Notes under the pieces: model-generated
Told to the model about the DNA's origin: nothing
Databases searched by the model: none
The model's input: the letters and a program-made list of their open reading frames with translations, nothing else
In this document: in pieces, positions 1-64,000 of the stretch
Layout: each line of letters starts with the position of its first letter
Numbering within the stretch: the stretch's first letter is position 1
IMG/VR virus record: IMGVR_UViG_3300007754_000002
DNA length: 64,000 bases
Origin: an uncultured virus (IMG/VR IMGVR_UViG_3300007754_000002)
Taxonomy: Duplodnaviria > Heunggongvirae > Uroviricota > Caudoviricetes
Direction: 5' to 3' (one strand)
Translations under genes and position numbers: made by a program

Positions 1-79
1 CTCGCCATCCACAACCGCATCTATCACCTCAACTCAACTATTGGTCCGTCAATAGCTAATACGAGTCAGCGGTGAGGAG

Positions 80-385
80 TTACCGATAAAGGACGACGGC
101 GTTGCTGGAGTGTCCAACGGGAAAGCAGGTCCCGAGCACCCCGGCGTTGATTTGACAGAGAGCGACTTTCTGGTCCTTCTCGACGGGTGTTGTCCCGGTA
201 AAGGAACCGGAACAGGACCAGACGGCTCCGACGCGAATCCGGCACTGCTGGAAGCGGCCCTCTCTCAGGACCACCGCCTCCCCGTTGTATCCGGTCGCAG
301 AGCAGGAGGTCACGACTCCCACCGAGGTGGAGCACTCGCGATATTTGAGCGGCGCCGCGAGTACGAGGGGAATCAGCCAGATCAC
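80..385 (-). CDS. Small secreted protein with three Cys-pair repeats
   Basis: Hydrophobic N-terminus MIWLIPLVLAA; three repeats C-x4-G-x3-(S/T)C (ECSTSVGVVTSC, QCRIRVGAVWSC, LCQINAGVLGTC); overlaps the stop of the upstream ORF. Confidence 0.6.
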   Translation of the reverse strand: MIWLIPLVLAAPLKYRECSTSVGVVTSCSATGYNGEAVVLREGRFQQCRIRVGAVWSCSGSFTGTTPVEKDQKVALCQINAGVLGTCFPVGHSSNAVVLYR

Positions 386-843
386 CCCTGCGACTCAAAC
401 AGGGAGTCCAGATCCTCCAAAGCAGCGTCCGTGAAAGGCTCCAGGGTGATCGGGGGGTCTACGGCAGCGGGGTCCGAGACGACATGCTCCGCTCCGAGGA
501 GGGCCCTCCCGGTCAAGGCTTCCGGGACCTGGATGGTCCTCTTGGTTGTGCAGTAGGACTCCAGGTGGGGATGCTTCTCGTAGAGAGCCAGCGCGATGTA
601 TCGGCGGCACTCGTTGGGAATCTTGAACTGAGCCCTCCGGCCTTCCAGACCCCGAGCCGCAGCCCACTGCGGAAAATCCCACCGCACCCGCTCAGTCAAA
701 GCCCCGATCCCGAACTTCTCGTTCGCTCCGGCCTTCTCAAGGGCCAGCTCTTCAAACCGCTGGAACAGCTCTGGGTTGTCGCGAATCCACTCCGCGGTCT
801 TTTCCCACAGCTCAATCTGACGCTTCGCGGTAGCGATATCCAT
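382..843 (-). CDS. Hypothetical phage protein
   Basis: 153-aa ORF with ATG start, purine-rich RBS-like upstream sequence and protein-like composition. Confidence 0.7.
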   Translation of the reverse strand: MDIATAKRQIELWEKTAEWIRDNPELFQRFEELALEKAGANEKFGIGALTERVRWDFPQWAAARGLEGRRAQFKIPNECRRYIALALYEKHPHLESYCTTKRTIQVPEALTGRALLGAEHVVSDPAAVDPPITLEPFTDAALEDLDSLFESQG

Positions 844-914
844 GTATCACCTCGCCCTTTATTACGTCCGGCAACAGCCTTCTGGGCTACCTAGAGCAAG
901 GGATTTATGAGTGG

Positions 915-1319
915 CTAATCGAGGAGATCCGCGAGCCAAGACGAAGCGTTCTCCTGAACAGTGCTCTCCCGCCGCTGGACCCTTTGCCGGATCCTCTCCA
1001 GGTCGAAGTCAGAGAGCAGCCACCGCTCTCGCTCACCGTCCGGGGTATCCACTTCAACGCCTGTATAAGAAGAAGCTTCCCGGGCGAATTTCCGCTCAGT
1101 GTTCGTGACCACTGAGAATACCCCACGCCGCCCTGGGATCTCGTCCTCAGGGTTCTTCTGAGCCCGCGAGCGAAATGTCTCCCGCTCCTCTCGGGTCACG
1201 AGCCAGTATTCCTCAGCGTCGCCGGAGTAGTCCGCCTGAGCCTTCAGGAACCAGTAGTGGTCGTCCGTTCCGAGGGCGGGGTCGAGGTTCTCCACCCACT
1301 TGAGCTTTCCGAGTGCCAC
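915..1319 (-). CDS. Hypothetical protein with internal duplication
   Basis: GTG at 1319 follows AGGAGG; two similar segments YWLVTREERETFRSRAQKN and RWLLSDFDLERIRQRVQRR. Confidence 0.65.
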   Translation of the reverse strand: MALGKLKWVENLDPALGTDDHYWFLKAQADYSGDAEEYWLVTREERETFRSRAQKNPEDEIPGRRGVFSVVTNTERKFAREASSYTGVEVDTPDGERERWLLSDFDLERIRQRVQRRESTVQENASSWLADLLD

Positions 1320-1347
1320 AGTAGACCTCCTATATAGGAGCCCCACC

Positions 1348-1602
1348 CTACTCGGAATCGACGACCCCGAATAACTTCTTCACCTCTCGGAACCTGTAAC
1401 CGTCCGCGATGAGGGAGGAGATCTGGTCAAAGATCTTCCTCTCTCGGGTCTCCGAGAGAGGGGTGTTCTCTGGATGGACCCTCCGGCGAGCGAAGCACAG
1501 CCCACCATCCTCGCAGTCTACAAGAATGACAGGTGATCCGATCACCTCGGAGTCAGGACGCGGCGGGATGCCAACGCACCCGCATGTGAATTTGACTAGC
1601 AT
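1348..1602 (-). CDS. Hypothetical protein, probably leaderless
   Basis: ATG lies 7 nt after a TCGTATA motif (1610-1616, minus strand). Confidence 0.65.
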   Translation of the reverse strand: MLVKFTCGCVGIPPRPDSEVIGSPVILVDCEDGGLCFARRRVHPENTPLSETRERKIFDQISSLIADGYRFREVKKLFGVVDSE

Positions 1603-1617
1603 GTCCAGATATACGAG

Positions 1618-3756
1618 TCAGCCCGCGAAACTTCCCTTCTTTCCCAGGTAAAAATTCTTGACCCACCGCTCCGCGACCTTCGGAAGGTGCATCCAGGCGT
1701 CGAAAGTCTCGTCAAACACGACCTCGGGGTAGGTCTTCCGGAGGCCCCGGTAGATCTTGATAGCGTCCCTCATACGCTCCCGAGCCGGCTCTATGCGGCG
1801 AGCCCCGCCCCGAGAGTCAGGCTCGTAGCCGTAACTGATGATGGACATGCAGATGTTCAGGGCGAGCTTAGCGAAGCTCGGGTTGAACCCCCGGAAGCCG
1901 TCTCGACCTTCCGCGAGGGCGAGCATGACCTTCTCGTGTTCTCCCTCTCGGTTGACCAGCCCCGCGGCGATCCTCATGATGTTGGTGTCGAACCAGGGGT
2001 ACCAGCGGCTTCGGAAGAGGAAAGGGGGGATGGGGTAAGCCGTCTTGTCCGTGTACGGGACCAGGGGGAATCCCTTCTCATGCCACTCCCGCCCGTTCCC
2101 GCCGACACACATCAGGTGGTCCGCCGCACGAGCCAGAGCCCTGGCCTTCGCCTCCTCCGAGAGATCCTCCCACCGCTTTTCGCTCGCGAACAGGGTCGGC
2201 CACTGGCGGACGCTCTGCCATAGGGTCTGCTCGGCCGTCCAGTTGATCGCCGCTCTCTTGGCGTCGAAATCCTCAAGGGGCTCGGGGCCCCTGACCCGAG
2301 TAATCTTGACGTACACCGAAATCTCCCGCCCCTCCCGATGGAAGTTACGGAAGCGGTAGACTCCGGGGGGCACCCCGACCACGGTGACGATCGACATGTC
2401 GCCCTCGCGGCGGGTGTACTCATCCAGGTCGGCGGCGCCGTACCACCACAGCTCCGTAGAGATACTCGCGACCTCTTCTCCCTGGAAAGCAGCGAGTATC
2501 TCGGGATCGTTAGGCACCCAATCCCTCGCCTCAGCATCCCAGACTTCTTCCTGGATTCCCCGTTGGATTTCCAGTGACCCGTCGGGCATCCGGTAGACCC
2601 CGGGGCAGGTATTTCCGACGTAGCCGGTCGCGAGACCGACCTCAGCGGCAACCAAGGTCTCCCCATGTTGCCAGAGCGGACCATCAGTTGATGTACGGCT
2701 AGACCGATTGGAAGGGAACCAGTCCCTCAGATCGTTCCCGAAGACGATTTTTCCCGACGGAACGTTCAGCTCGATATCCGTGTGGGGGAGACCTTCTGGA
2801 CGGGAGCAAGGTTCCCCATCAGAGAACCTCAACACCTTGCCGTTGGTCATCAACTTCAGCCGCCGCTCGCAGTAAGGACAACGATACCTTTCGATGAATG
2901 AGAGCTGAACCCACTCGGAAGGGGGCCCTCCATTGAGAGCCCGGAGGAGGCTCTTGGGGATATTGTCAGGCAAGGAGTAGCTTCGCACTCGAAAATCTCG
3001 TACCGAGACCACCGCTCCTGACTTGAAGTGCCCCTGGCAATCCAGATCCAACCCCGTGATGAGACTGGCGATGAAGCCTCTGGGAGACTGGTCACGGAGA
3101 GGCTGGAGATGTTCTCCCGTCACCCGGGCGAGGCGGCGACCGAACTTGACGATGAAGACTGGCTTGCTCTTCATCTCCCGAACGATCGTGACTTCGATTG
3201 GCTGTTTGGGCTTGACGACCTCATCGAGACCGAACTGGAGACGCTGATCGTAGCGGAGAGATTTGTCTCTCGTCTGGGAAGCTACCCACCCCGTAACAGG
3301 GGTAACTCGGCAGGTGCCTGCCTCCGACACTTTCACGAGGTGCCCCTTCGGGAGCCTCCCCCCTTCCAAGGTGGGCCTGGGCGAGCCTGTAGTGGTCCGC
3401 CAGTCTCCGATCAGCCGCGCCTTTGATCCCGGCAGGAACGGGGTGAACGGCTCCCGAGCATCATGGAACGCCTGGAGTTCCTTCTCGGTCGCGGTCTCTC
3501 CAACAGCCGCCCTGTTCAAGCCTCCGGTCAACCGAGACCGCAGCCGTTCTTCAGTTTCAGCCCACGGGTCCACCCGAGGCTCCCGAGGCCGCCGCAGATG
3601 ACGTTCAAGGAACATCAGCTCTTCACCATCTACCTCTCCAAGGTAGACAACATCCGTCCCCTGGATCTGAGGGCCAGAGCGGATAAGAACAGGGGTTCCA
3701 GGTTCGTAGCCGAACAGGGAATCTATCAGGACAGCGGGTTCATTGAGCCGAAGCAT
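1618..3756 (-). CDS. Large hypothetical protein (about 712 aa, one CxxC)
   Basis: Long ORF; start moved to ATG 3756, 7 nt after the promoter motif at 3764-3790. Confidence 0.75.
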   Translation of the reverse strand: MLRLNEPAVLIDSLFGYEPGTPVLIRSGPQIQGTDVVYLGEVDGEELMFLERHLRRPREPRVDPWAETEERLRSRLTGGLNRAAVGETATEKELQAFHDAREPFTPFLPGSKARLIGDWRTTTGSPRPTLEGGRLPKGHLVKVSEAGTCRVTPVTGWVASQTRDKSLRYDQRLQFGLDEVVKPKQPIEVTIVREMKSKPVFIVKFGRRLARVTGEHLQPLRDQSPRGFIASLITGLDLDCQGHFKSGAVVSVRDFRVRSYSLPDNIPKSLLRALNGGPPSEWVQLSFIERYRCPYCERRLKLMTNGKVLRFSDGEPCSRPEGLPHTDIELNVPSGKIVFGNDLRDWFPSNRSSRTSTDGPLWQHGETLVAAEVGLATGYVGNTCPGVYRMPDGSLEIQRGIQEEVWDAEARDWVPNDPEILAAFQGEEVASISTELWWYGAADLDEYTRREGDMSIVTVVGVPPGVYRFRNFHREGREISVYVKITRVRGPEPLEDFDAKRAAINWTAEQTLWQSVRQWPTLFASEKRWEDLSEEAKARALARAADHLMCVGGNGREWHEKGFPLVPYTDKTAYPIPPFLFRSRWYPWFDTNIMRIAAGLVNREGEHEKVMLALAEGRDGFRGFNPSFAKLALNICMSIISYGYEPDSRGGARRIEPARERMRDAIKIYRGLRKTYPEVVFDETFDAWMHLPKVAERWVKNFYLGKKGSFAG

Positions 3757-3845
3757 ATGGAGGTATACGAACGAGTCTAGGAAAATCCCCCCGTGTGATA
3801 GTCCTTTTATCCTCATCGTGGAGTGACCCTTCCCCCGGACCCGTG

Positions 3846-4178
3846 ATGAGAGTCAGCCCAGAACGAGTCGCCCTCAGGTGGTTGGAGGCAAGAAAGGTCA
3901 ACAGGACGGATCCTGGGGCTCTCCTGTCCCTCCTGTCGCGTTTGTTGAAGCGGGACGATCCCAAGGCCCTACCAGCAGTCAAGAGCCTCTCACGAGCCAT
4001 TCAGGGAGCCTGGGGAGACCGTGAGGAGCTAGAGGGAAAGGCCCCACAACACCCTCGTCTGAACAAGGAACGTGCGAACAGCGTGGTGGACTATCTCTAC
4101 TGGCTGGTTGTGGTGAAGAACCAGCTAGAGGAGGTGGGGCCCGCTTTCCAAGCATTTCGGAGGGCCCTTGACTCCTGA
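3846..4178 (+). CDS. Hypothetical protein with N-terminal RVALRW peptide
   Basis: MRVSPERVALRWLEA; preceded by the ATAG-N5-TTAT motif at 3798. Confidence 0.65.
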   Translation: MRVSPERVALRWLEARKVNRTDPGALLSLLSRLLKRDDPKALPAVKSLSRAIQGAWGDREELEGKAPQHPRLNKERANSVVDYLYWLVVVKNQLEEVGPAFQAFRRALDS

Positions 4179-5520
4179 CGCTTCAAAGGTAGCTACCCGA
4201 TGGCTCCGCGGTGGTTTGTTGCAGCCCCCTCCTGCGATGGTTCAAGCCATTACGACCTGGACTCTCGCGGTCCAGGCAAACCGCGGGCTGAAGAGCCTCG
4301 CGGAGGAAGAGGAGAACGCTCGCCAATGGGCTGATCGGGAGCGGGAGCGGTTGAGGCCGCTCTCAGAGGCCCTTCAGACTTACAGGACTCATCTGACTTC
4401 GTGGAAGAAGTATAAGGCAGCCCATGAGGCCGCCTGGATCTTCGGGAGCCCCGGTCAGCGTTGGCCCATCCGGGATTTCCAGAAGATGACGCCGGACAAG
4501 CGGCGAGCCCTGGAGGACAAGGCAAAGCGTTGGCTCGCGAGGCTGGAAGAACGAGCCGAAGCATCCATCCAGAGAGGCGAGATGCAGCTCCCGAGGATTC
4601 GGGAGGAGAGGGCCCGGCTCCAGACATACACGCAGCCAGGGGTAACTATCACGGAGTCCCCTGCGGTTCAGAAGTTTGAAGTGGACCTGACCGACTGGAA
4701 ATACGGCGAACACCTCAAGCAGAAGGTCATGGAGCACGCCACGAGCTTCGCCCAGGGCTTTTCCCCGTCATCCATGACTCCCGAGCAGGCGAAGTTCATA
4801 AATCGAGCCCTGGAGAGGGCTCGTGAGTATTGGAGCCACGTCAAGGTCGTGTTGGCTGAGAAAGCCGTTCGTCAAGAAGCGGGCCACTGGCAGGATGCCT
4901 CTAGGACGCTTCGGATCGTCATGCCGACCGGGGCGGCGCCGTACCAGCTTCGCCGTCTCCGGGAGATCATCAACCACGAGCTGAGGCACTTCTCCCAGGG
5001 CTTTCTGACCTACGCAGTAGGCTACTACCAGGAGAGATACCTGGAGCGTAAGCCCTCCCCTGGACTCCCTTCACGCCACATCATGACTCCGGAGATCACC
5101 CAGGGAGGTCCAGCACCCCAGACTCTCCGAGAGCAGTTTGAGGCTGAGCTGGACGCTCAGGGAGTGGAGCCCAGAATCAAGCGTCTCCTTCTTCGCAAGA
5201 TGGACATTGACCTCCACGCCCTCGACGACGTGGAGTTCTACACCCGACTTGCTGACGCAGCGGGCCGCTTTGCGGACGCCCTGGAGGAGAGCCCCGGACT
5301 CACCGCTCAGCAACAGCGAGAGCTGTTGAAGATCTTCGTAGGGGCGTCCCCTGATCCCTTAGCGGTCTCGGGTCAGTGGGATTACCCCCTGATCCAGTCC
5401 TACGGGGGAAGCGAGGTACTCCGTCGCTTCCAGCCCGACAAGTTCTTCACCACCTTGCTTCGATTTGCCCGCGGCAAGTGGAAGAAGGCGGTTGGAGAGT
5501 TGGTCTCCCTCGCCCTCTAG
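4168..5520 (+). CDS. Putative zincin-like (HExxH) protein with N-terminal KVATRW peptide
   Basis: 450-aa ORF; INHELRHFSQ plus downstream DDVEFY (possible third zinc ligand). Confidence 0.6.
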   Translation: MTPDASKVATRWLRGGLLQPPPAMVQAITTWTLAVQANRGLKSLAEEEENARQWADRERERLRPLSEALQTYRTHLTSWKKYKAAHEAAWIFGSPGQRWPIRDFQKMTPDKRRALEDKAKRWLARLEERAEASIQRGEMQLPRIREERARLQTYTQPGVTITESPAVQKFEVDLTDWKYGEHLKQKVMEHATSFAQGFSPSSMTPEQAKFINRALERAREYWSHVKVVLAEKAVRQEAGHWQDASRTLRIVMPTGAAPYQLRRLREIINHELRHFSQGFLTYAVGYYQERYLERKPSPGLPSRHIMTPEITQGGPAPQTLREQFEAELDAQGVEPRIKRLLLRKMDIDLHALDDVEFYTRLADAAGRFADALEESPGLTAQQQRELLKIFVGASPDPLAVSGQWDYPLIQSYGGSEVLRRFQPDKFFTTLLRFARGKWKKAVGELVSLAL

Positions 5521-5726
5521 TACCCGAAGGGCACCTTAAACAGCGAGATGACCTTGCTCGCGTCCGTGGGATCCACGTCGCTGATACAGCCCATGTCCAG
5601 CAGGTCTCCCGCCGCCATGAGGTTGAGCACGGTGAGGAGGTTGAACCCCGCCTTCTTGGCCTGGATGCTGCTGAACTGCTGATGGCCGAAGGTAGCCTTC
5701 AGGGCAGTGGGGGTGGTCGGGGACAT
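5517..5726 (-). CDS. Small hypothetical protein
   Basis: AGGAGG RBS and perfect promoter motif (5751-5777) upstream of ATG 5726. Confidence 0.65.
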   Translation of the reverse strand: MSPTTPTALKATFGHQQFSSIQAKKAGFNLLTVLNLMAAGDLLDMGCISDVDPTDASKVISLFKVPFGY

Positions 5727-5750
5727 GGTGTGTACCTCCTGTTGTAGAAG

Positions 5751-5777
5751 TATACGACCCACCCCAGAAAAGTTACC
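5751..5777 (-). promoter_or_regulatory. Phage promoter motif, minus-strand copy
   Basis: GGTAACTTTTCTGGGGTGGGTCGTATA, 26 of 27 nt identical to the 30717 copy. Confidence 0.85.
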
Positions 5778-6014
5778 GGGCCCCCTCTCGAAAAATAGAA
5801 CGCCCGTCCCCACTGAGGCGGAAGCCGTTGGCTGCCCGAGCCAGATCGAAGAGTCGAACGTTGCAGTCTTGGCAATGCAAGAATCGGATGGGTCCTCCGG
5901 GAGGGATCAGGGTCCCTTTCTTGGTCCCCATCCAGAACCCATCCGGGGGGCCTGGATAGCAGCGGTAGCAGAGAGCCCAATCGGGATTCCAGATGTTCAA
6001 GTATCCGATGGTTT

Positions 6015-6260
6015 TCATACAGGATCGTGCCAGTCAAGACGCCAGTTGTAGGGTTCCTCGTAGCGGTCAAGCTCTTCACTGACGGCTTTCCTGGTCATAG
6101 AACCATTCCACGCGACCGGGGCACCCGTTGGGGAGTACGTCATCTTCCGGACGATGAAACTTCTGGAGCCGTCATCAGCTTCCAAGGCCAGCTCTTGCCA
6201 CTTGAGGGGAGCGACGAATCTTGTGAACCGCTGACCCGCATACAGGTGTCGTTTAGACAT
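6015..6260 (-). CDS. Hypothetical protein (coupled to 5773..6018)
   Basis: ATG with GAGG upstream; ATGA overlap with the next ORF. Confidence 0.55.
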   Translation of the reverse strand: MSKRHLYAGQRFTRFVAPLKWQELALEADDGSRSFIVRKMTYSPTGAPVAWNGSMTRKAVSEELDRYEEPYNWRLDWHDPV

Positions 6261-6343
6261 AGAGCAACCTCGCTACGGAGTCTTACGGTCAGGGCTCCAG
6301 TCGATAGCCTCCCTATAGGGCTCTGAGGTCAAAGGAGAGCCTC

Positions 6344-6925
6344 ATGGTTCAGGCTAACGCTTCAAGAGTGGCCTTCCGATATCAGGTGATCAAGACCGCT
6401 CGGGCTCTGAGCCTTTCTCAAGCTCTCGCGATTCTGGGCTTGGATCGAAAGACGGATCAAGCTGAAGCCAAGAGGGTTTATCGAGCCCTGGCGATGCGGG
6501 CTCACCCGGATCGTGGAGGCCAGCCCGGTGAGATGGTTCGGGTAAATGCCGCCTGGGAGGTGATTCAGGGGGCTTATGCGGGCGGGCTGATGGGTCAGGG
6601 GGCCAATAAGCCTTCCGCGGAGGAGACTTACCGGCGAGTCAAGGCGGTCTTTGACCGGGCTCAGGCGGGAGACCTGTTGGAAATCGTCTTCGACGGGAAA
6701 TCGTCCTCCTCCCCGCCTTCCACTCGTCGGGTGCTGGTTGAGGAACGAGACAACAGCCTCTCCCACACCCACCTCTACGTCTTCCCAGCTCGGAGAAATC
6801 GCCGGAGCCAGATGGGCGCGATCATGGACTACGGCTCCAACAAGGGGGGCGGTGTCTATTTCCAGGCGACGCTGAGGCAGCAGGTTCGACGGGTCCGCGA
6901 GATGAAGATCGTCGGTCAGATGTGA
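6344..6925 (+). CDS. J-domain (DnaJ-type) protein with N-terminal RVAFRY peptide
   Basis: ALAILGL...AKRVYRALAMRAHPDRGG...MVRVNAAWEVI is a classical J-domain with HPD; AGGAG RBS. Confidence 0.85.
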   Translation: MVQANASRVAFRYQVIKTARALSLSQALAILGLDRKTDQAEAKRVYRALAMRAHPDRGGQPGEMVRVNAAWEVIQGAYAGGLMGQGANKPSAEETYRRVKAVFDRAQAGDLLEIVFDGKSSSSPPSTRRVLVEERDNSLSHTHLYVFPARRNRRSQMGAIMDYGSNKGGGVYFQATLRQQVRRVREMKIVGQM

Positions 6926-8058
6926 TTCTCTGACCGACGGACGGGGGCTCTCACGGTCAGGTCTTTTTCGACGATCTGGTACACGTCGGAGCACGCCCGG
7001 AGGGAGTCGTTCTTGACTCCCAGCATGATGCTATGGAGCCTTAGACGCCGCTTCTCCAAGGCGGCCCTGATCGCCTTGGGGTTGAGGTTGTGGTTGTCCT
7101 CACCGTCCGTGACGATCACGATCTCGCCTTCAGTGTACTCCCGCCCGTCGTGATCCCGGATAGCTCTCGCGAGAGCTGCTCCGATGTTGGTGTCACTGAT
7201 CGTGGGGTGGTCCTGAAGGATGGTCTTCCGGAACTTGAGAGCCTGAGCGGGGGTCACCACCTTCGCCCTGGGGCTCACCCTTCCGCCGAAGGCTCGAATG
7301 TTGAAGGGCACGTTGGAGCGGATCGCCTTTTCCAGCAGGCGGAGGAGGACCCCTTTCCAGACAGGGCCTCGCCAAGGGGCGGAGCCTTGTTTCATGCTGG
7401 GCGAGCAATCCCAGAGTACATCCAGGGTTCGGAGCACCACTTTGTACTCCGGCTCGTGGATATCTTCCATCTGGGCAGTAGTCTCAGTCCACATGCTCAC
7501 CAGGGCTTCCCCGGAAGCGATACGGGCACGACGGATCTTGAGTGGGAGAGCCCGCTCGCTGGGGAGCAGGCGATGTGCTTCATGGAAGCCTCGGATCGGT
7601 CGAATCATGTCCTGGTCCGCGGGGTAGGGGACTTCAGCCACGGTGTAGCCGATCGCTTTGGCCCCGGTCACCCGATGACCGACAAGAATCCTCTCACGAG
7701 TGGGCTTCACATGCCCGCAAAGCTCCTCGATCACATCTCTGAGCCGGAAGTTGTGCTTATGTAGCTCTTCCTCCCACTCTTTCTGGACGGTATCCCAACT
7801 CGTCAGGTCCGGGCTGGGAGCCAGTTCAGGAACCTTCGGGGGAGGAGGAGGCTTGGTCTCGGGGGCGGGATCCGGGACTTCTTCCTCTTCTTCGACCTCC
7901 GGTTCGGGGTTATTAGGAAGAGGAGGCGTCTCCGGAAGAGTCGGGCCAGGGAGTTGCGGCCTCCTCCCTCCGATGAAGCGGGCGATGAGATAGCTCCCCG
8001 CCCCACCGACTGCGAGGATCGCCGTGGTCACCAGGATGAGGAGGGCCTCAGGGCCCAT
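6916..8058 (-). CDS. Membrane-anchored vWA (MIDAS) domain protein, ViaA-like partner of the MoxR ATPase
   Basis: N-terminal TM segment, Pro/Glu linker, MIDAS DCSPS ... DTNIGAAL ... VTDGED. Confidence 0.85.
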   Translation of the reverse strand: MGPEALLILVTTAILAVGGAGSYLIARFIGGRRPQLPGPTLPETPPLPNNPEPEVEEEEEVPDPAPETKPPPPPKVPELAPSPDLTSWDTVQKEWEEELHKHNFRLRDVIEELCGHVKPTRERILVGHRVTGAKAIGYTVAEVPYPADQDMIRPIRGFHEAHRLLPSERALPLKIRRARIASGEALVSMWTETTAQMEDIHEPEYKVVLRTLDVLWDCSPSMKQGSAPWRGPVWKGVLLRLLEKAIRSNVPFNIRAFGGRVSPRAKVVTPAQALKFRKTILQDHPTISDTNIGAALARAIRDHDGREYTEGEIVIVTDGEDNHNLNPKAIRAALEKRRLRLHSIMLGVKNDSLRACSDVYQIVEKDLTVRAPVRRSENHI

Positions 8059-9561
8059 TCAAGTTCCCCACTGAGCCAACAGGTCGTCCACTTCCTTCTT
8101 CGCCCATCTCTTATTGAGGATTTCCAGGGCGAGAGAGAGCCTCTGACTGAGGCGGGAGTGAGCCACCACGGTCTCGTGTGACCCGGGGTTGATCTTCGTC
8201 AGGACTTGCTGGAGGGCGAGGGTGTTGTCCCTCGCCTTTTCGAGGCTGGCGTGCGGGATCTCCCCCGGCTTCTCGACGATGTGCTGATCGATGATCGTCA
8301 GCAGGCGGACGTCCGCGTCAATGAGCAGCTTGGCGCACTGCGTGGTCGCCTTGTTGGCCTGATTCTTCACCTCCAAGGCGTCCGCCTGGAAGGTGTTGAG
8401 ATCATCGATGATCCCCTGGAGGAGGGCCTTCAGGGCGAAGACTTCCTTGGAAGCCATCTTGGACAGGTCCACCGAAGCGGGGATCCGACCCGTGATGATT
8501 GAGAGCTTGCTGATCTCGATCTCGATCTCGTGGCGGGCTGACTTGGCAACCCACCGCTTGATCGACTCGCTAGCCTCCCGCTCGACGATGGAGATATCGT
8601 CGAGGCAGGAAGCGAGGACGTGCTGGACTGCCCACAGGTCGTCGAAGGTCGCCTGATCCCGACCACTCAGGAGAGCCTGAGCTTCGACGATCTGGCTGGC
8701 GGCGAGAGACCGACGAGGGGAGAATGGCGGACGTCCCTGACTCTCTCGGGAAGAGGAGATCGACCTCTTCAGCTCGACATAGGCTTCCAAGACATACTTG
8801 TTCGCGAACAAGTTCGGCCTGTGCCCGGTGATCAAGCCGGACACGATGACGATATCCCCCAGGTCGAGCCTGGGGAGGGGGGTGTCGAGCTTTCCTCCCA
8901 GGAAATCCTCGTGCATCTGGAAATCCGCTCGGGGATCCTCAATCCCCGCCGGGATCTCCGCCTTGAACAGAAAGCGATCCACCACCGCTTCAAGTTGACG
9001 GGCCCGCTGGGGCATATCCTCGGGACGGAAGTTGGAGTCGGCCACGCAGGTCATCAGCCGGAGGTTGATCTCCTGAGGACCGTTCTGATATCGCCGCTCG
9101 TTGAGTGCCCCCAGGAGGTTCCTGCTCAGGGCATCGGAGGCGTCGAAGAACTCGCCCATGTGAGCGAGATGAGCCGTCGCCAGAGTCCGATCGGTCATGT
9201 GGACCATGCGGCCGGTCTTCTCCATCTCCCGCACATCGTAGGCGCCGAAGATGTGCGTGTCCGTGGTGAACCGAGTCAGATCCTTGCGGAAGACCTCCGC
9301 CCCCTGGATGCTCCGGAACGCCTTGGAGAACAGCTTGGACTTCGCGGTCCCCGGCGGGCCGATGAAGAGGAGGTGCTCCCTCAACATCAAAGCGAGGTTC
9401 AGTTTGTCGATCACCTCGTCCCGCTCGTAAAACTGCTCCTTCAGGGCAGCCTTGAACGCCGCCAGTCGCTCCAAGGCGATCTCGACCTCATTCCGGGAGG
9501 TGGCGACGTAGTTGCCGTGTAGATCCTTGTACTGAAGACTCACGAATTTGCCTCCGCCCAT
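8059..9561 (-). CDS. MoxR/RavA-family AAA+ ATPase
   Basis: FYERDEVI, REHLLFIGPPGTAKS (Walker A), NLLGALNERRY, EAVVDRFLF, SPRR; Walker B degenerate (HMGEFF); adjacent to a vWA gene. Confidence 0.85.
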   Translation of the reverse strand: MGGGKFVSLQYKDLHGNYVATSRNEVEIALERLAAFKAALKEQFYERDEVIDKLNLALMLREHLLFIGPPGTAKSKLFSKAFRSIQGAEVFRKDLTRFTTDTHIFGAYDVREMEKTGRMVHMTDRTLATAHLAHMGEFFDASDALSRNLLGALNERRYQNGPQEINLRLMTCVADSNFRPEDMPQRARQLEAVVDRFLFKAEIPAGIEDPRADFQMHEDFLGGKLDTPLPRLDLGDIVIVSGLITGHRPNLFANKYVLEAYVELKRSISSSRESQGRPPFSPRRSLAASQIVEAQALLSGRDQATFDDLWAVQHVLASCLDDISIVEREASESIKRWVAKSARHEIEIEISKLSIITGRIPASVDLSKMASKEVFALKALLQGIIDDLNTFQADALEVKNQANKATTQCAKLLIDADVRLLTIIDQHIVEKPGEIPHASLEKARDNTLALQQVLTKINPGSHETVVAHSRLSQRLSLALEILNKRWAKKEVDDLLAQWGT

Positions 9562-10901
9562 CGAGCGATTTCTTCCTCAACCGAAGGGGCAGACCCCTCC
9601 TCATCCTCTACCGGCAGAGGCGGCAGGGTGATATAGATCCCCGTCTCGTCGAAGCCCGGGATCTGATACCGGGTTGTGAGGATCTCCTCCCCAAAGGCCC
9701 CCTTGGTCTGGATCCGCAGAGCAGCCCCCTCAGGGAACCCAAGCGAAGCACGGTCCAGAAAAGCGAGCTGGCGAGCGGTGGGGGCATTCACCGGACTTCC
9801 CATGAACGACCCATAGGACCATCCGGGGTGCTCCACCTGAAGCCTCTCGTCCTTATAGGTCCCCATATTGACCTTGAAAGCCGCGTGACCTGGATCCAGG
9901 TAGCCCCGACTGAGCAGGAGACGGAGACCCTCCGAGCCGTGCTCCCGGATCCAGTCCTGGGCGAAGGCGGCCTTCTTCTGCTCCACGAGCTTCTCGATCG
10001 CCAAAGAAGCCTTCCTTGAGGGGTCCGGCCTCACCAGATCCAACCACACCTCAGGGACCTCAGCGGGGTTCGTCAGCGTCAGGAGCAACTCTCGCTGTTT
10101 CCGCAGCACACCACACTCCGGGAGAGCCAGGGCTTCCTCCGGGGTCACGATCCCCTTCAGCCGGGGGTAGCTCACGGTGATGTTCAACACCTGATCGCAT
10201 TTCTGGATGTAGCGAGCGATCTGAGCCCTGGCCTTCTTCGCCAGCCACTCCGCCTTGAGAGCCGCGCACTCCTCTCGGAGACCCTCACTCTCCGCCTGGA
10301 GGCGAGCAGCTTCCGCCTTCTGCCAGTGGAGGAGGGCAGCCGCAGACTGAACGCGGTCGAACTCATGAGCAGCCCCCTCGATCTCCCTGAGAGAGGGGCC
10401 GTAGAACGTCGCGTAGGAGTTGCCCCGTCGCTCTTTCTTCCAAGCCTCCTCATCGAAGATCTTGTAGCCGGTGACCCGAGCCTTGTAGGTGTCCAGGGGC
10501 TCAAAGTGCATGTCCACCCGCGTCCCCACAGGGAGGACCGCCCGGCCGCTCTTCCCTGAGAGAGCCGCTTCCGCCAGCTCAGCCCAGGTCTCCGCGTCCA
10601 CGATCTCCCGGGTGGTGTTCCCTACCCGGGAGGGGTTCAGGGTCGCCGTCAGGGCGTCCACCGCTTCCTTCAGGGCGTCCACCGACGCCCCCAGGGACTC
10701 ATCCTCGGAAGCCCCCTGAATCGCCGTAGCGACCCCCTGAAGGGCCTCCGCGAGGCTGGGCTCCAGGGGAACCGGCGGTGGCGAGGGAGAGACCAGGATC
10801 CGCTGGACCTTGCCAGCGTTGAACCCGGCGGCCAACGCCGCCGTTCGACCCTTGGCGTTCAGGAAGTAGATCAGTTCGATAGTCGCGAGGTTTCTGGTCA
10901 T
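9540..10901 (-). CDS. Hypothetical protein
   Basis: 453-aa ORF downstream of the promoter motif at 10921; first gene of the MoxR/vWA unit. Confidence 0.75.
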   Translation of the reverse strand: MTRNLATIELIYFLNAKGRTAALAAGFNAGKVQRILVSPSPPPVPLEPSLAEALQGVATAIQGASEDESLGASVDALKEAVDALTATLNPSRVGNTTREIVDAETWAELAEAALSGKSGRAVLPVGTRVDMHFEPLDTYKARVTGYKIFDEEAWKKERRGNSYATFYGPSLREIEGAAHEFDRVQSAAALLHWQKAEAARLQAESEGLREECAALKAEWLAKKARAQIARYIQKCDQVLNITVSYPRLKGIVTPEEALALPECGVLRKQRELLLTLTNPAEVPEVWLDLVRPDPSRKASLAIEKLVEQKKAAFAQDWIREHGSEGLRLLLSRGYLDPGHAAFKVNMGTYKDERLQVEHPGWSYGSFMGSPVNAPTARQLAFLDRASLGFPEGAALRIQTKGAFGEEILTTRYQIPGFDETGIYITLPPLPVEDEEGSAPSVEEEIARWAEANS

Positions 10902-10941
10902 TCACTGCTCCGTTGGACCGTATACGAGCGGGCTGGGAAAT

Positions 10942-11613
10942 TTATCGGGCTTTTTTGGGATCGTGGATAACGCAGAAGTCGCGTTGCCTCCGATTGCCGT
11001 CAGACAGGAATCGGCAGTCGTTCCCTACTCCACCGATGTAGAGGCCGCTCTTCTGCGAGGTGCAGTACCCGGGCCACCCCATCCCGCCCTCGCGCTCTGG
11101 GGACCTCCGGAGCCTCTCCGGAACGGGTTGGATAAACTCGCCCCTGGTGAAGAAGGGGTGTCCGAAGACGCCCTTTTCACATGACTTGCAGGTCGCAGGC
11201 GAGTCATCCGCGGCGTGGCAACTCAGGTGCCCGCACTTCATGTAACGGGTAGGCTTCCCCTTCTTCTGAGGGGGCTTTTCAGGCTCGGGAGTAGGCTCAG
11301 GTTCAGGTTCCTTCACGGGCTCGGGGGCTGGTTCCGGAATAAGCTCCGGAGTCGCGACCGCGACCACGAAGTAGGAGCGATTCCCTTGATCCTCCACTTG
11401 AAACAATCCGAGGGAGACCCCTCGGTCGATCACTTGCTGGTAGAGGGCCTGCCGAAGCCTCTTCTTCCCAAGCCAGGGGCCCACCGTCTTTCTCCACGAA
11501 GAGACTGGACGGCGGCCAGGATGGGTCTTGACGGCTTCCGCGAGCCGCCGGGCGGCGGCCTCGATCGCGTCTCCCGCTGGAGGGAGGTCACTGAGTAGTT
11601 CTTGAATGCTCAT
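10942..11613 (-). CDS. Hypothetical protein with PE linker and Cys/His-rich C-terminal domain
   Basis: PEPAPEPVKEPEPEPTPEPE linker; CGH...CKSC...C...C...C; start approximate. Confidence 0.6.
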   Translation of the reverse strand: MSIQELLSDLPPAGDAIEAAARRLAEAVKTHPGRRPVSSWRKTVGPWLGKKRLRQALYQQVIDRGVSLGLFQVEDQGNRSYFVVAVATPELIPEPAPEPVKEPEPEPTPEPEKPPQKKGKPTRYMKCGHLSCHAADDSPATCKSCEKGVFGHPFFTRGEFIQPVPERLRRSPEREGGMGWPGYCTSQKSGLYIGGVGNDCRFLSDGNRRQRDFCVIHDPKKAR

Positions 11614-12093
11614 CGAAACCCTCGGGGAGGACTTCCGAGACCACGGGGGCCAGGGCTTTACGAGAACGAGTGTCCATTTTTGAACTCCGTACCTAGCCAG
11701 AGATTACCGGCTATCGTGGTATACGAGCCACCCCGGAAATGTTACCGCCTTTTCCGATTCCGGTTCGATCTCCGCTGCTCCTCCTGCATTCCGAGGAGGT
11801 CATCGATCATGGCGTCCACCTGGGAGACGACCTCCTGGGGGATGCTTCGGGTGTGGGAGACAGACCACAGGTGGAAGATGCCTGCCACGGAAGACCAGAT
11901 CTGGACCTCAGTAGGGGACGGTTCGGGGGTGTTGTCGAGCCGGGCACACCACGCTCGGGTTGCTCGCCGCCACTCCGCTCGGGCACGAGACAGATTCTCG
12001 TCAGCCCACGCCTTGAGGGCGTCCTGGTTCTTCCGGTGGAGGGCGCGAGCCCGGCGATCCCAGCGGATCGCGAGGTCTCGGACAGGGACAGAC

Positions 12094-12944
12094 TCAGGCA
12101 TGGTTCTGCTCAGGGTTCGGGTCAACAAGGAGCCTGACCTCCAGATCGGGGCCGTGCTTCGCCTGGAGGGCCGCCAGATCGTTCCCGGTGTCGATGACCC
12201 GGTACCGCCACTCCGGGAGTGTGGGGGCCCACACGCCGTACCGAGGGATGGTCACAGTGAACGGCGACCCTTCCGAACGGAAGTTGTGCTGATCACCCAG
12301 ATCGGTGATGTGCTTCGGAGGCTTCATCCCCGATCCTCACCCTGAAGGGTGAACCAACCCGGAGGATTGGCAGAAGTCCGAACCAGCCGGATCACCTTGT
12401 CCTCCAACGGGGACAGGATCTTCCGGTGGGCCCGGTCGTAGTCGTGCTGGCGAAGCAGGTCACTCGCCACCACCTCCACCTCGGTCCCCACGGGACCGTA
12501 GTACAGACCGTGCCCATAAAGGTCGCAGACCTCGCGGGGGAGATAAACGCTCTTACTCTTCGCCATGGTAACTCTCCAGCTTACTCCTCTATACGACCAC
12601 CCCTGAGAAAGTTACCGGATTCTCGGCCCCCCTGGAAAGAGAGGGAAGCCTCTTTCAGCGGCAGCGAGTTTGCGGGCGATGTTTTGGAAGAGCCGGTACC
12701 ACGCCTCAGCGTGTCTCTGGGGCATCGCTTGAATGGACGCCTGTACTGAGGGATGGGCCCCCCCTGCGTACTTCTGAAGCTCGCGACGGAGATAGCCGCG
12801 ATAGCCTGGGGCTCCTTCCTCAGCCGCACACACAATGAGGAAGGAGCCCGGATCGAGGCCCTTAGCTCGCTTCCTGAGATCAGCGGGGGTGCCACGGGTG
12901 GTGCTCAGGGTCGAGTCTTTCGCGACGATGAGTAAATGCGTCAT
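12094..12944 (-). CDS. Three small hypothetical proteins (12612..12944, 12324..12566, 12094..12327)
   Basis: Promoter motifs at 12952 and 12590-12616; ATGA overlap at 12324-12327. Confidence 0.6.
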
Positions 12945-13030
12945 GCCTCTATATACGAGAGGTCAGATGAATATCCGGGAAGTTTCCAAAGCAGGCTCGT
13001 ATAGGGTTGCATCAGCACTTGGAGCAGCAA

Positions 13031-13264
13031 ATGACAGCGACCACGGTTCTCGGGCTCCTTATCCTCATCCTGGGGGCCTTCATTAGCCTGCTGGCTTTCC
13101 TCGGAGCCGCCAAGAACATGCAGCGGAGTGACCGCTTCGGTGACGTCGGCGGCGAGGGGTTCAACCGTCACATCGGCCAGATGAAGATGCTGGCGGTGGG
13201 CGGCTTCGTCGCCTTCATCGGGCTGGTCCTCGCGGGGGGCTCTTTCCTATCGGCAGTGTTTTGA
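13031..13264 (+). CDS. Small two-TM membrane protein
   Basis: Two hydrophobic helices; promoter motif 12977-13003 and GGAG upstream. Confidence 0.65.
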   Translation: MTATTVLGLLILILGAFISLLAFLGAAKNMQRSDRFGDVGGEGFNRHIGQMKMLAVGGFVAFIGLVLAGGSFLSAVF

Positions 13265-13779
13265 CCCCCGCAGAGTTGCTGGCTCTGAAGCAGAGCATGA
13301 TGCACGCGAAGGTGGCTGATGCGTGGGAAGTGTTCAACGACACACGCAACGCCACCGCGCGAGGAATCAGCTACTCGATCGGAGCCCTCGCTCGGATGAC
13401 CCCGAGCGAGGCGATCGGGGTAAACCTGGAGCTTACTCTGAACGACAAGCAGGGTGTCCGATCTGTGGTCGCGCTGGTCCACCCCCGCAGCCGACCGACA
13501 ATCTCCCGCCGCTTCTATCTGGAGTGTGAAGGGTTCGACGAGGAAGAAATCGACAAGATCCTCTCTCAGGAAAGAGAGGCTCTCGCTGTCTACGAAAGCG
13601 GGGTCACCTGGACTTGGAGGGCCTCCTACCGCTGGCACACCCGGTGGAAGAAAGGCGACCCGGAATCAGATCGCCCCTTCGGCTACGCCCGCTCTCCTGC
13701 GGAAGCGGTCGCCGCTTGCGATCGGTTCCTTGAAGCCGCAGGCTGGGCTCTCATCCACGCCCCTCTCCCCACCCTTTAG
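13261..13779 (+). CDS. Hypothetical protein
   Basis: 172-aa ORF overlapping the previous stop. Confidence 0.6.
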   Translation: MTPAELLALKQSMMHAKVADAWEVFNDTRNATARGISYSIGALARMTPSEAIGVNLELTLNDKQGVRSVVALVHPRSRPTISRRFYLECEGFDEEEIDKILSQEREALAVYESGVTWTWRASYRWHTRWKKGDPESDRPFGYARSPAEAVAACDRFLEAAGWALIHAPLPTL

Positions 13780-13931
13780 AGGTCCCCATGACCGTACTCA
13801 TCCTCGGAATCATCCTCGCAGTCATCTGCGATTACTTCGGGGCGACTGTCGGCCTCTACGCCAGCGGGTTGATCTGCCTCTTCGGGTTGATCCTGACCCT
13901 CGTTCAAGCCCTGGATTCCTGAGGACTCTTC

Positions 13932-14447
13932 ATGTCCGACGCCCTGCTCACATCTCTGAAAGAGTGGCTCCAGCAAGCGGCCGATTTCCGGCAGGAGACC
14001 CAAGACCTCATCGCACGAGGGCAGGGCCCCTGTCCTGGTGGGCCTGGGGATCAGGATCTCCAGTGTGACTTCTGCTGCGAGTACACCCTGGACGAGCTGA
14101 TCAACTGCAAGAGCTGTCGCGGTCTCGGTGTAGACACCAAGAAGCCTGGATGGAACCCCTGCGAGGCGTGTGACGGGGCGGGGAAGGTGCCCCGTGTTCA
14201 CAACCTGGGCGACAAGTGTCTCGGGGACAGCGAGATGGCTCCCTGCCCTGGGAAGCTGCGGTATCGGTACGGGGCTGCCTGGAAAGGGGACCACGACTTC
14301 ACCGGGGGCTCCTGTCTCCGCTGCCACGGACTCGCCCCGCATCTCTACACCGGAGAGGGGCCCTACGCTAGCGTCGAAGAGCAGGAGATCGAGATCACCC
14401 TGTCCGAATCCGCGGTTCGGAAGATCGTCGCCGCACTAGAGAGGTAA
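13932..14447 (+). CDS. Protein with DnaJ-type CxxCxGxG zinc-finger repeats
   Basis: CKSCRGLG, CEACDGAG, CLRCHGL; GAGG RBS. Confidence 0.65.
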   Translation: MSDALLTSLKEWLQQAADFRQETQDLIARGQGPCPGGPGDQDLQCDFCCEYTLDELINCKSCRGLGVDTKKPGWNPCEACDGAGKVPRVHNLGDKCLGDSEMAPCPGKLRYRYGAAWKGDHDFTGGSCLRCHGLAPHLYTGEGPYASVEEQEIEITLSESAVRKIVAALER

Positions 14448-14474
14448 CTTTCTACAGGCGGCTCGTATACTCCC

Positions 14475-14957
14475 GTGTCCGACCTCACTGGAGCAGGAAT
14501 GAGACGCAAGGGCTACGAGTTCAAGCGAGCCGACCATCTCACTTACCGGATGTACGATCCGGAGCGGGACGCCGATCGCCACACGTCGGGATCGGAGCCG
14601 GGGTCAGGCTCCTATGTCGTGATCGTCTCCTACAAGAAGTGCGGTCAGTCGGGTCCCTGCTCCTACTGCGGAGCCGCCTCGGAGTCGGCTTGTCAGGCTC
14701 AGGGGTGTCTCTGGGATCCGCGGGTGACCCAATACGACGTGGGACAGGCACCGTGTCTCCCCTTCGCCTGCTGGTCGCGTACCAACATGCTCTACGGGAA
14801 GTGGCGGAAGAACAAGGAAGGGACCGGCCGGTGGTTCCGAGGGGGGGATTCGACAAACCAGTGGTGTGAGACCTACTGGACCTGTCCGGTCTATTGGGTC
14901 GAAGGGGGCCGAGTCTACACTTCGACGGCGTATCGGAAAACAGACCCGGAGGCTTAA
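14475..14957 (+). CDS. Cys-rich hypothetical protein
   Basis: Follows the perfect promoter motif at 14443-14469; start may be at 14499. Confidence 0.6.
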   Translation: MSDLTGAGMRRKGYEFKRADHLTYRMYDPERDADRHTSGSEPGSGSYVVIVSYKKCGQSGPCSYCGAASESACQAQGCLWDPRVTQYDVGQAPCLPFACWSRTNMLYGKWRKNKEGTGRWFRGGDSTNQWCETYWTCPVYWVEGGRVYTSTAYRKTDPEA

Positions 14958-14999
14958 TAGTCCTCCTATCCCGCGAGGCGGGTAGAAAGTCTTTCCTCT

Positions 15000-17900
15000 G
15001 TGAGCTTCCTGATGACCACTGAGAACGCCCCCGCCCAGCCCCGAATTGCTTCCCAGGACGCGGGGGCAGGACACCTGCTCCTCATTGACCTGTCCGCATT
15101 CTTCATCGGCTTCCAGGCATACGCAGACGTATCTCGTGAGAGTGGGGGTGGTAGCCCTACGCTGACTCAGCGTGGAGTGGTACTCATCAAGCGTTTCCAG
15201 CCGCTCCTGATCCCGCAGATGGAAGCTGTGCTGGGTCCTCTGGTGGATGAGGACGCTGCATTTGCACGTCTCCGCCCGCAGTACCGCCGAGCGATTCTCG
15301 CGAAGCGTGGAGCCGAGCAGGCAGCAATCCAAGCCGGTTTTCTGAAGGAGGTCTTCATCCTCCTGAAGAGGCGGCCCGAGCGGTTGCGTCAGGTCTTCAC
15401 CGGGAAGGCGTCCAACGGAGCTATGAAGCTGGGGCGGACGGTTGCCCAGGGAGATCCTCGCTCAATCCTCAACCAGCTCGCTCTCCTGCCCCCGATGACC
15501 AGCCGCCGGGTTCTCCGGAAGTGGCTCCGTGAGGCCGCAAAGGAAGTGGGGGCCGCTCCCAGCCCGATGGAAGCCCTGATTTCGGACGTGTCTGAAGCGA
15601 AGGACATGGGAGCCCGACTCCGGGACCTCGCGGCTCGGATCACGGCTGCTCGGGAGGCTGGTCGCGAAGAAGAAGCCGCTACTCTCGCGGAGGAGCGGGC
15701 CGGTCTAATGGCAGCGGTCAACGAGGCGGCGGAGGAGTCTTCCGCTCCTGCGGCGGTTCTCGGGGCGGCTGCTTCCGCAGCGACGAGCGATCCGGGCCAC
15801 TCCTATGAGACGGAGATTGGCAAAAAGGTCAATCTGACCCCGGAACAGGAAGCTGCCATGATGGTTCGGGGCCGCGGGATCATCGCGGCGGGTGCCGGGT
15901 CGGGGAAGACCCGTGTCCTGGCGGCGAAGGTCTTCTGGCATATTGACTCCGGGAATATGTCTCCCAGCAACGTGCTCGCGACTTCCTTCACTCGGAAGTC
16001 TTCCGAGGAATTGATTCGTCGGATCGAGGACTACGGGACTTCGATCGATCGCTGGGCTCGCGACGGGTTCGGGACCACGCACAGCATCGCAGGGAGGATG
16101 CTCAACCAGATCGCTCCCGGGTTCCGGCGTCCGGAGGGCTACATCGGGCCGAAGGAAAACTGGAAGCATGTGACCATTCTCCGGCTCGCGATGGAGCAGG
16201 TCCAGATGAGCGTCCCGGGCATCCGCCCACCGGCCCCTCGCGGCTTCTGGGATGAGGCGGTCGCATCAGCTTCATCCCTTGCTGATGAGCAGGCCAAGGA
16301 AGATCTGGCCGAGGCGTGTACCACGGCGATCGGATACTTCCAGTGGATCATGAACCAGGGCTGGTGGAGCCGCGGCAACAAGAGTTTTGGTCGAGCCCCG
16401 GACATGGTTCAATTCCTTCAGCACATCCGGGGGAAGCATCCCCGAGAGCTGAAGGACAACGAGAAGAAGGCCGCCAACAACATCTTCAAGAAGGCAAAGA
16501 GGTACAGGAAGCCGCTGCGCTACCGTGTAGCAGCCACCAAGAAGGCTCCTGTGACTCCCGCTCCTGAGGGGAAGGTCGCGGCTCCGGTGAACTTCCCGGC
16601 TCCGGACAACGGGGAGGGTGATTCCCCTGGAGGGAAGGGAGCGAAGCTCAAGGAGTACAAGTTCTACAACGTGCCGGCGGAGCAGTGGTTCAACATCGGA
16701 GCCAAGCTCATTCAGGAGGATGACAAGGGCGGAGAGGTCCCTGTACCCCTGGGCGTCTTCAAGAACTTCATCTCAATCGCGAAGGGTCAAGCGGTCACGC
16801 CTTCCCAGGCATGGGCGAATGGGATCGAGGGTGTGGTGCAGCCTGAGAGTGACGAGGCTGCCGTCTACGGGGCTTATGAGTGGCTCAAGGGGAACGACGG
16901 GGAGCCGAAGTTCCAGAACCTCGGTGACATGACCGATCTCTTGATCGACACGGTCTCTGCTCTGGTGGGCTCTGAGAGGGTCCGCGGGATGGTCCAGAAC
17001 CGCTTCAAGGTGGTGATGGTCGATGAAGCCCAGGACTTAAACAAGTGTGTCCACGGGGACACCGAGGTCCAAACCCCAGATGGACCCAAGACTGTCCGGA
17101 ACCTTCAGGAGGGCGATCAGGTGCTCTCCTATGAAAACGGGAGGGTTCTCTACAACCGCGTGCGGGAGCGGGTCCCTAGCTCCTGGGAGCGGGGGTACAA
17201 GGTCCACCTGTCTACGGGTGAGACCCTAGCCATGTCCCCGGACCACCGCATCTACGCGACCCCTCTGGATGGGTGCCGTGAGGGGGAGATGGCTCTTTAT
17301 CTCATGTACCGTAAGGACATGGGATTCCGCATCGGAACCTCCGCCCGCTTGTTTGAGAACCGGGGGACCTCTCAGGGGCGAGCAGCTCAAGAAGGGGCCG
17401 ACTGTGCCTGGATTCTGGAGATCGGCACTCCCGAAGAGATGCTCTTCAAGGAGCAGGCTCTATCCCTGACCCACGGTGTGCCCACCTACATCTTCGGGGG
17501 TACCGCTCGTGGGTGTGATCAAGATCGCATCAACCAACTGTTTCAGGAGTTCGGTGAAAACGGACGAGATCTGCTCGGCCACTACGACCTGAGTTTTGAG
17601 CACCCCCATTGGGTTGCCTCAGCCGCTGAGCGTGGTCGCAAGAACCGACAGGTGGTGAACTTCTGTGCCCACCGCAACAAGAGCGGTCAGCGGGGTTCCC
17701 ATGTCTCTATGACCTGGACTAACGGCGACTTCGACCTCAATATTCCGGTCTACCAGATCAAGGAGGGCCGCAAGATGGCGGCTCGTCTCACCGTGGACTA
17801 CGCCGCTGGCCGGGCAGCAGCTCTGGATATCGCTCGACGGACAGGTGCCTTCGTTGTGGAGTCATTGAGCCTCCACAACGAGAAGCTGCCGCTGGTCACA

Positions 17901-20900
17901 GCATCAGCCTTGTTCCCTGGCATGAAAGTGCCCGTGTGGCGTGGTGGGGTGGACCTGAAGACCATGCTCCCCATCGAAGACTACAAGGAGATCGCTCGTC
18001 GGTTGGAGGTCTCCTTGGACGATGTGGGCGGCTCCCGGAATACAGGCAAAGTCGAGATCCACACCTTCCTCCGAGACCTTCAGATTCAACGAGGTGTCCG
18101 AGACATACTGCCGCCAGTGGACGGGGCTGTCGTGGACCTAGTGGAGATCGAGCAGGTTGAGCAGATCGAAGGCGGGGACTATTGGGATATCTCTGTGGAG
18201 GGAGCCCATAATTTCTTCGGCAACGGGGTTCTTTCCCACAACTGCCAGCACATCCTCTTCGGACTCATCGCCGGCTACTACGACCACCTGACTCAGGAGC
18301 CCCGCGAAGACAAGCAGATGACCGCGGACACCTACTGCTTGATCGGGGACGACAAGCAATGTCTCGAAAAGGGGTCAATGATTTCAACGCCTTCGGGCAG
18401 GGTCCCTCTCCACACCTTGTCTGAGGGGGATTCGGTTCTGTCTTATCGCAACGGGCAGATCGTTCCCCAGAACCTTCGCCACATGGTCCAGAGCACCTGG
18501 ACCTGGGGATACAAAGTCACGTTGGCCGATGGTCGGACTTTGACCATGAGCCCAACCCACAAGTTGTGGTCCACAGCGGCCCCCACCCCAGGGAAGGTCA
18601 TGGTGTACCTGATGCACCGCTCAGACCTGGGGTTCCGCATCGGCATCACGAACAAGGGGTGGGCCAAGCGAGGGACCGGCTACCTGAAAGGATTCGGGGG
18701 TCGCGCCTTCACAGAAAAGGCCGAAAAGCTGTGGGTGCTCAACGTATGCGACACCCGAGAAGAAGCTCTCTTGCTAGAGTCGTCCCTGTCACTGGAGTGG
18801 GGCATCCCTACGTGCGTGTTCAATGGGGAAAAGCGCGGGCTGAATCAGGACCGTATCAACACCATCTTCCAACGGTTCGGGGGTAACGGAGCCCGACTCC
18901 TGGAAGACCGGCATCTTAAGGAGAGCCTGCCTCATTGGTCCTCACAAGGGTACACCAAACATGGCCGGGGCCGTTCCGTCGTCCAGTTGACGGCTCATAC
19001 GGCTCAAGGCACTCAAGTCACCCTGGAGTGGCCCGATGACAGTCTTGACGAGCGGGTCGCCCATATCCCCCCAAGTCGAAAGGGGAATGTGTACACCATT
19101 CGGTCTGATGGTGGTCGCAGGATTCGACGATACTTCCCCAACTACAGGGAAGGGCTCCGGTTCGCAGAAGCCCTGGCGGAAGCCGTGGGTGGCTTTCTAT
19201 CCCACCAACTGAGCACGTCAGAAGGCAAGATCACTTACCTGACGGCTTCGGCTCTCCTAGTTGGGATGCAATTGGCTGTGGACGATGGTGAGGGCGGCCT
19301 AGACCTCATGACTATCACGGATATCGAGAAGACCAAGGGCGAGTTCATTGATGTCGATGTGGAGGATGCCAGCAACCTGTTCGCAGAACAGATTTTGGTT
19401 TCCAACAGTATTTACGAGTTCCGGGGAGCAGACCCCAAGGAATTCATCAACAAGTCCGACATGACCCCTGGTGGCGATCAGTTCAGCACTCGACTGATCA
19501 CCACGAACTTCCGTTCAGGCAGCTCGATCGTCAACTCCGCCAACAGCCTGATCGCCCGGAACACGGCGCAGGGGCAGCAGATCCCGATGACCTGCAACGC
19601 CTTCCCGGGGAGGAAGGGCGAGGGAGAGATTCTGCGTCGGAGTGCCGCGAGCACCTCTGATGCAGCGGTCCAGGTGGCTGAAGAGATCCAGGGTAGGATT
19701 CAGGATGGTCTTGTTCCTCCGCATGACAAGAGGAAGGGCCACGGCGGCTATGCCCACTTCGGTGTCGCTGTCCGGAGCAACCGGGAGGCTTACGAGTACG
19801 GGATCGAGATGCTCAAGCGTGGCATCCCGTTCAAGAGCAAGGCTCGGTTCTTCAACGACAAGTATAGCAAGGCGATGATCGGGTGGATGACCCTGGCTGA
19901 GGGTCGGTCGGCCGAGGAAGAGAATCAGGCGTTGCTGGATGCTCTGGCGGCTCCGTTCTCCAAGGTCTCACCGAAGACACTTCAGGATCGGCTGAGCAGG
20001 GTGGATGGACGGTGGGCGGACCAAATCCAGAAGCCCACGGTCCGCCGGAGGGTCTACCGTCACCCCACCGCGTTGGAGCGGCTGGAGAAGTTCGCGAAGA
20101 ACGTGAAGAAGGCGAAGGCTGCCTCAGGTAGCCCAGAGGAGATTCTCAACGAGATTCTGGACCTCGTCGGGATCGACGAGCAGGACTTCAAGAACGCCTT
20201 GATCACCGCAGTCCGGGAAGACGCTGACCGGATGGCTGAGCTGGAGGCGGCGGCTGCCGGGGACGTCACGGAAGACGCTATCATCGAGGAAGCCCTCGCC
20301 CCCCTCGCCCCCCTGCTGGGGCTCTTGAGGGAGAAGGAAGACCTCAATGAGGCGATGGGCTTCGTCCGCCGGCTCAAGAAGGTCAATGACAAGATCTCCT
20401 CGGGTGACGACGTAGATGACCTGGACAGGGATGCCGTGACCATCGGCACCATGCACTCGTGGAAGGGGCTGGAGGCCCCGGAGATGTTCATCCCGATGGT
20501 CGCGGGCAAGTTCCCCCGGGTCCCGAAGGGTGAGGAGAAGGCTCCTGAGGGGCCTGCTCTCTGGGCGGAGCGGAGGCTCGCCTATGTCGCCATTACCCGA
20601 GCAGAGGATCGGGCGATTCTGATGGACATTCCGAGCACCAACCCGAAGGCGAGGGTTCACGCCAGCCAGTTCTTTGAGGAAGCCTGCATTCCGATTCAGG
20701 GTATCAGCGGCGGCGAAGATGAAGAGGAGGTCCGCGAGGCTTCCATTCAGGAAGAGGAGCCTCAGGGGCAGCCGGAAGCGGGCCCGGCTCCCGGAGAAGA
20801 GATGGACGAGGACGCGATCCTCGACCTGATCGACGCCGTGGACAAGATGCCGGAAGACCTCCCCAAGGGGTCGGAGCCTCTTCCGGAGGCCCCCGAAGAC

Positions 20901-20948
20901 GTTAAGGAAGTTGACGAGCTGGAAGCTGTCTGGTTCCAGGGGGAGTAA
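15000..20948 (+). CDS. uvrD: UvrD/PcrA/Rep superfamily-1 helicase precursor with two inteins
   Basis: LTPEQ, AGAGSGKTRVL (I), TSFTRK (Ia), TTHS, VDEAQD (II), IGDDKQ|SIYEFRGAD (III), NFRSG (IV), TMHSWKGLE (V), ERRLAYVAITRA (VI); long N-terminal extension and acidic tail. Confidence 0.95.
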   Translation: MSFLMTTENAPAQPRIASQDAGAGHLLLIDLSAFFIGFQAYADVSRESGGGSPTLTQRGVVLIKRFQPLLIPQMEAVLGPLVDEDAAFARLRPQYRRAILAKRGAEQAAIQAGFLKEVFILLKRRPERLRQVFTGKASNGAMKLGRTVAQGDPRSILNQLALLPPMTSRRVLRKWLREAAKEVGAAPSPMEALISDVSEAKDMGARLRDLAARITAAREAGREEEAATLAEERAGLMAAVNEAAEESSAPAAVLGAAASAATSDPGHSYETEIGKKVNLTPEQEAAMMVRGRGIIAAGAGSGKTRVLAAKVFWHIDSGNMSPSNVLATSFTRKSSEELIRRIEDYGTSIDRWARDGFGTTHSIAGRMLNQIAPGFRRPEGYIGPKENWKHVTILRLAMEQVQMSVPGIRPPAPRGFWDEAVASASSLADEQAKEDLAEACTTAIGYFQWIMNQGWWSRGNKSFGRAPDMVQFLQHIRGKHPRELKDNEKKAANNIFKKAKRYRKPLRYRVAATKKAPVTPAPEGKVAAPVNFPAPDNGEGDSPGGKGAKLKEYKFYNVPAEQWFNIGAKLIQEDDKGGEVPVPLGVFKNFISIAKGQAVTPSQAWANGIEGVVQPESDEAAVYGAYEWLKGNDGEPKFQNLGDMTDLLIDTVSALVGSERVRGMVQNRFKVVMVDEAQDLNKCVHGDTEVQTPDGPKTVRNLQEGDQVLSYENGRVLYNRVRERVPSSWERGYKVHLSTGETLAMSPDHRIYATPLDGCREGEMALYLMYRKDMGFRIGTSARLFENRGTSQGRAAQEGADCAWILEIGTPEEMLFKEQALSLTHGVPTYIFGGTARGCDQDRINQLFQEFGENGRDLLGHYDLSFEHPHWVASAAERGRKNRQVVNFCAHRNKSGQRGSHVSMTWTNGDFDLNIPVYQIKEGRKMAARLTVDYAAGRAAALDIARRTGAFVVESLSLHNEKLPLVTASALFPGMKVPVWRGGVDLKTMLPIEDYKEIARRLEVSLDDVGGSRNTGKVEIHTFLRDLQIQRGVRDILPPVDGAVVDLVEIEQVEQIEGGDYWDISVEGAHNFFGNGVLSHNCQHILFGLIAGYYDHLTQEPREDKQMTADTYCLIGDDKQCLEKGSMISTPSGRVPLHTLSEGDSVLSYRNGQIVPQNLRHMVQSTWTWGYKVTLADGRTLTMSPTHKLWSTAAPTPGKVMVYLMHRSDLGFRIGITNKGWAKRGTGYLKGFGGRAFTEKAEKLWVLNVCDTREEALLLESSLSLEWGIPTCVFNGEKRGLNQDRINTIFQRFGGNGARLLEDRHLKESLPHWSSQGYTKHGRGRSVVQLTAHTAQGTQVTLEWPDDSLDERVAHIPPSRKGNVYTIRSDGGRRIRRYFPNYREGLRFAEALAEAVGGFLSHQLSTSEGKITYLTASALLVGMQLAVDDGEGGLDLMTITDIEKTKGEFIDVDVEDASNLFAEQILVSNSIYEFRGADPKEFINKSDMTPGGDQFSTRLITTNFRSGSSIVNSANSLIARNTAQGQQIPMTCNAFPGRKGEGEILRRSAASTSDAAVQVAEEIQGRIQDGLVPPHDKRKGHGGYAHFGVAVRSNREAYEYGIEMLKRGIPFKSKARFFNDKYSKAMIGWMTLAEGRSAEEENQALLDALAAPFSKVSPKTLQDRLSRVDGRWADQIQKPTVRRRVYRHPTALERLEKFAKNVKKAKAASGSPEEILNEILDLVGIDEQDFKNALITAVREDADRMAELEAAAAGDVTEDAIIEEALAPLAPLLGLLREKEDLNEAMGFVRRLKKVNDKISSGDDVDDLDRDAVTIGTMHSWKGLEAPEMFIPMVAGKFPRVPKGEEKAPEGPALWAERRLAYVAITRAEDRAILMDIPSTNPKARVHASQFFEEACIPIQGISGGEDEEEVREASIQEEEPQGQPEAGPAPGEEMDEDAILDLIDAVDKMPEDLPKGSEPLPEAPEDVKEVDELEAVWFQGE
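17046..18242 (+). mobile_element. Intein 1 (399 aa) in the helicase, just after Walker B
   Basis: DEAQDLNK|CVHGDT ... MSPDH (block B) ... YWDISVEGAHNFFGNGVLSHN|C. Confidence 0.92.
18360..19406 (+). mobile_element. Intein 2 (349 aa) in helicase motif III
   Basis: GDDKQ|CLEKGS ... MSPTH ... FIDVDVEDASNLFAEQILVSN|SIYEFRG; removing it restores GDDKQSIYEFRGA. Confidence 0.92.
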
Positions 20949-21769
20949 TGAGCACCTTCGTCCGATTGACTCGTCAGGAGTTTGAAGACTGGCTGGATCG
21001 CGACCTTGGCTATCGCGGGCGATGGAGCCTCAAGCAGGACAGGGGTGGTGTCTACCACATCCACCTCTCTGACCGCGTCGCGATCGAGATCAACTCAACG
21101 ACGGGTACTCAGACCCGTGTGATGGGCAGAGGCAGGGCTTCTATGAAGCTCCGGCTGATTTCCAGGATCAACGGTCATACCCTGAACAAGAAGTCGATGG
21201 GTCAATCCCACTTCGCCAGGACAATCAACTGGAAGAAGAACTGGAAGGCCGGCGTAGAGCGAGTCCGAGACGCCTACCTCAAGAGCCCCAGCTTCTATGA
21301 GAAGATCGCGGATAAGGACGCCTACAAAGCGAAGTGGGAGACCGCTATCCAGGGGATTCCCGGATGGGAGAACAACCCCTTCCTCATGAGTCTCAAGGAG
21401 AGGCTGGAGGAAGGTAAGACCCTGTCTGACCGTCAAGAGCAGGCGGTTGAACGATCCGTCGCCCGAAATCCAGCCCCTCGCAACCAGAGGCCGGTGGACG
21501 ACGACCCTGATGATTTCGAGATCCCCGAAGTTCCCGTGACCCCGACTCCGGTTGAGAACCCTCTCATCCAGCGTCTCCGAGTGCTCTGGGTACGGGCTCG
21601 GGATGAGAATGATTCCTGGGTCATGGGCTTCGCCCAATCTGTTGGACAACGCCTCAAGTCCGGACAAGACCTGACCCCTCGTCAAGAAGAGACCATGCAA
21701 CGGCTCTTCACCCGATACCGGGTGGCGGGGACCCTGCGAGTCGCGGACAGGTACCTGAACACCCGATAG
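20948..21769 (+). CDS. Hypothetical protein with two small helical modules and C-terminal RVADRY peptide
   Basis: TAATG coupling to the helicase; FLMSLKERLEEGKTLSDRQ and FAQSVGQRLKSGQDLTPRQ. Confidence 0.8.
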   Translation: MSTFVRLTRQEFEDWLDRDLGYRGRWSLKQDRGGVYHIHLSDRVAIEINSTTGTQTRVMGRGRASMKLRLISRINGHTLNKKSMGQSHFARTINWKKNWKAGVERVRDAYLKSPSFYEKIADKDAYKAKWETAIQGIPGWENNPFLMSLKERLEEGKTLSDRQEQAVERSVARNPAPRNQRPVDDDPDDFEIPEVPVTPTPVENPLIQRLRVLWVRARDENDSWVMGFAQSVGQRLKSGQDLTPRQEETMQRLFTRYRVAGTLRVADRYLNTR

Positions 21770-21823
21770 AGTTTTCGGGTAACTCTCCTGGCCGCGTTCG
21801 TATACAGGACCAGGAGGTTTCCA

Positions 21824-22117
21824 ATGATCGACCTGAGCGGTCTCCCGGACCACTATAGCTTCCGCGTCGAGGCCTACGACAACCGCTGGCGAGCGGTCCT
21901 CACCTGCTACGACTACGACGAGGATCTGATCGAGGAGGACCGAGCCGCCCTCGCCCAGAAGACCTGGGCTGGTGTCGAGGTCGAGATCGTCCCGGATCTC
22001 GGTGTGGACGTCCTCCAGGTCACCGGGGTCACCCTGAACGCCACCCTGAAGGTGATGCTGGAGGCCCGAGACTTCTGCCGGGCCTACGGAGATGAGATCT
22101 CCGAGTTCCCCTATTAG
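21824..22117 (+). CDS. Hypothetical protein
   Basis: Promoter motif 21778-21804 and AGGAGG RBS. Confidence 0.7.
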   Translation: MIDLSGLPDHYSFRVEAYDNRWRAVLTCYDYDEDLIEEDRAALAQKTWAGVEVEIVPDLGVDVLQVTGVTLNATLKVMLEARDFCRAYGDEISEFPY

Positions 22118-22125
22118 GACCATTC

Positions 22126-24252
22126 ATGAACCAGCCCCTCACCGTCACCGAGCACATCGGGAACATCCTTCAGGAGTGGATCACCGTCGCGGGGATCGAC
22201 ACCGACGTGTTGAACCCCGAACGTAGCTCGTGGAGCTACTCCCTGGGAGGCCGGTCCCTGGTAGGCACCGGCAACCAGCGTGACCATCTCAAGATGCTGG
22301 AGAAGGCGTGGGAGCTGGACCCCACCGGGGTCTCCCTCCTGATGCTCATCCGGGGCTTCTTTGAGGAGTGGCTTCAGGACCGGACGTTCAACGCCCTGGA
22401 CCTCATCCTCCATCGGGACCGCATAGAAGCGACTCTGAAGCCGATGGAGGCTCTCAGGGACCTCCTAGAGGGGGAGGAGTCGCTAGAGATCATCCTACCC
22501 TTTGAGCAGGCTCTCAGGGACGCCCTGACCTACTACGGGATAGAGGTCGGGGAGAACATCAACCGGTACATCGCGGACAAGCTCCTCCTCGCGGAGATTC
22601 GGCGGGATGCTCTCCTGGCGGTAGGCGAGCTGGAGTGCCATCAGTTCGTGAAGGGCGACGGACAGGATCGCCCGATCGGGTTCAACCCGCACGTCTGGGA
22701 GTTCTGGAACATCAACTCCCTGATCGCCGCGATGCGGGGACAGATGCAGCCAGGGGTCACCCTGTGTCTGATCCGCGACCCGGAGGCTCTCAACAGCTTC
22801 TTTGTCTTCGCGATCAAGAACGGGGACAACCTGCTCATCCTCACAGACAGAGCCAAGGTCCCCCACCCCGATTTCAAGCGAATGTCTCGGAGCTACGCCA
22901 AGGCTCAAACCCGAGACTTCCTCCAGAGGGCCAATCGGTTCTGGCTCCCCTATGACCTACTGGACCTGGAGGTCACGGAAGACCAGAAGGCTCTCCGAGC
23001 GAAGGCCCGCTCTGCCCTGGTCCCGAAGAACGCTGAAGGGGTCAAGCTGGCGGCGATCAAGGATCTCCACCCGACGCAGCTCCTCTGGCTAGTCATGATG
23101 TTCGACCGGATCAACGACGCCTTCTGGCGGGAGGGTCGAGTGGCCCCCCAGCTTTCCTACACGGGAGAGATGGTCGCGGAGCCCCATGCCCTCGTAGGGG
23201 CTAACGGGTCCCTGGTCCGAGAGGGGCACTACAAGCCCCTCCAACTCGCCCCCCTCGATCGGGAGGAGATGAAAGACGCCCACAAGGATGACCAGTGGGC
23301 CCGGAAGCCGACCGGCTGGAACCGGTGGATGATCGTCCGCTATGAGGATCAGGTCCCCGACCATGCCTTTAGCGTGGTCGGAGGCAGCAGCCTCCCTGCT
23401 CTCCGGGATTCCCTCCGGGAGGAGGGGCTGATTGCCCCGAAGATCCATCGGACGGGCTGGGAAGCGGATCCTTCCTCTTCTTTCTTCAAGCCAGATCGAC
23501 ATGGGCTGCGAGCCCTGGACCCTACGACCTTCGGGACCGCCAAGAGCCTGGATCGGGATCGTCGGTGGGCTGCTCGGGTCAACCAGTGTCGGGTTATCCA
23601 GCACCTCGCTGTTCAGGAGTACCAGCGGGAACGAGAGCGGGTCTGGAAGTGGTACCTCAACGAGGTCCGCTCTCGCAAGGAAGCTCTTCTGGACCGGATG
23701 GTCACGGAAGAGTGGACCCTCCCGACCTTCTGCCACCGATACGACTGCGAGCGAGAGGATCACCCGAATAACCTTCACCGGAACCCCTTCATCAACTACG
23801 GGCCTGACGGCTGGCGAGACCGGGTAAGGGACCGCAACGCAATCCAGACCGGACTGAACCCCAACCTCACGTTCGGCAAATACGGCGAGGGCCCCTGGTT
23901 CAAGGGTGTCCGGTTCTCTCCCTACCCGAGGAGCCATTCTGACGGCTGGCGGTGTGTGGACCGAGGGGTCAAGGCGAGCGTCTTCTACAGGATCACGGTG
24001 AATTGCCCCGAAGGTCTCGCGGCTCTCCTGGGGATGGAAATCGGGGACTTGCCCTGGCCGCTTCAGGAAACCTATTGGGGGGAGGAGCCGTACCACGGGA
24101 ACAGCATTCTGGACCGGTGCGACCCGGAAGACTTCACGCTGGAGAATCCCTGGATCAAGGGTTTCAACCTCAACATTAGCGCGGGGTTCTCCAAGAATGC
24201 CGCGAACGCTCGTAGGAAGAAGCAAGGACTTCCTCGGAAGAAGTGGATCTGA
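22126..24252 (+). CDS. Large hypothetical protein (708 aa)
   Basis: Long ORF with typical codon bias; no recognisable motif. Confidence 0.8.
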   Translation: MNQPLTVTEHIGNILQEWITVAGIDTDVLNPERSSWSYSLGGRSLVGTGNQRDHLKMLEKAWELDPTGVSLLMLIRGFFEEWLQDRTFNALDLILHRDRIEATLKPMEALRDLLEGEESLEIILPFEQALRDALTYYGIEVGENINRYIADKLLLAEIRRDALLAVGELECHQFVKGDGQDRPIGFNPHVWEFWNINSLIAAMRGQMQPGVTLCLIRDPEALNSFFVFAIKNGDNLLILTDRAKVPHPDFKRMSRSYAKAQTRDFLQRANRFWLPYDLLDLEVTEDQKALRAKARSALVPKNAEGVKLAAIKDLHPTQLLWLVMMFDRINDAFWREGRVAPQLSYTGEMVAEPHALVGANGSLVREGHYKPLQLAPLDREEMKDAHKDDQWARKPTGWNRWMIVRYEDQVPDHAFSVVGGSSLPALRDSLREEGLIAPKIHRTGWEADPSSSFFKPDRHGLRALDPTTFGTAKSLDRDRRWAARVNQCRVIQHLAVQEYQRERERVWKWYLNEVRSRKEALLDRMVTEEWTLPTFCHRYDCEREDHPNNLHRNPFINYGPDGWRDRVRDRNAIQTGLNPNLTFGKYGEGPWFKGVRFSPYPRSHSDGWRCVDRGVKASVFYRITVNCPEGLAALLGMEIGDLPWPLQETYWGEEPYHGNSILDRCDPEDFTLENPWIKGFNLNISAGFSKNAANARRKKQGLPRKKWI

Positions 24253-24255
24253 TCG

Positions 24256-24777
24256 ATGAGTTTTCTTGAACACCTCCAGACACTCAAGCGGCGAGTCCAA
24301 GAAGTAGAGACGAAGATCGCGGCGTTGGAGATGGAGCGACACACCCTTCATTGCGCCTTGCAGGATCTCGCGGTGAAGGAAATCCGCTCCAGCCCGGGAC
24401 GCTGGCTCGATTTCGACTGGTACATCCGAGATCTCCCCGATGCGGGAAAGCCTATAGTCCTCAGAGCCTCCCACATCGGCTCTGAGGACTACCAGGAGCA
24501 ATACACGAAGAAGCTCCGTGCCCTCGCCGGTCTGCTTGGGTGGTCCTACCATGACCGGACAGACCTCTGGGATGGGATTCGACTCCGAGTGGACGACGGG
24601 CAGATTCAGATCAGGGTACCGGCTGATCAGTTCAAGGCTTTCCTTGAGGAGACGGGGATCCGTTTCAACTACGCGAACCTCGCCCAGAAAATCGAGACCG
24701 CTAACGGTCAGATCACGGTTCTACAGCAGAACATCGACCAACTCCGAGAAATCCTTAGTCAGGCAGGTGTCGAATGA
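24256..24777 (+). CDS. Hypothetical coiled-coil protein
   Basis: Heptad-like N- and C-termini; operon context. Confidence 0.65.
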   Translation: MSFLEHLQTLKRRVQEVETKIAALEMERHTLHCALQDLAVKEIRSSPGRWLDFDWYIRDLPDAGKPIVLRASHIGSEDYQEQYTKKLRALAGLLGWSYHDRTDLWDGIRLRVDDGQIQIRVPADQFKAFLEETGIRFNYANLAQKIETANGQITVLQQNIDQLREILSQAGVE

Positions 24778-25073
24778 GCTGGGCTGACCACGCGATCAAG
24801 AAGCTTCAGGGGGGCGAGGAGGCAGTCGTCAAGCCGCGAGGCAACTCCATGAAGCCCCGCGTCAAATCGGGAGCCACGGTGACCCTGGAGCCCGTGAAGG
24901 TAGCCGGTCTGGAGGTAGGGGACGTGGTCCTCTGTCGGGTCAAGGGTCGGGTCTATCTCCATCTGGTGAAGGCGACTCAGGAGGGCCGAGTGCTGATCGG
25001 AAACAACCGCGGTGGGGTCAACGGCTGGACTCGTACCGTATACGGAAGAGCCGTTGAGATCGACAACTCGTAG
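24774..25073 (+). CDS. Peptidase S24/S26-like (LexA/signal peptidase fold) small protein
   Basis: GNSMKPRVKSG...LEVGDVVL...YLHLV...GNN. Confidence 0.75.
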   Translation: MSWADHAIKKLQGGEEAVVKPRGNSMKPRVKSGATVTLEPVKVAGLEVGDVVLCRVKGRVYLHLVKATQEGRVLIGNNRGGVNGWTRTVYGRAVEIDNS

Positions 25074-25339
25074 GAACCCCCTGATGAATGCTGCCTGCCC
25101 GAGATGGGGCGTGGGAGACACGGTCTACCTCATCCACCAACAGACGCCTCAAGCTGGCGTGATCACGACTGTCAGGATCTCCAAGCAGACGATCACGGAG
25201 GGTTGCCGGCTCGGCGGCAATGTCAGCTATGAGATCCGTCTGGAAGACGGTCTCCTAGTTACCCGCAGCCAAGGGTCGTTGTGGTCTGACCGAGCCGAGG
25301 TAGACGATTGGGTTCGACGAGTTCAGGAGGTGTGGCCTG

Positions 25340-25792
25340 ATGTATCCCCCTGACAAAGCAATCCAGGCTGCTGTCCGGGCAGCGAACCGATCTCCCTGTG
25401 CGAAGAGTAAGCGGGGGGTCGTGCTCTATCGGCCCGCGGTCGCAGGCGGCTACCGTATACTCTCAGCGAGCTTCAACAGCCCCCCGGAACCCTTTCGGTG
25501 CAAGGGTGACGCCACTTGCCGGGCGTCTTGCTCCAAGGTCTGCGTCCATGCGGAGGCTGGGGCTCTCCTGAGCTGCCGAGAGCCAATCACGGCAGCCGTC
25601 TCTATGCTCCATGTGAAAACGGTGGAGGGGGTTCTGGTTCCTTCTGGAGGCCCGAGCTGTTGGCAATGCTCCAGGTTGATTCTCCAGGCTGGGGTACCCT
25701 GGATGTGGCTCTATCAAAAAGCAGGGTGGGTCAGGTACTCCGCCGATATTTTCCACCGGCTGACGCTCCGGGCTTGCAAGCTCCCGGAGTAG
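25340..25792 (+). CDS. Cytidine/dCMP deaminase-family protein
   Basis: SPC...VHAEAGAL...SCWQCSRLILQAGV zinc-deaminase motifs. Confidence 0.85.
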   Translation: MYPPDKAIQAAVRAANRSPCAKSKRGVVLYRPAVAGGYRILSASFNSPPEPFRCKGDATCRASCSKVCVHAEAGALLSCREPITAAVSMLHVKTVEGVLVPSGGPSCWQCSRLILQAGVPWMWLYQKAGWVRYSADIFHRLTLRACKLPE

Positions 25793-25874
25793 GTCACAAA
25801 TTAGAGTGCCCTGGGGAGGCTATCTTTAGTGATAGCCTTGTAAGACGAAGCAAACCCCGGCATCCCCAGGACAC

Positions 25875-26987
25875 ATGTTGACCCTTCCCAAGCCCGACCA
25901 GATCGACCACCCCAGCCCGTTTCAGTCTCGCGTGAAGATCAGGTCAGTGGGGCTCTTGCCTGCGAGCCGCGAGGCTGAAGTGTTCGCCTCAGATGAACGA
26001 GGGACTCAGTGGTGCCGCTTTCACCTCCGCCGGACCTCCCGAGTGGTTCGTTCCTTCTTGGAAGGGCAGGGACACACGCCCTGGTCAGAAGGCGTCGTGG
26101 AGTCCAAGCAAGGATTCGGTCTCTTCGACCTCTCCGCGACCCAGATCGGGACCGATCTGGTAGATGAGGACAGCACCGCGGTGCTCACCGAGGTCACACT
26201 ACGAGACGTAAGGTAGGATTCCGCCATGACCGTCGAACTACTCACCGACCCGCACCTCGTCGTAGCTGAAAAAGGCATCAGCGAGAAGGTCAGGAATGGG
26301 AGGATGACCACGGGCGGTGGGGTAGTGGTGGCGACCCTCTCACGCAACAAGGATCGCATCCCAGGCGGGAGGGAGACCCTGAAGGATGGTCCGGCGGAGG
26401 GGTATGCGGGGAGACCGGTGCTGTCCCCGATCGTTGTCTCCCGAGTGGTGTCGATGGATCTGGACAGCCCAGATCTCTCTGAGCGTGTCGAAGAGACCTG
26501 CTTCCAGGTCCGGGAAGACTTCCTGAGGAAGAGTAGGGAGCGGCTGGGAGCGTCCCCCATTCGTCGGCCGAGGACACTGGTGACTGTCGTCCGTTACCCG
26601 GTCCACGTCTGCCCCAAGGGACAAGACATGTCCGCCCCAGCCATCAGCAGGGTTCTGGCTAACCACCCGGAGTTCTTCCGAGGCTTTGAAGCCCGGTGTG
26701 TGTTCTTCCAGGTCGTCCGGAGAGGGCGAGTCTCCCCGGGCAATTTTGACGTTCTCTCCAGACACGGGGATATCAACGTCACCCTCCCCAACCCGAGGGA
26801 CCTGCGACAGGCGGTGGATATCCACCACCTCATCAGGAGTGCCCGCTTCGTCATGGACCGAGCAGAGGCGGGTGAAATCATTGAGCGGGACTATGAGACC
26901 CGAGGGGGAGCGACGACCCGGTCTCTGGGTGGACCGACGGTGAAGAGAATTCCAAGTCTTCGGGACTCCTCCTGGCCTAAGAAATAG
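25875..26987 (+). CDS. Two hypothetical proteins (25875..26216, 26226..26987)
   Basis: AGGA RBS before each; a GATAG-type element at 25831 upstream. Confidence 0.6.
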
Positions 26988-27019
26988 CTCCACCTCGTAA
27001 AGGGTGCATAGGAGCTATT

Positions 27020-27745
27020 GTGACTGAGACTGTCGCTGAGCTGATCGCTCGGGTAGACCGGGACACCTGCCTTCACTCCAGCCACACCCCCAGGGTGAAC
27101 CACCCGGGCTTTCAGCGGGTGGTTCAGTGGGGGCCGGATGCTCTCCCCGCGCTCCTGGAGATCCTCCAGGGGCCTTCAAAGGGGTCCTGGTCGGTGTTGC
27201 TCGCCATCAGCGCCATCGCTGGAGTGACGGCGATCGACGTTGGCCCCGAAGACGCAGGGCGGTATTCCCGGATCCGGGACAAGTGGCTGGCCTGGGGGCG
27301 AGCGCAGGGGCATCTCCAGCCCCGGTTGGAAGCGGGGACGGAGTTGGACTCCGTGGTGACCATTGAGGTCATGGGTGGTTGTGCTCATGAAGTTGTAGAG
27401 GCGGGGAACCGCTACGTCTGCACCCACTGTCGCTGTGGATTCAATCACATGAGGCGGGCGATCGGGGAGATCGTCGTCTACCCGTACAGCAGTGAACCGG
27501 AGTTCGCCTGGAAGGTCGTAGAGAAGCTCTACGAGAGCGGGAAGAGGTTGAATTTGAGCCGGGATCTGGAGGGCCGCCATATCGTTGAGGTCCGCCGCTG
27601 GGTTCCCGGAGCTGTCGGGAAGATCTGGGCTGACGAACCCGAGATGAGGTTCACCGCGGACACGATGCCCCTGGCGGTCTGCGTAGCTGCTGTCCACCCC
27701 TGGCTTGATCCTCTCGTAGTCTCGCAGTTCAATGACCGTCGATGA
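27020..27745 (+). CDS. Protein with C-terminal phage ABA-sandwich-like domain
   Basis: PYSSEPEFAWKVVEKL ... ADTMPLAVCVAA resembles the Phage_ABA_S pattern as I recall it. Confidence 0.55.
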   Translation: MTETVAELIARVDRDTCLHSSHTPRVNHPGFQRVVQWGPDALPALLEILQGPSKGSWSVLLAISAIAGVTAIDVGPEDAGRYSRIRDKWLAWGRAQGHLQPRLEAGTELDSVVTIEVMGGCAHEVVEAGNRYVCTHCRCGFNHMRRAIGEIVVYPYSSEPEFAWKVVEKLYESGKRLNLSRDLEGRHIVEVRRWVPGAVGKIWADEPEMRFTADTMPLAVCVAAVHPWLDPLVVSQFNDRR

Positions 27746-28322
27746 CGCCTATCGAATCCTGAAGCTCACCCCCATTGATGAGTTTCTCGATCAGGGAGAG
27801 AAGAAGGGGTCCACGACAGTCATGCTGGTCGTGGCTGCAATTCTTGTCCGCAAAGACACGAAGGTGGTCGTCGTTCTACGGAACCAGAGGCACGCGGTCC
27901 TGTGTAAGGGGATCATCCTCGACTATATCGAGCGCCTGAACGCGCCTGGGGAGATTGTCCGCAAACTCCAGCAGCAGGGGAACACGGGCATCCGGTTTAC
28001 GAGCGGCGGGACACTCCTCCTGACCACCAACCGCAACTTCTTGAAGTTGCCTCAGGCAACAGGCCGGTGCGTCCTCCGGGACCAGGAATGGGAGCGGATC
28101 GTCACTAACCGGATCAAGGATCCCCTGGACCGGGTCCAGTATCTCGTCGAAGTCGAAAAGGACGGCGAGACGACCTATGAAGGGAGAGACCCTGCTTGGG
28201 ATTTTCTCTTTGAGATGACCCCAGAAGGGGCCCGTCGGCTTGTGGAGGACGATCTCATGCTCCAGCAGGTTCAGGAGGCTCCTGAAGCGATAGAAGCCCT
28301 CATTGGGATCTGGGGTCGGTAG
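27732..28322 (+). CDS. Hypothetical protein
   Basis: 196-aa ORF overlapping the upstream gene. Confidence 0.6.
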   Translation: MTVDDAYRILKLTPIDEFLDQGEKKGSTTVMLVVAAILVRKDTKVVVVLRNQRHAVLCKGIILDYIERLNAPGEIVRKLQQQGNTGIRFTSGGTLLLTTNRNFLKLPQATGRCVLRDQEWERIVTNRIKDPLDRVQYLVEVEKDGETTYEGRDPAWDFLFEMTPEGARRLVEDDLMLQQVQEAPEAIEALIGIWGR

Positions 28323-28345
28323 GGTCCCGGGACACACCACCCCAG

Positions 28346-28828
28346 GTGACCCTGATGCCCCTGTCCTTCGACTCTGAAGAAGCTTTCCGTGCTTCTTTCC
28401 CGAACGCCTTTCGCTACCGGAAGGTGTCTGACCCTCGGTTCCCGATTCTCGCGATCACGCTGACGGAGACCGTCTACGTTCGCAAGGCGTGGGGTCCGGG
28501 AGGGAGTGTTATCGAGGTCGAGTGCCCGGCTCACTCTCACGTCCTTCTGGTCAACACCGCGACTGGCGAAGTCTACCCCTGTGCTGCGAATGACCGGCGT
28601 CTCCCGGTCGGCTACCAGAAGCTTCGCTCGACCCCTTCCCTTCAGGTTGACAGCTTCGTCAGTGAAACCATCTGGGCTGTCCAGGTACGAAGGGACACCC
28701 CCATCACGGGCCTGGAAGGGCCTACGGAGGCCCCTGCGGGCTCCTGGTTGGCTTTCTCCAACGCCAAGAACCTCTACTTCATCACGAACGAGAAGTGGAT
28801 TCAGATGGGCTTTCAGCGAGTCTATTGA
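28346..28828 (+). CDS. PGDYG-like protein (duplicated TLEG/GEVYPC module)
   Basis: TGEVYPC and ITGLEGPTEAPAGSWL segments. Confidence 0.45.
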   Translation: MTLMPLSFDSEEAFRASFPNAFRYRKVSDPRFPILAITLTETVYVRKAWGPGGSVIEVECPAHSHVLLVNTATGEVYPCAANDRRLPVGYQKLRSTPSLQVDSFVSETIWAVQVRRDTPITGLEGPTEAPAGSWLAFSNAKNLYFITNEKWIQMGFQRVY

Positions 28829-29244
28829 GCCATCTCGCGTAGCCGATGGATGAGCGGCCGGAGCCATTCTCCCAGGCACGCCAGGATATCGGGCTCCTCA
28901 TCCGACTGAGCCTCCTCTTCGGTATGAGGCGAGTCCAGCTCCCGGCTCTCCAGCAGAGCCCAATAAGCCCATTGCCCCGCCTCTACGACGACTTCAGACC
29001 ACTCCCGCCCTAGCGGAATCTCCCAATCCCAGCGGGTTCGTCTCGCCGTCCCCGCTGGGATTGCCCAGACCACCCAGCGGGTGTCCGCCCAGATAATGAT
29101 GCAGGTGCCCAGAGAACAGGTGCCCTGATAGGCGAGGTTGGAAGCAGGATGCCAGGACCACTCAACAGGCGTCATGATCGTGAGTCGACTAGAACCACGG
29201 GAATATTGCGGGGTCACTCGTATAAGGAGGTGAGGAGAGGAGCG

Positions 29245-29768
29245 ATGGACCCCCGGTATCTGAGAGACCTGCTAGAGACGATTAGCGGCTGCTATGCCGC
29301 TGACGGGCCGATGGAGCTATCCAGCCAGGACAGCCGAGACGTTCGGGATCACCTCGCGGGCTGGATCTCGCTGGGCTACCCGGTCACTGAGGTCTGGGCG
29401 ACAGCCTCTCGGGTGTTTGAGGACTTCGGTGGGGTTGTGCTTCGGGAGCCGTCGTGAGCAACCCCTTCCTGACAGAGTGGAGAGTCCTCGTGGTGGACTA
29501 CATGTCCACTCACGCGGAAGCTTACGAGCTACGGGACCCTATCCGAAGAGACGGACTACTGAAGACCGAGCGGGATCTCAGGGAGGCCGAGGAAGCCCAT
29601 GAGAAGGCCCGGAGAGCCCTACTCGCAGCTTCGCTCCCCAGACTGATGGGGACTCTGAACGAGCTAGGGGCGGAGGCGGGTCGGGCTCTTGCGATGCGGT
29701 GTCCCGCGACCAAAATCCGAGCCCTCTTGTTGAATGAAGTGTCCGCCTGGGAGGAAACCCACCGATGA
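29245..29768 (+). CDS. Two small hypothetical proteins (29245..29457, 29454..29768)
   Basis: Promoter motif at 29218, strong RBS, coupled stop and start codons. Confidence 0.55.
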
Positions 29769-30721
29769 GAATCCAGACGATGAGCCTTGTGGTCGGGACG
29801 AAGGCGTGCAACGCCTCCTGCCCTTTCTGCGTCAGTCGGATGACTGGTATGGGGATGCTCCCGGCTACCCCGGCGCTCGATGAGCGGGGGCTGCGGAAGG
29901 CGGTCCTCCTCGCCGTGCGGGGAGGAGTCACGACGGTCCTCTTCACCGGGAAGGGGGAGCCGACTCTCTACCCTCACATGATCACGGAATACATGCAGAA
30001 GGGGGATCTGGGGGACAACTTCCCCATCTTGGAGCTACAGACCAACGCTCTCGGGATCGGGCGTCTCGCTGAGCACCCGAACCTCTGGGATCGGGTGCGG
30101 GAAGGTCACCAGCCGAGAGAGGTGAGCCGAGCCGACCTGAAGTTGCTGACTCACCTGAGAAGATGGCACGACATGGGTCTGGATACCATCTGCGTCAGCA
30201 CCGTGGGCATCACGGCAAAGGACAACCGGAAGGTCTACCTCAACGACAGGGCGGAGTACCCGGATCTGTCTCGGACGATCGACTACATCCACAGCCTGAA
30301 CTTCCAGGTCCGCCTCTGCGTCATGATGCAGGCAGGCATGGTAGACACCCCGGAGAAGGTCTCCGAGGTGATCGAGTGGGCTCGGGAGCGGGGAATCGCC
30401 CAGGTGACCTTCCGGCCCATCCGTCGCCCTGAAGACACGGAGGACACCAAGGCTTCCAGCTACGTCATGGAGCGGGGGCTCACAGCACCCCAGGTGACCG
30501 GGATCAACCTCGCCGTCCAGGAGTCCGGGAAGCTCCTCCTCAAGCTGATGCACGGGGCTCAGGTGTTCGACGTCGGAGGGCAGAACGTCTGCCTGAGCGA
30601 CTGCCTGACCCACTCCCCAGACCCGAACCAGATGAGGCAGATCATCTTCTACCCGGACGGAAGGCTCGCCTACAACTGGACCGACAACGCCGCGACGATT
30701 TTTCAGGGGAAGAAGAGGTAA
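29765..30721 (+). CDS. Radical SAM enzyme
   Basis: CNASCPFC (CxxxCxxC), FTGKGEPTL, LQTNA. Confidence 0.9.
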   Translation: MRIQTMSLVVGTKACNASCPFCVSRMTGMGMLPATPALDERGLRKAVLLAVRGGVTTVLFTGKGEPTLYPHMITEYMQKGDLGDNFPILELQTNALGIGRLAEHPNLWDRVREGHQPREVSRADLKLLTHLRRWHDMGLDTICVSTVGITAKDNRKVYLNDRAEYPDLSRTIDYIHSLNFQVRLCVMMQAGMVDTPEKVSEVIEWARERGIAQVTFRPIRRPEDTEDTKASSYVMERGLTAPQVTGINLAVQESGKLLLKLMHGAQVFDVGGQNVCLSDCLTHSPDPNQMRQIIFYPDGRLAYNWTDNAATIFQGKKR

Positions 30722-30743
30722 CTTTTCTGGGGTGGCTCGTATA
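30717..30743 (+). promoter_or_regulatory. Representative copy of the phage promoter motif GGTAA(C/G)TTT-N11-TCGTATA
   Basis: GGTAACTTTTCTGGGGTGGCTCGTATA; about 20 copies in the window (see findings). Confidence 0.85.
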
Positions 30744-30767
30744 CCTCTACAGCAGGAGGAACCCAAC

Positions 30768-31259
30768 ATGTCGAAGCGAGCCGTCCTCTCCAACGTTCTC
30801 GGTGCCCTCAGCGACCTCACCTCTCTCGCGAACAGCTCCCGAGCCCTCCAGGGGCTCTCCGAGCAGCTCGCCTATGCGGGCGTCAACGTGAGCGTGGGCG
30901 AGCTGGGTGCCGCGCTGGAGCAGGTCTCCGTGAGCTGTCCCTCAACCTTCCAAAACCCGCCCCCCATCAGCCAGCACTACACTCCCTACGGGACCGAGTA
31001 CCGGATCCGCCAGCGGGACGCCCTGAAGCAGGCTCGGGCCTGCGTCGATGCGGTCTACGCCGAGACCGACCTGCTTCCGAGGAGCTACGATCCGAACCTC
31101 CTCGGTGGCGGTGTCATCGAGATGTACCGCCCCAACGCCTTCGCTCGCTGCCTGGGGCACCTGCGGGTGCGATGGGCGAAGGGCAACTACTCGGTACCCC
31201 GTCCCTCCACGATCCGGCGGTGGTGGTCCAAGGAGCAGAGGGCCGCTCAGGCGGCCTGA
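30768..31259 (+). CDS. Hypothetical protein
   Basis: Perfect promoter motif 30717-30743 and AGGAGG before ATG 30768. Confidence 0.7.
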   Translation: MSKRAVLSNVLGALSDLTSLANSSRALQGLSEQLAYAGVNVSVGELGAALEQVSVSCPSTFQNPPPISQHYTPYGTEYRIRQRDALKQARACVDAVYAETDLLPRSYDPNLLGGGVIEMYRPNAFARCLGHLRVRWAKGNYSVPRPSTIRRWWSKEQRAAQAA

Positions 31260-31263
31260 CCCG

Positions 31264-32115
31264 CTACCACCAGCGAACCCAACCCCGCTGCTTTGCCTTG
31301 CTGCGGGTGAGGGTCCCCACCTTGTTCGCGATGTTGCCCTCGATCGTCGTGATGGTTCCGTCGCCGTTATCGCAGAGAACCATCCCTACATGGCTGGCCT
31401 GCGTGCTGGCCTGAGCATCGGTGCTGGAGTGAGTTGACGGGACCGTGAACAGGGCTCCAGGGGGCCAGTCGCCTTCCATCCCGGCGGGGGTCCATCGCTG
31501 GTTGTTCTTCGCCCACTCCTCGATCTGGGAGACGCCACCCATGTAGGCCCCACCCCCGGACCCTTCGTTGAAGAACGGGTGCCCTTCCCAGGATCCCCAG
31601 GTCGGGTTCTTGGTCAACCCGTAAGCGAAGGCGATCCAAGAAGAGCAGGACATGGCACACCACGCCAGCCCGGTCGTGGTTGGGATCTTCCAGTAGTCGT
31701 TGTACGTGGCGACGAGGTCATCAATGACTGGCCCACGATTGGAGCCATCGGGTTCCTCCCGAGCCCCATAGTACCTGAGAGCCGCCTCAAGGGCCTTTCG
31801 CTGGAGGTCCGAGGTGGAGGTCGGGATCAAGGCCCGGAGTCCCTCTCGCTCCTTCTGAAGAGCGTCCTCGGGGGTTACTGAGACCTCCCCGGACTCCAAA
31901 GCGAAGAGAGCCTTCCAGGTGTTCGGACCCACCCATCCATCCACGTCCAAACCTGCGGAGCCTTGAAACTGCTCTACCGCCCGATCAGTGCTCGCCCCGA
32001 AGTCCCCGTCCACCTTCCCATGATAGAAGCCGTGGTTCTTCAGGATGGTTTGACAGCGAAGAACCGCGTCCTCATCGTTGGCACCACCGTGCCAGAGCAT
32101 CGGCATTTCGCTCAT
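31264..32115 (-). CDS. Endolysin-like protein: peptidoglycan-binding domain plus CHAP amidase
   Basis: VDGDFGASTDRAVEQFQ...GLDVDGWVGPNTW (PG_binding_1); AWCAMS, HVGMV, TIEGN (CHAP Cys/His/Glu). Confidence 0.9.
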   Translation of the reverse strand: MSEMPMLWHGGANDEDAVLRCQTILKNHGFYHGKVDGDFGASTDRAVEQFQGSAGLDVDGWVGPNTWKALFALESGEVSVTPEDALQKEREGLRALIPTSTSDLQRKALEAALRYYGAREEPDGSNRGPVIDDLVATYNDYWKIPTTTGLAWCAMSCSSWIAFAYGLTKNPTWGSWEGHPFFNEGSGGGAYMGGVSQIEEWAKNNQRWTPAGMEGDWPPGALFTVPSTHSSTDAQASTQASHVGMVLCDNGDGTITTIEGNIANKVGTLTRSKAKQRGWVRWW

Positions 32116-32175
32116 CAGGGACTCCTTTTCGCGACTTTACCAGCAAACTGCGGGCAGAGACTCGTATAAGGACTC

Positions 32176-32922
32176 ATGCCTCTGGTCATCAATATCCAGC
32201 TCGATGGTCATTGCCCCCGATGCGGGGCTGCAATGCAGATCCGCAAGAACCGGGCGGAGGACGAGTTTTTCCTAGGTTGCTCCAACTACTTCGACACCGG
32301 GTGCCGATTCACCCACTCCCTCCCAAGTGGAGACGACGTTGAGGTGCGGACGACTATCCGGAAGCCCCAGCCCGGTAGGGAAGCGGCCCCTCGCGGCGAG
32401 GATACCGCTCGCTCTCAGGAGAGAGCCCCTGCGACGACAAAGACGCCGACTCGATACCGGCGGTGGTACCAGTGCAAGCCGGAGTTGAGGGAGGGGATCC
32501 TCAGGATCCTGGCGGGGCTGGACGAGCCCATCACCGTCAAAAACCTCTACCACCCTGTCACGTCCGCCGTCCCTTGTGGCGGGTTGTGGGGGAAGCTGCT
32601 CGGTCTCCTCAAGGAGCTGGAGGCGGAGGGGCTCGCCAAACGAGACAGGCCCCGAGGGCGGTCCTGGTCCATCACGGAGATGGGGAGGAGGATCCTGGTC
32701 CCTCGACAGAAGTACGGGTCTCTGGACCCGGACATTGTCCGAGGAGCCATTCTCGGTACCATGACGGAATCCCCTGACTCGTGGCTTGGGGAGTCTCTCC
32801 GCGAGGCTGTCTCTATTCGGCTCCACATGGAGTTCCCCGAGGCTGAGTTTCAGCGTCAGATGGGGGTCCTCTCTCAAGAGAGCAGTGTCGCTCTTCAGCT
32901 TGACGGCACTTGGACAGTTTGA
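32176..32922 (+). CDS. Topoisomerase-type C4 zinc ribbon fused to winged-helix-like domains
   Basis: CPRCGAAM...FFLGCSNYFDTGCRFT; LKELEAEGLAKR...WSITEMGR. Confidence 0.7.
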   Translation: MPLVINIQLDGHCPRCGAAMQIRKNRAEDEFFLGCSNYFDTGCRFTHSLPSGDDVEVRTTIRKPQPGREAAPRGEDTARSQERAPATTKTPTRYRRWYQCKPELREGILRILAGLDEPITVKNLYHPVTSAVPCGGLWGKLLGLLKELEAEGLAKRDRPRGRSWSITEMGRRILVPRQKYGSLDPDIVRGAILGTMTESPDSWLGESLREAVSIRLHMEFPEAEFQRQMGVLSQESSVALQLDGTWTV

Positions 32923-32958
32923 CCCCAAGCCCCTCTCCACGTAGGAAGCCCTGACGGG

Positions 32959-33000
32959 TAGAATGTCGCGTTTGACAGCCAAAACGCGACATTCTAAGAT
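32959..33000 (+). promoter_or_regulatory. Sigma70-type promoter TTGACA-N17-TAAGAT embedded in a 15-bp perfect inverted repeat (operator)
   Basis: TTGACA 32972-32977, TAAGAT 32995-33000; TAGAATGTCGCGTTT 32959-32973 / AAACGCGACATTCTA 32982-32996. Confidence 0.8.
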
Positions 33001-33007
33001 TACCGAC

Positions 33008-33235
33008 ATGGTCAAGCTTTCCACATACGCGAAACGCCGAGGGGTCTCCCTCCGCAAGGCTCAGCGTCTTGCCTTAGCGGGCAAGATCCCCGGGTCATTC
33101 AAGGGTGACAACGGACGCTGGTACGTGGAAGGGGAATCCGAGGATGAAATCCGAGAACTACGGACCCGACTCGCTCGTCTTGAAGCCCTCATTCTGGGAG
33201 ATGAACATGGACAGGCGGCAGCTCAACAAGGCTGA
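33008..33235 (+). CDS. Excisionase/MerR-like HTH DNA-binding protein
   Basis: STYAKRRGVSLRKAQRLALAGKIPG...GRWYV plus C-terminal coiled coil; ATG 7 nt after the -10 box. Confidence 0.75.
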   Translation: MVKLSTYAKRRGVSLRKAQRLALAGKIPGSFKGDNGRWYVEGESEDEIRELRTRLARLEALILGDEHGQAAAQQG

Positions 33236-33448
33236 GGATGCGGAGCTGGCAGCGGCTTGCTCTGTGCAGTTCTGGGTCAAGGTGGCCTCAGGCTACAGCC
33301 ACGAACGGCGTGGGGAGAGGGGAGCCGCGTCTCGGAAGTGTCCGAGGAAGGCAAAGCGAGGGCTCAGCAAAGCCCGGAGACGGGTTGATCGCCTGACCAT
33401 CCAAGCCGAGTTGGACGGTGCCTGATCTCAAGGCTTTCATACGACAGT

Positions 33449-34171
33449 ATGTTCAGGACAGCTTGCCGGACTATGAAGGGGGGGTTCTTCAGCATCAAGA
33501 ATCTGCGAGCCGCGTCGAGAGAGGAGGTGAGGGCTGAGGTAGAACGGGGACGCCAGATCCAGAAGAAGCGGGAAGCCAAGGGACTCACAACCGCACCCAA
33601 GCCAAGCCCCTGGATCTCGGAGAAATGGAATAGCAGCCCGTCAGAACAAGCTGGCTTGCTGGGTTGGGAGGAGACTCTCAACACGGCGACCGCTACGACA
33701 GCGATGAACCCGCAGCTTTTTAACGGCGATGATATCTCGCTGGACAAAATTAAGAAGACCCTGGAGGACTATGGCGACGGGGGCGGGATCAAGTTCCGGA
33801 GTAAAATCGCCATCAGCCGGGAAGAATACGAAGCTCTTCAGAGGATGACCTTAAGGTCGGAGTTCCCTACTCCACCCCACTCCTTTCTGGAGCCCGGAGT
33901 GGGCCTTGTCATCACAGAAAACAAGCGGCGTCGAAGGGGGGATGCTCCCTTAGTCCACCCCAAGAAAGAGCTACAGGAGACCTGGGGACGTCAGAGCTTG
34001 CCAGAACCGTCTCCGATCCCCGACCCGTTGGCAGACGGGGTCTCAATCACCCGGACGGGTGGGGATTTTCTGGTCCAGGGAGAGGACGGGAGGACCATCG
34101 CCTCACTGACTTTAGAGGGGGCTTTAGCTCTTGCTAAAGAGCGGGGTTGGCCTCAAGATTTTGATCTCTGA
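33449..34171 (+). CDS. Hypothetical protein
   Basis: 240-aa ORF; start uncertain. Confidence 0.5.
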   Translation: MFRTACRTMKGGFFSIKNLRAASREEVRAEVERGRQIQKKREAKGLTTAPKPSPWISEKWNSSPSEQAGLLGWEETLNTATATTAMNPQLFNGDDISLDKIKKTLEDYGDGGGIKFRSKIAISREEYEALQRMTLRSEFPTPPHSFLEPGVGLVITENKRRRRGDAPLVHPKKELQETWGRQSLPEPSPIPDPLADGVSITRTGGDFLVQGEDGRTIASLTLEGALALAKERGWPQDFDL

Positions 34172-34185
34172 CCCGTAGAGAGGGT

Positions 34186-34539
34186 ATGAAACCAACTCTA
34201 CTGATCATCGACGATGAGCCACGGCTGCGTCGTGCTCTGAGCCGTGGCTTGCGGCGACACTTCATTGTCGTGGAAGCGGAGGGAGTCCAGTCTGGACTTC
34301 AAGCGGTCAGGGACCACAAGCCCTCAGTCATCCTCTGCGACATGCTGATGCCCGACGGGTCCGGAGTGGACTTCCACCGGGGTGTGGGTGCGAGCTACAA
34401 GCGACGGGTCTTATTCCAGTCAGGAGGGGCTCCTGACTGGATGCGAGAGTACCTGAACCGAGAGGGCTCTCTACTGCTGGACAAGCCCGCGTTCCTTCAG
34501 GACATTCTCTCCGCGTGTCAAGCCTTGCAGGCGTTGTAG
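34186..34539 (+). CDS. Stand-alone response-regulator receiver (CheY-like)
   Basis: LIIDDE, ILCDMLMPDGSG (phospho-Asp), QSG, LDKP. Confidence 0.9.
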   Translation: MKPTLLIIDDEPRLRRALSRGLRRHFIVVEAEGVQSGLQAVRDHKPSVILCDMLMPDGSGVDFHRGVGASYKRRVLFQSGGAPDWMREYLNREGSLLLDKPAFLQDILSACQALQAL

Positions 34540-35056
34540 CACTCGGTGGCGCCGGGGATCTTGGCGGAGTAGCGGCTGGCCTCGTACCAGCGGATGAACT
34601 CAGCCTTGTCCTCAACCGACCAGGAGGCGACAGCGGCGGGGTCACAGACCAGCGTAGACATGGGATCTCCTTACAGGAAGTAGGGTCTCAACAATAGGAA
34701 GGTAGCTATAGTCGCCTTATTGGCTGGACTGACCCAATAGTTCCTCGTTGCTCGTACCTGTAGGGGTAACAAGGAGATGTTGTCATGGTCGGCCCCCTGG
34801 ACAGGGCACTGTTGGTGGCTGGACTCCAGCCCAGGAGCCTCCCGGAGGCTTGCTACCTCGCTGAGCTGATTCGGAAGACTCGGGTTCTGGAGGGAGACAA
34901 GGAAGGGGCTCGGTTCTTCCTGTCCGGAACCAAGAAGGAAATCACGGCTCAAGAAGCCCTCCGGCTTCCTGCTGAGCGGGTTTTCATTCAAGAGGCTCCG
35001 AACTAGGCTACTTCCGGACGGTAGTTCGTATTCATAGAACAACACGGAGTTGTTCT

Positions 35057-35731
35057 ATGAATACCGCAATCGCGGAGCGGGCTGTCGCTCTCCAAAGCAG
35101 CGACAAGATGAGCCCAGACCTCCACAGGATCTCCCCAACGCTGAAGTCGGTCATCACCCTGGACGGCGGACTCCGTCTCAGAGCGATCCTCTTCGACCAT
35201 CGGATTCTGGTCCAGTCTCTCGATGAGCCGAATCCGTTTCGGATTCGGAACGACGTGCCGGAGGCAGACGAGCCCCTGATTCAGGTGGAGGTTCTGAAGG
35301 CCGAGCACAGACAGAGGGGGGAGGACCGGAAGATCCCTGTATCCGAAGCAGAGGCGACCCACCCCGGGTCGGATCATTGGAGGCGGGGTCCTCTCCGCTC
35401 CGGATACGTCAAAGGCTCCTACCGGGGCAGGTTCGTCGGGACTCGCTACTTCAGGGTCATCAAGGGCTCTTCCTATGACACCTACCCCCTCGCCCTGGAG
35501 TGGGGTGTCCGTCAGATCATGGGGCTCGGGAACTACGGGGGGGAATCTCAACCCAATTACCCCCGGGCGAGGTGGATCTTCATCACCGCGTTGGTCACCG
35601 CGGGTTCCACTCGGAAGACGATGACCTTCCGGTTCAAGTCACCCCCTCAGGGCAGGGTCATCGGTCTCTCCGAGACCTCCTGGGATTGGTCAGCTACCCC
35701 GGTAGCTGTCTGGACGCTGACGATCGACTAA
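35057..35731 (+). CDS. Hypothetical protein
   Basis: Variant promoter GGCTACTTC-N11-TCGTATT (35006-35032) and GGAG RBS. Confidence 0.65.
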   Translation: MNTAIAERAVALQSSDKMSPDLHRISPTLKSVITLDGGLRLRAILFDHRILVQSLDEPNPFRIRNDVPEADEPLIQVEVLKAEHRQRGEDRKIPVSEAEATHPGSDHWRRGPLRSGYVKGSYRGRFVGTRYFRVIKGSSYDTYPLALEWGVRQIMGLGNYGGESQPNYPRARWIFITALVTAGSTRKTMTFRFKSPPQGRVIGLSETSWDWSATPVAVWTLTID

Positions 35732-35742
35732 GGAAGCTGAAA

Positions 35743-36063
35743 ATGAAAGTACGCGACCTGATCACCATCCTCCAGAAGGAGGATCCCGACCTCGACGTTT
35801 GCCTTCATGTCGAGGTCCACGGAGAGGGCATTCCGGATCCCGTAGGATCACTGGATGTGGGGGAAGCCCGGCGGTGGATCACCGAAGGGATCACCCATTA
35901 CGACTACACGGGCGGCGGGGACCAACAGCTCGTCCTAGTCTTGCAGGGAGAAAACGCCTGGGCCAGGGCTCAGGCTGCCCAGCGACTCGCCACCCAGAAG
36001 CAGCGGTCGGCGGCAGCAAGGGCAGCCACCACTCAGCTCAGCAACAGTCTGATTTTCGACTGA
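35743..36063 (+). CDS. Small phage hypothetical protein
   Basis: MKVRDLITILQKEDPDLDV-type N-terminus, common in phage ORFans; AGGA RBS. Confidence 0.6.
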   Translation: MKVRDLITILQKEDPDLDVCLHVEVHGEGIPDPVGSLDVGEARRWITEGITHYDYTGGGDQQLVLVLQGENAWARAQAAQRLATQKQRSAAARAATTQLSNSLIFD

Positions 36064-36127
36064 GAAGGAGAGCAAAAACGAGTCTGAGACTCGTATGTCT
36101 CCCAGACAACCCATAATTTGAGCACGT

Positions 36128-36406
36128 ATGATCCCCTTCACCGAAATGATCTCCCTGTTCTCCGGTCTCTGCCTGAGTGGCTTCATTGCCCTCGTCTTCG
36201 TCCGGACGATGGTAAAGGCGAAGGACTGGACCGACCCCGGGTTGACTTTCCTCTGCGGTTTCTTCATCCTCGCAGTTTCAGTCGGGGTGGGGCTTCTGGG
36301 CGGGGAAGTCGGGCCGGATCCCTTCGCCGCGGTGCTCTGCGGTATCGGATTGTGGTGGCAGGTATCCTCAACCCGCCGCGAGTTCAGCAACCGCCTCTAC
36401 TACTAG
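36128..36406 (+). CDS. Small three-TM membrane protein
   Basis: Three hydrophobic segments. Confidence 0.55.
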   Translation: MIPFTEMISLFSGLCLSGFIALVFVRTMVKAKDWTDPGLTFLCGFFILAVSVGVGLLGGEVGPDPFAAVLCGIGLWWQVSSTRREFSNRLYY

Positions 36407-37308
36407 AGTCTGATGGACGCCTTCCAACCTATCCAGGGACACACCCACAGGGTGACCTTCCTGAACTGCGGTCAGGGGGGCCTCCCCCGTCGGCTGCGAG
36501 CCCCCGGAGTAGAAATGGCATCTTCCAACGAAAAGCCGCCCCCGGGGCTCTTCGCGAATCGCCGGTCTCGGTGTGCTCGGGAGGAGAGGTTCTCCCGGGC
36601 CTGGGAGGAAGAGAATGTGCGGTATGGTACGCTCGCAGGCCTTCTGGGGCGTCCTCCAACCGACGAAGAAGCCGTCTTGGCTTCCACACTGATTCAGTGG
36701 CTCGGGACGGAATGTGGGCAATTCTTCCTGGGAACCCTCAAGGAGGATCCATGACCCGGGAGACATGATCGCGGAAACGGACAGACTCTACCGGGAGACC
36801 TCCAAAGTCCTCGACATACAGCCTTATTTCGACGAGGTTCCCGGTGAGGAGATTGCTATCCAAGCAACCTACGACCCGACAAACGGAGTCGCGGTCATTG
36901 GGTTCTTCGGTCTCACAGATGACGTTCTCAATCCGTTTAAGGATTTCAAGGAATAGTGCTGACAGCAATCCGCGATTTGAATCAGTGGTATGACAATCTC
37001 AGGGAGCCCTGGCGTCTCCTCATCTGTCTGGGGTTGGTAGGCGTTGCCTTGTTGTCGCGGATATGGTCGATCTATCCTTTCATGGCTTTCGCGATCGTCA
37101 CCTGCGCCGTTAGGATGCCATCGATCTGTCGCCACCAGGACCGATCCTAAGCCCGCAACTTAGAAGTTTATCCCCGCCCCTACAGGATCCGCAATGATCC
37201 TGTGGATAACTTGATGATCCCGCAATTGTGGGTACGAAACCCCCGAGGAGGGTAGCGGATCTGTCTATACGCCCTCCTAAAGGATGAACCTCATCCGGGG
37301 CAAGTTCT

Positions 37309-38772
37309 ATGTGGTTGGATCGCTACGCTAAAGAGTACGGAGAGAAGATTCGTACCGGTCGGCGGAGTACAGAACGCATCGCGAAGATGACAGGTCTGTC
37401 GATGGAGCACGCCAGGGCACTCGCGAGCTATGTCAGGCGGGGAGAAGTCCCGAAGACTCCTCTCTCCGATCCTGATGAGAAGGTATCGCAGGCCCCGAAT
37501 CAGGGGCCTGAACAGTTCTTGCTCAACAAGGCGTATATCTACAACGACCAGGATGACACCTACATCACGTTCCTCCCTGGCGTACCGAAGCCTCTGGTCT
37601 TGCCTGGGGCGGTCCACAGGGAGATCGTCCGGGCGTATTCCAACTACGACGGAAACCCGGCGACGGTGAATGAGATCGCCCGGTCTGTGAAGCTCCCCCG
37701 CCCCTGGGTGGTGAAATATCTCCGGGTTCACGAGATTACCCACGACCGGGAGCCTTTCACTCCCGAGGAGATCGCGACCCGGTCGGATGACGACCTGATT
37801 CAAGACGCCCTCCAGCTCCGGAGGGCATCCGTCTATAAGAAGCTGGAGCAGGCGAAGTGGAAGGAAATCCGCGATGACGCTATGCGGTGGCGGTCTTTTG
37901 AGGACCACGTTCTCCGGGCGATCACCGCAGCGATTCAGTCCCCCCGGCCTTCCCCCGAGCCCATCAAGATGGAAGCCGCTAAGCGACCCTACGCCGCGGT
38001 GATGGGTCTCACGGACTTCCATTGGGGGAAGTACAGCGACCCGGCGGAGAACTTTGAGCCCTACAGCCGTCACATCGCCCGAGGTCGGCTGATGGCGGCG
38101 ACTCGGGACGTGCTGGGTCACCTTCACTACTTCGGTCGCCCTGAAAAGATCATCGTCCCTGTCGGCTCGGACTTCCTGCATATTGACAACGACCAGGGTG
38201 GAACCTCCAAGGGAACCTCTCAGGACATGGACGGGACCCCCGCCGAGATTCTGGTGACAGGCTGCCTCCTGATGGAGGAGTGGATTCTCTCGCTGGCCTC
38301 CATCGCTCCGGTGGAGCTGGTCCTCATGTCCGGCAACCACGATCGCATGTCGGGGCTGGCGATCCTCCTCTACCTGGAGGCACTCTTCCGGTCTGATCCT
38401 CGGGTCACAGCGGCTCTCGATCGGACTCCCCGGACCTACCGGGTCTATGGGAAGAACCTCATCGGGTTCGTCCACGGAGATGGCGTCAGCCGCACCACGG
38501 AGATGGCTGGGCACATGGCTCGCGAGAAGGCCGGGGCCTGGGCCTGCTGTCCTCACCGAACCATCTACACGGGTCACCTGCACCACGAGAAGACGGAGAC
38601 GGACACCTCTTTCTCGGTCACCCGCCGGCAGATCCCGTCTCTCGCCGGCCCCGACCGCTGGCACACCCGTCACGGCTTCGACGGGAGCCCGAAGAGCCTC
38701 CCGGTCTATCTCCATGACAAGGAGAGCGGGGTGAAAGCGGTCCTCTACGGGCGAGTCAAGAAGACCCTGTGA
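37309..38772 (+). CDS. Calcineurin-like metallophosphoesterase with N-terminal HTH-like region
   Basis: TDFHWG, GSDFLH, SGNHD, VHGD, TGHLHH; VNEIARSVKLPRPWV. Confidence 0.88.
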   Translation: MWLDRYAKEYGEKIRTGRRSTERIAKMTGLSMEHARALASYVRRGEVPKTPLSDPDEKVSQAPNQGPEQFLLNKAYIYNDQDDTYITFLPGVPKPLVLPGAVHREIVRAYSNYDGNPATVNEIARSVKLPRPWVVKYLRVHEITHDREPFTPEEIATRSDDDLIQDALQLRRASVYKKLEQAKWKEIRDDAMRWRSFEDHVLRAITAAIQSPRPSPEPIKMEAAKRPYAAVMGLTDFHWGKYSDPAENFEPYSRHIARGRLMAATRDVLGHLHYFGRPEKIIVPVGSDFLHIDNDQGGTSKGTSQDMDGTPAEILVTGCLLMEEWILSLASIAPVELVLMSGNHDRMSGLAILLYLEALFRSDPRVTAALDRTPRTYRVYGKNLIGFVHGDGVSRTTEMAGHMAREKAGAWACCPHRTIYTGHLHHEKTETDTSFSVTRRQIPSLAGPDRWHTRHGFDGSPKSLPVYLHDKESGVKAVLYGRVKKTL

Positions 38773-38801
38773 AAGCCGGCGGGATGTTCGTATAGGAGGT
38801 C

Positions 38802-39338
38802 ATGAACGACCTCATCCACCCAGCTTCCATCCGAGCCCTCGCCCGGCTCGGGTGGGAGATCGAGTACGCCGACCTGGACCAGATTTCCCCCAGGGCAACC
38901 ATCCGGCTCCGCCGATCAGATCGACGCTGGTTGTTCTTCACGGTCGATCACCTGGGTCGGTGCTCCCTGGAGAGATGGCAGCGAGAAATATCGCTGGGGA
39001 AGCGGCGCCGGAGCCACCCGCAGTCCCCTCAAGTCAAGGATGAATTCCTTGGGAGGTTCTCCTACCCTTCATGGGGGGCCGGGCTGGAGTCGCTCTCGGA
39101 CTACCTCAAAAACAACCCAGCCCCCGGGCGAGAGGTCCAAATCGAAGGATCTCTCTTCCAGATCCCCCAAACCCTTGAAGGGGGTCGTATGAGTCTTTCA
39201 GGAGGCTCAGATGGACCCACTCTTCCAGAAGGCGATTCAACGAGGGCAGAACGAGGCAAAGAAGAAGGGCGAGGAGCGGGCGGGCAGGCAGAAGAACCCG
39301 TTGAACGACCTGTAACTCCGAGAGGTTCGCTCGTATAA
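38802..39338 (+). CDS. Hypothetical protein
   Basis: ATG 7 nt after TCGTATA (38788-38794). Confidence 0.65.
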   Translation: MNDLIHPASIRALARLGWEIEYADLDQISPRATIRLRRSDRRWLFFTVDHLGRCSLERWQREISLGKRRRSHPQSPQVKDEFLGRFSYPSWGAGLESLSDYLKNNPAPGREVQIEGSLFQIPQTLEGGRMSLSGGSDGPTLPEGDSTRAERGKEEGRGAGGQAEEPVERPVTPRGSLV

Positions 39339-39785
39339 GCCCTTGAACAAGCAGGTGTAGTCATGGCTGAGCGACGAGTGAGCGAGATCCGGGATTTCTG
39401 GTCCAGCGACACCCGGGAGACCGTCCACACGACGGTGACGACAACCGAGAGGGGTCGGTCCAGGGTTACCAGGACGTCGCGGACGGTGGTGAAGCCCTGC
39501 CCCTACTGCGGCTCAACTCGCCGTTGGCACAACGTGGGCCTCTGCGGGTCAGACCCGTGACTGAAGAAAACCCACTGCCAAAGCGGATACCTCGCTGGCG
39601 ACGCAAACAACTCATTCGGCTGCTCGACAACATCGACGGCAGGCTCCTGGCCTACAGCAAGGAGCTGGAAGGCACCTGCTACTCCCGAAAGCCCGAATCG
39701 AGGATCTTGAGGCTTTCGGGAAAGGCATGTTTAGCGGGTAAGTTTTCGGGGGTGAGTCGTATAGGCTACCGACAGGAGATTAGCC

Positions 39786-41176
39786 ATGTACGTGATCCTG
39801 ACCAGCCGCGCGAAGATGCCCAGCTTTTTCGGCTCCATGAGATACAAGCGGATCGGCCTGATTCACCTGGAGCGGGGCTACCCGTCCCTCCCCGCGATGA
39901 TCTCCGAGCGTGCCTGGGGTGTGGTCTCCGTGGTCGAGACCTGGGAGCGTCTCTTCCATGGAAAGACGGAGAGATGTGCGTTCCACCGGGCTTATGCGGA
40001 AGCAACCCGCCTCCGGGATGAGCACAACCTGAAGTGCGGCGACCTGATGACGGATGAAGTCAGGATGCTCCTCTTCCTGAGCTACGAGGGTCCCTCGGAG
40101 CAGTCCGAAGTCCACGGTGTCTTGGACCTCGACCCTCAGAGGGCGGGGTCTCACTGGCTTCGTCTCTACCACTTCGGCTTCGTCTCGGTGGACGGGGGGA
40201 TCTGGTCCCTGACCGATCTGGGTCAGGGATGGCTTCAGCGACACACGGACGGCTCTTACGATGAGGTGGCGGCGTGAGTCTCCTTGGCATCAGACTGAGC
40301 GACCTGGGCTTCACCTTCCTACCGGCATCCGACCCCAAGAAACCGGAGGTGGACACTCCGCCGGGCCGCTACTTCCGAGCGTTTCCTGAGGAGGCCCGGC
40401 GGAAGTTCATCGGGGTGGGGGAAGATCGGTGGAATGACTGGTGGGATGGCGACTACGGCTGGGGTCGGATGCCGGTAGCCAAGCTGCTTCAGGTCTTCAC
40501 CCCTGAAGAGCTGGTGAGGCTTCACTACGGCACCCCGTTCATGAGCGAAGTGAGTCGCTGGCTGGAGAAAGACCCTGCGAGGAGGATCGCCTGGAAGGCG
40601 GGCAACTCCCTCTGGCGGTGGTCCTATGTCCGCGACTTCAACCTCATGGGAGCGTTCTACAACGCCCTCAAAGGGTTCAGCTTCGGGGAGGGGTTTGAGG
40701 TCCGGCTGGACAGCACCGTGGGATCCAACATGCGAGGGTATCCGGTGTTTCACCGGAGGGTGTACCTGGATGGGATCTTCGGGTTCATCGTCTACCGGAG
40801 AGGGGAGCCTGTTCTGGTCATTGGGTTCAGCATGACGCCGCGAGGTGTCATCATCCAACAGGTCCAGCTCCTCAAGAAGCGGGGGAACCGATGGCTCTAC
40901 AAACTCCCTGAGCACCACTTCAGTTATTCCGTTCGTCGGATGCTGGAATGTTTCGGAGATCTGGGCGTCCATCTCATAGATGGCAGGGACCTGACCCGGG
41001 CGATCCGAGCCAGCTACGCGAACGGAGGGGGGCCGGGTCTGGAGACTCTGAAGAGGGTGAGATCTCTCTACGAGAGGCCCTTGTCCGGGATCATTCGCGG
41101 GGAAGCTTTTCAGGCGAATGGGTTAGCCTACTATCGCCTGGAGCCCGAATGTCTAACAGCGAGGCGATCAGTCTAG
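39786..41176 (+). CDS. Two hypothetical proteins (39786..40277, 40274..41176)
   Basis: Promoter motif 39737-39763, AGGAG RBS, GTGA overlap. Confidence 0.7.
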
Positions 41177-41532
41177 CTCCTTGTTGGTACTGCGGAGCCC
41201 CTAAGGGCCACCCCTGTCGCTCCCGAAGAGGCGAGGAAACCTCTCCCCTTCACCAGTCGCGAAAAGCCATCTGGAGGGCTCTGACGCTCAAAGGGGACTG
41301 GAATCAGGGGTGGCCTCCGAGCTGGGAACACGTCATCGCTCCTCGGGTCCAGCAGAGGGTAGCGTACCGGGCTGACCCGAAGCTCGGGCTCAACGTGGGC
41401 GACTCTTATTTCTATTGGGAGCCCGTTGGCGTCAAACCGATCCGGTCTAAGATCAGACCAGTGGTTGACAGTACCGGGGTGTTATTCTGGCCCGAGGGCG
41501 GGTAATGTACTTCCTAAGCACGGGAGTATCTG

Positions 41533-42030
41533 ATGGCTGGTACCTACGAAGCCGACGTGGACGAGGTGGTGGATGGAGTCGTGGATGACTCCGTGGACGC
41601 CGCTGAGGACGTGATCCTTGAGAACCTCGACGAGGTGGTGGAGGCGGCCTTTGAGGAGGTCATCGACGCCAGCATCGAGATGGTCGATGAGCACTACGAG
41701 CACGTCGCGGGGTCTGAGCGGGCTCAGACTGTCATCAAGATGGTGGCGGACTGGCTGAAGTCCAAGGGGGTCCAGTGGGCGGAGGAGAACTCCGCCGAGG
41801 TGGCCGATGAGATCGGTGGCTGGGTCCAGCAGCGGTTCGACAACCTCCGCGAGTGGCTGGAGGAGCGTCGGGCGACCCGGGAGGAGCGTCGGGAGCAGCG
41901 TGCCGAGAAGAAGGCCGAGCGGAAGGAAGACCGCGCCGAAGCCAAGGCCGAGCGGAAGGACAAGCGGGCTGCCCGCAAGGCCGCTCGCAAGGCGAAGAGG
42001 GCAGCCAAGAAGGACGACGCCGAGGAGTAG
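41533..42030 (+). CDS. Charge-polarised protein (acidic N-terminus, Lys/Arg/Ala-rich C-terminus)
   Basis: DVDEVVDGVVDDSVD ... KRAARKAARKAKRAAKK. Confidence 0.7.
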   Translation: MAGTYEADVDEVVDGVVDDSVDAAEDVILENLDEVVEAAFEEVIDASIEMVDEHYEHVAGSERAQTVIKMVADWLKSKGVQWAEENSAEVADEIGGWVQQRFDNLREWLEERRATREERREQRAEKKAERKEDRAEAKAERKDKRAARKAARKAKRAAKKDDAEE

Positions 42031-42185
42031 CCACTCTCGCTCTACGACAAAGACCCTGAAGAAACTGAGCCCTGGAGCTGAAAAGTTCCGGGGCTCAGTC
42101 GTATACGAGAACATGTACTTCATCGTCTTCCAGGTCACCCCTCCCCAGACGCTCAAAGAAGCGCGGGAGATCGCGGAGGGGGAGC

Positions 42186-45100
42186 ATGTTTTCTCCGGCC
42201 CTTGAGTTTTCCCCGAGCTGGGGGATCACGCTTCCAGACGGGCGAGAAGTCCGTCTGGACTACTTCCTCCTCATGCAGAACAGGATTCTCGCGGGGGAGT
42301 GGCTCCCTCCCGTTGAGGAGCAGCTTGAGGGGGCCTTAAACGACCTGACGAAGCTTTGGGGGAAGGACCGCCCTGTCATCGTCATCCCGCCGGTCATGGG
42401 TGGTCAGGAAATCGGCTATATCCGGGGGCCTCGGTACCGGTGCATGGCGTGGCTATCGTCCAGCCCGATGACCGACACTGAGGACGGTTCACACCTCTTC
42501 TTCATCTGGTGGCAGGAGATGGCTCTCCCGGAGATGGCGAAGGCTTTTGAGGCGGATTGCCCCACCCCGCTTGAAGCCATCCATCGTATCCTTCAGAGAT
42601 ATCCCTGGGAAGACCACGCCCGGGACTTCACCTTCTAAAGAGGCCGCATGAGTGACTGGAGAGAACTGGCTCGGGAACGGCAGCGGTTGTTTCGCCAAGC
42701 CCTGAAGGAAGCCCCGACCCTGGAGGATCACGACCGGGATCGCCTCATCCGGCTGGGTATCCGGCTGGGGAGGCCGGAGATGGAACGGCTCTCCGAGATC
42801 ACGACCAGGGGGCTCCGGGGTATCCTCCGGGACGTGATGACTCTCCGCCACCTGGAGGGGAAGGGGTTCCCGCCCCCGATGACCGACATAGAAGAGCGGG
42901 TGGAAGCCCTAAGGGACACGCGATGCCTCCGCGAACCCCCCTGTGAATGTCGCTGCGGGTACGTCTGCGGGCGGGCCTGCGGACTCCCACTCATGGAGTG
43001 CATGGGGAAGCACTACAAGCTGGACTGCGACCACAAGTTCGACGGGGCGTGGGAGACGTTTGAGCTACCCAACGGGGGTGGGGGCGGCTCCGTCACCTGC
43101 TCCACCTGCGGCCTCACCCAACTCGATCACGACATGAGGTGCGGCCCCTGACAAAAATCCCGAGGCTACTCGTATAGATTGAGAGAGGTTTTCCAATGTT
43201 GCTGCCCAACCATACGCTGACAGACACCAAGGGTCAGACCCTCAGCTTTTACAGCTCTGAGGGAAAGTCTGCCACTCTGGTGTGTCGGGGCCGGATCCGC
43301 AGCCCGGACCCCCACCTGAACGTGGAGCAAGCCCGTGAGGTGCTGCGGTGGTTGGGGATCGATCGCTCTCGGATCATCAACGTGACCGTGACCCGAAATG
43401 AAAACGGGCTCCCTATCTTCGGGGAGGCGTTTCGGGATCAATCGGGATCAGAGGTGTGGGTCCAGGGCTCTAGCGCGGCGGGAGAAGCTTGCTGTTGGAT
43501 CTGCGTGGACGACGGCGACAAAGAGAGCCTCAACACGGTGATCGACCTGAGCGTCGATGGAAAGTGGGAGCTGGCCTATCGCCTCTGGTCCTTTATCGAG
43601 AGATAACTTTGGGGCGGGTACTGCTAGAGAGCAGGAGATTTGATTATGGCTACCAGAAAGCGAACCATCACCGAATGCGACCGTTGCAAGCGGGAGATCG
43701 ACACCTACGAAGAGATCTGGTACCGCGTGGTTCAGATGATCTATGACATTGACGAAAACGCGGTGTGTGAGGGCAAGCGTGAAGACGTCTGCCGCAAGTG
43801 CTACAAGGCTGGCAAGTGACTCCTGACGGTGTAGCGGCGTGGCTCCGGTCTCAAGACCAGGAGACCCTTGGAGAGGTCATTGAGGCCCTCTCCGGGGCCG
43901 CCAGGGACAGCCACATGGGGGCCTTCTATGGGGTCTGGTTGTCTGCCTACATCTCGGAGATCACCCAGCTCTTCCATCTCGTTCTCGCCGGAGAAGAGGG
44001 GGCCGCCGAGGAGGCGTACCGATTCCTGGCTCAACCTCTCTTCCCGACCGTTGGGAGTTTTGAGGAGGGTCGGATCGCCCACCTGGAAGCGGCAATCATC
44101 GCTAAGGATGAGGCGTTGAGAGCCTGTCAAGTAGCCATCGCCTTCGATCCGGAAGTGCTGGAGAGGAAGATCGAGAGAGCCTTGAACCAACGCCCCAACG
44201 TGGAGGGGTTGCTCCTCCGGCAAGACCGGAGGTGTCGAGAACTACAAGTGGAGCTGGAGGATCTCCGGGCTTCCTACAGAGAACTCAACGAAATCAAGTG
44301 TCTGCTGGAGTCTCGCTATGCCCGAGAACGGCTCGAAAACCAACGTGATTGAATTTGACCCGGCGGAGGTTTCCCTCGCGGACCTCACTCGGCGGTGTCA
44401 GGTGACAGGCACCCGCCTGACCCATGCGGACGCGGCTCTCCGTCAGGGCTTCCGCATCTGCCGCGAAGCCCTGCTGTCACTGAACCTTCCTCTGAACCAG
44501 ATGGAGGTCTGGGCAGGCAGCGAGGGTCCCCGGAACTACTTCGTCCGGGCTGTCTGGACGAACAACATGGGCCAAGTGAGCCTCCAGCTCCTTTGGGTTA
44601 TGAAGAACTCCTCCGGTCAGGACGGCACCAAGGGAGCCCTGACAGCAGTCCACGGGGCCGACCTGATACTGGCATCTCGGGCTCTGGAGAGTCTAATGGG
44701 CCGGGCGATGGCGATAGCCGAAGAGTACCGCCAGAAGGCGGAGGAGTGTCTCGGGGCTCTTTGCGAGGTCGAGCCGCGACACAAGAACCCCAGCGGGTTC
44801 AACGTGAATTGGAAGCCGTGAGTGCTCCGACGTGGGTGACCCGGGACGGGAGACGGATTCTCGTCTCAGAGATGAGCCCGGAGCACATCAAAAACTCCGC
44901 AGCTCTGATGCTCAGGCAACCTGTCAGCTTCGTGATCAATAAGGCTTGCCGCCGGCTCGGGCCTTATCGGACGGACGGATACGCCAGGAACTACGCCCGG
45001 CTCTGTGGGCAAGCATGGCCCGGCGGAGAAGATGTGCTCAAGCGGGCTCGGGACGAAAACCTGATGGATATCCACCCCGCAATTTTCTCCTACGGAGGAG

Positions 45101-46161
45101 AGTGAAATGGACCTGAATCCCTGGGAGTCGGAAGACGCTCCGAATGTCGTATCACCTGGGCTTCAAGTGTGGGTCCGGCGAGACCTCAAGCAACAGGTCC
45201 GAGCGAAGATCACCTTCTACGACAAGGTGGGCGCGGTGACTGATTTCTTCTTCCCCCGAGAGGAGCAGCCTCGGAGCCTTCGGATTCCCCACGGCGGGAG
45301 CATTGGTGTCCAGCAGACCTATGCAGACGCCGCTTTGAAGGAAGCAGGACACATCTTGCAGGAAGAGGCGGAAGACCATCGGGCGAACTTCCCTGAGACG
45401 GAACCTTGCTCCTCCTGGCCCATGACACCGGGGGAAGTCGCTGACCGAGTAGACGTCAGCGAGCAGGGGATCATCACGACCCCGGGAGCCTTCTATGGGT
45501 GCCCCGCCTACGTGTTCGCGTTCTGGAAGCGGGGGAGCTTCGCTCATCAGGTCTACGAGATCACCCCGGAACACCGGGTCCTCTGGCCTGATCTGGATGA
45601 CACCCCCGGAGCCATGCTCAGCCTGGGTCTCCCTGAGACCCCTCGCGGAGCGATGCGGCACACCATCCGACGCCCTGAGAGGACAAGCTAATGGGCCACG
45701 CCAACCTGAAAAATCTCAGCCGCCACCTCACCCCCCAGCTCTTCGACAAGGGCAAGGTTAGCGTCAAAGAAGCCCTCGCTTCTTTCCGCCTCCTGTACCC
45801 AACAGACGGCGTGAGGGCGTCAGAAGGGGTCTACACGGAAGACTATATGCTCTCCGAAGCCCTCTGGACCATCCTCGGAATCTGGACCGGGAGAGACGTT
45901 AGAGAGCATCACAAGAACCCCGTCGTTCTCGTGGCCGAGTCGCTCTCAGACCGGCAGAAGGAAGTCCTCCTCCAGTGGTGGGAGCGTGATTCCGAAGCGA
46001 TCGAACACTGGATGGACAAGCCCTGGGATGACCCAGACATGGGCTACAACGTCTTAGACTCCATCCCGTTCAAGATCGCCCCAGAGTGGCTCCAGAAGTG
46101 TCAGGACAACCCCTCGGGAGCCCTGGGAGCCATCCCCCAGGTGGGCAGCATCACGAACTAG
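42186..46161 (+). CDS. Run of small hypothetical proteins (42186..42638, 42648..43151, 43196..43606, 43646..43819, 43816..44352, 44318..44821, 44818..45105, 45107..45691, 45691..46161)
   Basis: Coupled starts and stops; promoter motifs at 42099 and 43170; several CxxC zinc-ribbon ORFs; 43646..43819 read by hand (MATRKRTITECDRC...CRKC). Confidence 0.6.
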
Positions 46162-46236
46162 AAAACGGAGGTAACTTTTTTCTGGTGGGGCGTATACTTA
46201 GGCAACCCTTTTCGGAGGACCCCTTGGAGTACCCCA

Positions 46237-47115
46237 ATGACCAGACGAACCAAGATCGACGGCGCCGTTCTCACCCTGGGTGAGATGGCTTATGTTCTGA
46301 ACCACGCGGGCCTGAGCTGGGCCATCATCCGATGGGTGTTCGGATACACCTACAACCGATCGGCTCAGAGTACGGCGAGGAAGACGGCGGAGTGGGGTGG
46401 TCTCCCCTGGATCAACGGGAGGTCTCCGTCTCAGTCTCAGCGGGAGATGCTGACGGGGTGGACCCGGAGTCACCCTGAGGGTCGAAGGGTTACTCACGGA
46501 CGGACCCTGGCAGAGATCGCACTCTCGCTGATTGAGAGTGGGCTGATCAAGATCGTCCTCGACGGCAACCGAACGGAGGGTTGCCGGGCTTACCTGCTCC
46601 GGACGATGGGCTGCTCCTGGCCTACCGTCGCCAGGATCATGGGTCGAGATCGGCCCAACACGGTCATCGTGATCGCTCGCAAGTTCGGCAAGCGGACCCC
46701 GGACCTCCCGATGACCGCGGTGGTCGTCGTCAAGTCCGTGACTGAGCGGGGGAAGAGGATCTACGAGTACGGGCGGACCCATGAGAACCTCACCTGGAGG
46801 AAGGTCGCTGAAGCGTTCCGGATGAGTGAGTCCGGTGTTCGACACTCGGCGGAAGCCTACGTCACGGAGTACAACGAGCAGAACCCGGGGGCCCCCCTGC
46901 CCTGGCCCCTCTGGGAGCCTCGAAAGCTGCCCGGACGGACCTCCTACATGCAGTACCCGATCTCCGGGACCTGGGGTTCGACGGCGAAGGATCTCGGATA
47001 CGCTCAGCCGTCTTCAGCCCGGGACGTCGCTCTCCACTGGTGGGAGGTGGAAGGCAAGGCCGAGGGGTGGTCCTGGCCGCCCTCCCTGGAGCAGGCCACG
47101 AGTGAGGCGGCATGA
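46237..47115 (+). CDS. Protein with four tandem HTH-like repeats
   Basis: Repeats W-x2-(V/I)A-x3-G...A-x3-A...(W/L)P; promoter motif 46170-46196. Confidence 0.7.
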   Translation: MTRRTKIDGAVLTLGEMAYVLNHAGLSWAIIRWVFGYTYNRSAQSTARKTAEWGGLPWINGRSPSQSQREMLTGWTRSHPEGRRVTHGRTLAEIALSLIESGLIKIVLDGNRTEGCRAYLLRTMGCSWPTVARIMGRDRPNTVIVIARKFGKRTPDLPMTAVVVVKSVTERGKRIYEYGRTHENLTWRKVAEAFRMSESGVRHSAEAYVTEYNEQNPGAPLPWPLWEPRKLPGRTSYMQYPISGTWGSTAKDLGYAQPSSARDVALHWWEVEGKAEGWSWPPSLEQATSEAA

Positions 47116-47263
47116 GTCGCCTGACCGCGGGGGGCTGGGCTGCCGTCGCCGTAGCTTCCTTCGCGCTCGCCTGTATTGCCCCGGCCGAAGAAGCTCGGTC
47201 AGCGTTCTCCATTATCGGCTGCCTCTTCCTCTCAGGAACAATCGTCTCTGTCAGGAGCCTGCG

Positions 47264-47788
47264 ATGACTGACCATCAGGCCCACTTCGACGAAAACTTCA
47301 GAGGGCTCCCTACGGTCTCTTTCTCGGTGGAAATCTCGACCGGGTACCGGGAGAGCCCGGATGAGCCGATGACTGTCTACGCCGGCTGGACTATCTTCTT
47401 CCTGGTCTGGACCGCGGTGCTGGTGACCGGAGCCGTCGTCCTGAAAGGGGTCCTCTTCGCTGCCCTCGCGACGGCTACCCTGATGGCTGCGGGATACTTC
47501 GCCTCCGAGCTAATCGACAGGCTGTTTCGGAAGCCGGTAAAGGGACTCCACACAGCGACCCTCCGACAGATTGAAGGCCGACCGGCGATCGATATCGAGG
47601 GGGTCGGGAGCGACCTGTCCCTCAATACGCTGGAAGAGCGGGGGCTGGATTATCTGACCCTGGCCTCCACCATCACGGAGAGCCTGGACGTAGAACTTCC
47701 AACAGACGACACCATGGCTCGTGTGGGCGCGGTGTTGGAGGTCAACGAGTGGAAGATCCGACAAGCCCGTCGAAAGGTGCAGACATGA
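47264..47788 (+). CDS. Two-TM membrane protein, paralog A
   Basis: AGGAG RBS; HFDENFRGLP...LRQIEGRPAIDIEG...VLEVN. Confidence 0.7.
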   Translation: MTDHQAHFDENFRGLPTVSFSVEISTGYRESPDEPMTVYAGWTIFFLVWTAVLVTGAVVLKGVLFAALATATLMAAGYFASELIDRLFRKPVKGLHTATLRQIEGRPAIDIEGVGSDLSLNTLEERGLDYLTLASTITESLDVELPTDDTMARVGAVLEVNEWKIRQARRKVQT

Positions 47789-48405
47789 CCGCAATCGAAG
47801 AAGCCATCAACGCTCGTCTGAACGAAGAAGCCCTCCAACGGCATTTCAACGAGACCTTCAAGGGTCTCCCTGTGACCCGCTTCCAGGTGCCGGTGACCCC
47901 ACCCAGCGTCAAGCAGGATCCGGCTATCCGAGAGCCTTTCGGGATTCTCGACGGGTTCGCCCTCCTGTTTCTCTTCCTCTTCGGTCTCCTTCTGGCTTCC
48001 GTCATCACTATCGACGGAATGGGGGCTGCTCTGTACATCGGGGGCATGGGCACCCCCGCTTTGCTCTGGGGCACAAACAAGACCTTCCGAAAAATCCTCG
48101 CTCTCCGAAAGACCGCGTCCGCTCCCCCTCCCAAGGTGAAAATGGTCCCGGGTTGGCTGCGACAGGACGGGACCGACGCCGTCATCGATCTGAAGGGGCG
48201 CGGTCGGGTCCGTCTCGCGGACCTGGACGACCTCGGCATCCCCTACTCAACGCTGGTAGAGAGCATCCTTTCAGGGATGGAGGCGTCGCCGGAGCTGGGG
48301 GCCGGGATCGAAGATGAACTCTTACGTGCTGAGAGCGTGATCGAAGTCAACCGAGGCAAGCTGACCGCGGCGAGGGCTCTTGCGGCGAGGAAAGCTCGCG
48401 GTTAA
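47785..48405 (+). CDS. Two-TM membrane protein, paralog B
   Basis: ATGA overlap; HFNETFKGLP...LRQDGTDAVIDLKG...VIEVN. Confidence 0.7.
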   Translation: MTAIEEAINARLNEEALQRHFNETFKGLPVTRFQVPVTPPSVKQDPAIREPFGILDGFALLFLFLFGLLLASVITIDGMGAALYIGGMGTPALLWGTNKTFRKILALRKTASAPPPKVKMVPGWLRQDGTDAVIDLKGRGRVRLADLDDLGIPYSTLVESILSGMEASPELGAGIEDELLRAESVIEVNRGKLTAARALAARKARG

Positions 48406-48490
48406 CCCTGGGGGACTATGAGATACCTCCTCGCCATCCCCAAAGGGATCATTCTGGGCCTGGGCAGCGTCGCCATCGTCGGCGTAGCTC

Positions 48491-48955
48491 TTATTGCCCA
48501 TCTCCGGGATCATCCGGATGTGCCGCGAGCTGGAGTAGAAGACCACCCTGTTCCCCCGACGCCATCCAACGACCAAAGGCGTTAAGCAGGAGCCTCATCA
48601 GGCTCTCCGACTGCGAGAGCGAGTCTTCCCTGAAATCCTGGTAGACCTCGACCCACTTGGGATCCTCAGGGTCCCCCGAGGCAACCTCCAGGATCCAGCC
48701 ATTCGCCGCACGGCGGATCAGAACAGCACCCTCCTGAAGAGCAGCCACAAGGGACCCACCCTTGGGCATCTCCGGAGGTGCAGAGAAAGCCTCCTCCGGG
48801 GGCCCTGGGGGCTCGTCAGGGGCCTCCTCTGGCTCAGGAGGAGCCGGGGGAGGGGGCGGGGCAGGAGACGGCTCAGGGGGCTTCTGATGGCTCCTACAGC
48901 CGGGGTTACTGCACCGCTCACGACGGATGGTATGACCACAGGTAGAACACTTCAT
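48491..48955 (-). CDS. Zn-ribbon/Pro-rich hypothetical protein
   Basis: MKCSTCG...CSNPGC then a PPPPP linker. Confidence 0.5.
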   Translation of the reverse strand: MKCSTCGHTIRRERCSNPGCRSHQKPPEPSPAPPPPPAPPEPEEAPDEPPGPPEEAFSAPPEMPKGGSLVAALQEGAVLIRRAANGWILEVASGDPEDPKWVEVYQDFREDSLSQSESLMRLLLNAFGRWMASGEQGGLLLQLAAHPDDPGDGQ

Positions 48956-49627
48956 ACCAGCCAGATTTTATCGACGAGCTATCAGGGCTGAGAACTACTT
49001 TTTCCCGCCTTGACGTACACATCCCTGCCCTCTTCGGATAAGCCACCGTAGTTGAAATCTTCACTGCTCTCATTTCAGCTTCCGCCACCGTCATGATCCT
49101 CTGGATCATCGTCGGAGACCCGCAGGGGTTCTTCCTACGTCTCTCCCAGGACAGGCAAAAGACCAAGCGGGCTCTGCTGAAAGTCAAGCAAGCGGAAGCA
49201 GAGGCCCGGAAGCTGGAGGCGGAGGTGAAGCTGGGCAGGAAAGCCCTCCCATCCTACGTGGATCCGGACGACCCGGAAGACCTCGACGCTTACAAGCAGG
49301 CTCGGAAAGAGCTGATGGACGACGCCCTCAAGAGCAGTCAATGAGCAGCGACCTGCTGAACACCCCTGTCAGACCGCAGAAGGAAGAAATCTGCGAGCAC
49401 TGCGGGGAGACCTTCACAGGTCTCTTCCATTGCCAGTCCATCACCCAGATCAAGATGGTTGACGGCGACTTCCTCATCGGAAAGCTGTCCGAGTGGACAC
49501 CGCCTGACCGAGAGGTGGTCAGGGTGACCACCCTGGACTCCCTGGACTCCCCGGTCACCTTGGTCCACCCGACTGGCGACAAGAAGGAAAAGAAGTAAGT
49601 TTCCGTTGGGGACTCGTATAGAGCCTC

Positions 49628-50614
49628 ATGGGTAGTTTGACCAAGCTACAGCGTGAAGCTGTTCGCATTCTGACGGAGCAGGGCATCCAAGGGAGATCCA
49701 CGGGTGCCTACCCTGTCGGCTATGACGGACGAAAGGCGAAGTCGGACCTCTCGGACCCGACCCGCATTCGACTCACCATGAAGGATGGGAGGGCTCTGGA
49801 AGAGGCGGGGCTGGCTAAGTACAGCAAGAGCGGCACCCTGCGATGGACTCTGACTCCGCTCGGGATCGCCTTCGGGCTGGAGAGCCTGGACTACACCCCC
49901 CATGACATTCAGGAGATGTTGGACTACGCCCTGACTCTCGCCTACTTCCACCCGAACAAGGAGGGGGAGACGGCGATCCCCTACATCTACCGGCCTGGGT
50001 CGAGTCGGCTGGTGCTGGTGTTGGGAGAGAACGCCGGAGGGAAGAGCTTCTTCCGCCGCATCCTGTCCGGGATGACGGCTCAGGCGAAAGCCAGCAACGG
50101 GTTTGATCCCCCGAGGGATGCCGGCCCCTTCCCGGTCGGGGAATTCATCGCTCTGTCGATGGAAGCCCGCACAAGCAGCAACTTCATGTCCGCGATGATC
50201 TATGGAGCGGAGAAATACCGGAGCACGGGGGAGAACTCCGCTCACACGGTCAAGACCGGGATCAGCACGGTTCAGGGGCGAGCCCACACCTCTATCATCT
50301 ATTGGGATGAGCCCGATATCGGCATGTCGGCGGGAATCGCGGCCGGAGCGGGGATCGAGATCGCCAAGCTGGTGAGGGAAGCGGGGCCCCTGGTTCAGGC
50401 TATCTGCGTGACCACACACTCCCCTCCTCTGGTCAACCGGCTCCTTGACCTCGACCCGCACTACCTCTACCTGGGGGATGATTCCGAAGGAGCCCCCAGG
50501 GATCTCCGAGCCTGGATGGACCATCAACTGACCGCGGAGCCGGTCAGCCCCCAAGAGTTGCTGGACCGGGCTCGACGCCGGTTCAAGCTGATCCGGAAGA
50601 TCCTGAAGAAATGA
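49628..50614 (+). CDS. ABC/AAA_21-type ATPase with N-terminal winged-helix-like extension
   Basis: GENAGGKS (Walker A), STGE signature, YWDEPD (Walker B), TTHSP (H-loop). Confidence 0.82.
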   Translation: MGSLTKLQREAVRILTEQGIQGRSTGAYPVGYDGRKAKSDLSDPTRIRLTMKDGRALEEAGLAKYSKSGTLRWTLTPLGIAFGLESLDYTPHDIQEMLDYALTLAYFHPNKEGETAIPYIYRPGSSRLVLVLGENAGGKSFFRRILSGMTAQAKASNGFDPPRDAGPFPVGEFIALSMEARTSSNFMSAMIYGAEKYRSTGENSAHTVKTGISTVQGRAHTSIIYWDEPDIGMSAGIAAGAGIEIAKLVREAGPLVQAICVTTHSPPLVNRLLDLDPHYLYLGDDSEGAPRDLRAWMDHQLTAEPVSPQELLDRARRRFKLIRKILKK

Positions 50615-51459
50615 TCACCGAGCTGCGAGTCACGGCGGAGAAGCACACTCGGGACACCAGCGTGATCCCCTGGTGGAGCGACGTCCCCCGGCTCAAGAGC
50701 CGGAAGGTGTTCCGCTTCAAGCCGGGGATGAATGTCCTCTGGGGACCGAACGGGGTGGGGAAATCCACCCTGATCCGGGCTCTCAGTCTCTCGCTCTGTT
50801 GTGAGCAGAGCGGCTTCATGGCGGTCACCCGAGCCACCGGGATGCTCTGGTTCCGGTTTTTCAGTGGACTCAGCCAGGGGCAGAAACGATCTGCGATGAC
50901 CCCCGCGGAGAAGACTCAGGCCACTTTCCGCGACTGCTTCCGAGTGAAGCATGATGGTCGGGTCATGTCCTTCACGGGTGCCCCCATCGGTCTGATGGCT
51001 GGAGGGGCGGCGTTTGACGACGACTTCTTCGCTGAGGGCCTCGTAACCGCGGCGTTCCGGGGGTCCGCAGGGCAGACCACCATGCACCGACTCGGAGGGG
51101 TCCTAAAGGCTCTGAGCGAGGGCAGGATTCCTCTCGCCCGGGACATGATCGGGGACAAGGTCAACGATATCTGGAGGGCGCGGCGTGACTTGCTGATGGC
51201 ACGCCTCCGGCCGACGATCCCCGAGGGGCCGCCGACCATCCTGATGGACGAGCCTGACAAGTCCCTGGACATACCGACCCAGATTCAACTCTGGCGGTAC
51301 CTGTTGAGGGCTCATGAGGCGGGAATTCAGATCATCGTCGCGACTCACTCTCCCTTCCTCCTGAAGCTGGCCCCGGCTGACGTCAACTGGATCGAGCTGG
51401 AACCGGGCTACCTGGACAAGTGCCGAGAAGCCCTCGCGACCCTGGAGCAGTCTGAATGA
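50611..51459 (+). CDS. ABC/AAA_21-type ATPase
   Basis: GPNGVGKST, SAGQ, LMDEPD, ATHSPF; ATGA coupling. Confidence 0.88.
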   Translation: MITELRVTAEKHTRDTSVIPWWSDVPRLKSRKVFRFKPGMNVLWGPNGVGKSTLIRALSLSLCCEQSGFMAVTRATGMLWFRFFSGLSQGQKRSAMTPAEKTQATFRDCFRVKHDGRVMSFTGAPIGLMAGGAAFDDDFFAEGLVTAAFRGSAGQTTMHRLGGVLKALSEGRIPLARDMIGDKVNDIWRARRDLLMARLRPTIPEGPPTILMDEPDKSLDIPTQIQLWRYLLRAHEAGIQIIVATHSPFLLKLAPADVNWIELEPGYLDKCREALATLEQSE

Positions 51460-52025
51460 AAACCAGCGGTGAAGTTCAGGAGGTCTTCGTCGGGCACGAC
51501 GTACCGGCGGCAGCCATCAAGCTCGCCAAGAAGGCGAAGAAGAGGCTCTGGCTCGCTTCTTACACCTGTCCGGGTGGAGCACTGGCGAATGTCCTCGCGA
51601 CCAAACACTCGACAGGGAAAAAGGTCCGACTGGTGGTGTCAGCGGTCCCGGTGGAGGCTCTCCCTGACTACTCCTTCCCGGCGAAGAGGGTCTCGGTAGA
51701 CGGCGGCACCATGCACGCCAAGTTCCTCATCTGCGATGACACCGTGCTCCTGGGCAGCTCCAACTGGAACGACACCGGGAGCCGAAACGTCGGGATCAGA
51801 ATCACCGGGACCGCGGTTCGTCACTTCGCCGCGGAGTACAACCGCCTCTGGAAGCTGAAGGAAGGGGACCCTCTCCTGCGAGGGGATCAAGCCCTGGCCC
51901 TCATCGCCAAGCTGGTGAAGAAGAAGGGTCACTCAGACTTCGCCACCCTGGTCGCCAGGAGATGCCGGGCCCGGGGCTACATGACCCCCAAAGAGCAAGC
52001 CGCCATCACCCGGGCTCTGAAATGA
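51456..52025 (+). CDS. Phospholipase D-like (Nuc-type) nuclease with a single HKD motif
   Basis: MHAKFLICDDTVLLGSSNW; ATGA coupling. Confidence 0.85.
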   Translation: MKTSGEVQEVFVGHDVPAAAIKLAKKAKKRLWLASYTCPGGALANVLATKHSTGKKVRLVVSAVPVEALPDYSFPAKRVSVDGGTMHAKFLICDDTVLLGSSNWNDTGSRNVGIRITGTAVRHFAAEYNRLWKLKEGDPLLRGDQALALIAKLVKKKGHSDFATLVARRCRARGYMTPKEQAAITRALK

Positions 52026-52303
52026 CCAACACGACCCCCCGTTACTTCGCGGGAAGATACGAAGAGCACCTTGAAGTGCAGTCCAGCAACTCCGCCCCCG
52101 AGGCTGCCTCCGAGTACGCGAACGGCTACGGGATGGAAGAGGGCGAGTGTGTCTATGTCGCCTTCGGTGTGCTCACTGACGAAGAAGGAGACGAGCCCGG
52201 CACCCACAGGATCGACGTGTGGGAGTGGTCAGAGTGGCGGGTGCTCCCCGACAACGGAGGCCCGCTCCAGGTGGAGCCGTGGCCTCAAACAGAGACCTCA
52301 TGA
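52022..52303 (+). CDS. Small acidic hypothetical protein
   Basis: ATGA overlap with the PLD gene. Confidence 0.55.
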   Translation: MTNTTPRYFAGRYEEHLEVQSSNSAPEAASEYANGYGMEEGECVYVAFGVLTDEEGDEPGTHRIDVWEWSEWRVLPDNGGPLQVEPWPQTETS

Positions 52304-52318
52304 CCGCTCCGCCCCAGC

Positions 52319-52753
52319 TTGGTCCCCTCCTCATTCCCGAGGTGTCAGATGGTTGAAGCTCCTCCCGGCCTGCTCTACGTCATCGTCGCCCAGGAGTGGC
52401 AGGGGACCCCTGCTCACCTGGACTTGGAAGAACCCTCTCGTTGCCTGATCATCGACGGGTTCGGTGCCCACCTCTCGCCTCCCCAGATCCGAGCCCGGAT
52501 GCAGGAGTACACCGCCCTCGCTGAGTCAGCCGAGGTCGCCATCTGGTTGGTGACCATCAACCGCACGGCTCTCGATGAGATGTGGCGAGAGGGGGGTGAT
52601 CGGGTGTACCTGCCGATGGCTGACGGGGGGCTCATGCCCCTGGAAACCGCCTTTGACCCCAACTGGCTCTACCATTTCACCCTGGGAGATCTCTACGACC
52701 GAGGGAAGCTGGATGAGAGCCAATGGCGACCCCAGCAGTCTCAAAAACCCTGA
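52319..52753 (+). CDS. Degenerate C-terminal half of an AAA_21-like ATPase
   Basis: CLIIDGFGAHLSP (Walker B/D-loop-like), LVTINRTALD (H-loop-like), LGDLYDRG; no Walker A. Confidence 0.45.
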   Translation: MVPSSFPRCQMVEAPPGLLYVIVAQEWQGTPAHLDLEEPSRCLIIDGFGAHLSPPQIRARMQEYTALAESAEVAIWLVTINRTALDEMWREGGDRVYLPMADGGLMPLETAFDPNWLYHFTLGDLYDRGKLDESQWRPQQSQKP

Positions 52754-52782
52754 CCCACAAACCCCCACCCCGAGCCCCAAAA

Positions 52783-53547
52783 ATGTGCATCCTCGCCCAG
52801 CCTGTCGAGAGCGTCTCCGACACCTCCATCTTCGCCGCCTTCAACACTGACCGGACCCGTCAGGTCGTCGTCTACGAGATGGCGGTGGAATTCCGTGGTT
52901 CCGGGAACGCCATGATCCTCCCCGTCCCGGTCCCCATGAGAGGAAACAGCTCGACCGGGGAGATCGAGCTGATCGACATGACCGCGTATCCGAACTTCTT
53001 CAAGGATCTGGCCGACCTCTTCCGCCCCCGATACCGGGGCCTGATGAAGGGGGTGCCGTCGAACAGCTTCCTGAAGGTAGTGGACGTGGGCAGCTACAAG
53101 GTGTCCATCGCAGCGACGGTCGATGAGGCGGAGAGGGTGAACCCCGACGTGTCCACCCTCTCCGCTGAGACCCGGGCGGCGCTCAACGAGCACTACCGCT
53201 TCGGCTACCACTTCATCGTCGCCCAGCTCCAGACCGGAGGGAAGTTCCACCCTCTCGCCTACAGCCACCCCACCTTCGGTGTGCTTTTCTTCCCCACCCG
53301 CCACGAGCACGGAGACGGACACCACCTCCCGAAGTGGGATCACACCCTCTACCACCAGCCCGGTGGTGCCTTCATGGAGGAGCCTCGGAGCGTCCAGACT
53401 CGGAAGCAGGAAGGCCGCAGCATCCAGAGCGTCCAGAGTCAAACCATCCGGGTGGCGGGACTCGCAGAGTTTCTCTCCGTCACCGAGCCGATCGAGCAGA
53501 AGAAGATCAAGGGGCATGGGAAGAACCTGGACCTTCAGCTCTGGTAG
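52783..53547 (+). CDS. Hypothetical protein, DUF2330-like
   Basis: QVVVYEM...NAMILPVP...VGSYKVS...HPLAYSH pattern. Confidence 0.55.
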   Translation: MCILAQPVESVSDTSIFAAFNTDRTRQVVVYEMAVEFRGSGNAMILPVPVPMRGNSSTGEIELIDMTAYPNFFKDLADLFRPRYRGLMKGVPSNSFLKVVDVGSYKVSIAATVDEAERVNPDVSTLSAETRAALNEHYRFGYHFIVAQLQTGGKFHPLAYSHPTFGVLFFPTRHEHGDGHHLPKWDHTLYHQPGGAFMEEPRSVQTRKQEGRSIQSVQSQTIRVAGLAEFLSVTEPIEQKKIKGHGKNLDLQLW

Positions 53548-53598
53548 CTAGAGAGACCCTTCAGAATCGCGGCGTGAGTGCCCTTCCACCGAAATCCA

Positions 53599-54342
53599 TC
53601 AATCCCACGCCTCTCCAAACAGATCCAACTTCTGCGTCGCGGCTGACCATCCCGCCAGCCGCACCTCTGACCGATGCTCCCGACGATAACCGAACGTCGG
53701 GATCGTCGTGCTGACGCCATACCCGAGCACCATCCCTGGCACGGCGAGGCGTGACTTATCCCCATGAGGACCCGGAATCTTCGCTTTGATGTAATCAAGG
53801 TCCCCCATCCTCATCCGACCCAGGAAATCCCGCCACCGAGGAAACTCCTCCCGAACCGTGTCTACGACCACCTGCCACACGTCAGGCGAAGTCACGTCCA
53901 AGAAGACCCCACCCCCATCCACCTGAAAGGGAACCCAGGGGGTCTCCAGCGCGAGCCACTGAACCCGCTTACGGAAACGAGCCCGGTGCTTCAAAACTCC
54001 AGGGACCCAATCCTGTAGACCTTTAGCCTCCAGGTCAGAGAGCAGGGCTCGGTAGATCCCCTCGCCTTCATCACGCCAGTGAGCATAAGCCCCCGCGATC
54101 GTCTTAGCCCCCGCGATCCGAGTGAGCAGCTCCGGCGTCCAGGGGGGAGCCAAGTCCCCAGGCTCCAGGTATCGGTACGCCGTCTCATCGCTGCTGAGCA
54201 GCGAGAGCACCTCCGGTCTCACCATCCCAGGATGATCCCGGACCAGGAACCGAACCATGCTCATCCAGTGCCAGGACCGCCGGTTCGCTCGTAACCACAC
54301 CCCCTCACTCTCATAACGACCGTCGATCCTCATTTCCAACAC
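53599..54342 (-). CDS. Hypothetical protein
   Basis: 247-aa ORF. Confidence 0.6.
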   Translation of the reverse strand: MLEMRIDGRYESEGVWLRANRRSWHWMSMVRFLVRDHPGMVRPEVLSLLSSDETAYRYLEPGDLAPPWTPELLTRIAGAKTIAGAYAHWRDEGEGIYRALLSDLEAKGLQDWVPGVLKHRARFRKRVQWLALETPWVPFQVDGGGVFLDVTSPDVWQVVVDTVREEFPRWRDFLGRMRMGDLDYIKAKIPGPHGDKSRLAVPGMVLGYGVSTTIPTFGYRREHRSEVRLAGWSAATQKLDLFGEAWD

Positions 54343-54735
54343 CTGATTCCGAATAAATTAAGGTCAGGAGGCTCAACGCCCTCCGATGAAGAGAACGGGC
54401 CCGGATCCACCAGAGGCTCCAGCCCCACGCCTTCCGATACAGCCAACGAGCAAACCGATTCACCGGAGGCTCATACACCACGAGCTGACGAAGCCACTGC
54501 CCACACCGAGGACACTCCGCCGGCAAACGAGGGACATACCCCCGATTGCAGTGAGCACAGGAGAACCAGAACCCGAGCTGATCACCCGGCTCCGATATGT
54601 CCCCAGGCGTTAAATCCCAGGCGGCGTGCTCCACCGTCCCCAGCACCAGACCCATCACCTGACCAAGCTCCCGCACGAAAGGGCTCTCCAATATTCTGGG
54701 TATACTCATATACATATAACCCATTTGACTGGAGA

Positions 54736-55365
54736 TTGTACGTGCCCGCTATGGAAGATTCGGTCCCGGAGACGAAGGGCGAGCGTTGCTATTGGCTCGC
54801 CTTTGCCAACCTGAAGGAAACCGGGAGCCCGCGGTGGGGATCTGTCGGTGAAGCTGTCGGAGCGCGAACGAGCACCGCGATCGGGCTAGCTCGGAAGTGG
54901 GCGACTCGACCGGAGAATCGCGTGGACTGGCCCTTGAAGGCGGGGCGGAGGAATGAGAAGAGGTACCGGGCTGGGGCGGAGATTTACAGGAAGCTGCGGG
55001 AAGACCCCACATGCCCCATGAGGTTCCTCGGCGGGAAGCCGGCAGAGCGGAGCCTCTACTACTTCGTCAAGACCGAAGGACCCAAGCCGGAGGACTTCAT
55101 CTGGCCCATCCCCGAGCGGGTGAACAACAAGGGGACCGTCTCGGGACGGGTCCGCCTCGCAGGGACCGACCGGATGGAGCTGGGAGCCCAGGTCTACAGC
55201 CGCCTGAGACTCAACCCACACCAGACCCTCGACCAGCTCGCGGAAGCCCTCGGCTATAGCCGGAACAAGATCAACAACGACCTCGCCCTCTATGTCAAGG
55301 CGAAGCGGCAGGACCCGGAATTTCTCTGGCCGATTCCAGGCCGCCGGAAGAAGTCCGCGGCTTGA
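54736..55365 (+). CDS. Protein with three tandem HTH-like repeats ending in WP(I)P
   Basis: WGSVGEAVG...DWP, FIWPIP, LDQLAEALGYSRNKINNDL...FLWPIP. Confidence 0.7.
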   Translation: MYVPAMEDSVPETKGERCYWLAFANLKETGSPRWGSVGEAVGARTSTAIGLARKWATRPENRVDWPLKAGRRNEKRYRAGAEIYRKLREDPTCPMRFLGGKPAERSLYYFVKTEGPKPEDFIWPIPERVNNKGTVSGRVRLAGTDRMELGAQVYSRLRLNPHQTLDQLAEALGYSRNKINNDLALYVKAKRQDPEFLWPIPGRRKKSAA

Positions 55366-56518
55366 TCATGGGAGCCTGCCAACGCAGTTGCTCCACGACC
55401 TCCTCCCAGCCAGCGTAGCTCCCCCGAGCTTCCAAAATCGCTACCAGACGCTTCAAGTAAGCCCCGGTCAAACCCCCTGTCGCCTGAACAACATCGGTCA
55501 GTCGAGACCCGCACCCCAGGATCTCCTCCCCGTAGTGACGGAGGATCTCACGCCGCGCGTCTGCGTCCGGACGTGGGAGGAAGATGACCCTGTCAATACG
55601 ACCCGGCCTCATCCCAGGCCAGTACAAAGCACCAGGACGCTGCATCTCCGTGACCGCCTTGTCGTCTACCATCAAAGTGCCCAACACCATCGGCACCAGA
55701 CCCTCCAGGGCTTCAAACAACTCCAGGAGTTGATGGTCCACCTCGCCCTGCCGCAGCGGAATGTCATCCACCAGGACAGCGTCCGGACCCATCAGCTTTA
55801 AAGCGTTCAAGACCCCGTGAGCGCGTCCCTGATCCAAGGTCGGTGCCGACACCCTCACGAGAGTCTTCAGGCCAGCCTGGGCGACTATACGGCGAGCTAA
55901 CGTCGTCTTCCCACTCCCTGTCGGACCCACCAGGAGACAGGTGAAACCTGACCCCACACTGTGACCCGGACCCAACACGTCCGAAGGCTTCGGGGACCCC
56001 ACAAAATCCCGAAGCTCCCCCATCGGCCGATAGTCAAACACCAACGAAGTCGGGAAGGAACTCCCGCCCTGCGGACGAAAGAAGAGCGTCAAGGAATCCG
56101 ACTCCGCCCAAAAAAGAGGACGGAAGAGATCCCGCGGCAAACCACCCCGAACATACAGCTCCGAAAACTGACCGTAAGGAGACAAAACAACCGCCGTGTC
56201 CCGACCCAGAAACTCATGGACCGTCAAGTGATCATCCCCCACCACCATCGTCCGACGATGGTAGTCCGACGACAAGAGAGCCGAAATCAAACGGCTGTTC
56301 ATCGGGAGATCAAACGGCCGATAACCCCGCTCATCCAGGTAGATTGAAGCATTCTCCGCCGGGAGATACAGCCCCGCGAGACGACCCGCGACCGCGATAG
56401 AACCCAAACCCCACTCGACAACCCCACCACCCCGAGCCTTGGACAGGAAATCCAACACATCACTGGCTGCCTGAGAATAACGGACCAGACGACGAAGATG
56501 ATGACGATAGGTAACCAT
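55295..56518 (-). CDS. AAA+ ATPase (BCS1/FtsH-like AAA module)
   Basis: GPTGSGKTT, VLVDD, RPGRIDRVIFLPRPD, GLTGAYL. Confidence 0.85.
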   Translation of the reverse strand: MVTYRHHLRRLVRYSQAASDVLDFLSKARGGGVVEWGLGSIAVAGRLAGLYLPAENASIYLDERGYRPFDLPMNSRLISALLSSDYHRRTMVVGDDHLTVHEFLGRDTAVVLSPYGQFSELYVRGGLPRDLFRPLFWAESDSLTLFFRPQGGSSFPTSLVFDYRPMGELRDFVGSPKPSDVLGPGHSVGSGFTCLLVGPTGSGKTTLARRIVAQAGLKTLVRVSAPTLDQGRAHGVLNALKLMGPDAVLVDDIPLRQGEVDHQLLELFEALEGLVPMVLGTLMVDDKAVTEMQRPGALYWPGMRPGRIDRVIFLPRPDADARREILRHYGEEILGCGSRLTDVVQATGGLTGAYLKRLVAILEARGSYAGWEEVVEQLRWQAPMIKPRTSSGGLESAREIPGPAASP

Positions 56519-56554
56519 TCAGGGCTCGCTCGTATACAAGAGGTAAAGGACCTG

Positions 56555-56953
56555 ATGCCGCAGCCTACCCTACGAGAGATCGCCGTCGAATGGGCCCAGC
56601 TCGTCCTGGTTACCAACGCGCATGGGGAAGAATACCCGGCGTGGAGAGACCTCCGAGCAGAACGACTCAGCCCCCTCCCAGCGCGAGCCAAACGACACGC
56701 GATCCGACACCTCCTGAACGACAACTGCTACCCCGTCCAGATCTACGGAAAGCGGTCAGCCGAGAACAGGAAGCGGGCGAAAGAGGAGGCTGAAGTTTCG
56801 GAGAACGGTACACCACACCCCGATCTCCTACGTTTTAAACCCCCGTTTTCAGACGCCCCCATTCCCACCCCCGATCACGACGAAGACCCGAAAGCTCCCA
56901 GACCACCGTCTCCAGACCCGCTCCCAGCCACCCCGACTCAGAAACTTTTCTGA
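56555..56953 (+). CDS. Hypothetical protein with Pro-rich tail
   Basis: Promoter motif 56510-56536 and AGGA RBS. Confidence 0.55.
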   Translation: MPQPTLREIAVEWAQLVLVTNAHGEEYPAWRDLRAERLSPLPARAKRHAIRHLLNDNCYPVQIYGKRSAENRKRAKEEAEVSENGTPHPDLLRFKPPFSDAPIPTPDHDEDPKAPRPPSPDPLPATPTQKLF

Positions 56954-56985
56954 ATACCTTAAACCGTCTCCCCGAAATTCAGGTC

Positions 56986-57014
56986 TTGCCTTTGGCCTCG
57001 TCTTCACATAGGTT
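56986..57014 (+). promoter_or_regulatory. Candidate host sigma70-type promoter for the sigma-factor gene
   Basis: TTGCCT-N17-TAGGTT followed by AGGAG. Confidence 0.45.
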
Positions 57015-57071
57015 CTTGATCCCTCCTGCTCAGACAGGAGATCAAAAACATGTAGACCAGGACCAGACGCG

Positions 57072-58154
57072 ATGAACCTTGGCAGGATTTCTGGACTGTC
57101 CCTCGACCTCCAACACCTCCCGCCCCCGGCCGTACTCGCCCCACAGGAAAAGAGAAGGCTCTACGCCCGACGAGAACACGGCGGAGGAGAAGTCCTCATC
57201 CTGGATAACGGGTTCCTCCATAACCATACGGTCCACCCCTCCGGCCGACAGCTCATGAGGGCCCTCTACGGACACGATCACTCCGGGATGACCCCAGACC
57301 GGTACTTCCGCACCGGGAAGCACGCCCCCAAGTTCGAGACTCCTGAGAACCCCTTCTTTGAAGACCTCCAGAGACAGGTCAACGACAGGTTCAAAGAGAT
57401 CTCCGCTCGTAAGAAGCCCAGGGTCTCCGTCCGTAAGAAGCCCAGGGTCTTCCCCACCGTCAACGCCGCCGATATTGACGGCTTCCTCGACCTGCTCAGG
57501 CAGTCGCACCAGACTCCACAGCCTACCCCACCTGCCGAGACCGGGGTCGATCTCCGCCCGACCCCGATCGGGATCGACCTCGCTAACCGAGCCAATGAGG
57601 TCCGACGCCTCCTCTTCGCAGGCTTCGGGAAGAAGATGGCTGCTAAAGGCTATGACCCGGAAGACGTCCTTCAGGAAGTCTATAAAGGTCTCCTGACACG
57701 AGATATGGGTAAGTCCCGATTCGACCCCTCCCGATCCTCCTTCGGGCACTACGTCCACCTCGTCTGCCAGTCCGTCCTCGCAAACTACCACCGGAAAAAG
57801 TCCCGACAGAGAAGCATCGAACAAGTCGGCATGATCGGAATGGACTCCGACTCCGGTGACCTCCGCCATATGGACGCCGCTACCGCCGCCGATAACCTCA
57901 CCGCAAACCGATGCCTCCTCGCCGGACAAACCTACGCCGCTGATGACGCCGCTGCCGACTCAAGAGCAAATGACTCCCTCCGACGACACCTGGAAGACCA
58001 ACAGGTAGGAGACCTCGCTCTCAACTCCCTACCCCTCGTCCGACAAGGCTACTCCCGCTCCGAGATCGCGTCTCAACTCCAAGAGAAACCCTCCCGGGTA
58101 GGAAGAAGCCTCTCCAAGCTCAGGAAGGCCACCGCTATCTGGCAATGGAGATAG
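57072..58154 (+). CDS. ECF-like RNA polymerase sigma factor with N-terminal extension
   Basis: Region 2: DPEDVLQEVYKGLL...FDPSRSSFGHYVHLVCQSVLANYHRK; region 4: GYSRSEIASQLQ...VGRSLSKLRK. Confidence 0.82.
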   Translation: MNLGRISGLSLDLQHLPPPAVLAPQEKRRLYARREHGGGEVLILDNGFLHNHTVHPSGRQLMRALYGHDHSGMTPDRYFRTGKHAPKFETPENPFFEDLQRQVNDRFKEISARKKPRVSVRKKPRVFPTVNAADIDGFLDLLRQSHQTPQPTPPAETGVDLRPTPIGIDLANRANEVRRLLFAGFGKKMAAKGYDPEDVLQEVYKGLLTRDMGKSRFDPSRSSFGHYVHLVCQSVLANYHRKKSRQRSIEQVGMIGMDSDSGDLRHMDAATAADNLTANRCLLAGQTYAADDAAADSRANDSLRRHLEDQQVGDLALNSLPLVRQGYSRSEIASQLQEKPSRVGRSLSKLRKATAIWQWR

Positions 58155-58277
58155 GACAAGGAGAGAGAGAGACAGGGGGGGAGACAGGGAGAGAGCTACC
58201 GGGAGGCCCTGACAGGAGGCCCTGTCCCCCGGACAAGGCTCCCTCCCCCCTCGTCCGACTACCCCTCTCGCAGGGCC

Positions 58278-58365
58278 TAGGGCCTAGGGCCTCCTCTCTC
58301 AGGGCCTAGGGCCTCCTCTCTCAGGGCCTAGGGCCTCCTCTCTCAGGGCCTAGGGCCTCCTCCTC
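58278..58365. repeat. Four tandem 22-bp repeats (C/T)AGGGCCTAGGGCCTCCTCTCT
   Basis: Units at 58278, 58300, 58322 and 58344 (last imperfect), plus extra AGGGCCT heptamers. Confidence 0.9.
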
Positions 58366-58937
58366 CTCTTCTTCCTCCTCTCCTAGGGCCTCCTTTCCTC
58401 GGAAAATTAAACCCACAGTGAAATTGAGCCTGATCGACCCCAAAAATCGGGAAACGGGGCTGGGTTTTTGATCTCCCAAGGGCTCTCGCCCGACCCCTCC
58501 GAGTGATCCTGACCCCTCTCCGGTCTCCGTATTGCTGGAGACCAATTTGAGGCTACCCGACCTGATCTCAACAGGTAGTTGGGGGAGGCCTCCGATTTGA
58601 TCTCACCCGATCGCGAAAAACCGCGGCATTAACTGAGGCCTCCCCCTAGGGCGGGTCAAAATCGCCGCATTGAACCTATATGGAAAATGCGGCCGATTTC
58701 GGAAACCGTTCCTGGAATTATAAAGGTTGAAGGACAAGACAGGAGGAGAGCCTTAGCTCTGAAGGCTGGTGGCTTTCCCCGGCTTGTCCCTTGTCCTCCT
58801 GGTCTCCCCGGCTGGAGGCTTGTCTCTGGGGAGGGGGGTCTCTCAGGGGAGGTTTTTCCAGATCGGGATCTCAGATCGTTTTTGAGCTGGCGGTGGTGGG
58901 TAGAAAAATTGGCCTAAAAAGCCAAAGGGGGGGAGTC

Positions 58938-59487
58938 TTAGTCCGCCGAGATCCATCGCCAAGTGAGGTTGACTCGTGGTCCGACCTGCTTTTTGGTTTT
59001 GGGTATGCAGTGTTGCCAGCGTTGTTGGGCTCCTGTTTTCATCAGGAGGAGGGATCCGTGTTGGAGGTTGAAGTTGTGGGTCTCTCGGGAGGTGTTGTGT
59101 CGTACCCGGAAGCGTCGAGTAGCTCCGAGGGAGAGGGAGGCGATCCAGTCTTGGCCTCCGTGGTTGTAGTCGTCATCGCTGTGCCATGAGACGGAGTCGG
59201 AGCCATCTCGATAGAGGTTTTGCGAGGACGGAGTTGAAGGGTCGTCCGGTGAGGTTCTGGAGTGGGAGCAGGATCTCGGGGAGGGTTGCTCTGGGGTGTC
59301 TGACGCCGTTTGAGTAGGCGTACTCCTCTCCGTACATGGCGACGAGTCTGGGGAGTGGGATCTCTCGTCCGTAGAGTCGAGTGGAGAGGCTCTGCCAGTG
59401 GAGAGCCTCTCTGAGGTCTCTCATGGAGATCTGCGTATGGGTCTGGACGAGTTGGAAGTCAGCGTTGAGTTGCTGGCTCAGGCTCAT
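58938..59487 (-). pseudogene. alkB: AlkB-family 2OG-Fe(II) dioxygenase (ALKBH2/3-like) split by a 1-nt frameshift
   Basis: PRLVAMYG...FNSVLA then, in another frame, NLYRDGSDSVSWHSDD...IASLSLGATRRF...LQHGSLLLM...WQHCIPK...RVNLTWR; one extra T in TTTT at 59218-59221. Confidence 0.88.
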
Positions 59488-59957
59488 AGGTTCATCCCTC
59501 GGGGATCTTGGTTCCGAGTGGGGATACGAGTGAGTTGAGTTTTGTCTCCCAGGTTTTTCGGATATCGTCTCGTGTATCGGGTGGGAGTTTGGACCAGGGG
59601 ATCAGGATCCTGTCGGTGAAGGCGAGGATGAGGTCATGGGCTTGCGTAGCGGGGTCGGCTTGTAGTTGTGTTCTGGACAGGTAGAGGGTTTGGACCCAAT
59701 CGAGGAAGAGCGCGGCATTTACCGCAGGGGAGGGCGGAGCCGAAGGTGTTGTGTTGTTGGAACCTGGGGCAGTCTGGGGACACCGCGTTGGTTTGATCGC
59801 AGGACTCGAACCAGGGGCTTTGGTGGTCGAGGCATGTGGGGCAGGTAGAGACGGAGGAGCGACTCTGGTTCTGGTTCTGGGATGCTTTGGGGTTTTCATC
59901 CCATTGGGAGTTTTCGCAGGGGGTCTTTGCGGGGCATTGGGAGCAGGGTTTCATCGG

Positions 59958-60380
59958 TTACCTATCTCCCCAGGCGGCGATGAGTTCTTTGAGCAGGGCG
60001 GCGTTGCTCTTGGAGAGTCTGCTAGTGTTCCAGGCGGAGAAGAGTTTTCGCGGGAGCCATTCTTGGAAGCTGTCGGGTTTCCAGCCGGTTTCCTCCAGAA
60101 ACTCCTGGTGGAGTCTTTGGAGGAGGGCGTGGGTTACGAGGTGTCTTCCTGCTTCATTCAGTTCCCGTGTGAGGTCATTGATGGGGAGCCACATCCCGAC
60201 AGCCTCTTGGGGGCTGTGGAAGAAGTCTGTTCCGATGTATGCGAGCTTCCCATCGGACATGGGTCCGACTCGGACGAGTTCTACGCCGAGGTGGTGTAGG
60301 TCATCGGGTCTTGGTGTTCGTCTTGTTCCGACGAAGAGGTAGAGCCCGGGTTGGGTGGGGAGAGTGGAGGTCGCTTTCAC
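59958..60380 (-). CDS. Hypothetical protein
   Basis: 140-aa ORF; PTQPGLYLF N-terminus typical of phage ORFans. Confidence 0.6.
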   Translation of the reverse strand: MKATSTLPTQPGLYLFVGTRRTPRPDDLHHLGVELVRVGPMSDGKLAYIGTDFFHSPQEAVGMWLPINDLTRELNEAGRHLVTHALLQRLHQEFLEETGWKPDSFQEWLPRKLFSAWNTSRLSKSNAALLKELIAAWGDR

Positions 60381-61174
60381 GGGGCGAGGTTCTTGTTGTT
60401 GTCGAAGACCATCGCCGCGACCACTCCGTTGTCTCGGGCGACGAAGAGAGAGTGTGTCGCCGTAGTCCAGACTCGATCGGGGTAGGTTCGGGCTGAGTAG
60501 ACGGGGTAGAGGCTGCTGGGGTCGTTGTGGTCTTTCCCGTCGGCTTCGGCTTCGGCCTTGGCGTCCGCGAGGTTCTGGTCATCCCAGAAGGCGATCGTGT
60601 TGCCGTTCTTGAGCCAGTGGTATTCCCTCATGTCTCGGAGGGGGTACCCGAGCCCTTCGGTGAGTCCGAAGGCGGCGGTAAGGTTCTTGCGGGCTGTGGT
60701 GAAGGCATCGATCGCTTCGTTGATGTTCATGACGCTTGGGGGGATGGTCCAGCCTTGTTGAGCCAGGACGTTGATCGCTGTGTGGGCGTCGAGGCCCACG
60801 AGGTCGTGGTGTGTTTCGGAGTGCCGGTGTGGTTCCGGGTGTGGTCCGGCTGCTGCGGTCACCATCCGTCGAGTGACGGAGAGGGTGATAGCGAGCCTGG
60901 ATTTTGTCAGTCGGATCGAGAAGGGTTGCCGTGGGTCACGGGTGGAGGTGTTCTGGGCTCCTGGCGGTGGTGCCGTGTGGTGTTTCCTTGCGCGGTTGCA
61001 GGCCCGGCAGGCGAGGGCGAGGTTGTACAGGTGGGCCTCTCCGCCTTTGTTTTTTGGCTTCAGGTGTTCCAGGGATGGTGGGAAGGGGTCGGGGACCTTG
61101 CACCAGCAGCATTGGTTTCCGTCTCGTTGCCGGAGGGCATTGAGCAGGAGGTCTCTGTCGGGTCGTCGGCCCAT
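60377..61174 (-). CDS. HNH endonuclease domain protein
   Basis: LRQRDGNQCCWC...SLEHLKPKNKGG...NLALACRACNRARK, followed by unrelated C-terminal regions. Confidence 0.85.
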   Translation of the reverse strand: MGRRPDRDLLLNALRQRDGNQCCWCKVPDPFPPSLEHLKPKNKGGEAHLYNLALACRACNRARKHHTAPPPGAQNTSTRDPRQPFSIRLTKSRLAITLSVTRRMVTAAAGPHPEPHRHSETHHDLVGLDAHTAINVLAQQGWTIPPSVMNINEAIDAFTTARKNLTAAFGLTEGLGYPLRDMREYHWLKNGNTIAFWDDQNLADAKAEAEADGKDHNDPSSLYPVYSARTYPDRVWTTATHSLFVARDNGVVAAMVFDNNKNLAP

Positions 61175-61180
61175 TGGGGG

Positions 61181-62197
61181 CTACACTTCAACGGACATGT
61201 GGGTGAAGTCCACGGTGTTGTGTGCGATATCTCCCGGATCGGTCCCGACGGCTTGGAGGATGGTTTCCCGGCTGGGCATGGTCGGGTTGGGGAGTGCCTT
61301 CCAGGTGGGCGGGTTATCCAGTCGTCCCCATCGGGAGGCGAGGGCGGTGTGTGTGATCTTGCCTTCGGGCGAGAGCTTGATGGCGACGCTGTGGTGGGGC
61401 CTCTGCTCGTAGGGGGTCAGGCAGATTTTCCGGCGTCGGTAGTCCCCCTCTTCCAGGGATCGGTCCTGGTACTCCTTATCGGAGAGGGCCCGAAAGCGAC
61501 CGAGGTTGAAGTCGAGGTAGAGGGTGGGGCTCTCGCCATAGATCTGGTGATAGAGAGCCCCATAGGCCGCCAGGAGGGCCCAGAAGCCCGTCAGGGTATC
61601 TGGGGTCGGGTTGGCCCAGGTCGCGGTCTCAGGGTGGCTCTCAGCGTCTCCCTTGGGGGTCCCTGAGAGGGAGACGTGGGTAACGATGGGATCGGGGGCT
61701 TCGTAGGTGTTGAAGTACCGGGTGTTGTCGGGCCAGGGCTTCCCTGGCTTCTGGACGCGGGGGTAGCCATGGAGGCTATCACCGTGTCCCCGCCAGCAGG
61801 AGTCATGGTGTCCGCCTGCGATCACGTAGGCGGGTGCGGTGTGGTCGTAGGAGTGGGCGAACCGCCTCCGGTAGGCTTCGACCTTTTCGGGCGTCTCAAG
61901 CCTGTACTCGGAGTAGGCGTCTCCGGTGATGTAGGCTCCGGGCTTGGAGGGGTCGAGGACTCTCCAGTGGACGTAGTTGGAGGTCGCCTGGAGCTGGTAT
62001 GTCCAGGCGAAGGTCTCGGGCATCTCGGGGTCGCGGTCCTCATTGGCGAGGACCGGGTCCACGGTCGCCTGGAGGCTGAAGGTCAGCCACCTATCGGGCT
62101 GACAGGAGTTCCGCGGCAGGATGCCGCGGCTGTGGACGTAGCCGTAGAACTTGTCGATCAGGCGGGACCAGGGGAGAGCGTTCGGGAGCAGAGTCAT
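61181..62197 (-). CDS. Hypothetical protein
   Basis: Promoter motif 62219-62245 and GGAGG RBS. Confidence 0.75.
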   Translation of the reverse strand: MTLLPNALPWSRLIDKFYGYVHSRGILPRNSCQPDRWLTFSLQATVDPVLANEDRDPEMPETFAWTYQLQATSNYVHWRVLDPSKPGAYITGDAYSEYRLETPEKVEAYRRRFAHSYDHTAPAYVIAGGHHDSCWRGHGDSLHGYPRVQKPGKPWPDNTRYFNTYEAPDPIVTHVSLSGTPKGDAESHPETATWANPTPDTLTGFWALLAAYGALYHQIYGESPTLYLDFNLGRFRALSDKEYQDRSLEEGDYRRRKICLTPYEQRPHHSVAIKLSPEGKITHTALASRWGRLDNPPTWKALPNPTMPSRETILQAVGTDPGDIAHNTVDFTHMSVEV

Positions 62198-62240
62198 TGT
62201 AGTAAACCTCCACTCCTCTATACGAGTACCCTGTCGAAAC

Positions 62241-62711
62241 TTACAGGATTCCGAAGAACGGGTCTTGTGAGATATAGGCGGGGAATCTTGGGGACATGAG
62301 CTTCTTGGAGACCCAGACGATTCGGTCTTTGGGTACGGCGGCGAGGTTTCCGTGGGGGGCCATTCCGAAGGCGAGGGTTGTGTGGTCCTGTCCGCGGTAG
62401 GTCATGGTGTGGTGTTTGGCGGAGGAGTCGCAGATTCTCCGATATCGGTATCCGTCTTTCACCTTGGCGAACCAGTGTCCGTTGGGGACGTCACCTGCGA
62501 GTCGCAGTCTCTTGAGCCGGAAGGGTCGTCCTTCGGCGTATTTCTCCCAGAGGGCCAGGAGAGCGGCTCGTCGGGTCTGGTGGTTGACCTTAGCGAATTG
62601 GAGGAGGGCTTCTTTGAGCGGTCCTGACGGATCGGGTGTGTCGGGATCGGAGGCCCAGCACCAGTCGTAGTTCTGGAGGAGGTCTTCGATGGTGGCGAGG
62701 TTGGTTGTCAC
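62241..62711 (-). CDS. Hypothetical protein
   Basis: GTGA overlap with the upstream gene. Confidence 0.6.
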   Translation of the reverse strand: MTTNLATIEDLLQNYDWCWASDPDTPDPSGPLKEALLQFAKVNHQTRRAALLALWEKYAEGRPFRLKRLRLAGDVPNGHWFAKVKDGYRYRRICDSSAKHHTMTYRGQDHTTLAFGMAPHGNLAAVPKDRIVWVSKKLMSPRFPAYISQDPFFGIL

Positions 62712-64000
62712 AGCAGGCCGCTTCGGATGAGGTGAGCGAGCTTTGCTCCGAGTCGGGAGAGGGCGTCGTTGTACTTCTTGGAGAGGTGGTTGCCTTCGTA
62801 CTCGTGCCCGAGTTCGTGGATCATGAGGTCATCGATCGCCTGTTGCCGGGCGGGGTCTTTGAGGTTGAACCACCGGAGCCCGAGGGTTCCCTGGTTGAGC
62901 CTCATCCGGCGGTCTCCTTGTCGGTAGTCTGCGAGCTGCCCCCCCTTGGGTTCGTTGATGACTTCGACGGTGACGGTGTGCCCGATGAGGAGGTTGGCGG
63001 CCTTTCGGATGTAGGCGACCACCTCTCGGACGTCGGGGTTCATCTCAGGGGGTGCGATGAGGTCGAAGCCCCAGATGGTTTCCTTGGTCGTGCTGAATCG
63101 TGGGAGCCGACCAGCGGGGGGGAGGGGGTCTCGACCCTCTCCTTGGAAGCGTTTCCGGTTCTCCCGAATTCCGGCGGAGAGCTGTCGTCCTCGGACGGGG
63201 GTCCAGCCTGCTGCGGTGGCTCGGTTATTGGCTTCGCGGTCGGAGGGATCCCACATGAAGCGTTTGGTCCCGAAGCGTTTGTCCATGACGGAGTTGAAGG
63301 CTTCCTCGGAGATTCTCGGGGAGGCGACCGCTTCGGACACCCAGGTCTCTGCGGCGTCGGCCGGGGTCAGGCGTTCGTGGAGGTGCTCCAGGGCTTTGGT
63401 TCTCAGGTCGCGGAGGTAGCTGGGAGGGACGTTGTTCCTCTCCATCGCGATGGGGACCTTCTGGTCCACGTCATAGCTCCACCTGTCCCCGGTTTCCACG
63501 ACGGGTATCCCCATCTCGTAGAGGAACCCTTTGGCGCCTTCGGGCGGGGTGTAGATGGCAACCTGGGTGACTCTCCGAGTCCGTCTCATCGGGCCCTCAG
63601 GGGAGGCGACCATTGTCGGGAGGGTCACCTTGAAGGACCCGTGCTGTTCCGGTCGAACCAGCGTCTCTCCGTTGACGCAGGTGAGGATGTTCTCGGGGGG
63701 AATGAATCGCTTGACAGCGTCCAACTCCGCTCGGACCTCTTCGGGGGTCATTTCCAGCAAGGCCCAGAACTCGGTCCCGAAGTCCCTCTTCTTCCGGCGT
63801 CCATCCAGACGCCGGCCTCGGTGATCGAACACGACCACGCCGGTCGTGGAAGAGATCCTGGCTTCGATCGCTGTCGCCAGGACGAGCTTTTCGCCCAGGT
63901 TGAACCGGCCTCGCTTCCCCGGGTCTGTCGCCTTGTAGCTCCGGGCGAACAGGGTGTAAGCGTGGCTCAGATCCCTGAAGCCCGTGGGGGAGTCATCCAC
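62708..64000 (-). CDS. GHKL (Hsp90/MORC-like) ATPase fused to a C-terminal HExxH domain, 5'-truncated by the window edge
   Basis: DDSPTGF, KRGRFNLGEK, ISSTT, GTEF boxes; MIHELGHE. Confidence 0.65.
   Translation of the reverse strand: MDDSPTGFRDLSHAYTLFARSYKATDPGKRGRFNLGEKLVLATAIEARISSTTGVVVFDHRGRRLDGRRKKRDFGTEFWALLEMTPEEVRAELDAVKRFIPPENILTCVNGETLVRPEQHGSFKVTLPTMVASPEGPMRRTRRVTQVAIYTPPEGAKGFLYEMGIPVVETGDRWSYDVDQKVPIAMERNNVPPSYLRDLRTKALEHLHERLTPADAAETWVSEAVASPRISEEAFNSVMDKRFGTKRFMWDPSDREANNRATAAGWTPVRGRQLSAGIRENRKRFQGEGRDPLPPAGRLPRFSTTKETIWGFDLIAPPEMNPDVREVVAYIRKAANLLIGHTVTVEVINEPKGGQLADYRQGDRRMRLNQGTLGLRWFNLKDPARQQAIDDLMIHELGHEYEGNHLSKKYNDALSRLGAKLAHLIRSGLL

Follow-up and report, generated by a model that had tools for sequence, protein, structure and literature searches.

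A local strand-skew switch beside a sigma-factor-like gene marks a candidate replication origin in an uncultured marine huge phage and its relatives

The locus and the phage that carries it

The 64-kb stretch of DNA analysed here (the window) contains a gene-free segment of 783 nt (58155-58937), which runs from the stop codon of a sigma-factor-like gene (58154) to the stop codon of an AlkB-like gene (58938). The sigma-factor-like gene, P0001 (57072-58154, + strand, 360 aa), adjoins it on the left. On the right, the AlkB-like gene (58938-59487, - strand) encodes a 2OG-Fe(II) oxygenase (Pfam 2OG-FeII_Oxy_2, E=1.9e-23) and is broken by a frameshift near 59173-59240. Its terminator-like hairpin (58925 to 58909, - strand) is contained in the G-run-rich right flank of the gene-free stretch (58800-58937, + strand). 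An earlier note on this DNA had called the stretch the longest non-coding one of the window. Indeed, the runner-up on a crude gene map measured 687 nt. Small ORFs of 54-76 aa occur within the stretch; none of them had a coding-like G+C pattern by codon position, and the two that were scanned gave no Pfam match.

The C-terminal half of the P0001 protein corresponds to sigma region 2 to 4, and its N-terminal domain of about 160 aa is without assignment. A profile of 30 family members matched the PDB sigma-H structure 3mzy (E=6e-6, residues 182-342), and the top Foldseek matches of the AF2 model (pLDDT 75.5) were all sigma factors, with E values of 2.6e-3 and weaker. P0001 alone stayed under the Pfam cut-off (Sigma70_r2, 21 vs 24 bits). 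With regions 2 and 4 both recognized, the protein is predicted from its sequence to belong to the sigma-70 family. It has 242 relatives in a large protein collection, where the contig recorded for its own cluster reaches 160,718 bp. When P0001 and a neighboring AAA ATPase, P0003, were each searched as single sequences against IMG/VR, no relatives were returned. A profile search was needed, and the 30-member profile located the gene there on 38 viral contigs, of which many are 180-618 kb long. Metagenome contigs also carry the gene, the longest measuring 552 kb.

Six metagenome runs of marine or seawater origin, from two studies and all of them DNA, contain the segment 55000-62000. Given this marine occurrence and the huge viral contigs that carry relatives of the sigma-like gene, we conclude that the window belongs to an uncultured marine huge phage or to an element much like one. 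Its gene content is mostly without assigned function, as seen when 17 and 78 window ORFs were scanned against Pfam and PHROGs. The genes that could be named encode a 1982-aa UvrD-type helicase with intein/Hint signals, a MoxR-type ATPase, an exonuclease, an endolysin-like protein, and HNH and PLD nucleases. No tRNA or tmRNA was found in the 64-kb window. The sole Rfam match over 50-64 kb was to a plant miRNA model and is attributed to chance, as it reached 23.8 bits against a threshold of 75. A blastn search with 5 kb found no DNA match among deposited phages, and tblastn found no match to the sigma-like protein on plasmids.

Repeats, tracts and an A/T-run-rich core

Straight after the stop codon of the sigma-like gene follows a purine (GA-rich) tract (58155-58195, + strand), and beyond it an inverted pair of heptamers (58204-58223, - strand), with AGGCCCT at 58204 and 58217. 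The direct form of this heptamer, AGGGCCT, occurs ten times at 58272-58391 (+ strand), together with a 22-bp tandem array for which TRF gave a period of 22, 3.8 copies and 100% matches over 58279-58362. In the whole window there are 19 copies of AGGGCCT and seven of its reverse complement. The 14-mer AGGGCCTAGGGCCT has five matches in the 64 kb, all at 58272-58358, with 0.06 expected, and the near-palindrome GGGCCTAGGGCC can be read inside every 22-bp unit. A pyrimidine (CCT)n tract lies at 58356-58384 (+ strand), and one of the ten AGGGCCT copies stands beyond it. Since the inverted copies are not producible by slippage, the heptamer appears to be more than the unit of a mini-satellite.

To the right of the array lies an A/T-run-rich core of lower G+C (58400-58780; 0.55 vs about 0.60), which is a candidate zone for unwinding and for the start of synthesis. 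AAAA occurs 11 times in 58400-58960, where 0.74 would be expected. At 58658-58737, precisely where the skew minimum described below falls, lies the 80-bp segment that ranks third in A+T content within the 64 kb. The core is only the 7th to 8th least stable part of the window for 100-300 bp windows. Within it lie a perfect inverted repeat of 12 bp (58581-58592 with 58635-58646) and a near-palindrome (58658-58671 with 58685-58699), and the folding z-scores of the gene-free stretch were -3.9 and -4.2 on the two strands. The purine tract, the four tandem 22-mers, the pyrimidine tract and the A/T-run-rich DNA had all been listed in the earlier note, and each of them was recovered.

Several short motifs were tried and set aside. 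Clustering of GATC (10 in 561 bp vs 4.5 expected, p about 0.02 uncorrected) was dropped because this motif is abundant window-wide, at 8.1 per kb. As motifs shared between the gaps at skew switches, TCAGGGGA(G) was found in only 3-4 of eight gaps and ATTGAG in only three of eight. CTCTCAGGG was not specific to the stretch, having 62 matches in the window vs 48 expected.

The array has the geometry of iterons, i.e. direct repeats of 22 bp with ten heptamers in one orientation and two inverted, and its units are candidate protein-binding sites. The 22-mers appear to be polymorphic between samples, as judged from Logan contigs. No exact match to the 22-mer was found in IMG/VR, and blastn-short detected no similarity to the array beyond chance in the corresponding gaps of related loci. 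Some of these gaps hold unrelated perfect repeats (L149 32x3.4, L002 26x2, L014 13x3, L016 13x2 and L004 15x2.2), and the switch gaps of L071, L013, L092, L081 and L088 are without repeats. The unrelated but recurrent arrays could be fast-evolving private binding sites, or slippage products of a slippage-prone region.

Known components of an initiation system were looked for as well. Within about 6 kb of the site, no gene of a Rep, DnaA, Orc or helicase-loader family was detected, and the Pfam and PHROGs scans of window ORFs returned no Rep/O-type initiator. There are no DnaA boxes in 58155-58937; the consensus TTATCCACA had five matches in the window at up to one mismatch, vs 4.6 expected. 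Of the iteron-like repeats proposed in the earlier note, the geometry holds, and neither conservation in relatives nor a nearby Rep-type initiator or DnaA box accompanies it. The iteron reading, for which geometry is the sole basis, is unproven.

Strand skew within the window

The + strand of the window is C/A-rich in a left arm (52500-58450), across genes of both strands, and G/T-rich in a right arm (58780-63400) that holds seven - strand genes. In 1-kb windows the GC skew was -0.15 to -0.20 over 53-58 kb and +0.21 to +0.34 over 59-63 kb, and the AT skew was opposite in sign to the GC skew in both arms. The switch falls inside the A/T-run-rich core, at about 58.45-58.78 kb. A jump statistic D, defined as the GC skew of the 4 kb to the right minus that of the 4 kb to the left, reached +0.41 at 58800, and the next best value in the window was 0.11. 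The cumulative keto curve (GT-AC) of the whole window has its minimum at 58687. For the cumulative G-C curve a local minimum was found at 58646 and the window-wide minimum at 3661.

Strong skew is local, covering about 52.5-63.4 kb or about 6 kb per side, and the other 52 kb of the window have a skew near zero or mildly positive. The sharp C/A-to-G/T switch of the earlier note is present, as are its C/A-rich left side in genes of both strands and the inflection that it anticipated in cumulative skew, here calculated over the 64-kb window. The replichore-wide skew that it implied did not hold up, given this confinement to the two short arms.

The skew was also determined at third codon positions, expressed in + strand terms. 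In the left arm the GC skew at these positions was -0.38, -0.47 and -0.35 in - strand genes and -0.22, -0.16 and -0.44 in + strand genes; in the seven - strand genes of the right arm it was +0.28 to +0.53. The left-arm values, -0.16 to -0.47, begin at 52723, and the genes at 46-52 kb have a third-position skew near zero. Third-position skew of one sign per arm in both gene orientations means that the bias tracks the DNA strand and the side of the switch. The skew is mutational and not a coding effect. One gene of the left arm, at 54736-55365, is without skew, which is what a mutational process acting over time would leave in a recently arrived gene.

The same dependence on the strand is seen in P0003, a classical AAA ATPase gene of the left arm (55295-56518, - strand). 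Since it is the coding strand of P0003 that is G/T-rich, the skew goes with the strand of the DNA rather than with the gene. P0003 is a real gene, since an ortholog with 44% identity lies in the left arm of L071, the closest relative, and since the protein matches solved AAA proteins. As a candidate initiator it was rejected, the matches being to AAA proteins of the Cdc48/FtsH/proteasome type.

The skew switch in related huge phages

Loci around the sigma-like gene were evaluated on all 38 IMG/VR contigs and on 31 of 80 metagenome contigs, the other 49 being too short for flanks. Of the 69 locus rows obtained, 64 were evaluable, in that a point near the gene was flanked by 3 kb to its left and to its right. 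A jump of at least 0.25 within 1.5 kb of the sigma-like gene was found in 14 of the 64 rows, and in each case it was the maximum of the locus. After rows from duplicate phages were dropped, such a jump at the gene remained in 12 of about 55 distinct phages. L071 (48% identity) is among the rows with a jump (D=0.39). The other 43 of the about 55 distinct related loci are without a strong jump, most of the more distant relatives being blank.

Five whole or near-whole contigs were examined over their length: G004 (435.8 kb), G001 (188 kb), G002 (618.7 kb), G005 (536 kb) and the first 400 of the 402 kb of G003. With 4-kb windows, the top upward GC-skew jump of the contig was located at the sigma-like gene in all five. 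The jumps at the gene and the next highest values were +0.32 and 0.14 in G004, +0.31 and 0.26 in G001, +0.44 and 0.16 in G002, +0.24 and 0.20 in G005, and +0.24 and 0.19 in G003. With 3-kb windows the jump at the gene was the top one in four of the five and second in G003 (0.21 vs 0.22). Elsewhere in the 2.18 Mb, only one upward jump of at least 0.25 was observed. The usual criterion for an origin is the global minimum of the cumulative G-C skew, and in one of the five contigs, G002, the site is the global minimum of the 618 kb contig. The remaining four, G004, G001, G005 and G003, have no genome-wide V, and their inversion stands out locally, over 5-25 kb, from a monotonic background.

The switch occupies different sides of the sigma-like gene in different phages. 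It lies downstream in the window, L092, L081 and L149, in gaps of 659-902 nt; upstream in L071, L083, L016, L028, L002 and L014, in gaps of about 270-700 nt; and inside the gene in L013. The keto skew at third positions of the sigma-like gene changes accordingly. With the switch downstream, as in the window, it is negative over the entire gene; with the switch upstream, as in L071, L083, L016 and L028, it is positive over the entire ortholog. In L013 it flips sign about 450 nt into the gene.

Third-position keto skew (+ strand) was then pooled over the window and 13 related loci. In the left arm it was -0.227 for genes pointing toward the switch (10,985 codons) and -0.199 for genes pointing away (6,153 codons). 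The right-arm values were +0.290 toward the switch (11,906 codons) and +0.157 away from it (4,892 codons). The flanking coding sequence in these 14 loci amounts to 22,891 codons toward the site vs 11,045 away, i.e. 67% toward.

Other flanking genes differ between these phages. In a tblastn search of L001-L038 (E<=1e-4), 20 other window proteins from 49-64 kb had no match. A shared flanking gene, the P0003 AAA ATPase, was found in L071, which was outside the L001-L038 synteny search. From these sequence comparisons, the sigma-like gene appears to be a conserved neighbor of the skew switch in related huge phages.

A probable origin and its alternatives

Cytosine and adenine deaminate in single-stranded DNA, by which leading and displaced strands turn G/T-rich. 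At this locus G/T richness is found, on either side, in the strand whose 5' to 3' direction leads away from the site, which points to a process that leaves the site both ways and exposes that strand. Replication forks or strand-displacing synthesis starting at the site fit best. A fixed site of fork start is supported in that the skew is strongest at synonymous sites, is independent of gene orientation and recurs by the orthologous sigma-like gene. We therefore regard 58155-58937 as probably, though by no means assuredly, a replication origin region, that is, a fixed site from which DNA synthesis leaves both ways. The polarity of a bidirectional origin, as claimed in the earlier note, is borne out by the orientation-independent third-position skew and its recurrence in relatives; the replichore-wide extent is not. 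It speaks against an origin that the cumulative skew of the window, G004, G001, G005 and G003 forms no replichore-wide V. Moreover, as two thirds of the flanking coding sequence points at the site, these genes would be head-on to outgoing forks, and convergent transcription should hinder unwinding. Further points against it are the searches for an initiator, a helicase loader, DnaA boxes and a sigma-70-like promoter that found none, the identical, unconserved and seemingly polymorphic 22-mers, a core that is not the least stable DNA of the window, and the 43 related loci without a strong jump.

A rather unlikely alternative is that the site is a junction of the physical ends of the genome. The virion DNA would then be linear and end at a fixed cut site, within the array or next to it, and assemblers would have joined the ends through shared repeats, the DNA being discontinuous there in the particle. 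Synthesis would begin from the ends via strand displacement or via recombination- or break-dependent priming, so that forks would still leave this point. We kept this explanation because end-started strand displacement on a linear genome would give the same minus-to-plus polarity; 5'-to-3' resection at the ends or a pac cut would, in turn, predict the opposite polarity. Genes converge on the site, which is common at phage genome ends.

The assembly data bear on the same question. To the left and right of the array, Logan contigs of four runs match the window; they break only inside the array, none of the pieces (52000-58286, 58289-58340 and 58311 onward) spanning it. Such breaks could reflect ends, but they are also as expected of 31-mer contigs at a 22-bp tandem repeat. 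A repeat unitig of 52 nt had 3.7-3.8x the depth of the flanks in X1 and X3, which fits four assembled copies. The contig 58311-59372 had 0.9-1.2x the flank depth in X1, X3 and X4 and not the 2x of a collapsed terminal repeat, a weak argument given coarse depths of one figure per contig. A coverage peak at the core was sought by the same measure, with one depth figure per contig, and the core contig varied from 0.92 to 1.6x its flanks, inconsistently across runs. Furthermore, L013, L071, L092, L081 and L088 run through the switch without a notable tandem repeat, which argues against genome ends, and also against an assembly artefact as the general cause.

Still less likely is outward transcription without replication, in which divergent core promoters would give long, partly antisense transcripts or R-loops and leave a footprint on the non-template strand. 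The polarity would match, since deamination of the non-template strand enriches G/T away from a promoter. R-loops would be favored by the G runs at 58820-58935 (+ strand) and by the complement (- strand) of the CCT/CT-rich DNA at 58240-58400, and the conserved neighbor encodes a sigma-factor-like protein. The promoters themselves are a difficulty. No sigma-70-like promoter was found in 57800-59300, where promoters of the phage's own factor may differ from this type. The window has a recurrent intergenic motif, CTCGTATA, with 46 matches vs 15.8 expected, 4-25 nt ahead of start codons; it is missing from the gene-free stretch, which gives no support for outward promoters. In most loci, transcription of this kind would in addition have to proceed 5 kb antisense through convergent genes, 67% of the codons pointing toward the switch.

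We consider it improbable that the stretch is an ordinary intergenic or terminator zone between convergent gene blocks, in which an unstable mini-satellite has arisen and the skew stems from gene content or foreign origin. Such a zone would suit the convergent stops at 58154 and 58938, the terminator-like hairpin at 58925-58909, the perfect and unconserved repeats, and the 20 flanking window proteins without a tblastn match in L001-L038. It would leave unexplained a skew that is strongest at third positions with one sign for both gene orientations, sigma-like orthologs that carry opposite skew by arm, and an inversion that recurs at this gene in phages with different flanking genes. A replication terminus, fork-convergence or dimer-resolution zone is very improbable: the converging genes would be co-oriented with converging forks, but the polarity is reversed, as the strand toward the site is C/A-rich where known leading strands are G/T-rich, L002 and L014 have divergent genes at such a switch, and the G002 site is a minimum, not a maximum, of cumulative skew.

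A proposed mode of initiation

If the stretch is an origin, forks or strand-displacing synthesis would depart both ways from the A/T-run-rich core at about 58.4-58.8 kb. The outward 5' to 3' strand would stay single-stranded for longer, and deamination of its C and A would make it G/T-rich. With a footprint of only 5-10 kb, synthesis started at the origin may be uncoupled, short-lived, or diluted by forks from elsewhere; uncoupling might extend over a few kb, origin forks might fail frequently, or most replication might begin elsewhere. A DNA-binding protein might be loaded at the heptamer and 22-bp array beside the core. The conservation of the sigma-like neighbor suggests that the start could be activated or primed by transcription, which is speculative.

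A more specific and only tentative reading extends to the related phages. A clade of huge phages would have its main origin tied to the gene for a specialized sigma factor and fired by R-loop transcription that this factor directs, with short uncoupled, strand-displacing synthesis that leaves a mutational scar of 5-10 kb. R-loop priming would go outward on both sides, and the scar, a third-position skew of 0.4-0.5, would mark the origin even where genome-wide skew is missing. The variable tandem arrays would then represent fast-evolving, phage-specific loading sites.

Comparison with known origins

In phage lambda the origin lies inside gene O, and lambda and iteron origins combine direct repeats with an O/Rep-type initiator. 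Like these origins, the stretch has direct repeats about two helical turns apart, an internal dyad symmetry in the 22-bp unit (GGGCCTAGGGCC) and an adjoining A/T-run-rich segment. As with ori-lambda, the site is bound to one neighbor gene, and in L013 the switch lies inside that gene. Unlike in ori-lambda and iteron plasmids, the neighbor is sigma-factor-like and not an O/Rep-type initiator, the repeats of the window are identical, abutting and unconserved in relatives, and the stretch lacks DnaA boxes and has a core whose G+C stays at 55%.

The primary origin of phage T7 is located downstream of the RNA polymerase gene and has its own promoters and an AT-rich stretch. The present site likewise lies beside a gene for a transcription-specificity factor of the phage, which suggests transcription-dependent initiation. 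T7 differs in that its polymerase has a single subunit and acts at defined phage promoters. No counterparts of these promoters were found at the present site, where the genome is also larger than that of T7, by a factor of 4-15.

For phage T4, the available part of a review describes R-loop origins as a promoter dependent on a phage factor plus an A+T-rich unwinding element, and limits leading-strand synthesis without helicase to about 2.5 kb (PMC3016281). The same text reports early forks that are often incomplete or very slow, followed by recombination-dependent replication (PMC3016281). Similarly, a phage-specific transcription factor could drive priming at the present site, which has a candidate unwinding core, and T4-like use of an origin in an early phase with unfinished forks would explain the local footprint. 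Unlike in T4, no promoter has been identified at this site, and the consulted text of the review describes no comparable local third-position skew (PMC3016281).

Among huge phages, about 30% of genomes have bidirectional skew, and some start points are suspected origins from coverage and skew, according to the accessible part of a survey (PMC7162821). The evidence here is of the same type, and the G002 site, as the global minimum of cumulative skew, resembles those origins. The window and four of the five related contigs differ from them in having a local inversion (5-25 kb) without a genome-wide V. The available parts of PMC7162821, of a jumbo-phage review (PMC7824862) and of an account of phage G (PMC12484599) make no mention of a local inversion linked to a sigma-like gene. 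Full-text literature searches likewise returned no report of one, and supplements may hold origin calls for individual genomes. What appears to be new here is a conserved local skew inversion that, judging from the genomes compared, is anchored to a sigma-like gene across huge phages.

The origins of uncultivated huge phages are mostly undescribed, and genome-wide skew is informative in part only, as far as the accessible text of the survey indicates (PMC7162821). A local, orientation-independent skew inversion by a recognizable gene provides a sequence-only handle for candidate origins, which helps to orient huge-phage genomes and to design coverage and termini analyses. The narrow footprint would suggest that the origin-dependent phase is brief and that most synthesis begins elsewhere, and the site would link transcription control to the start of replication in these phages.

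Genes and repeats left of the switch

On the left arm, the sigma-like gene (57072-58154, + strand) is adjoined by a gene for a classical AAA ATPase (55295-56518, - strand), and this arrangement is conserved in the closest relative, locus L071 (7826-9091, - strand), where the two ATPases share 44% identity. Both proteins carry an unassigned N-terminal domain of about 190 aa. The same place in another related locus, L092, is occupied by a more distant AAA protein. Within the sigma-like gene, a 24-bp tandem repeat (57400-57450; 2.1 copies, 92%) was observed, which duplicates a basic peptide in a poorly conserved linker with a pLDDT below 50 in the AF2 model. A gene without strand skew (54600-55365; third-position GC skew +0.04) was found inside the otherwise strongly skewed left arm, and it may be a recent insertion.

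The right border and a population variant

The gene-free stretch is bordered on the right by an AlkB-like 2OG-Fe(II) oxygenase gene (58938-59487, - strand), which a frameshift near 59173-59240 breaks in two. One frame, from 59487 to 59173, encodes the N-terminal part; a different frame, ending at 58938, encodes the C-terminal part (Pfam E=1.9e-23). Logan contigs from three marine metagenome runs (X1, X3 and X4) were identical to the window in the frameshift region, and a one-off assembly error was therefore ruled out as its cause. Right of the switch, a population variant was also observed, in which 66 other letters replace 558 bp (59373-59930), so that 59372 is joined to 59931. The joining contig was present in three runs (X1, X4 and X5), in X1 at roughly half of the local depth. 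Both the ORF at 59492-59899 and the beginning of the AlkB-like gene are missing from this variant.

Recurrent motif, helicase, second jump and endonucleases

Across the whole window, the 8-mer CTCGTATA was matched 46 times with at most one mismatch, against 15.8 expected; none of these matches lies in the gene-free stretch (58155-58937). It is found 4-25 nt upstream of many start codons in sense orientation (e.g., 12996-13003, 14462-14469, 32161-32168 and 49613-49620), and may act as a promoter or a translation-start signal specific to the phage. A UvrD/Rep-type helicase of 1982 aa (15000-20948, + strand) appears to be broken by two intein/Hint insertions, judging from Pfam matches to Intein_splicing, Hint and Hint_2.

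In the related 188-kb contig G001, the GC skew jumps strongly upward at a second place (~108,300-108,950; 0.26-0.31), 15 kb from the sigma-adjacent jump. No second sigma-like gene was found. This is the sole non-sigma jump of at least 0.25 in the 2.18 Mb examined.

Homing-type endonuclease genes were observed near the switch in two phages: an HNH gene in the window (60377-61174, - strand), 1.7 kb from the switch, and a LAGLIDADG gene in L071 (11502-13085, + strand), directly after the sigma-like gene. Their proximity could be coincidence, or it could hint at break-dependent events at the site.
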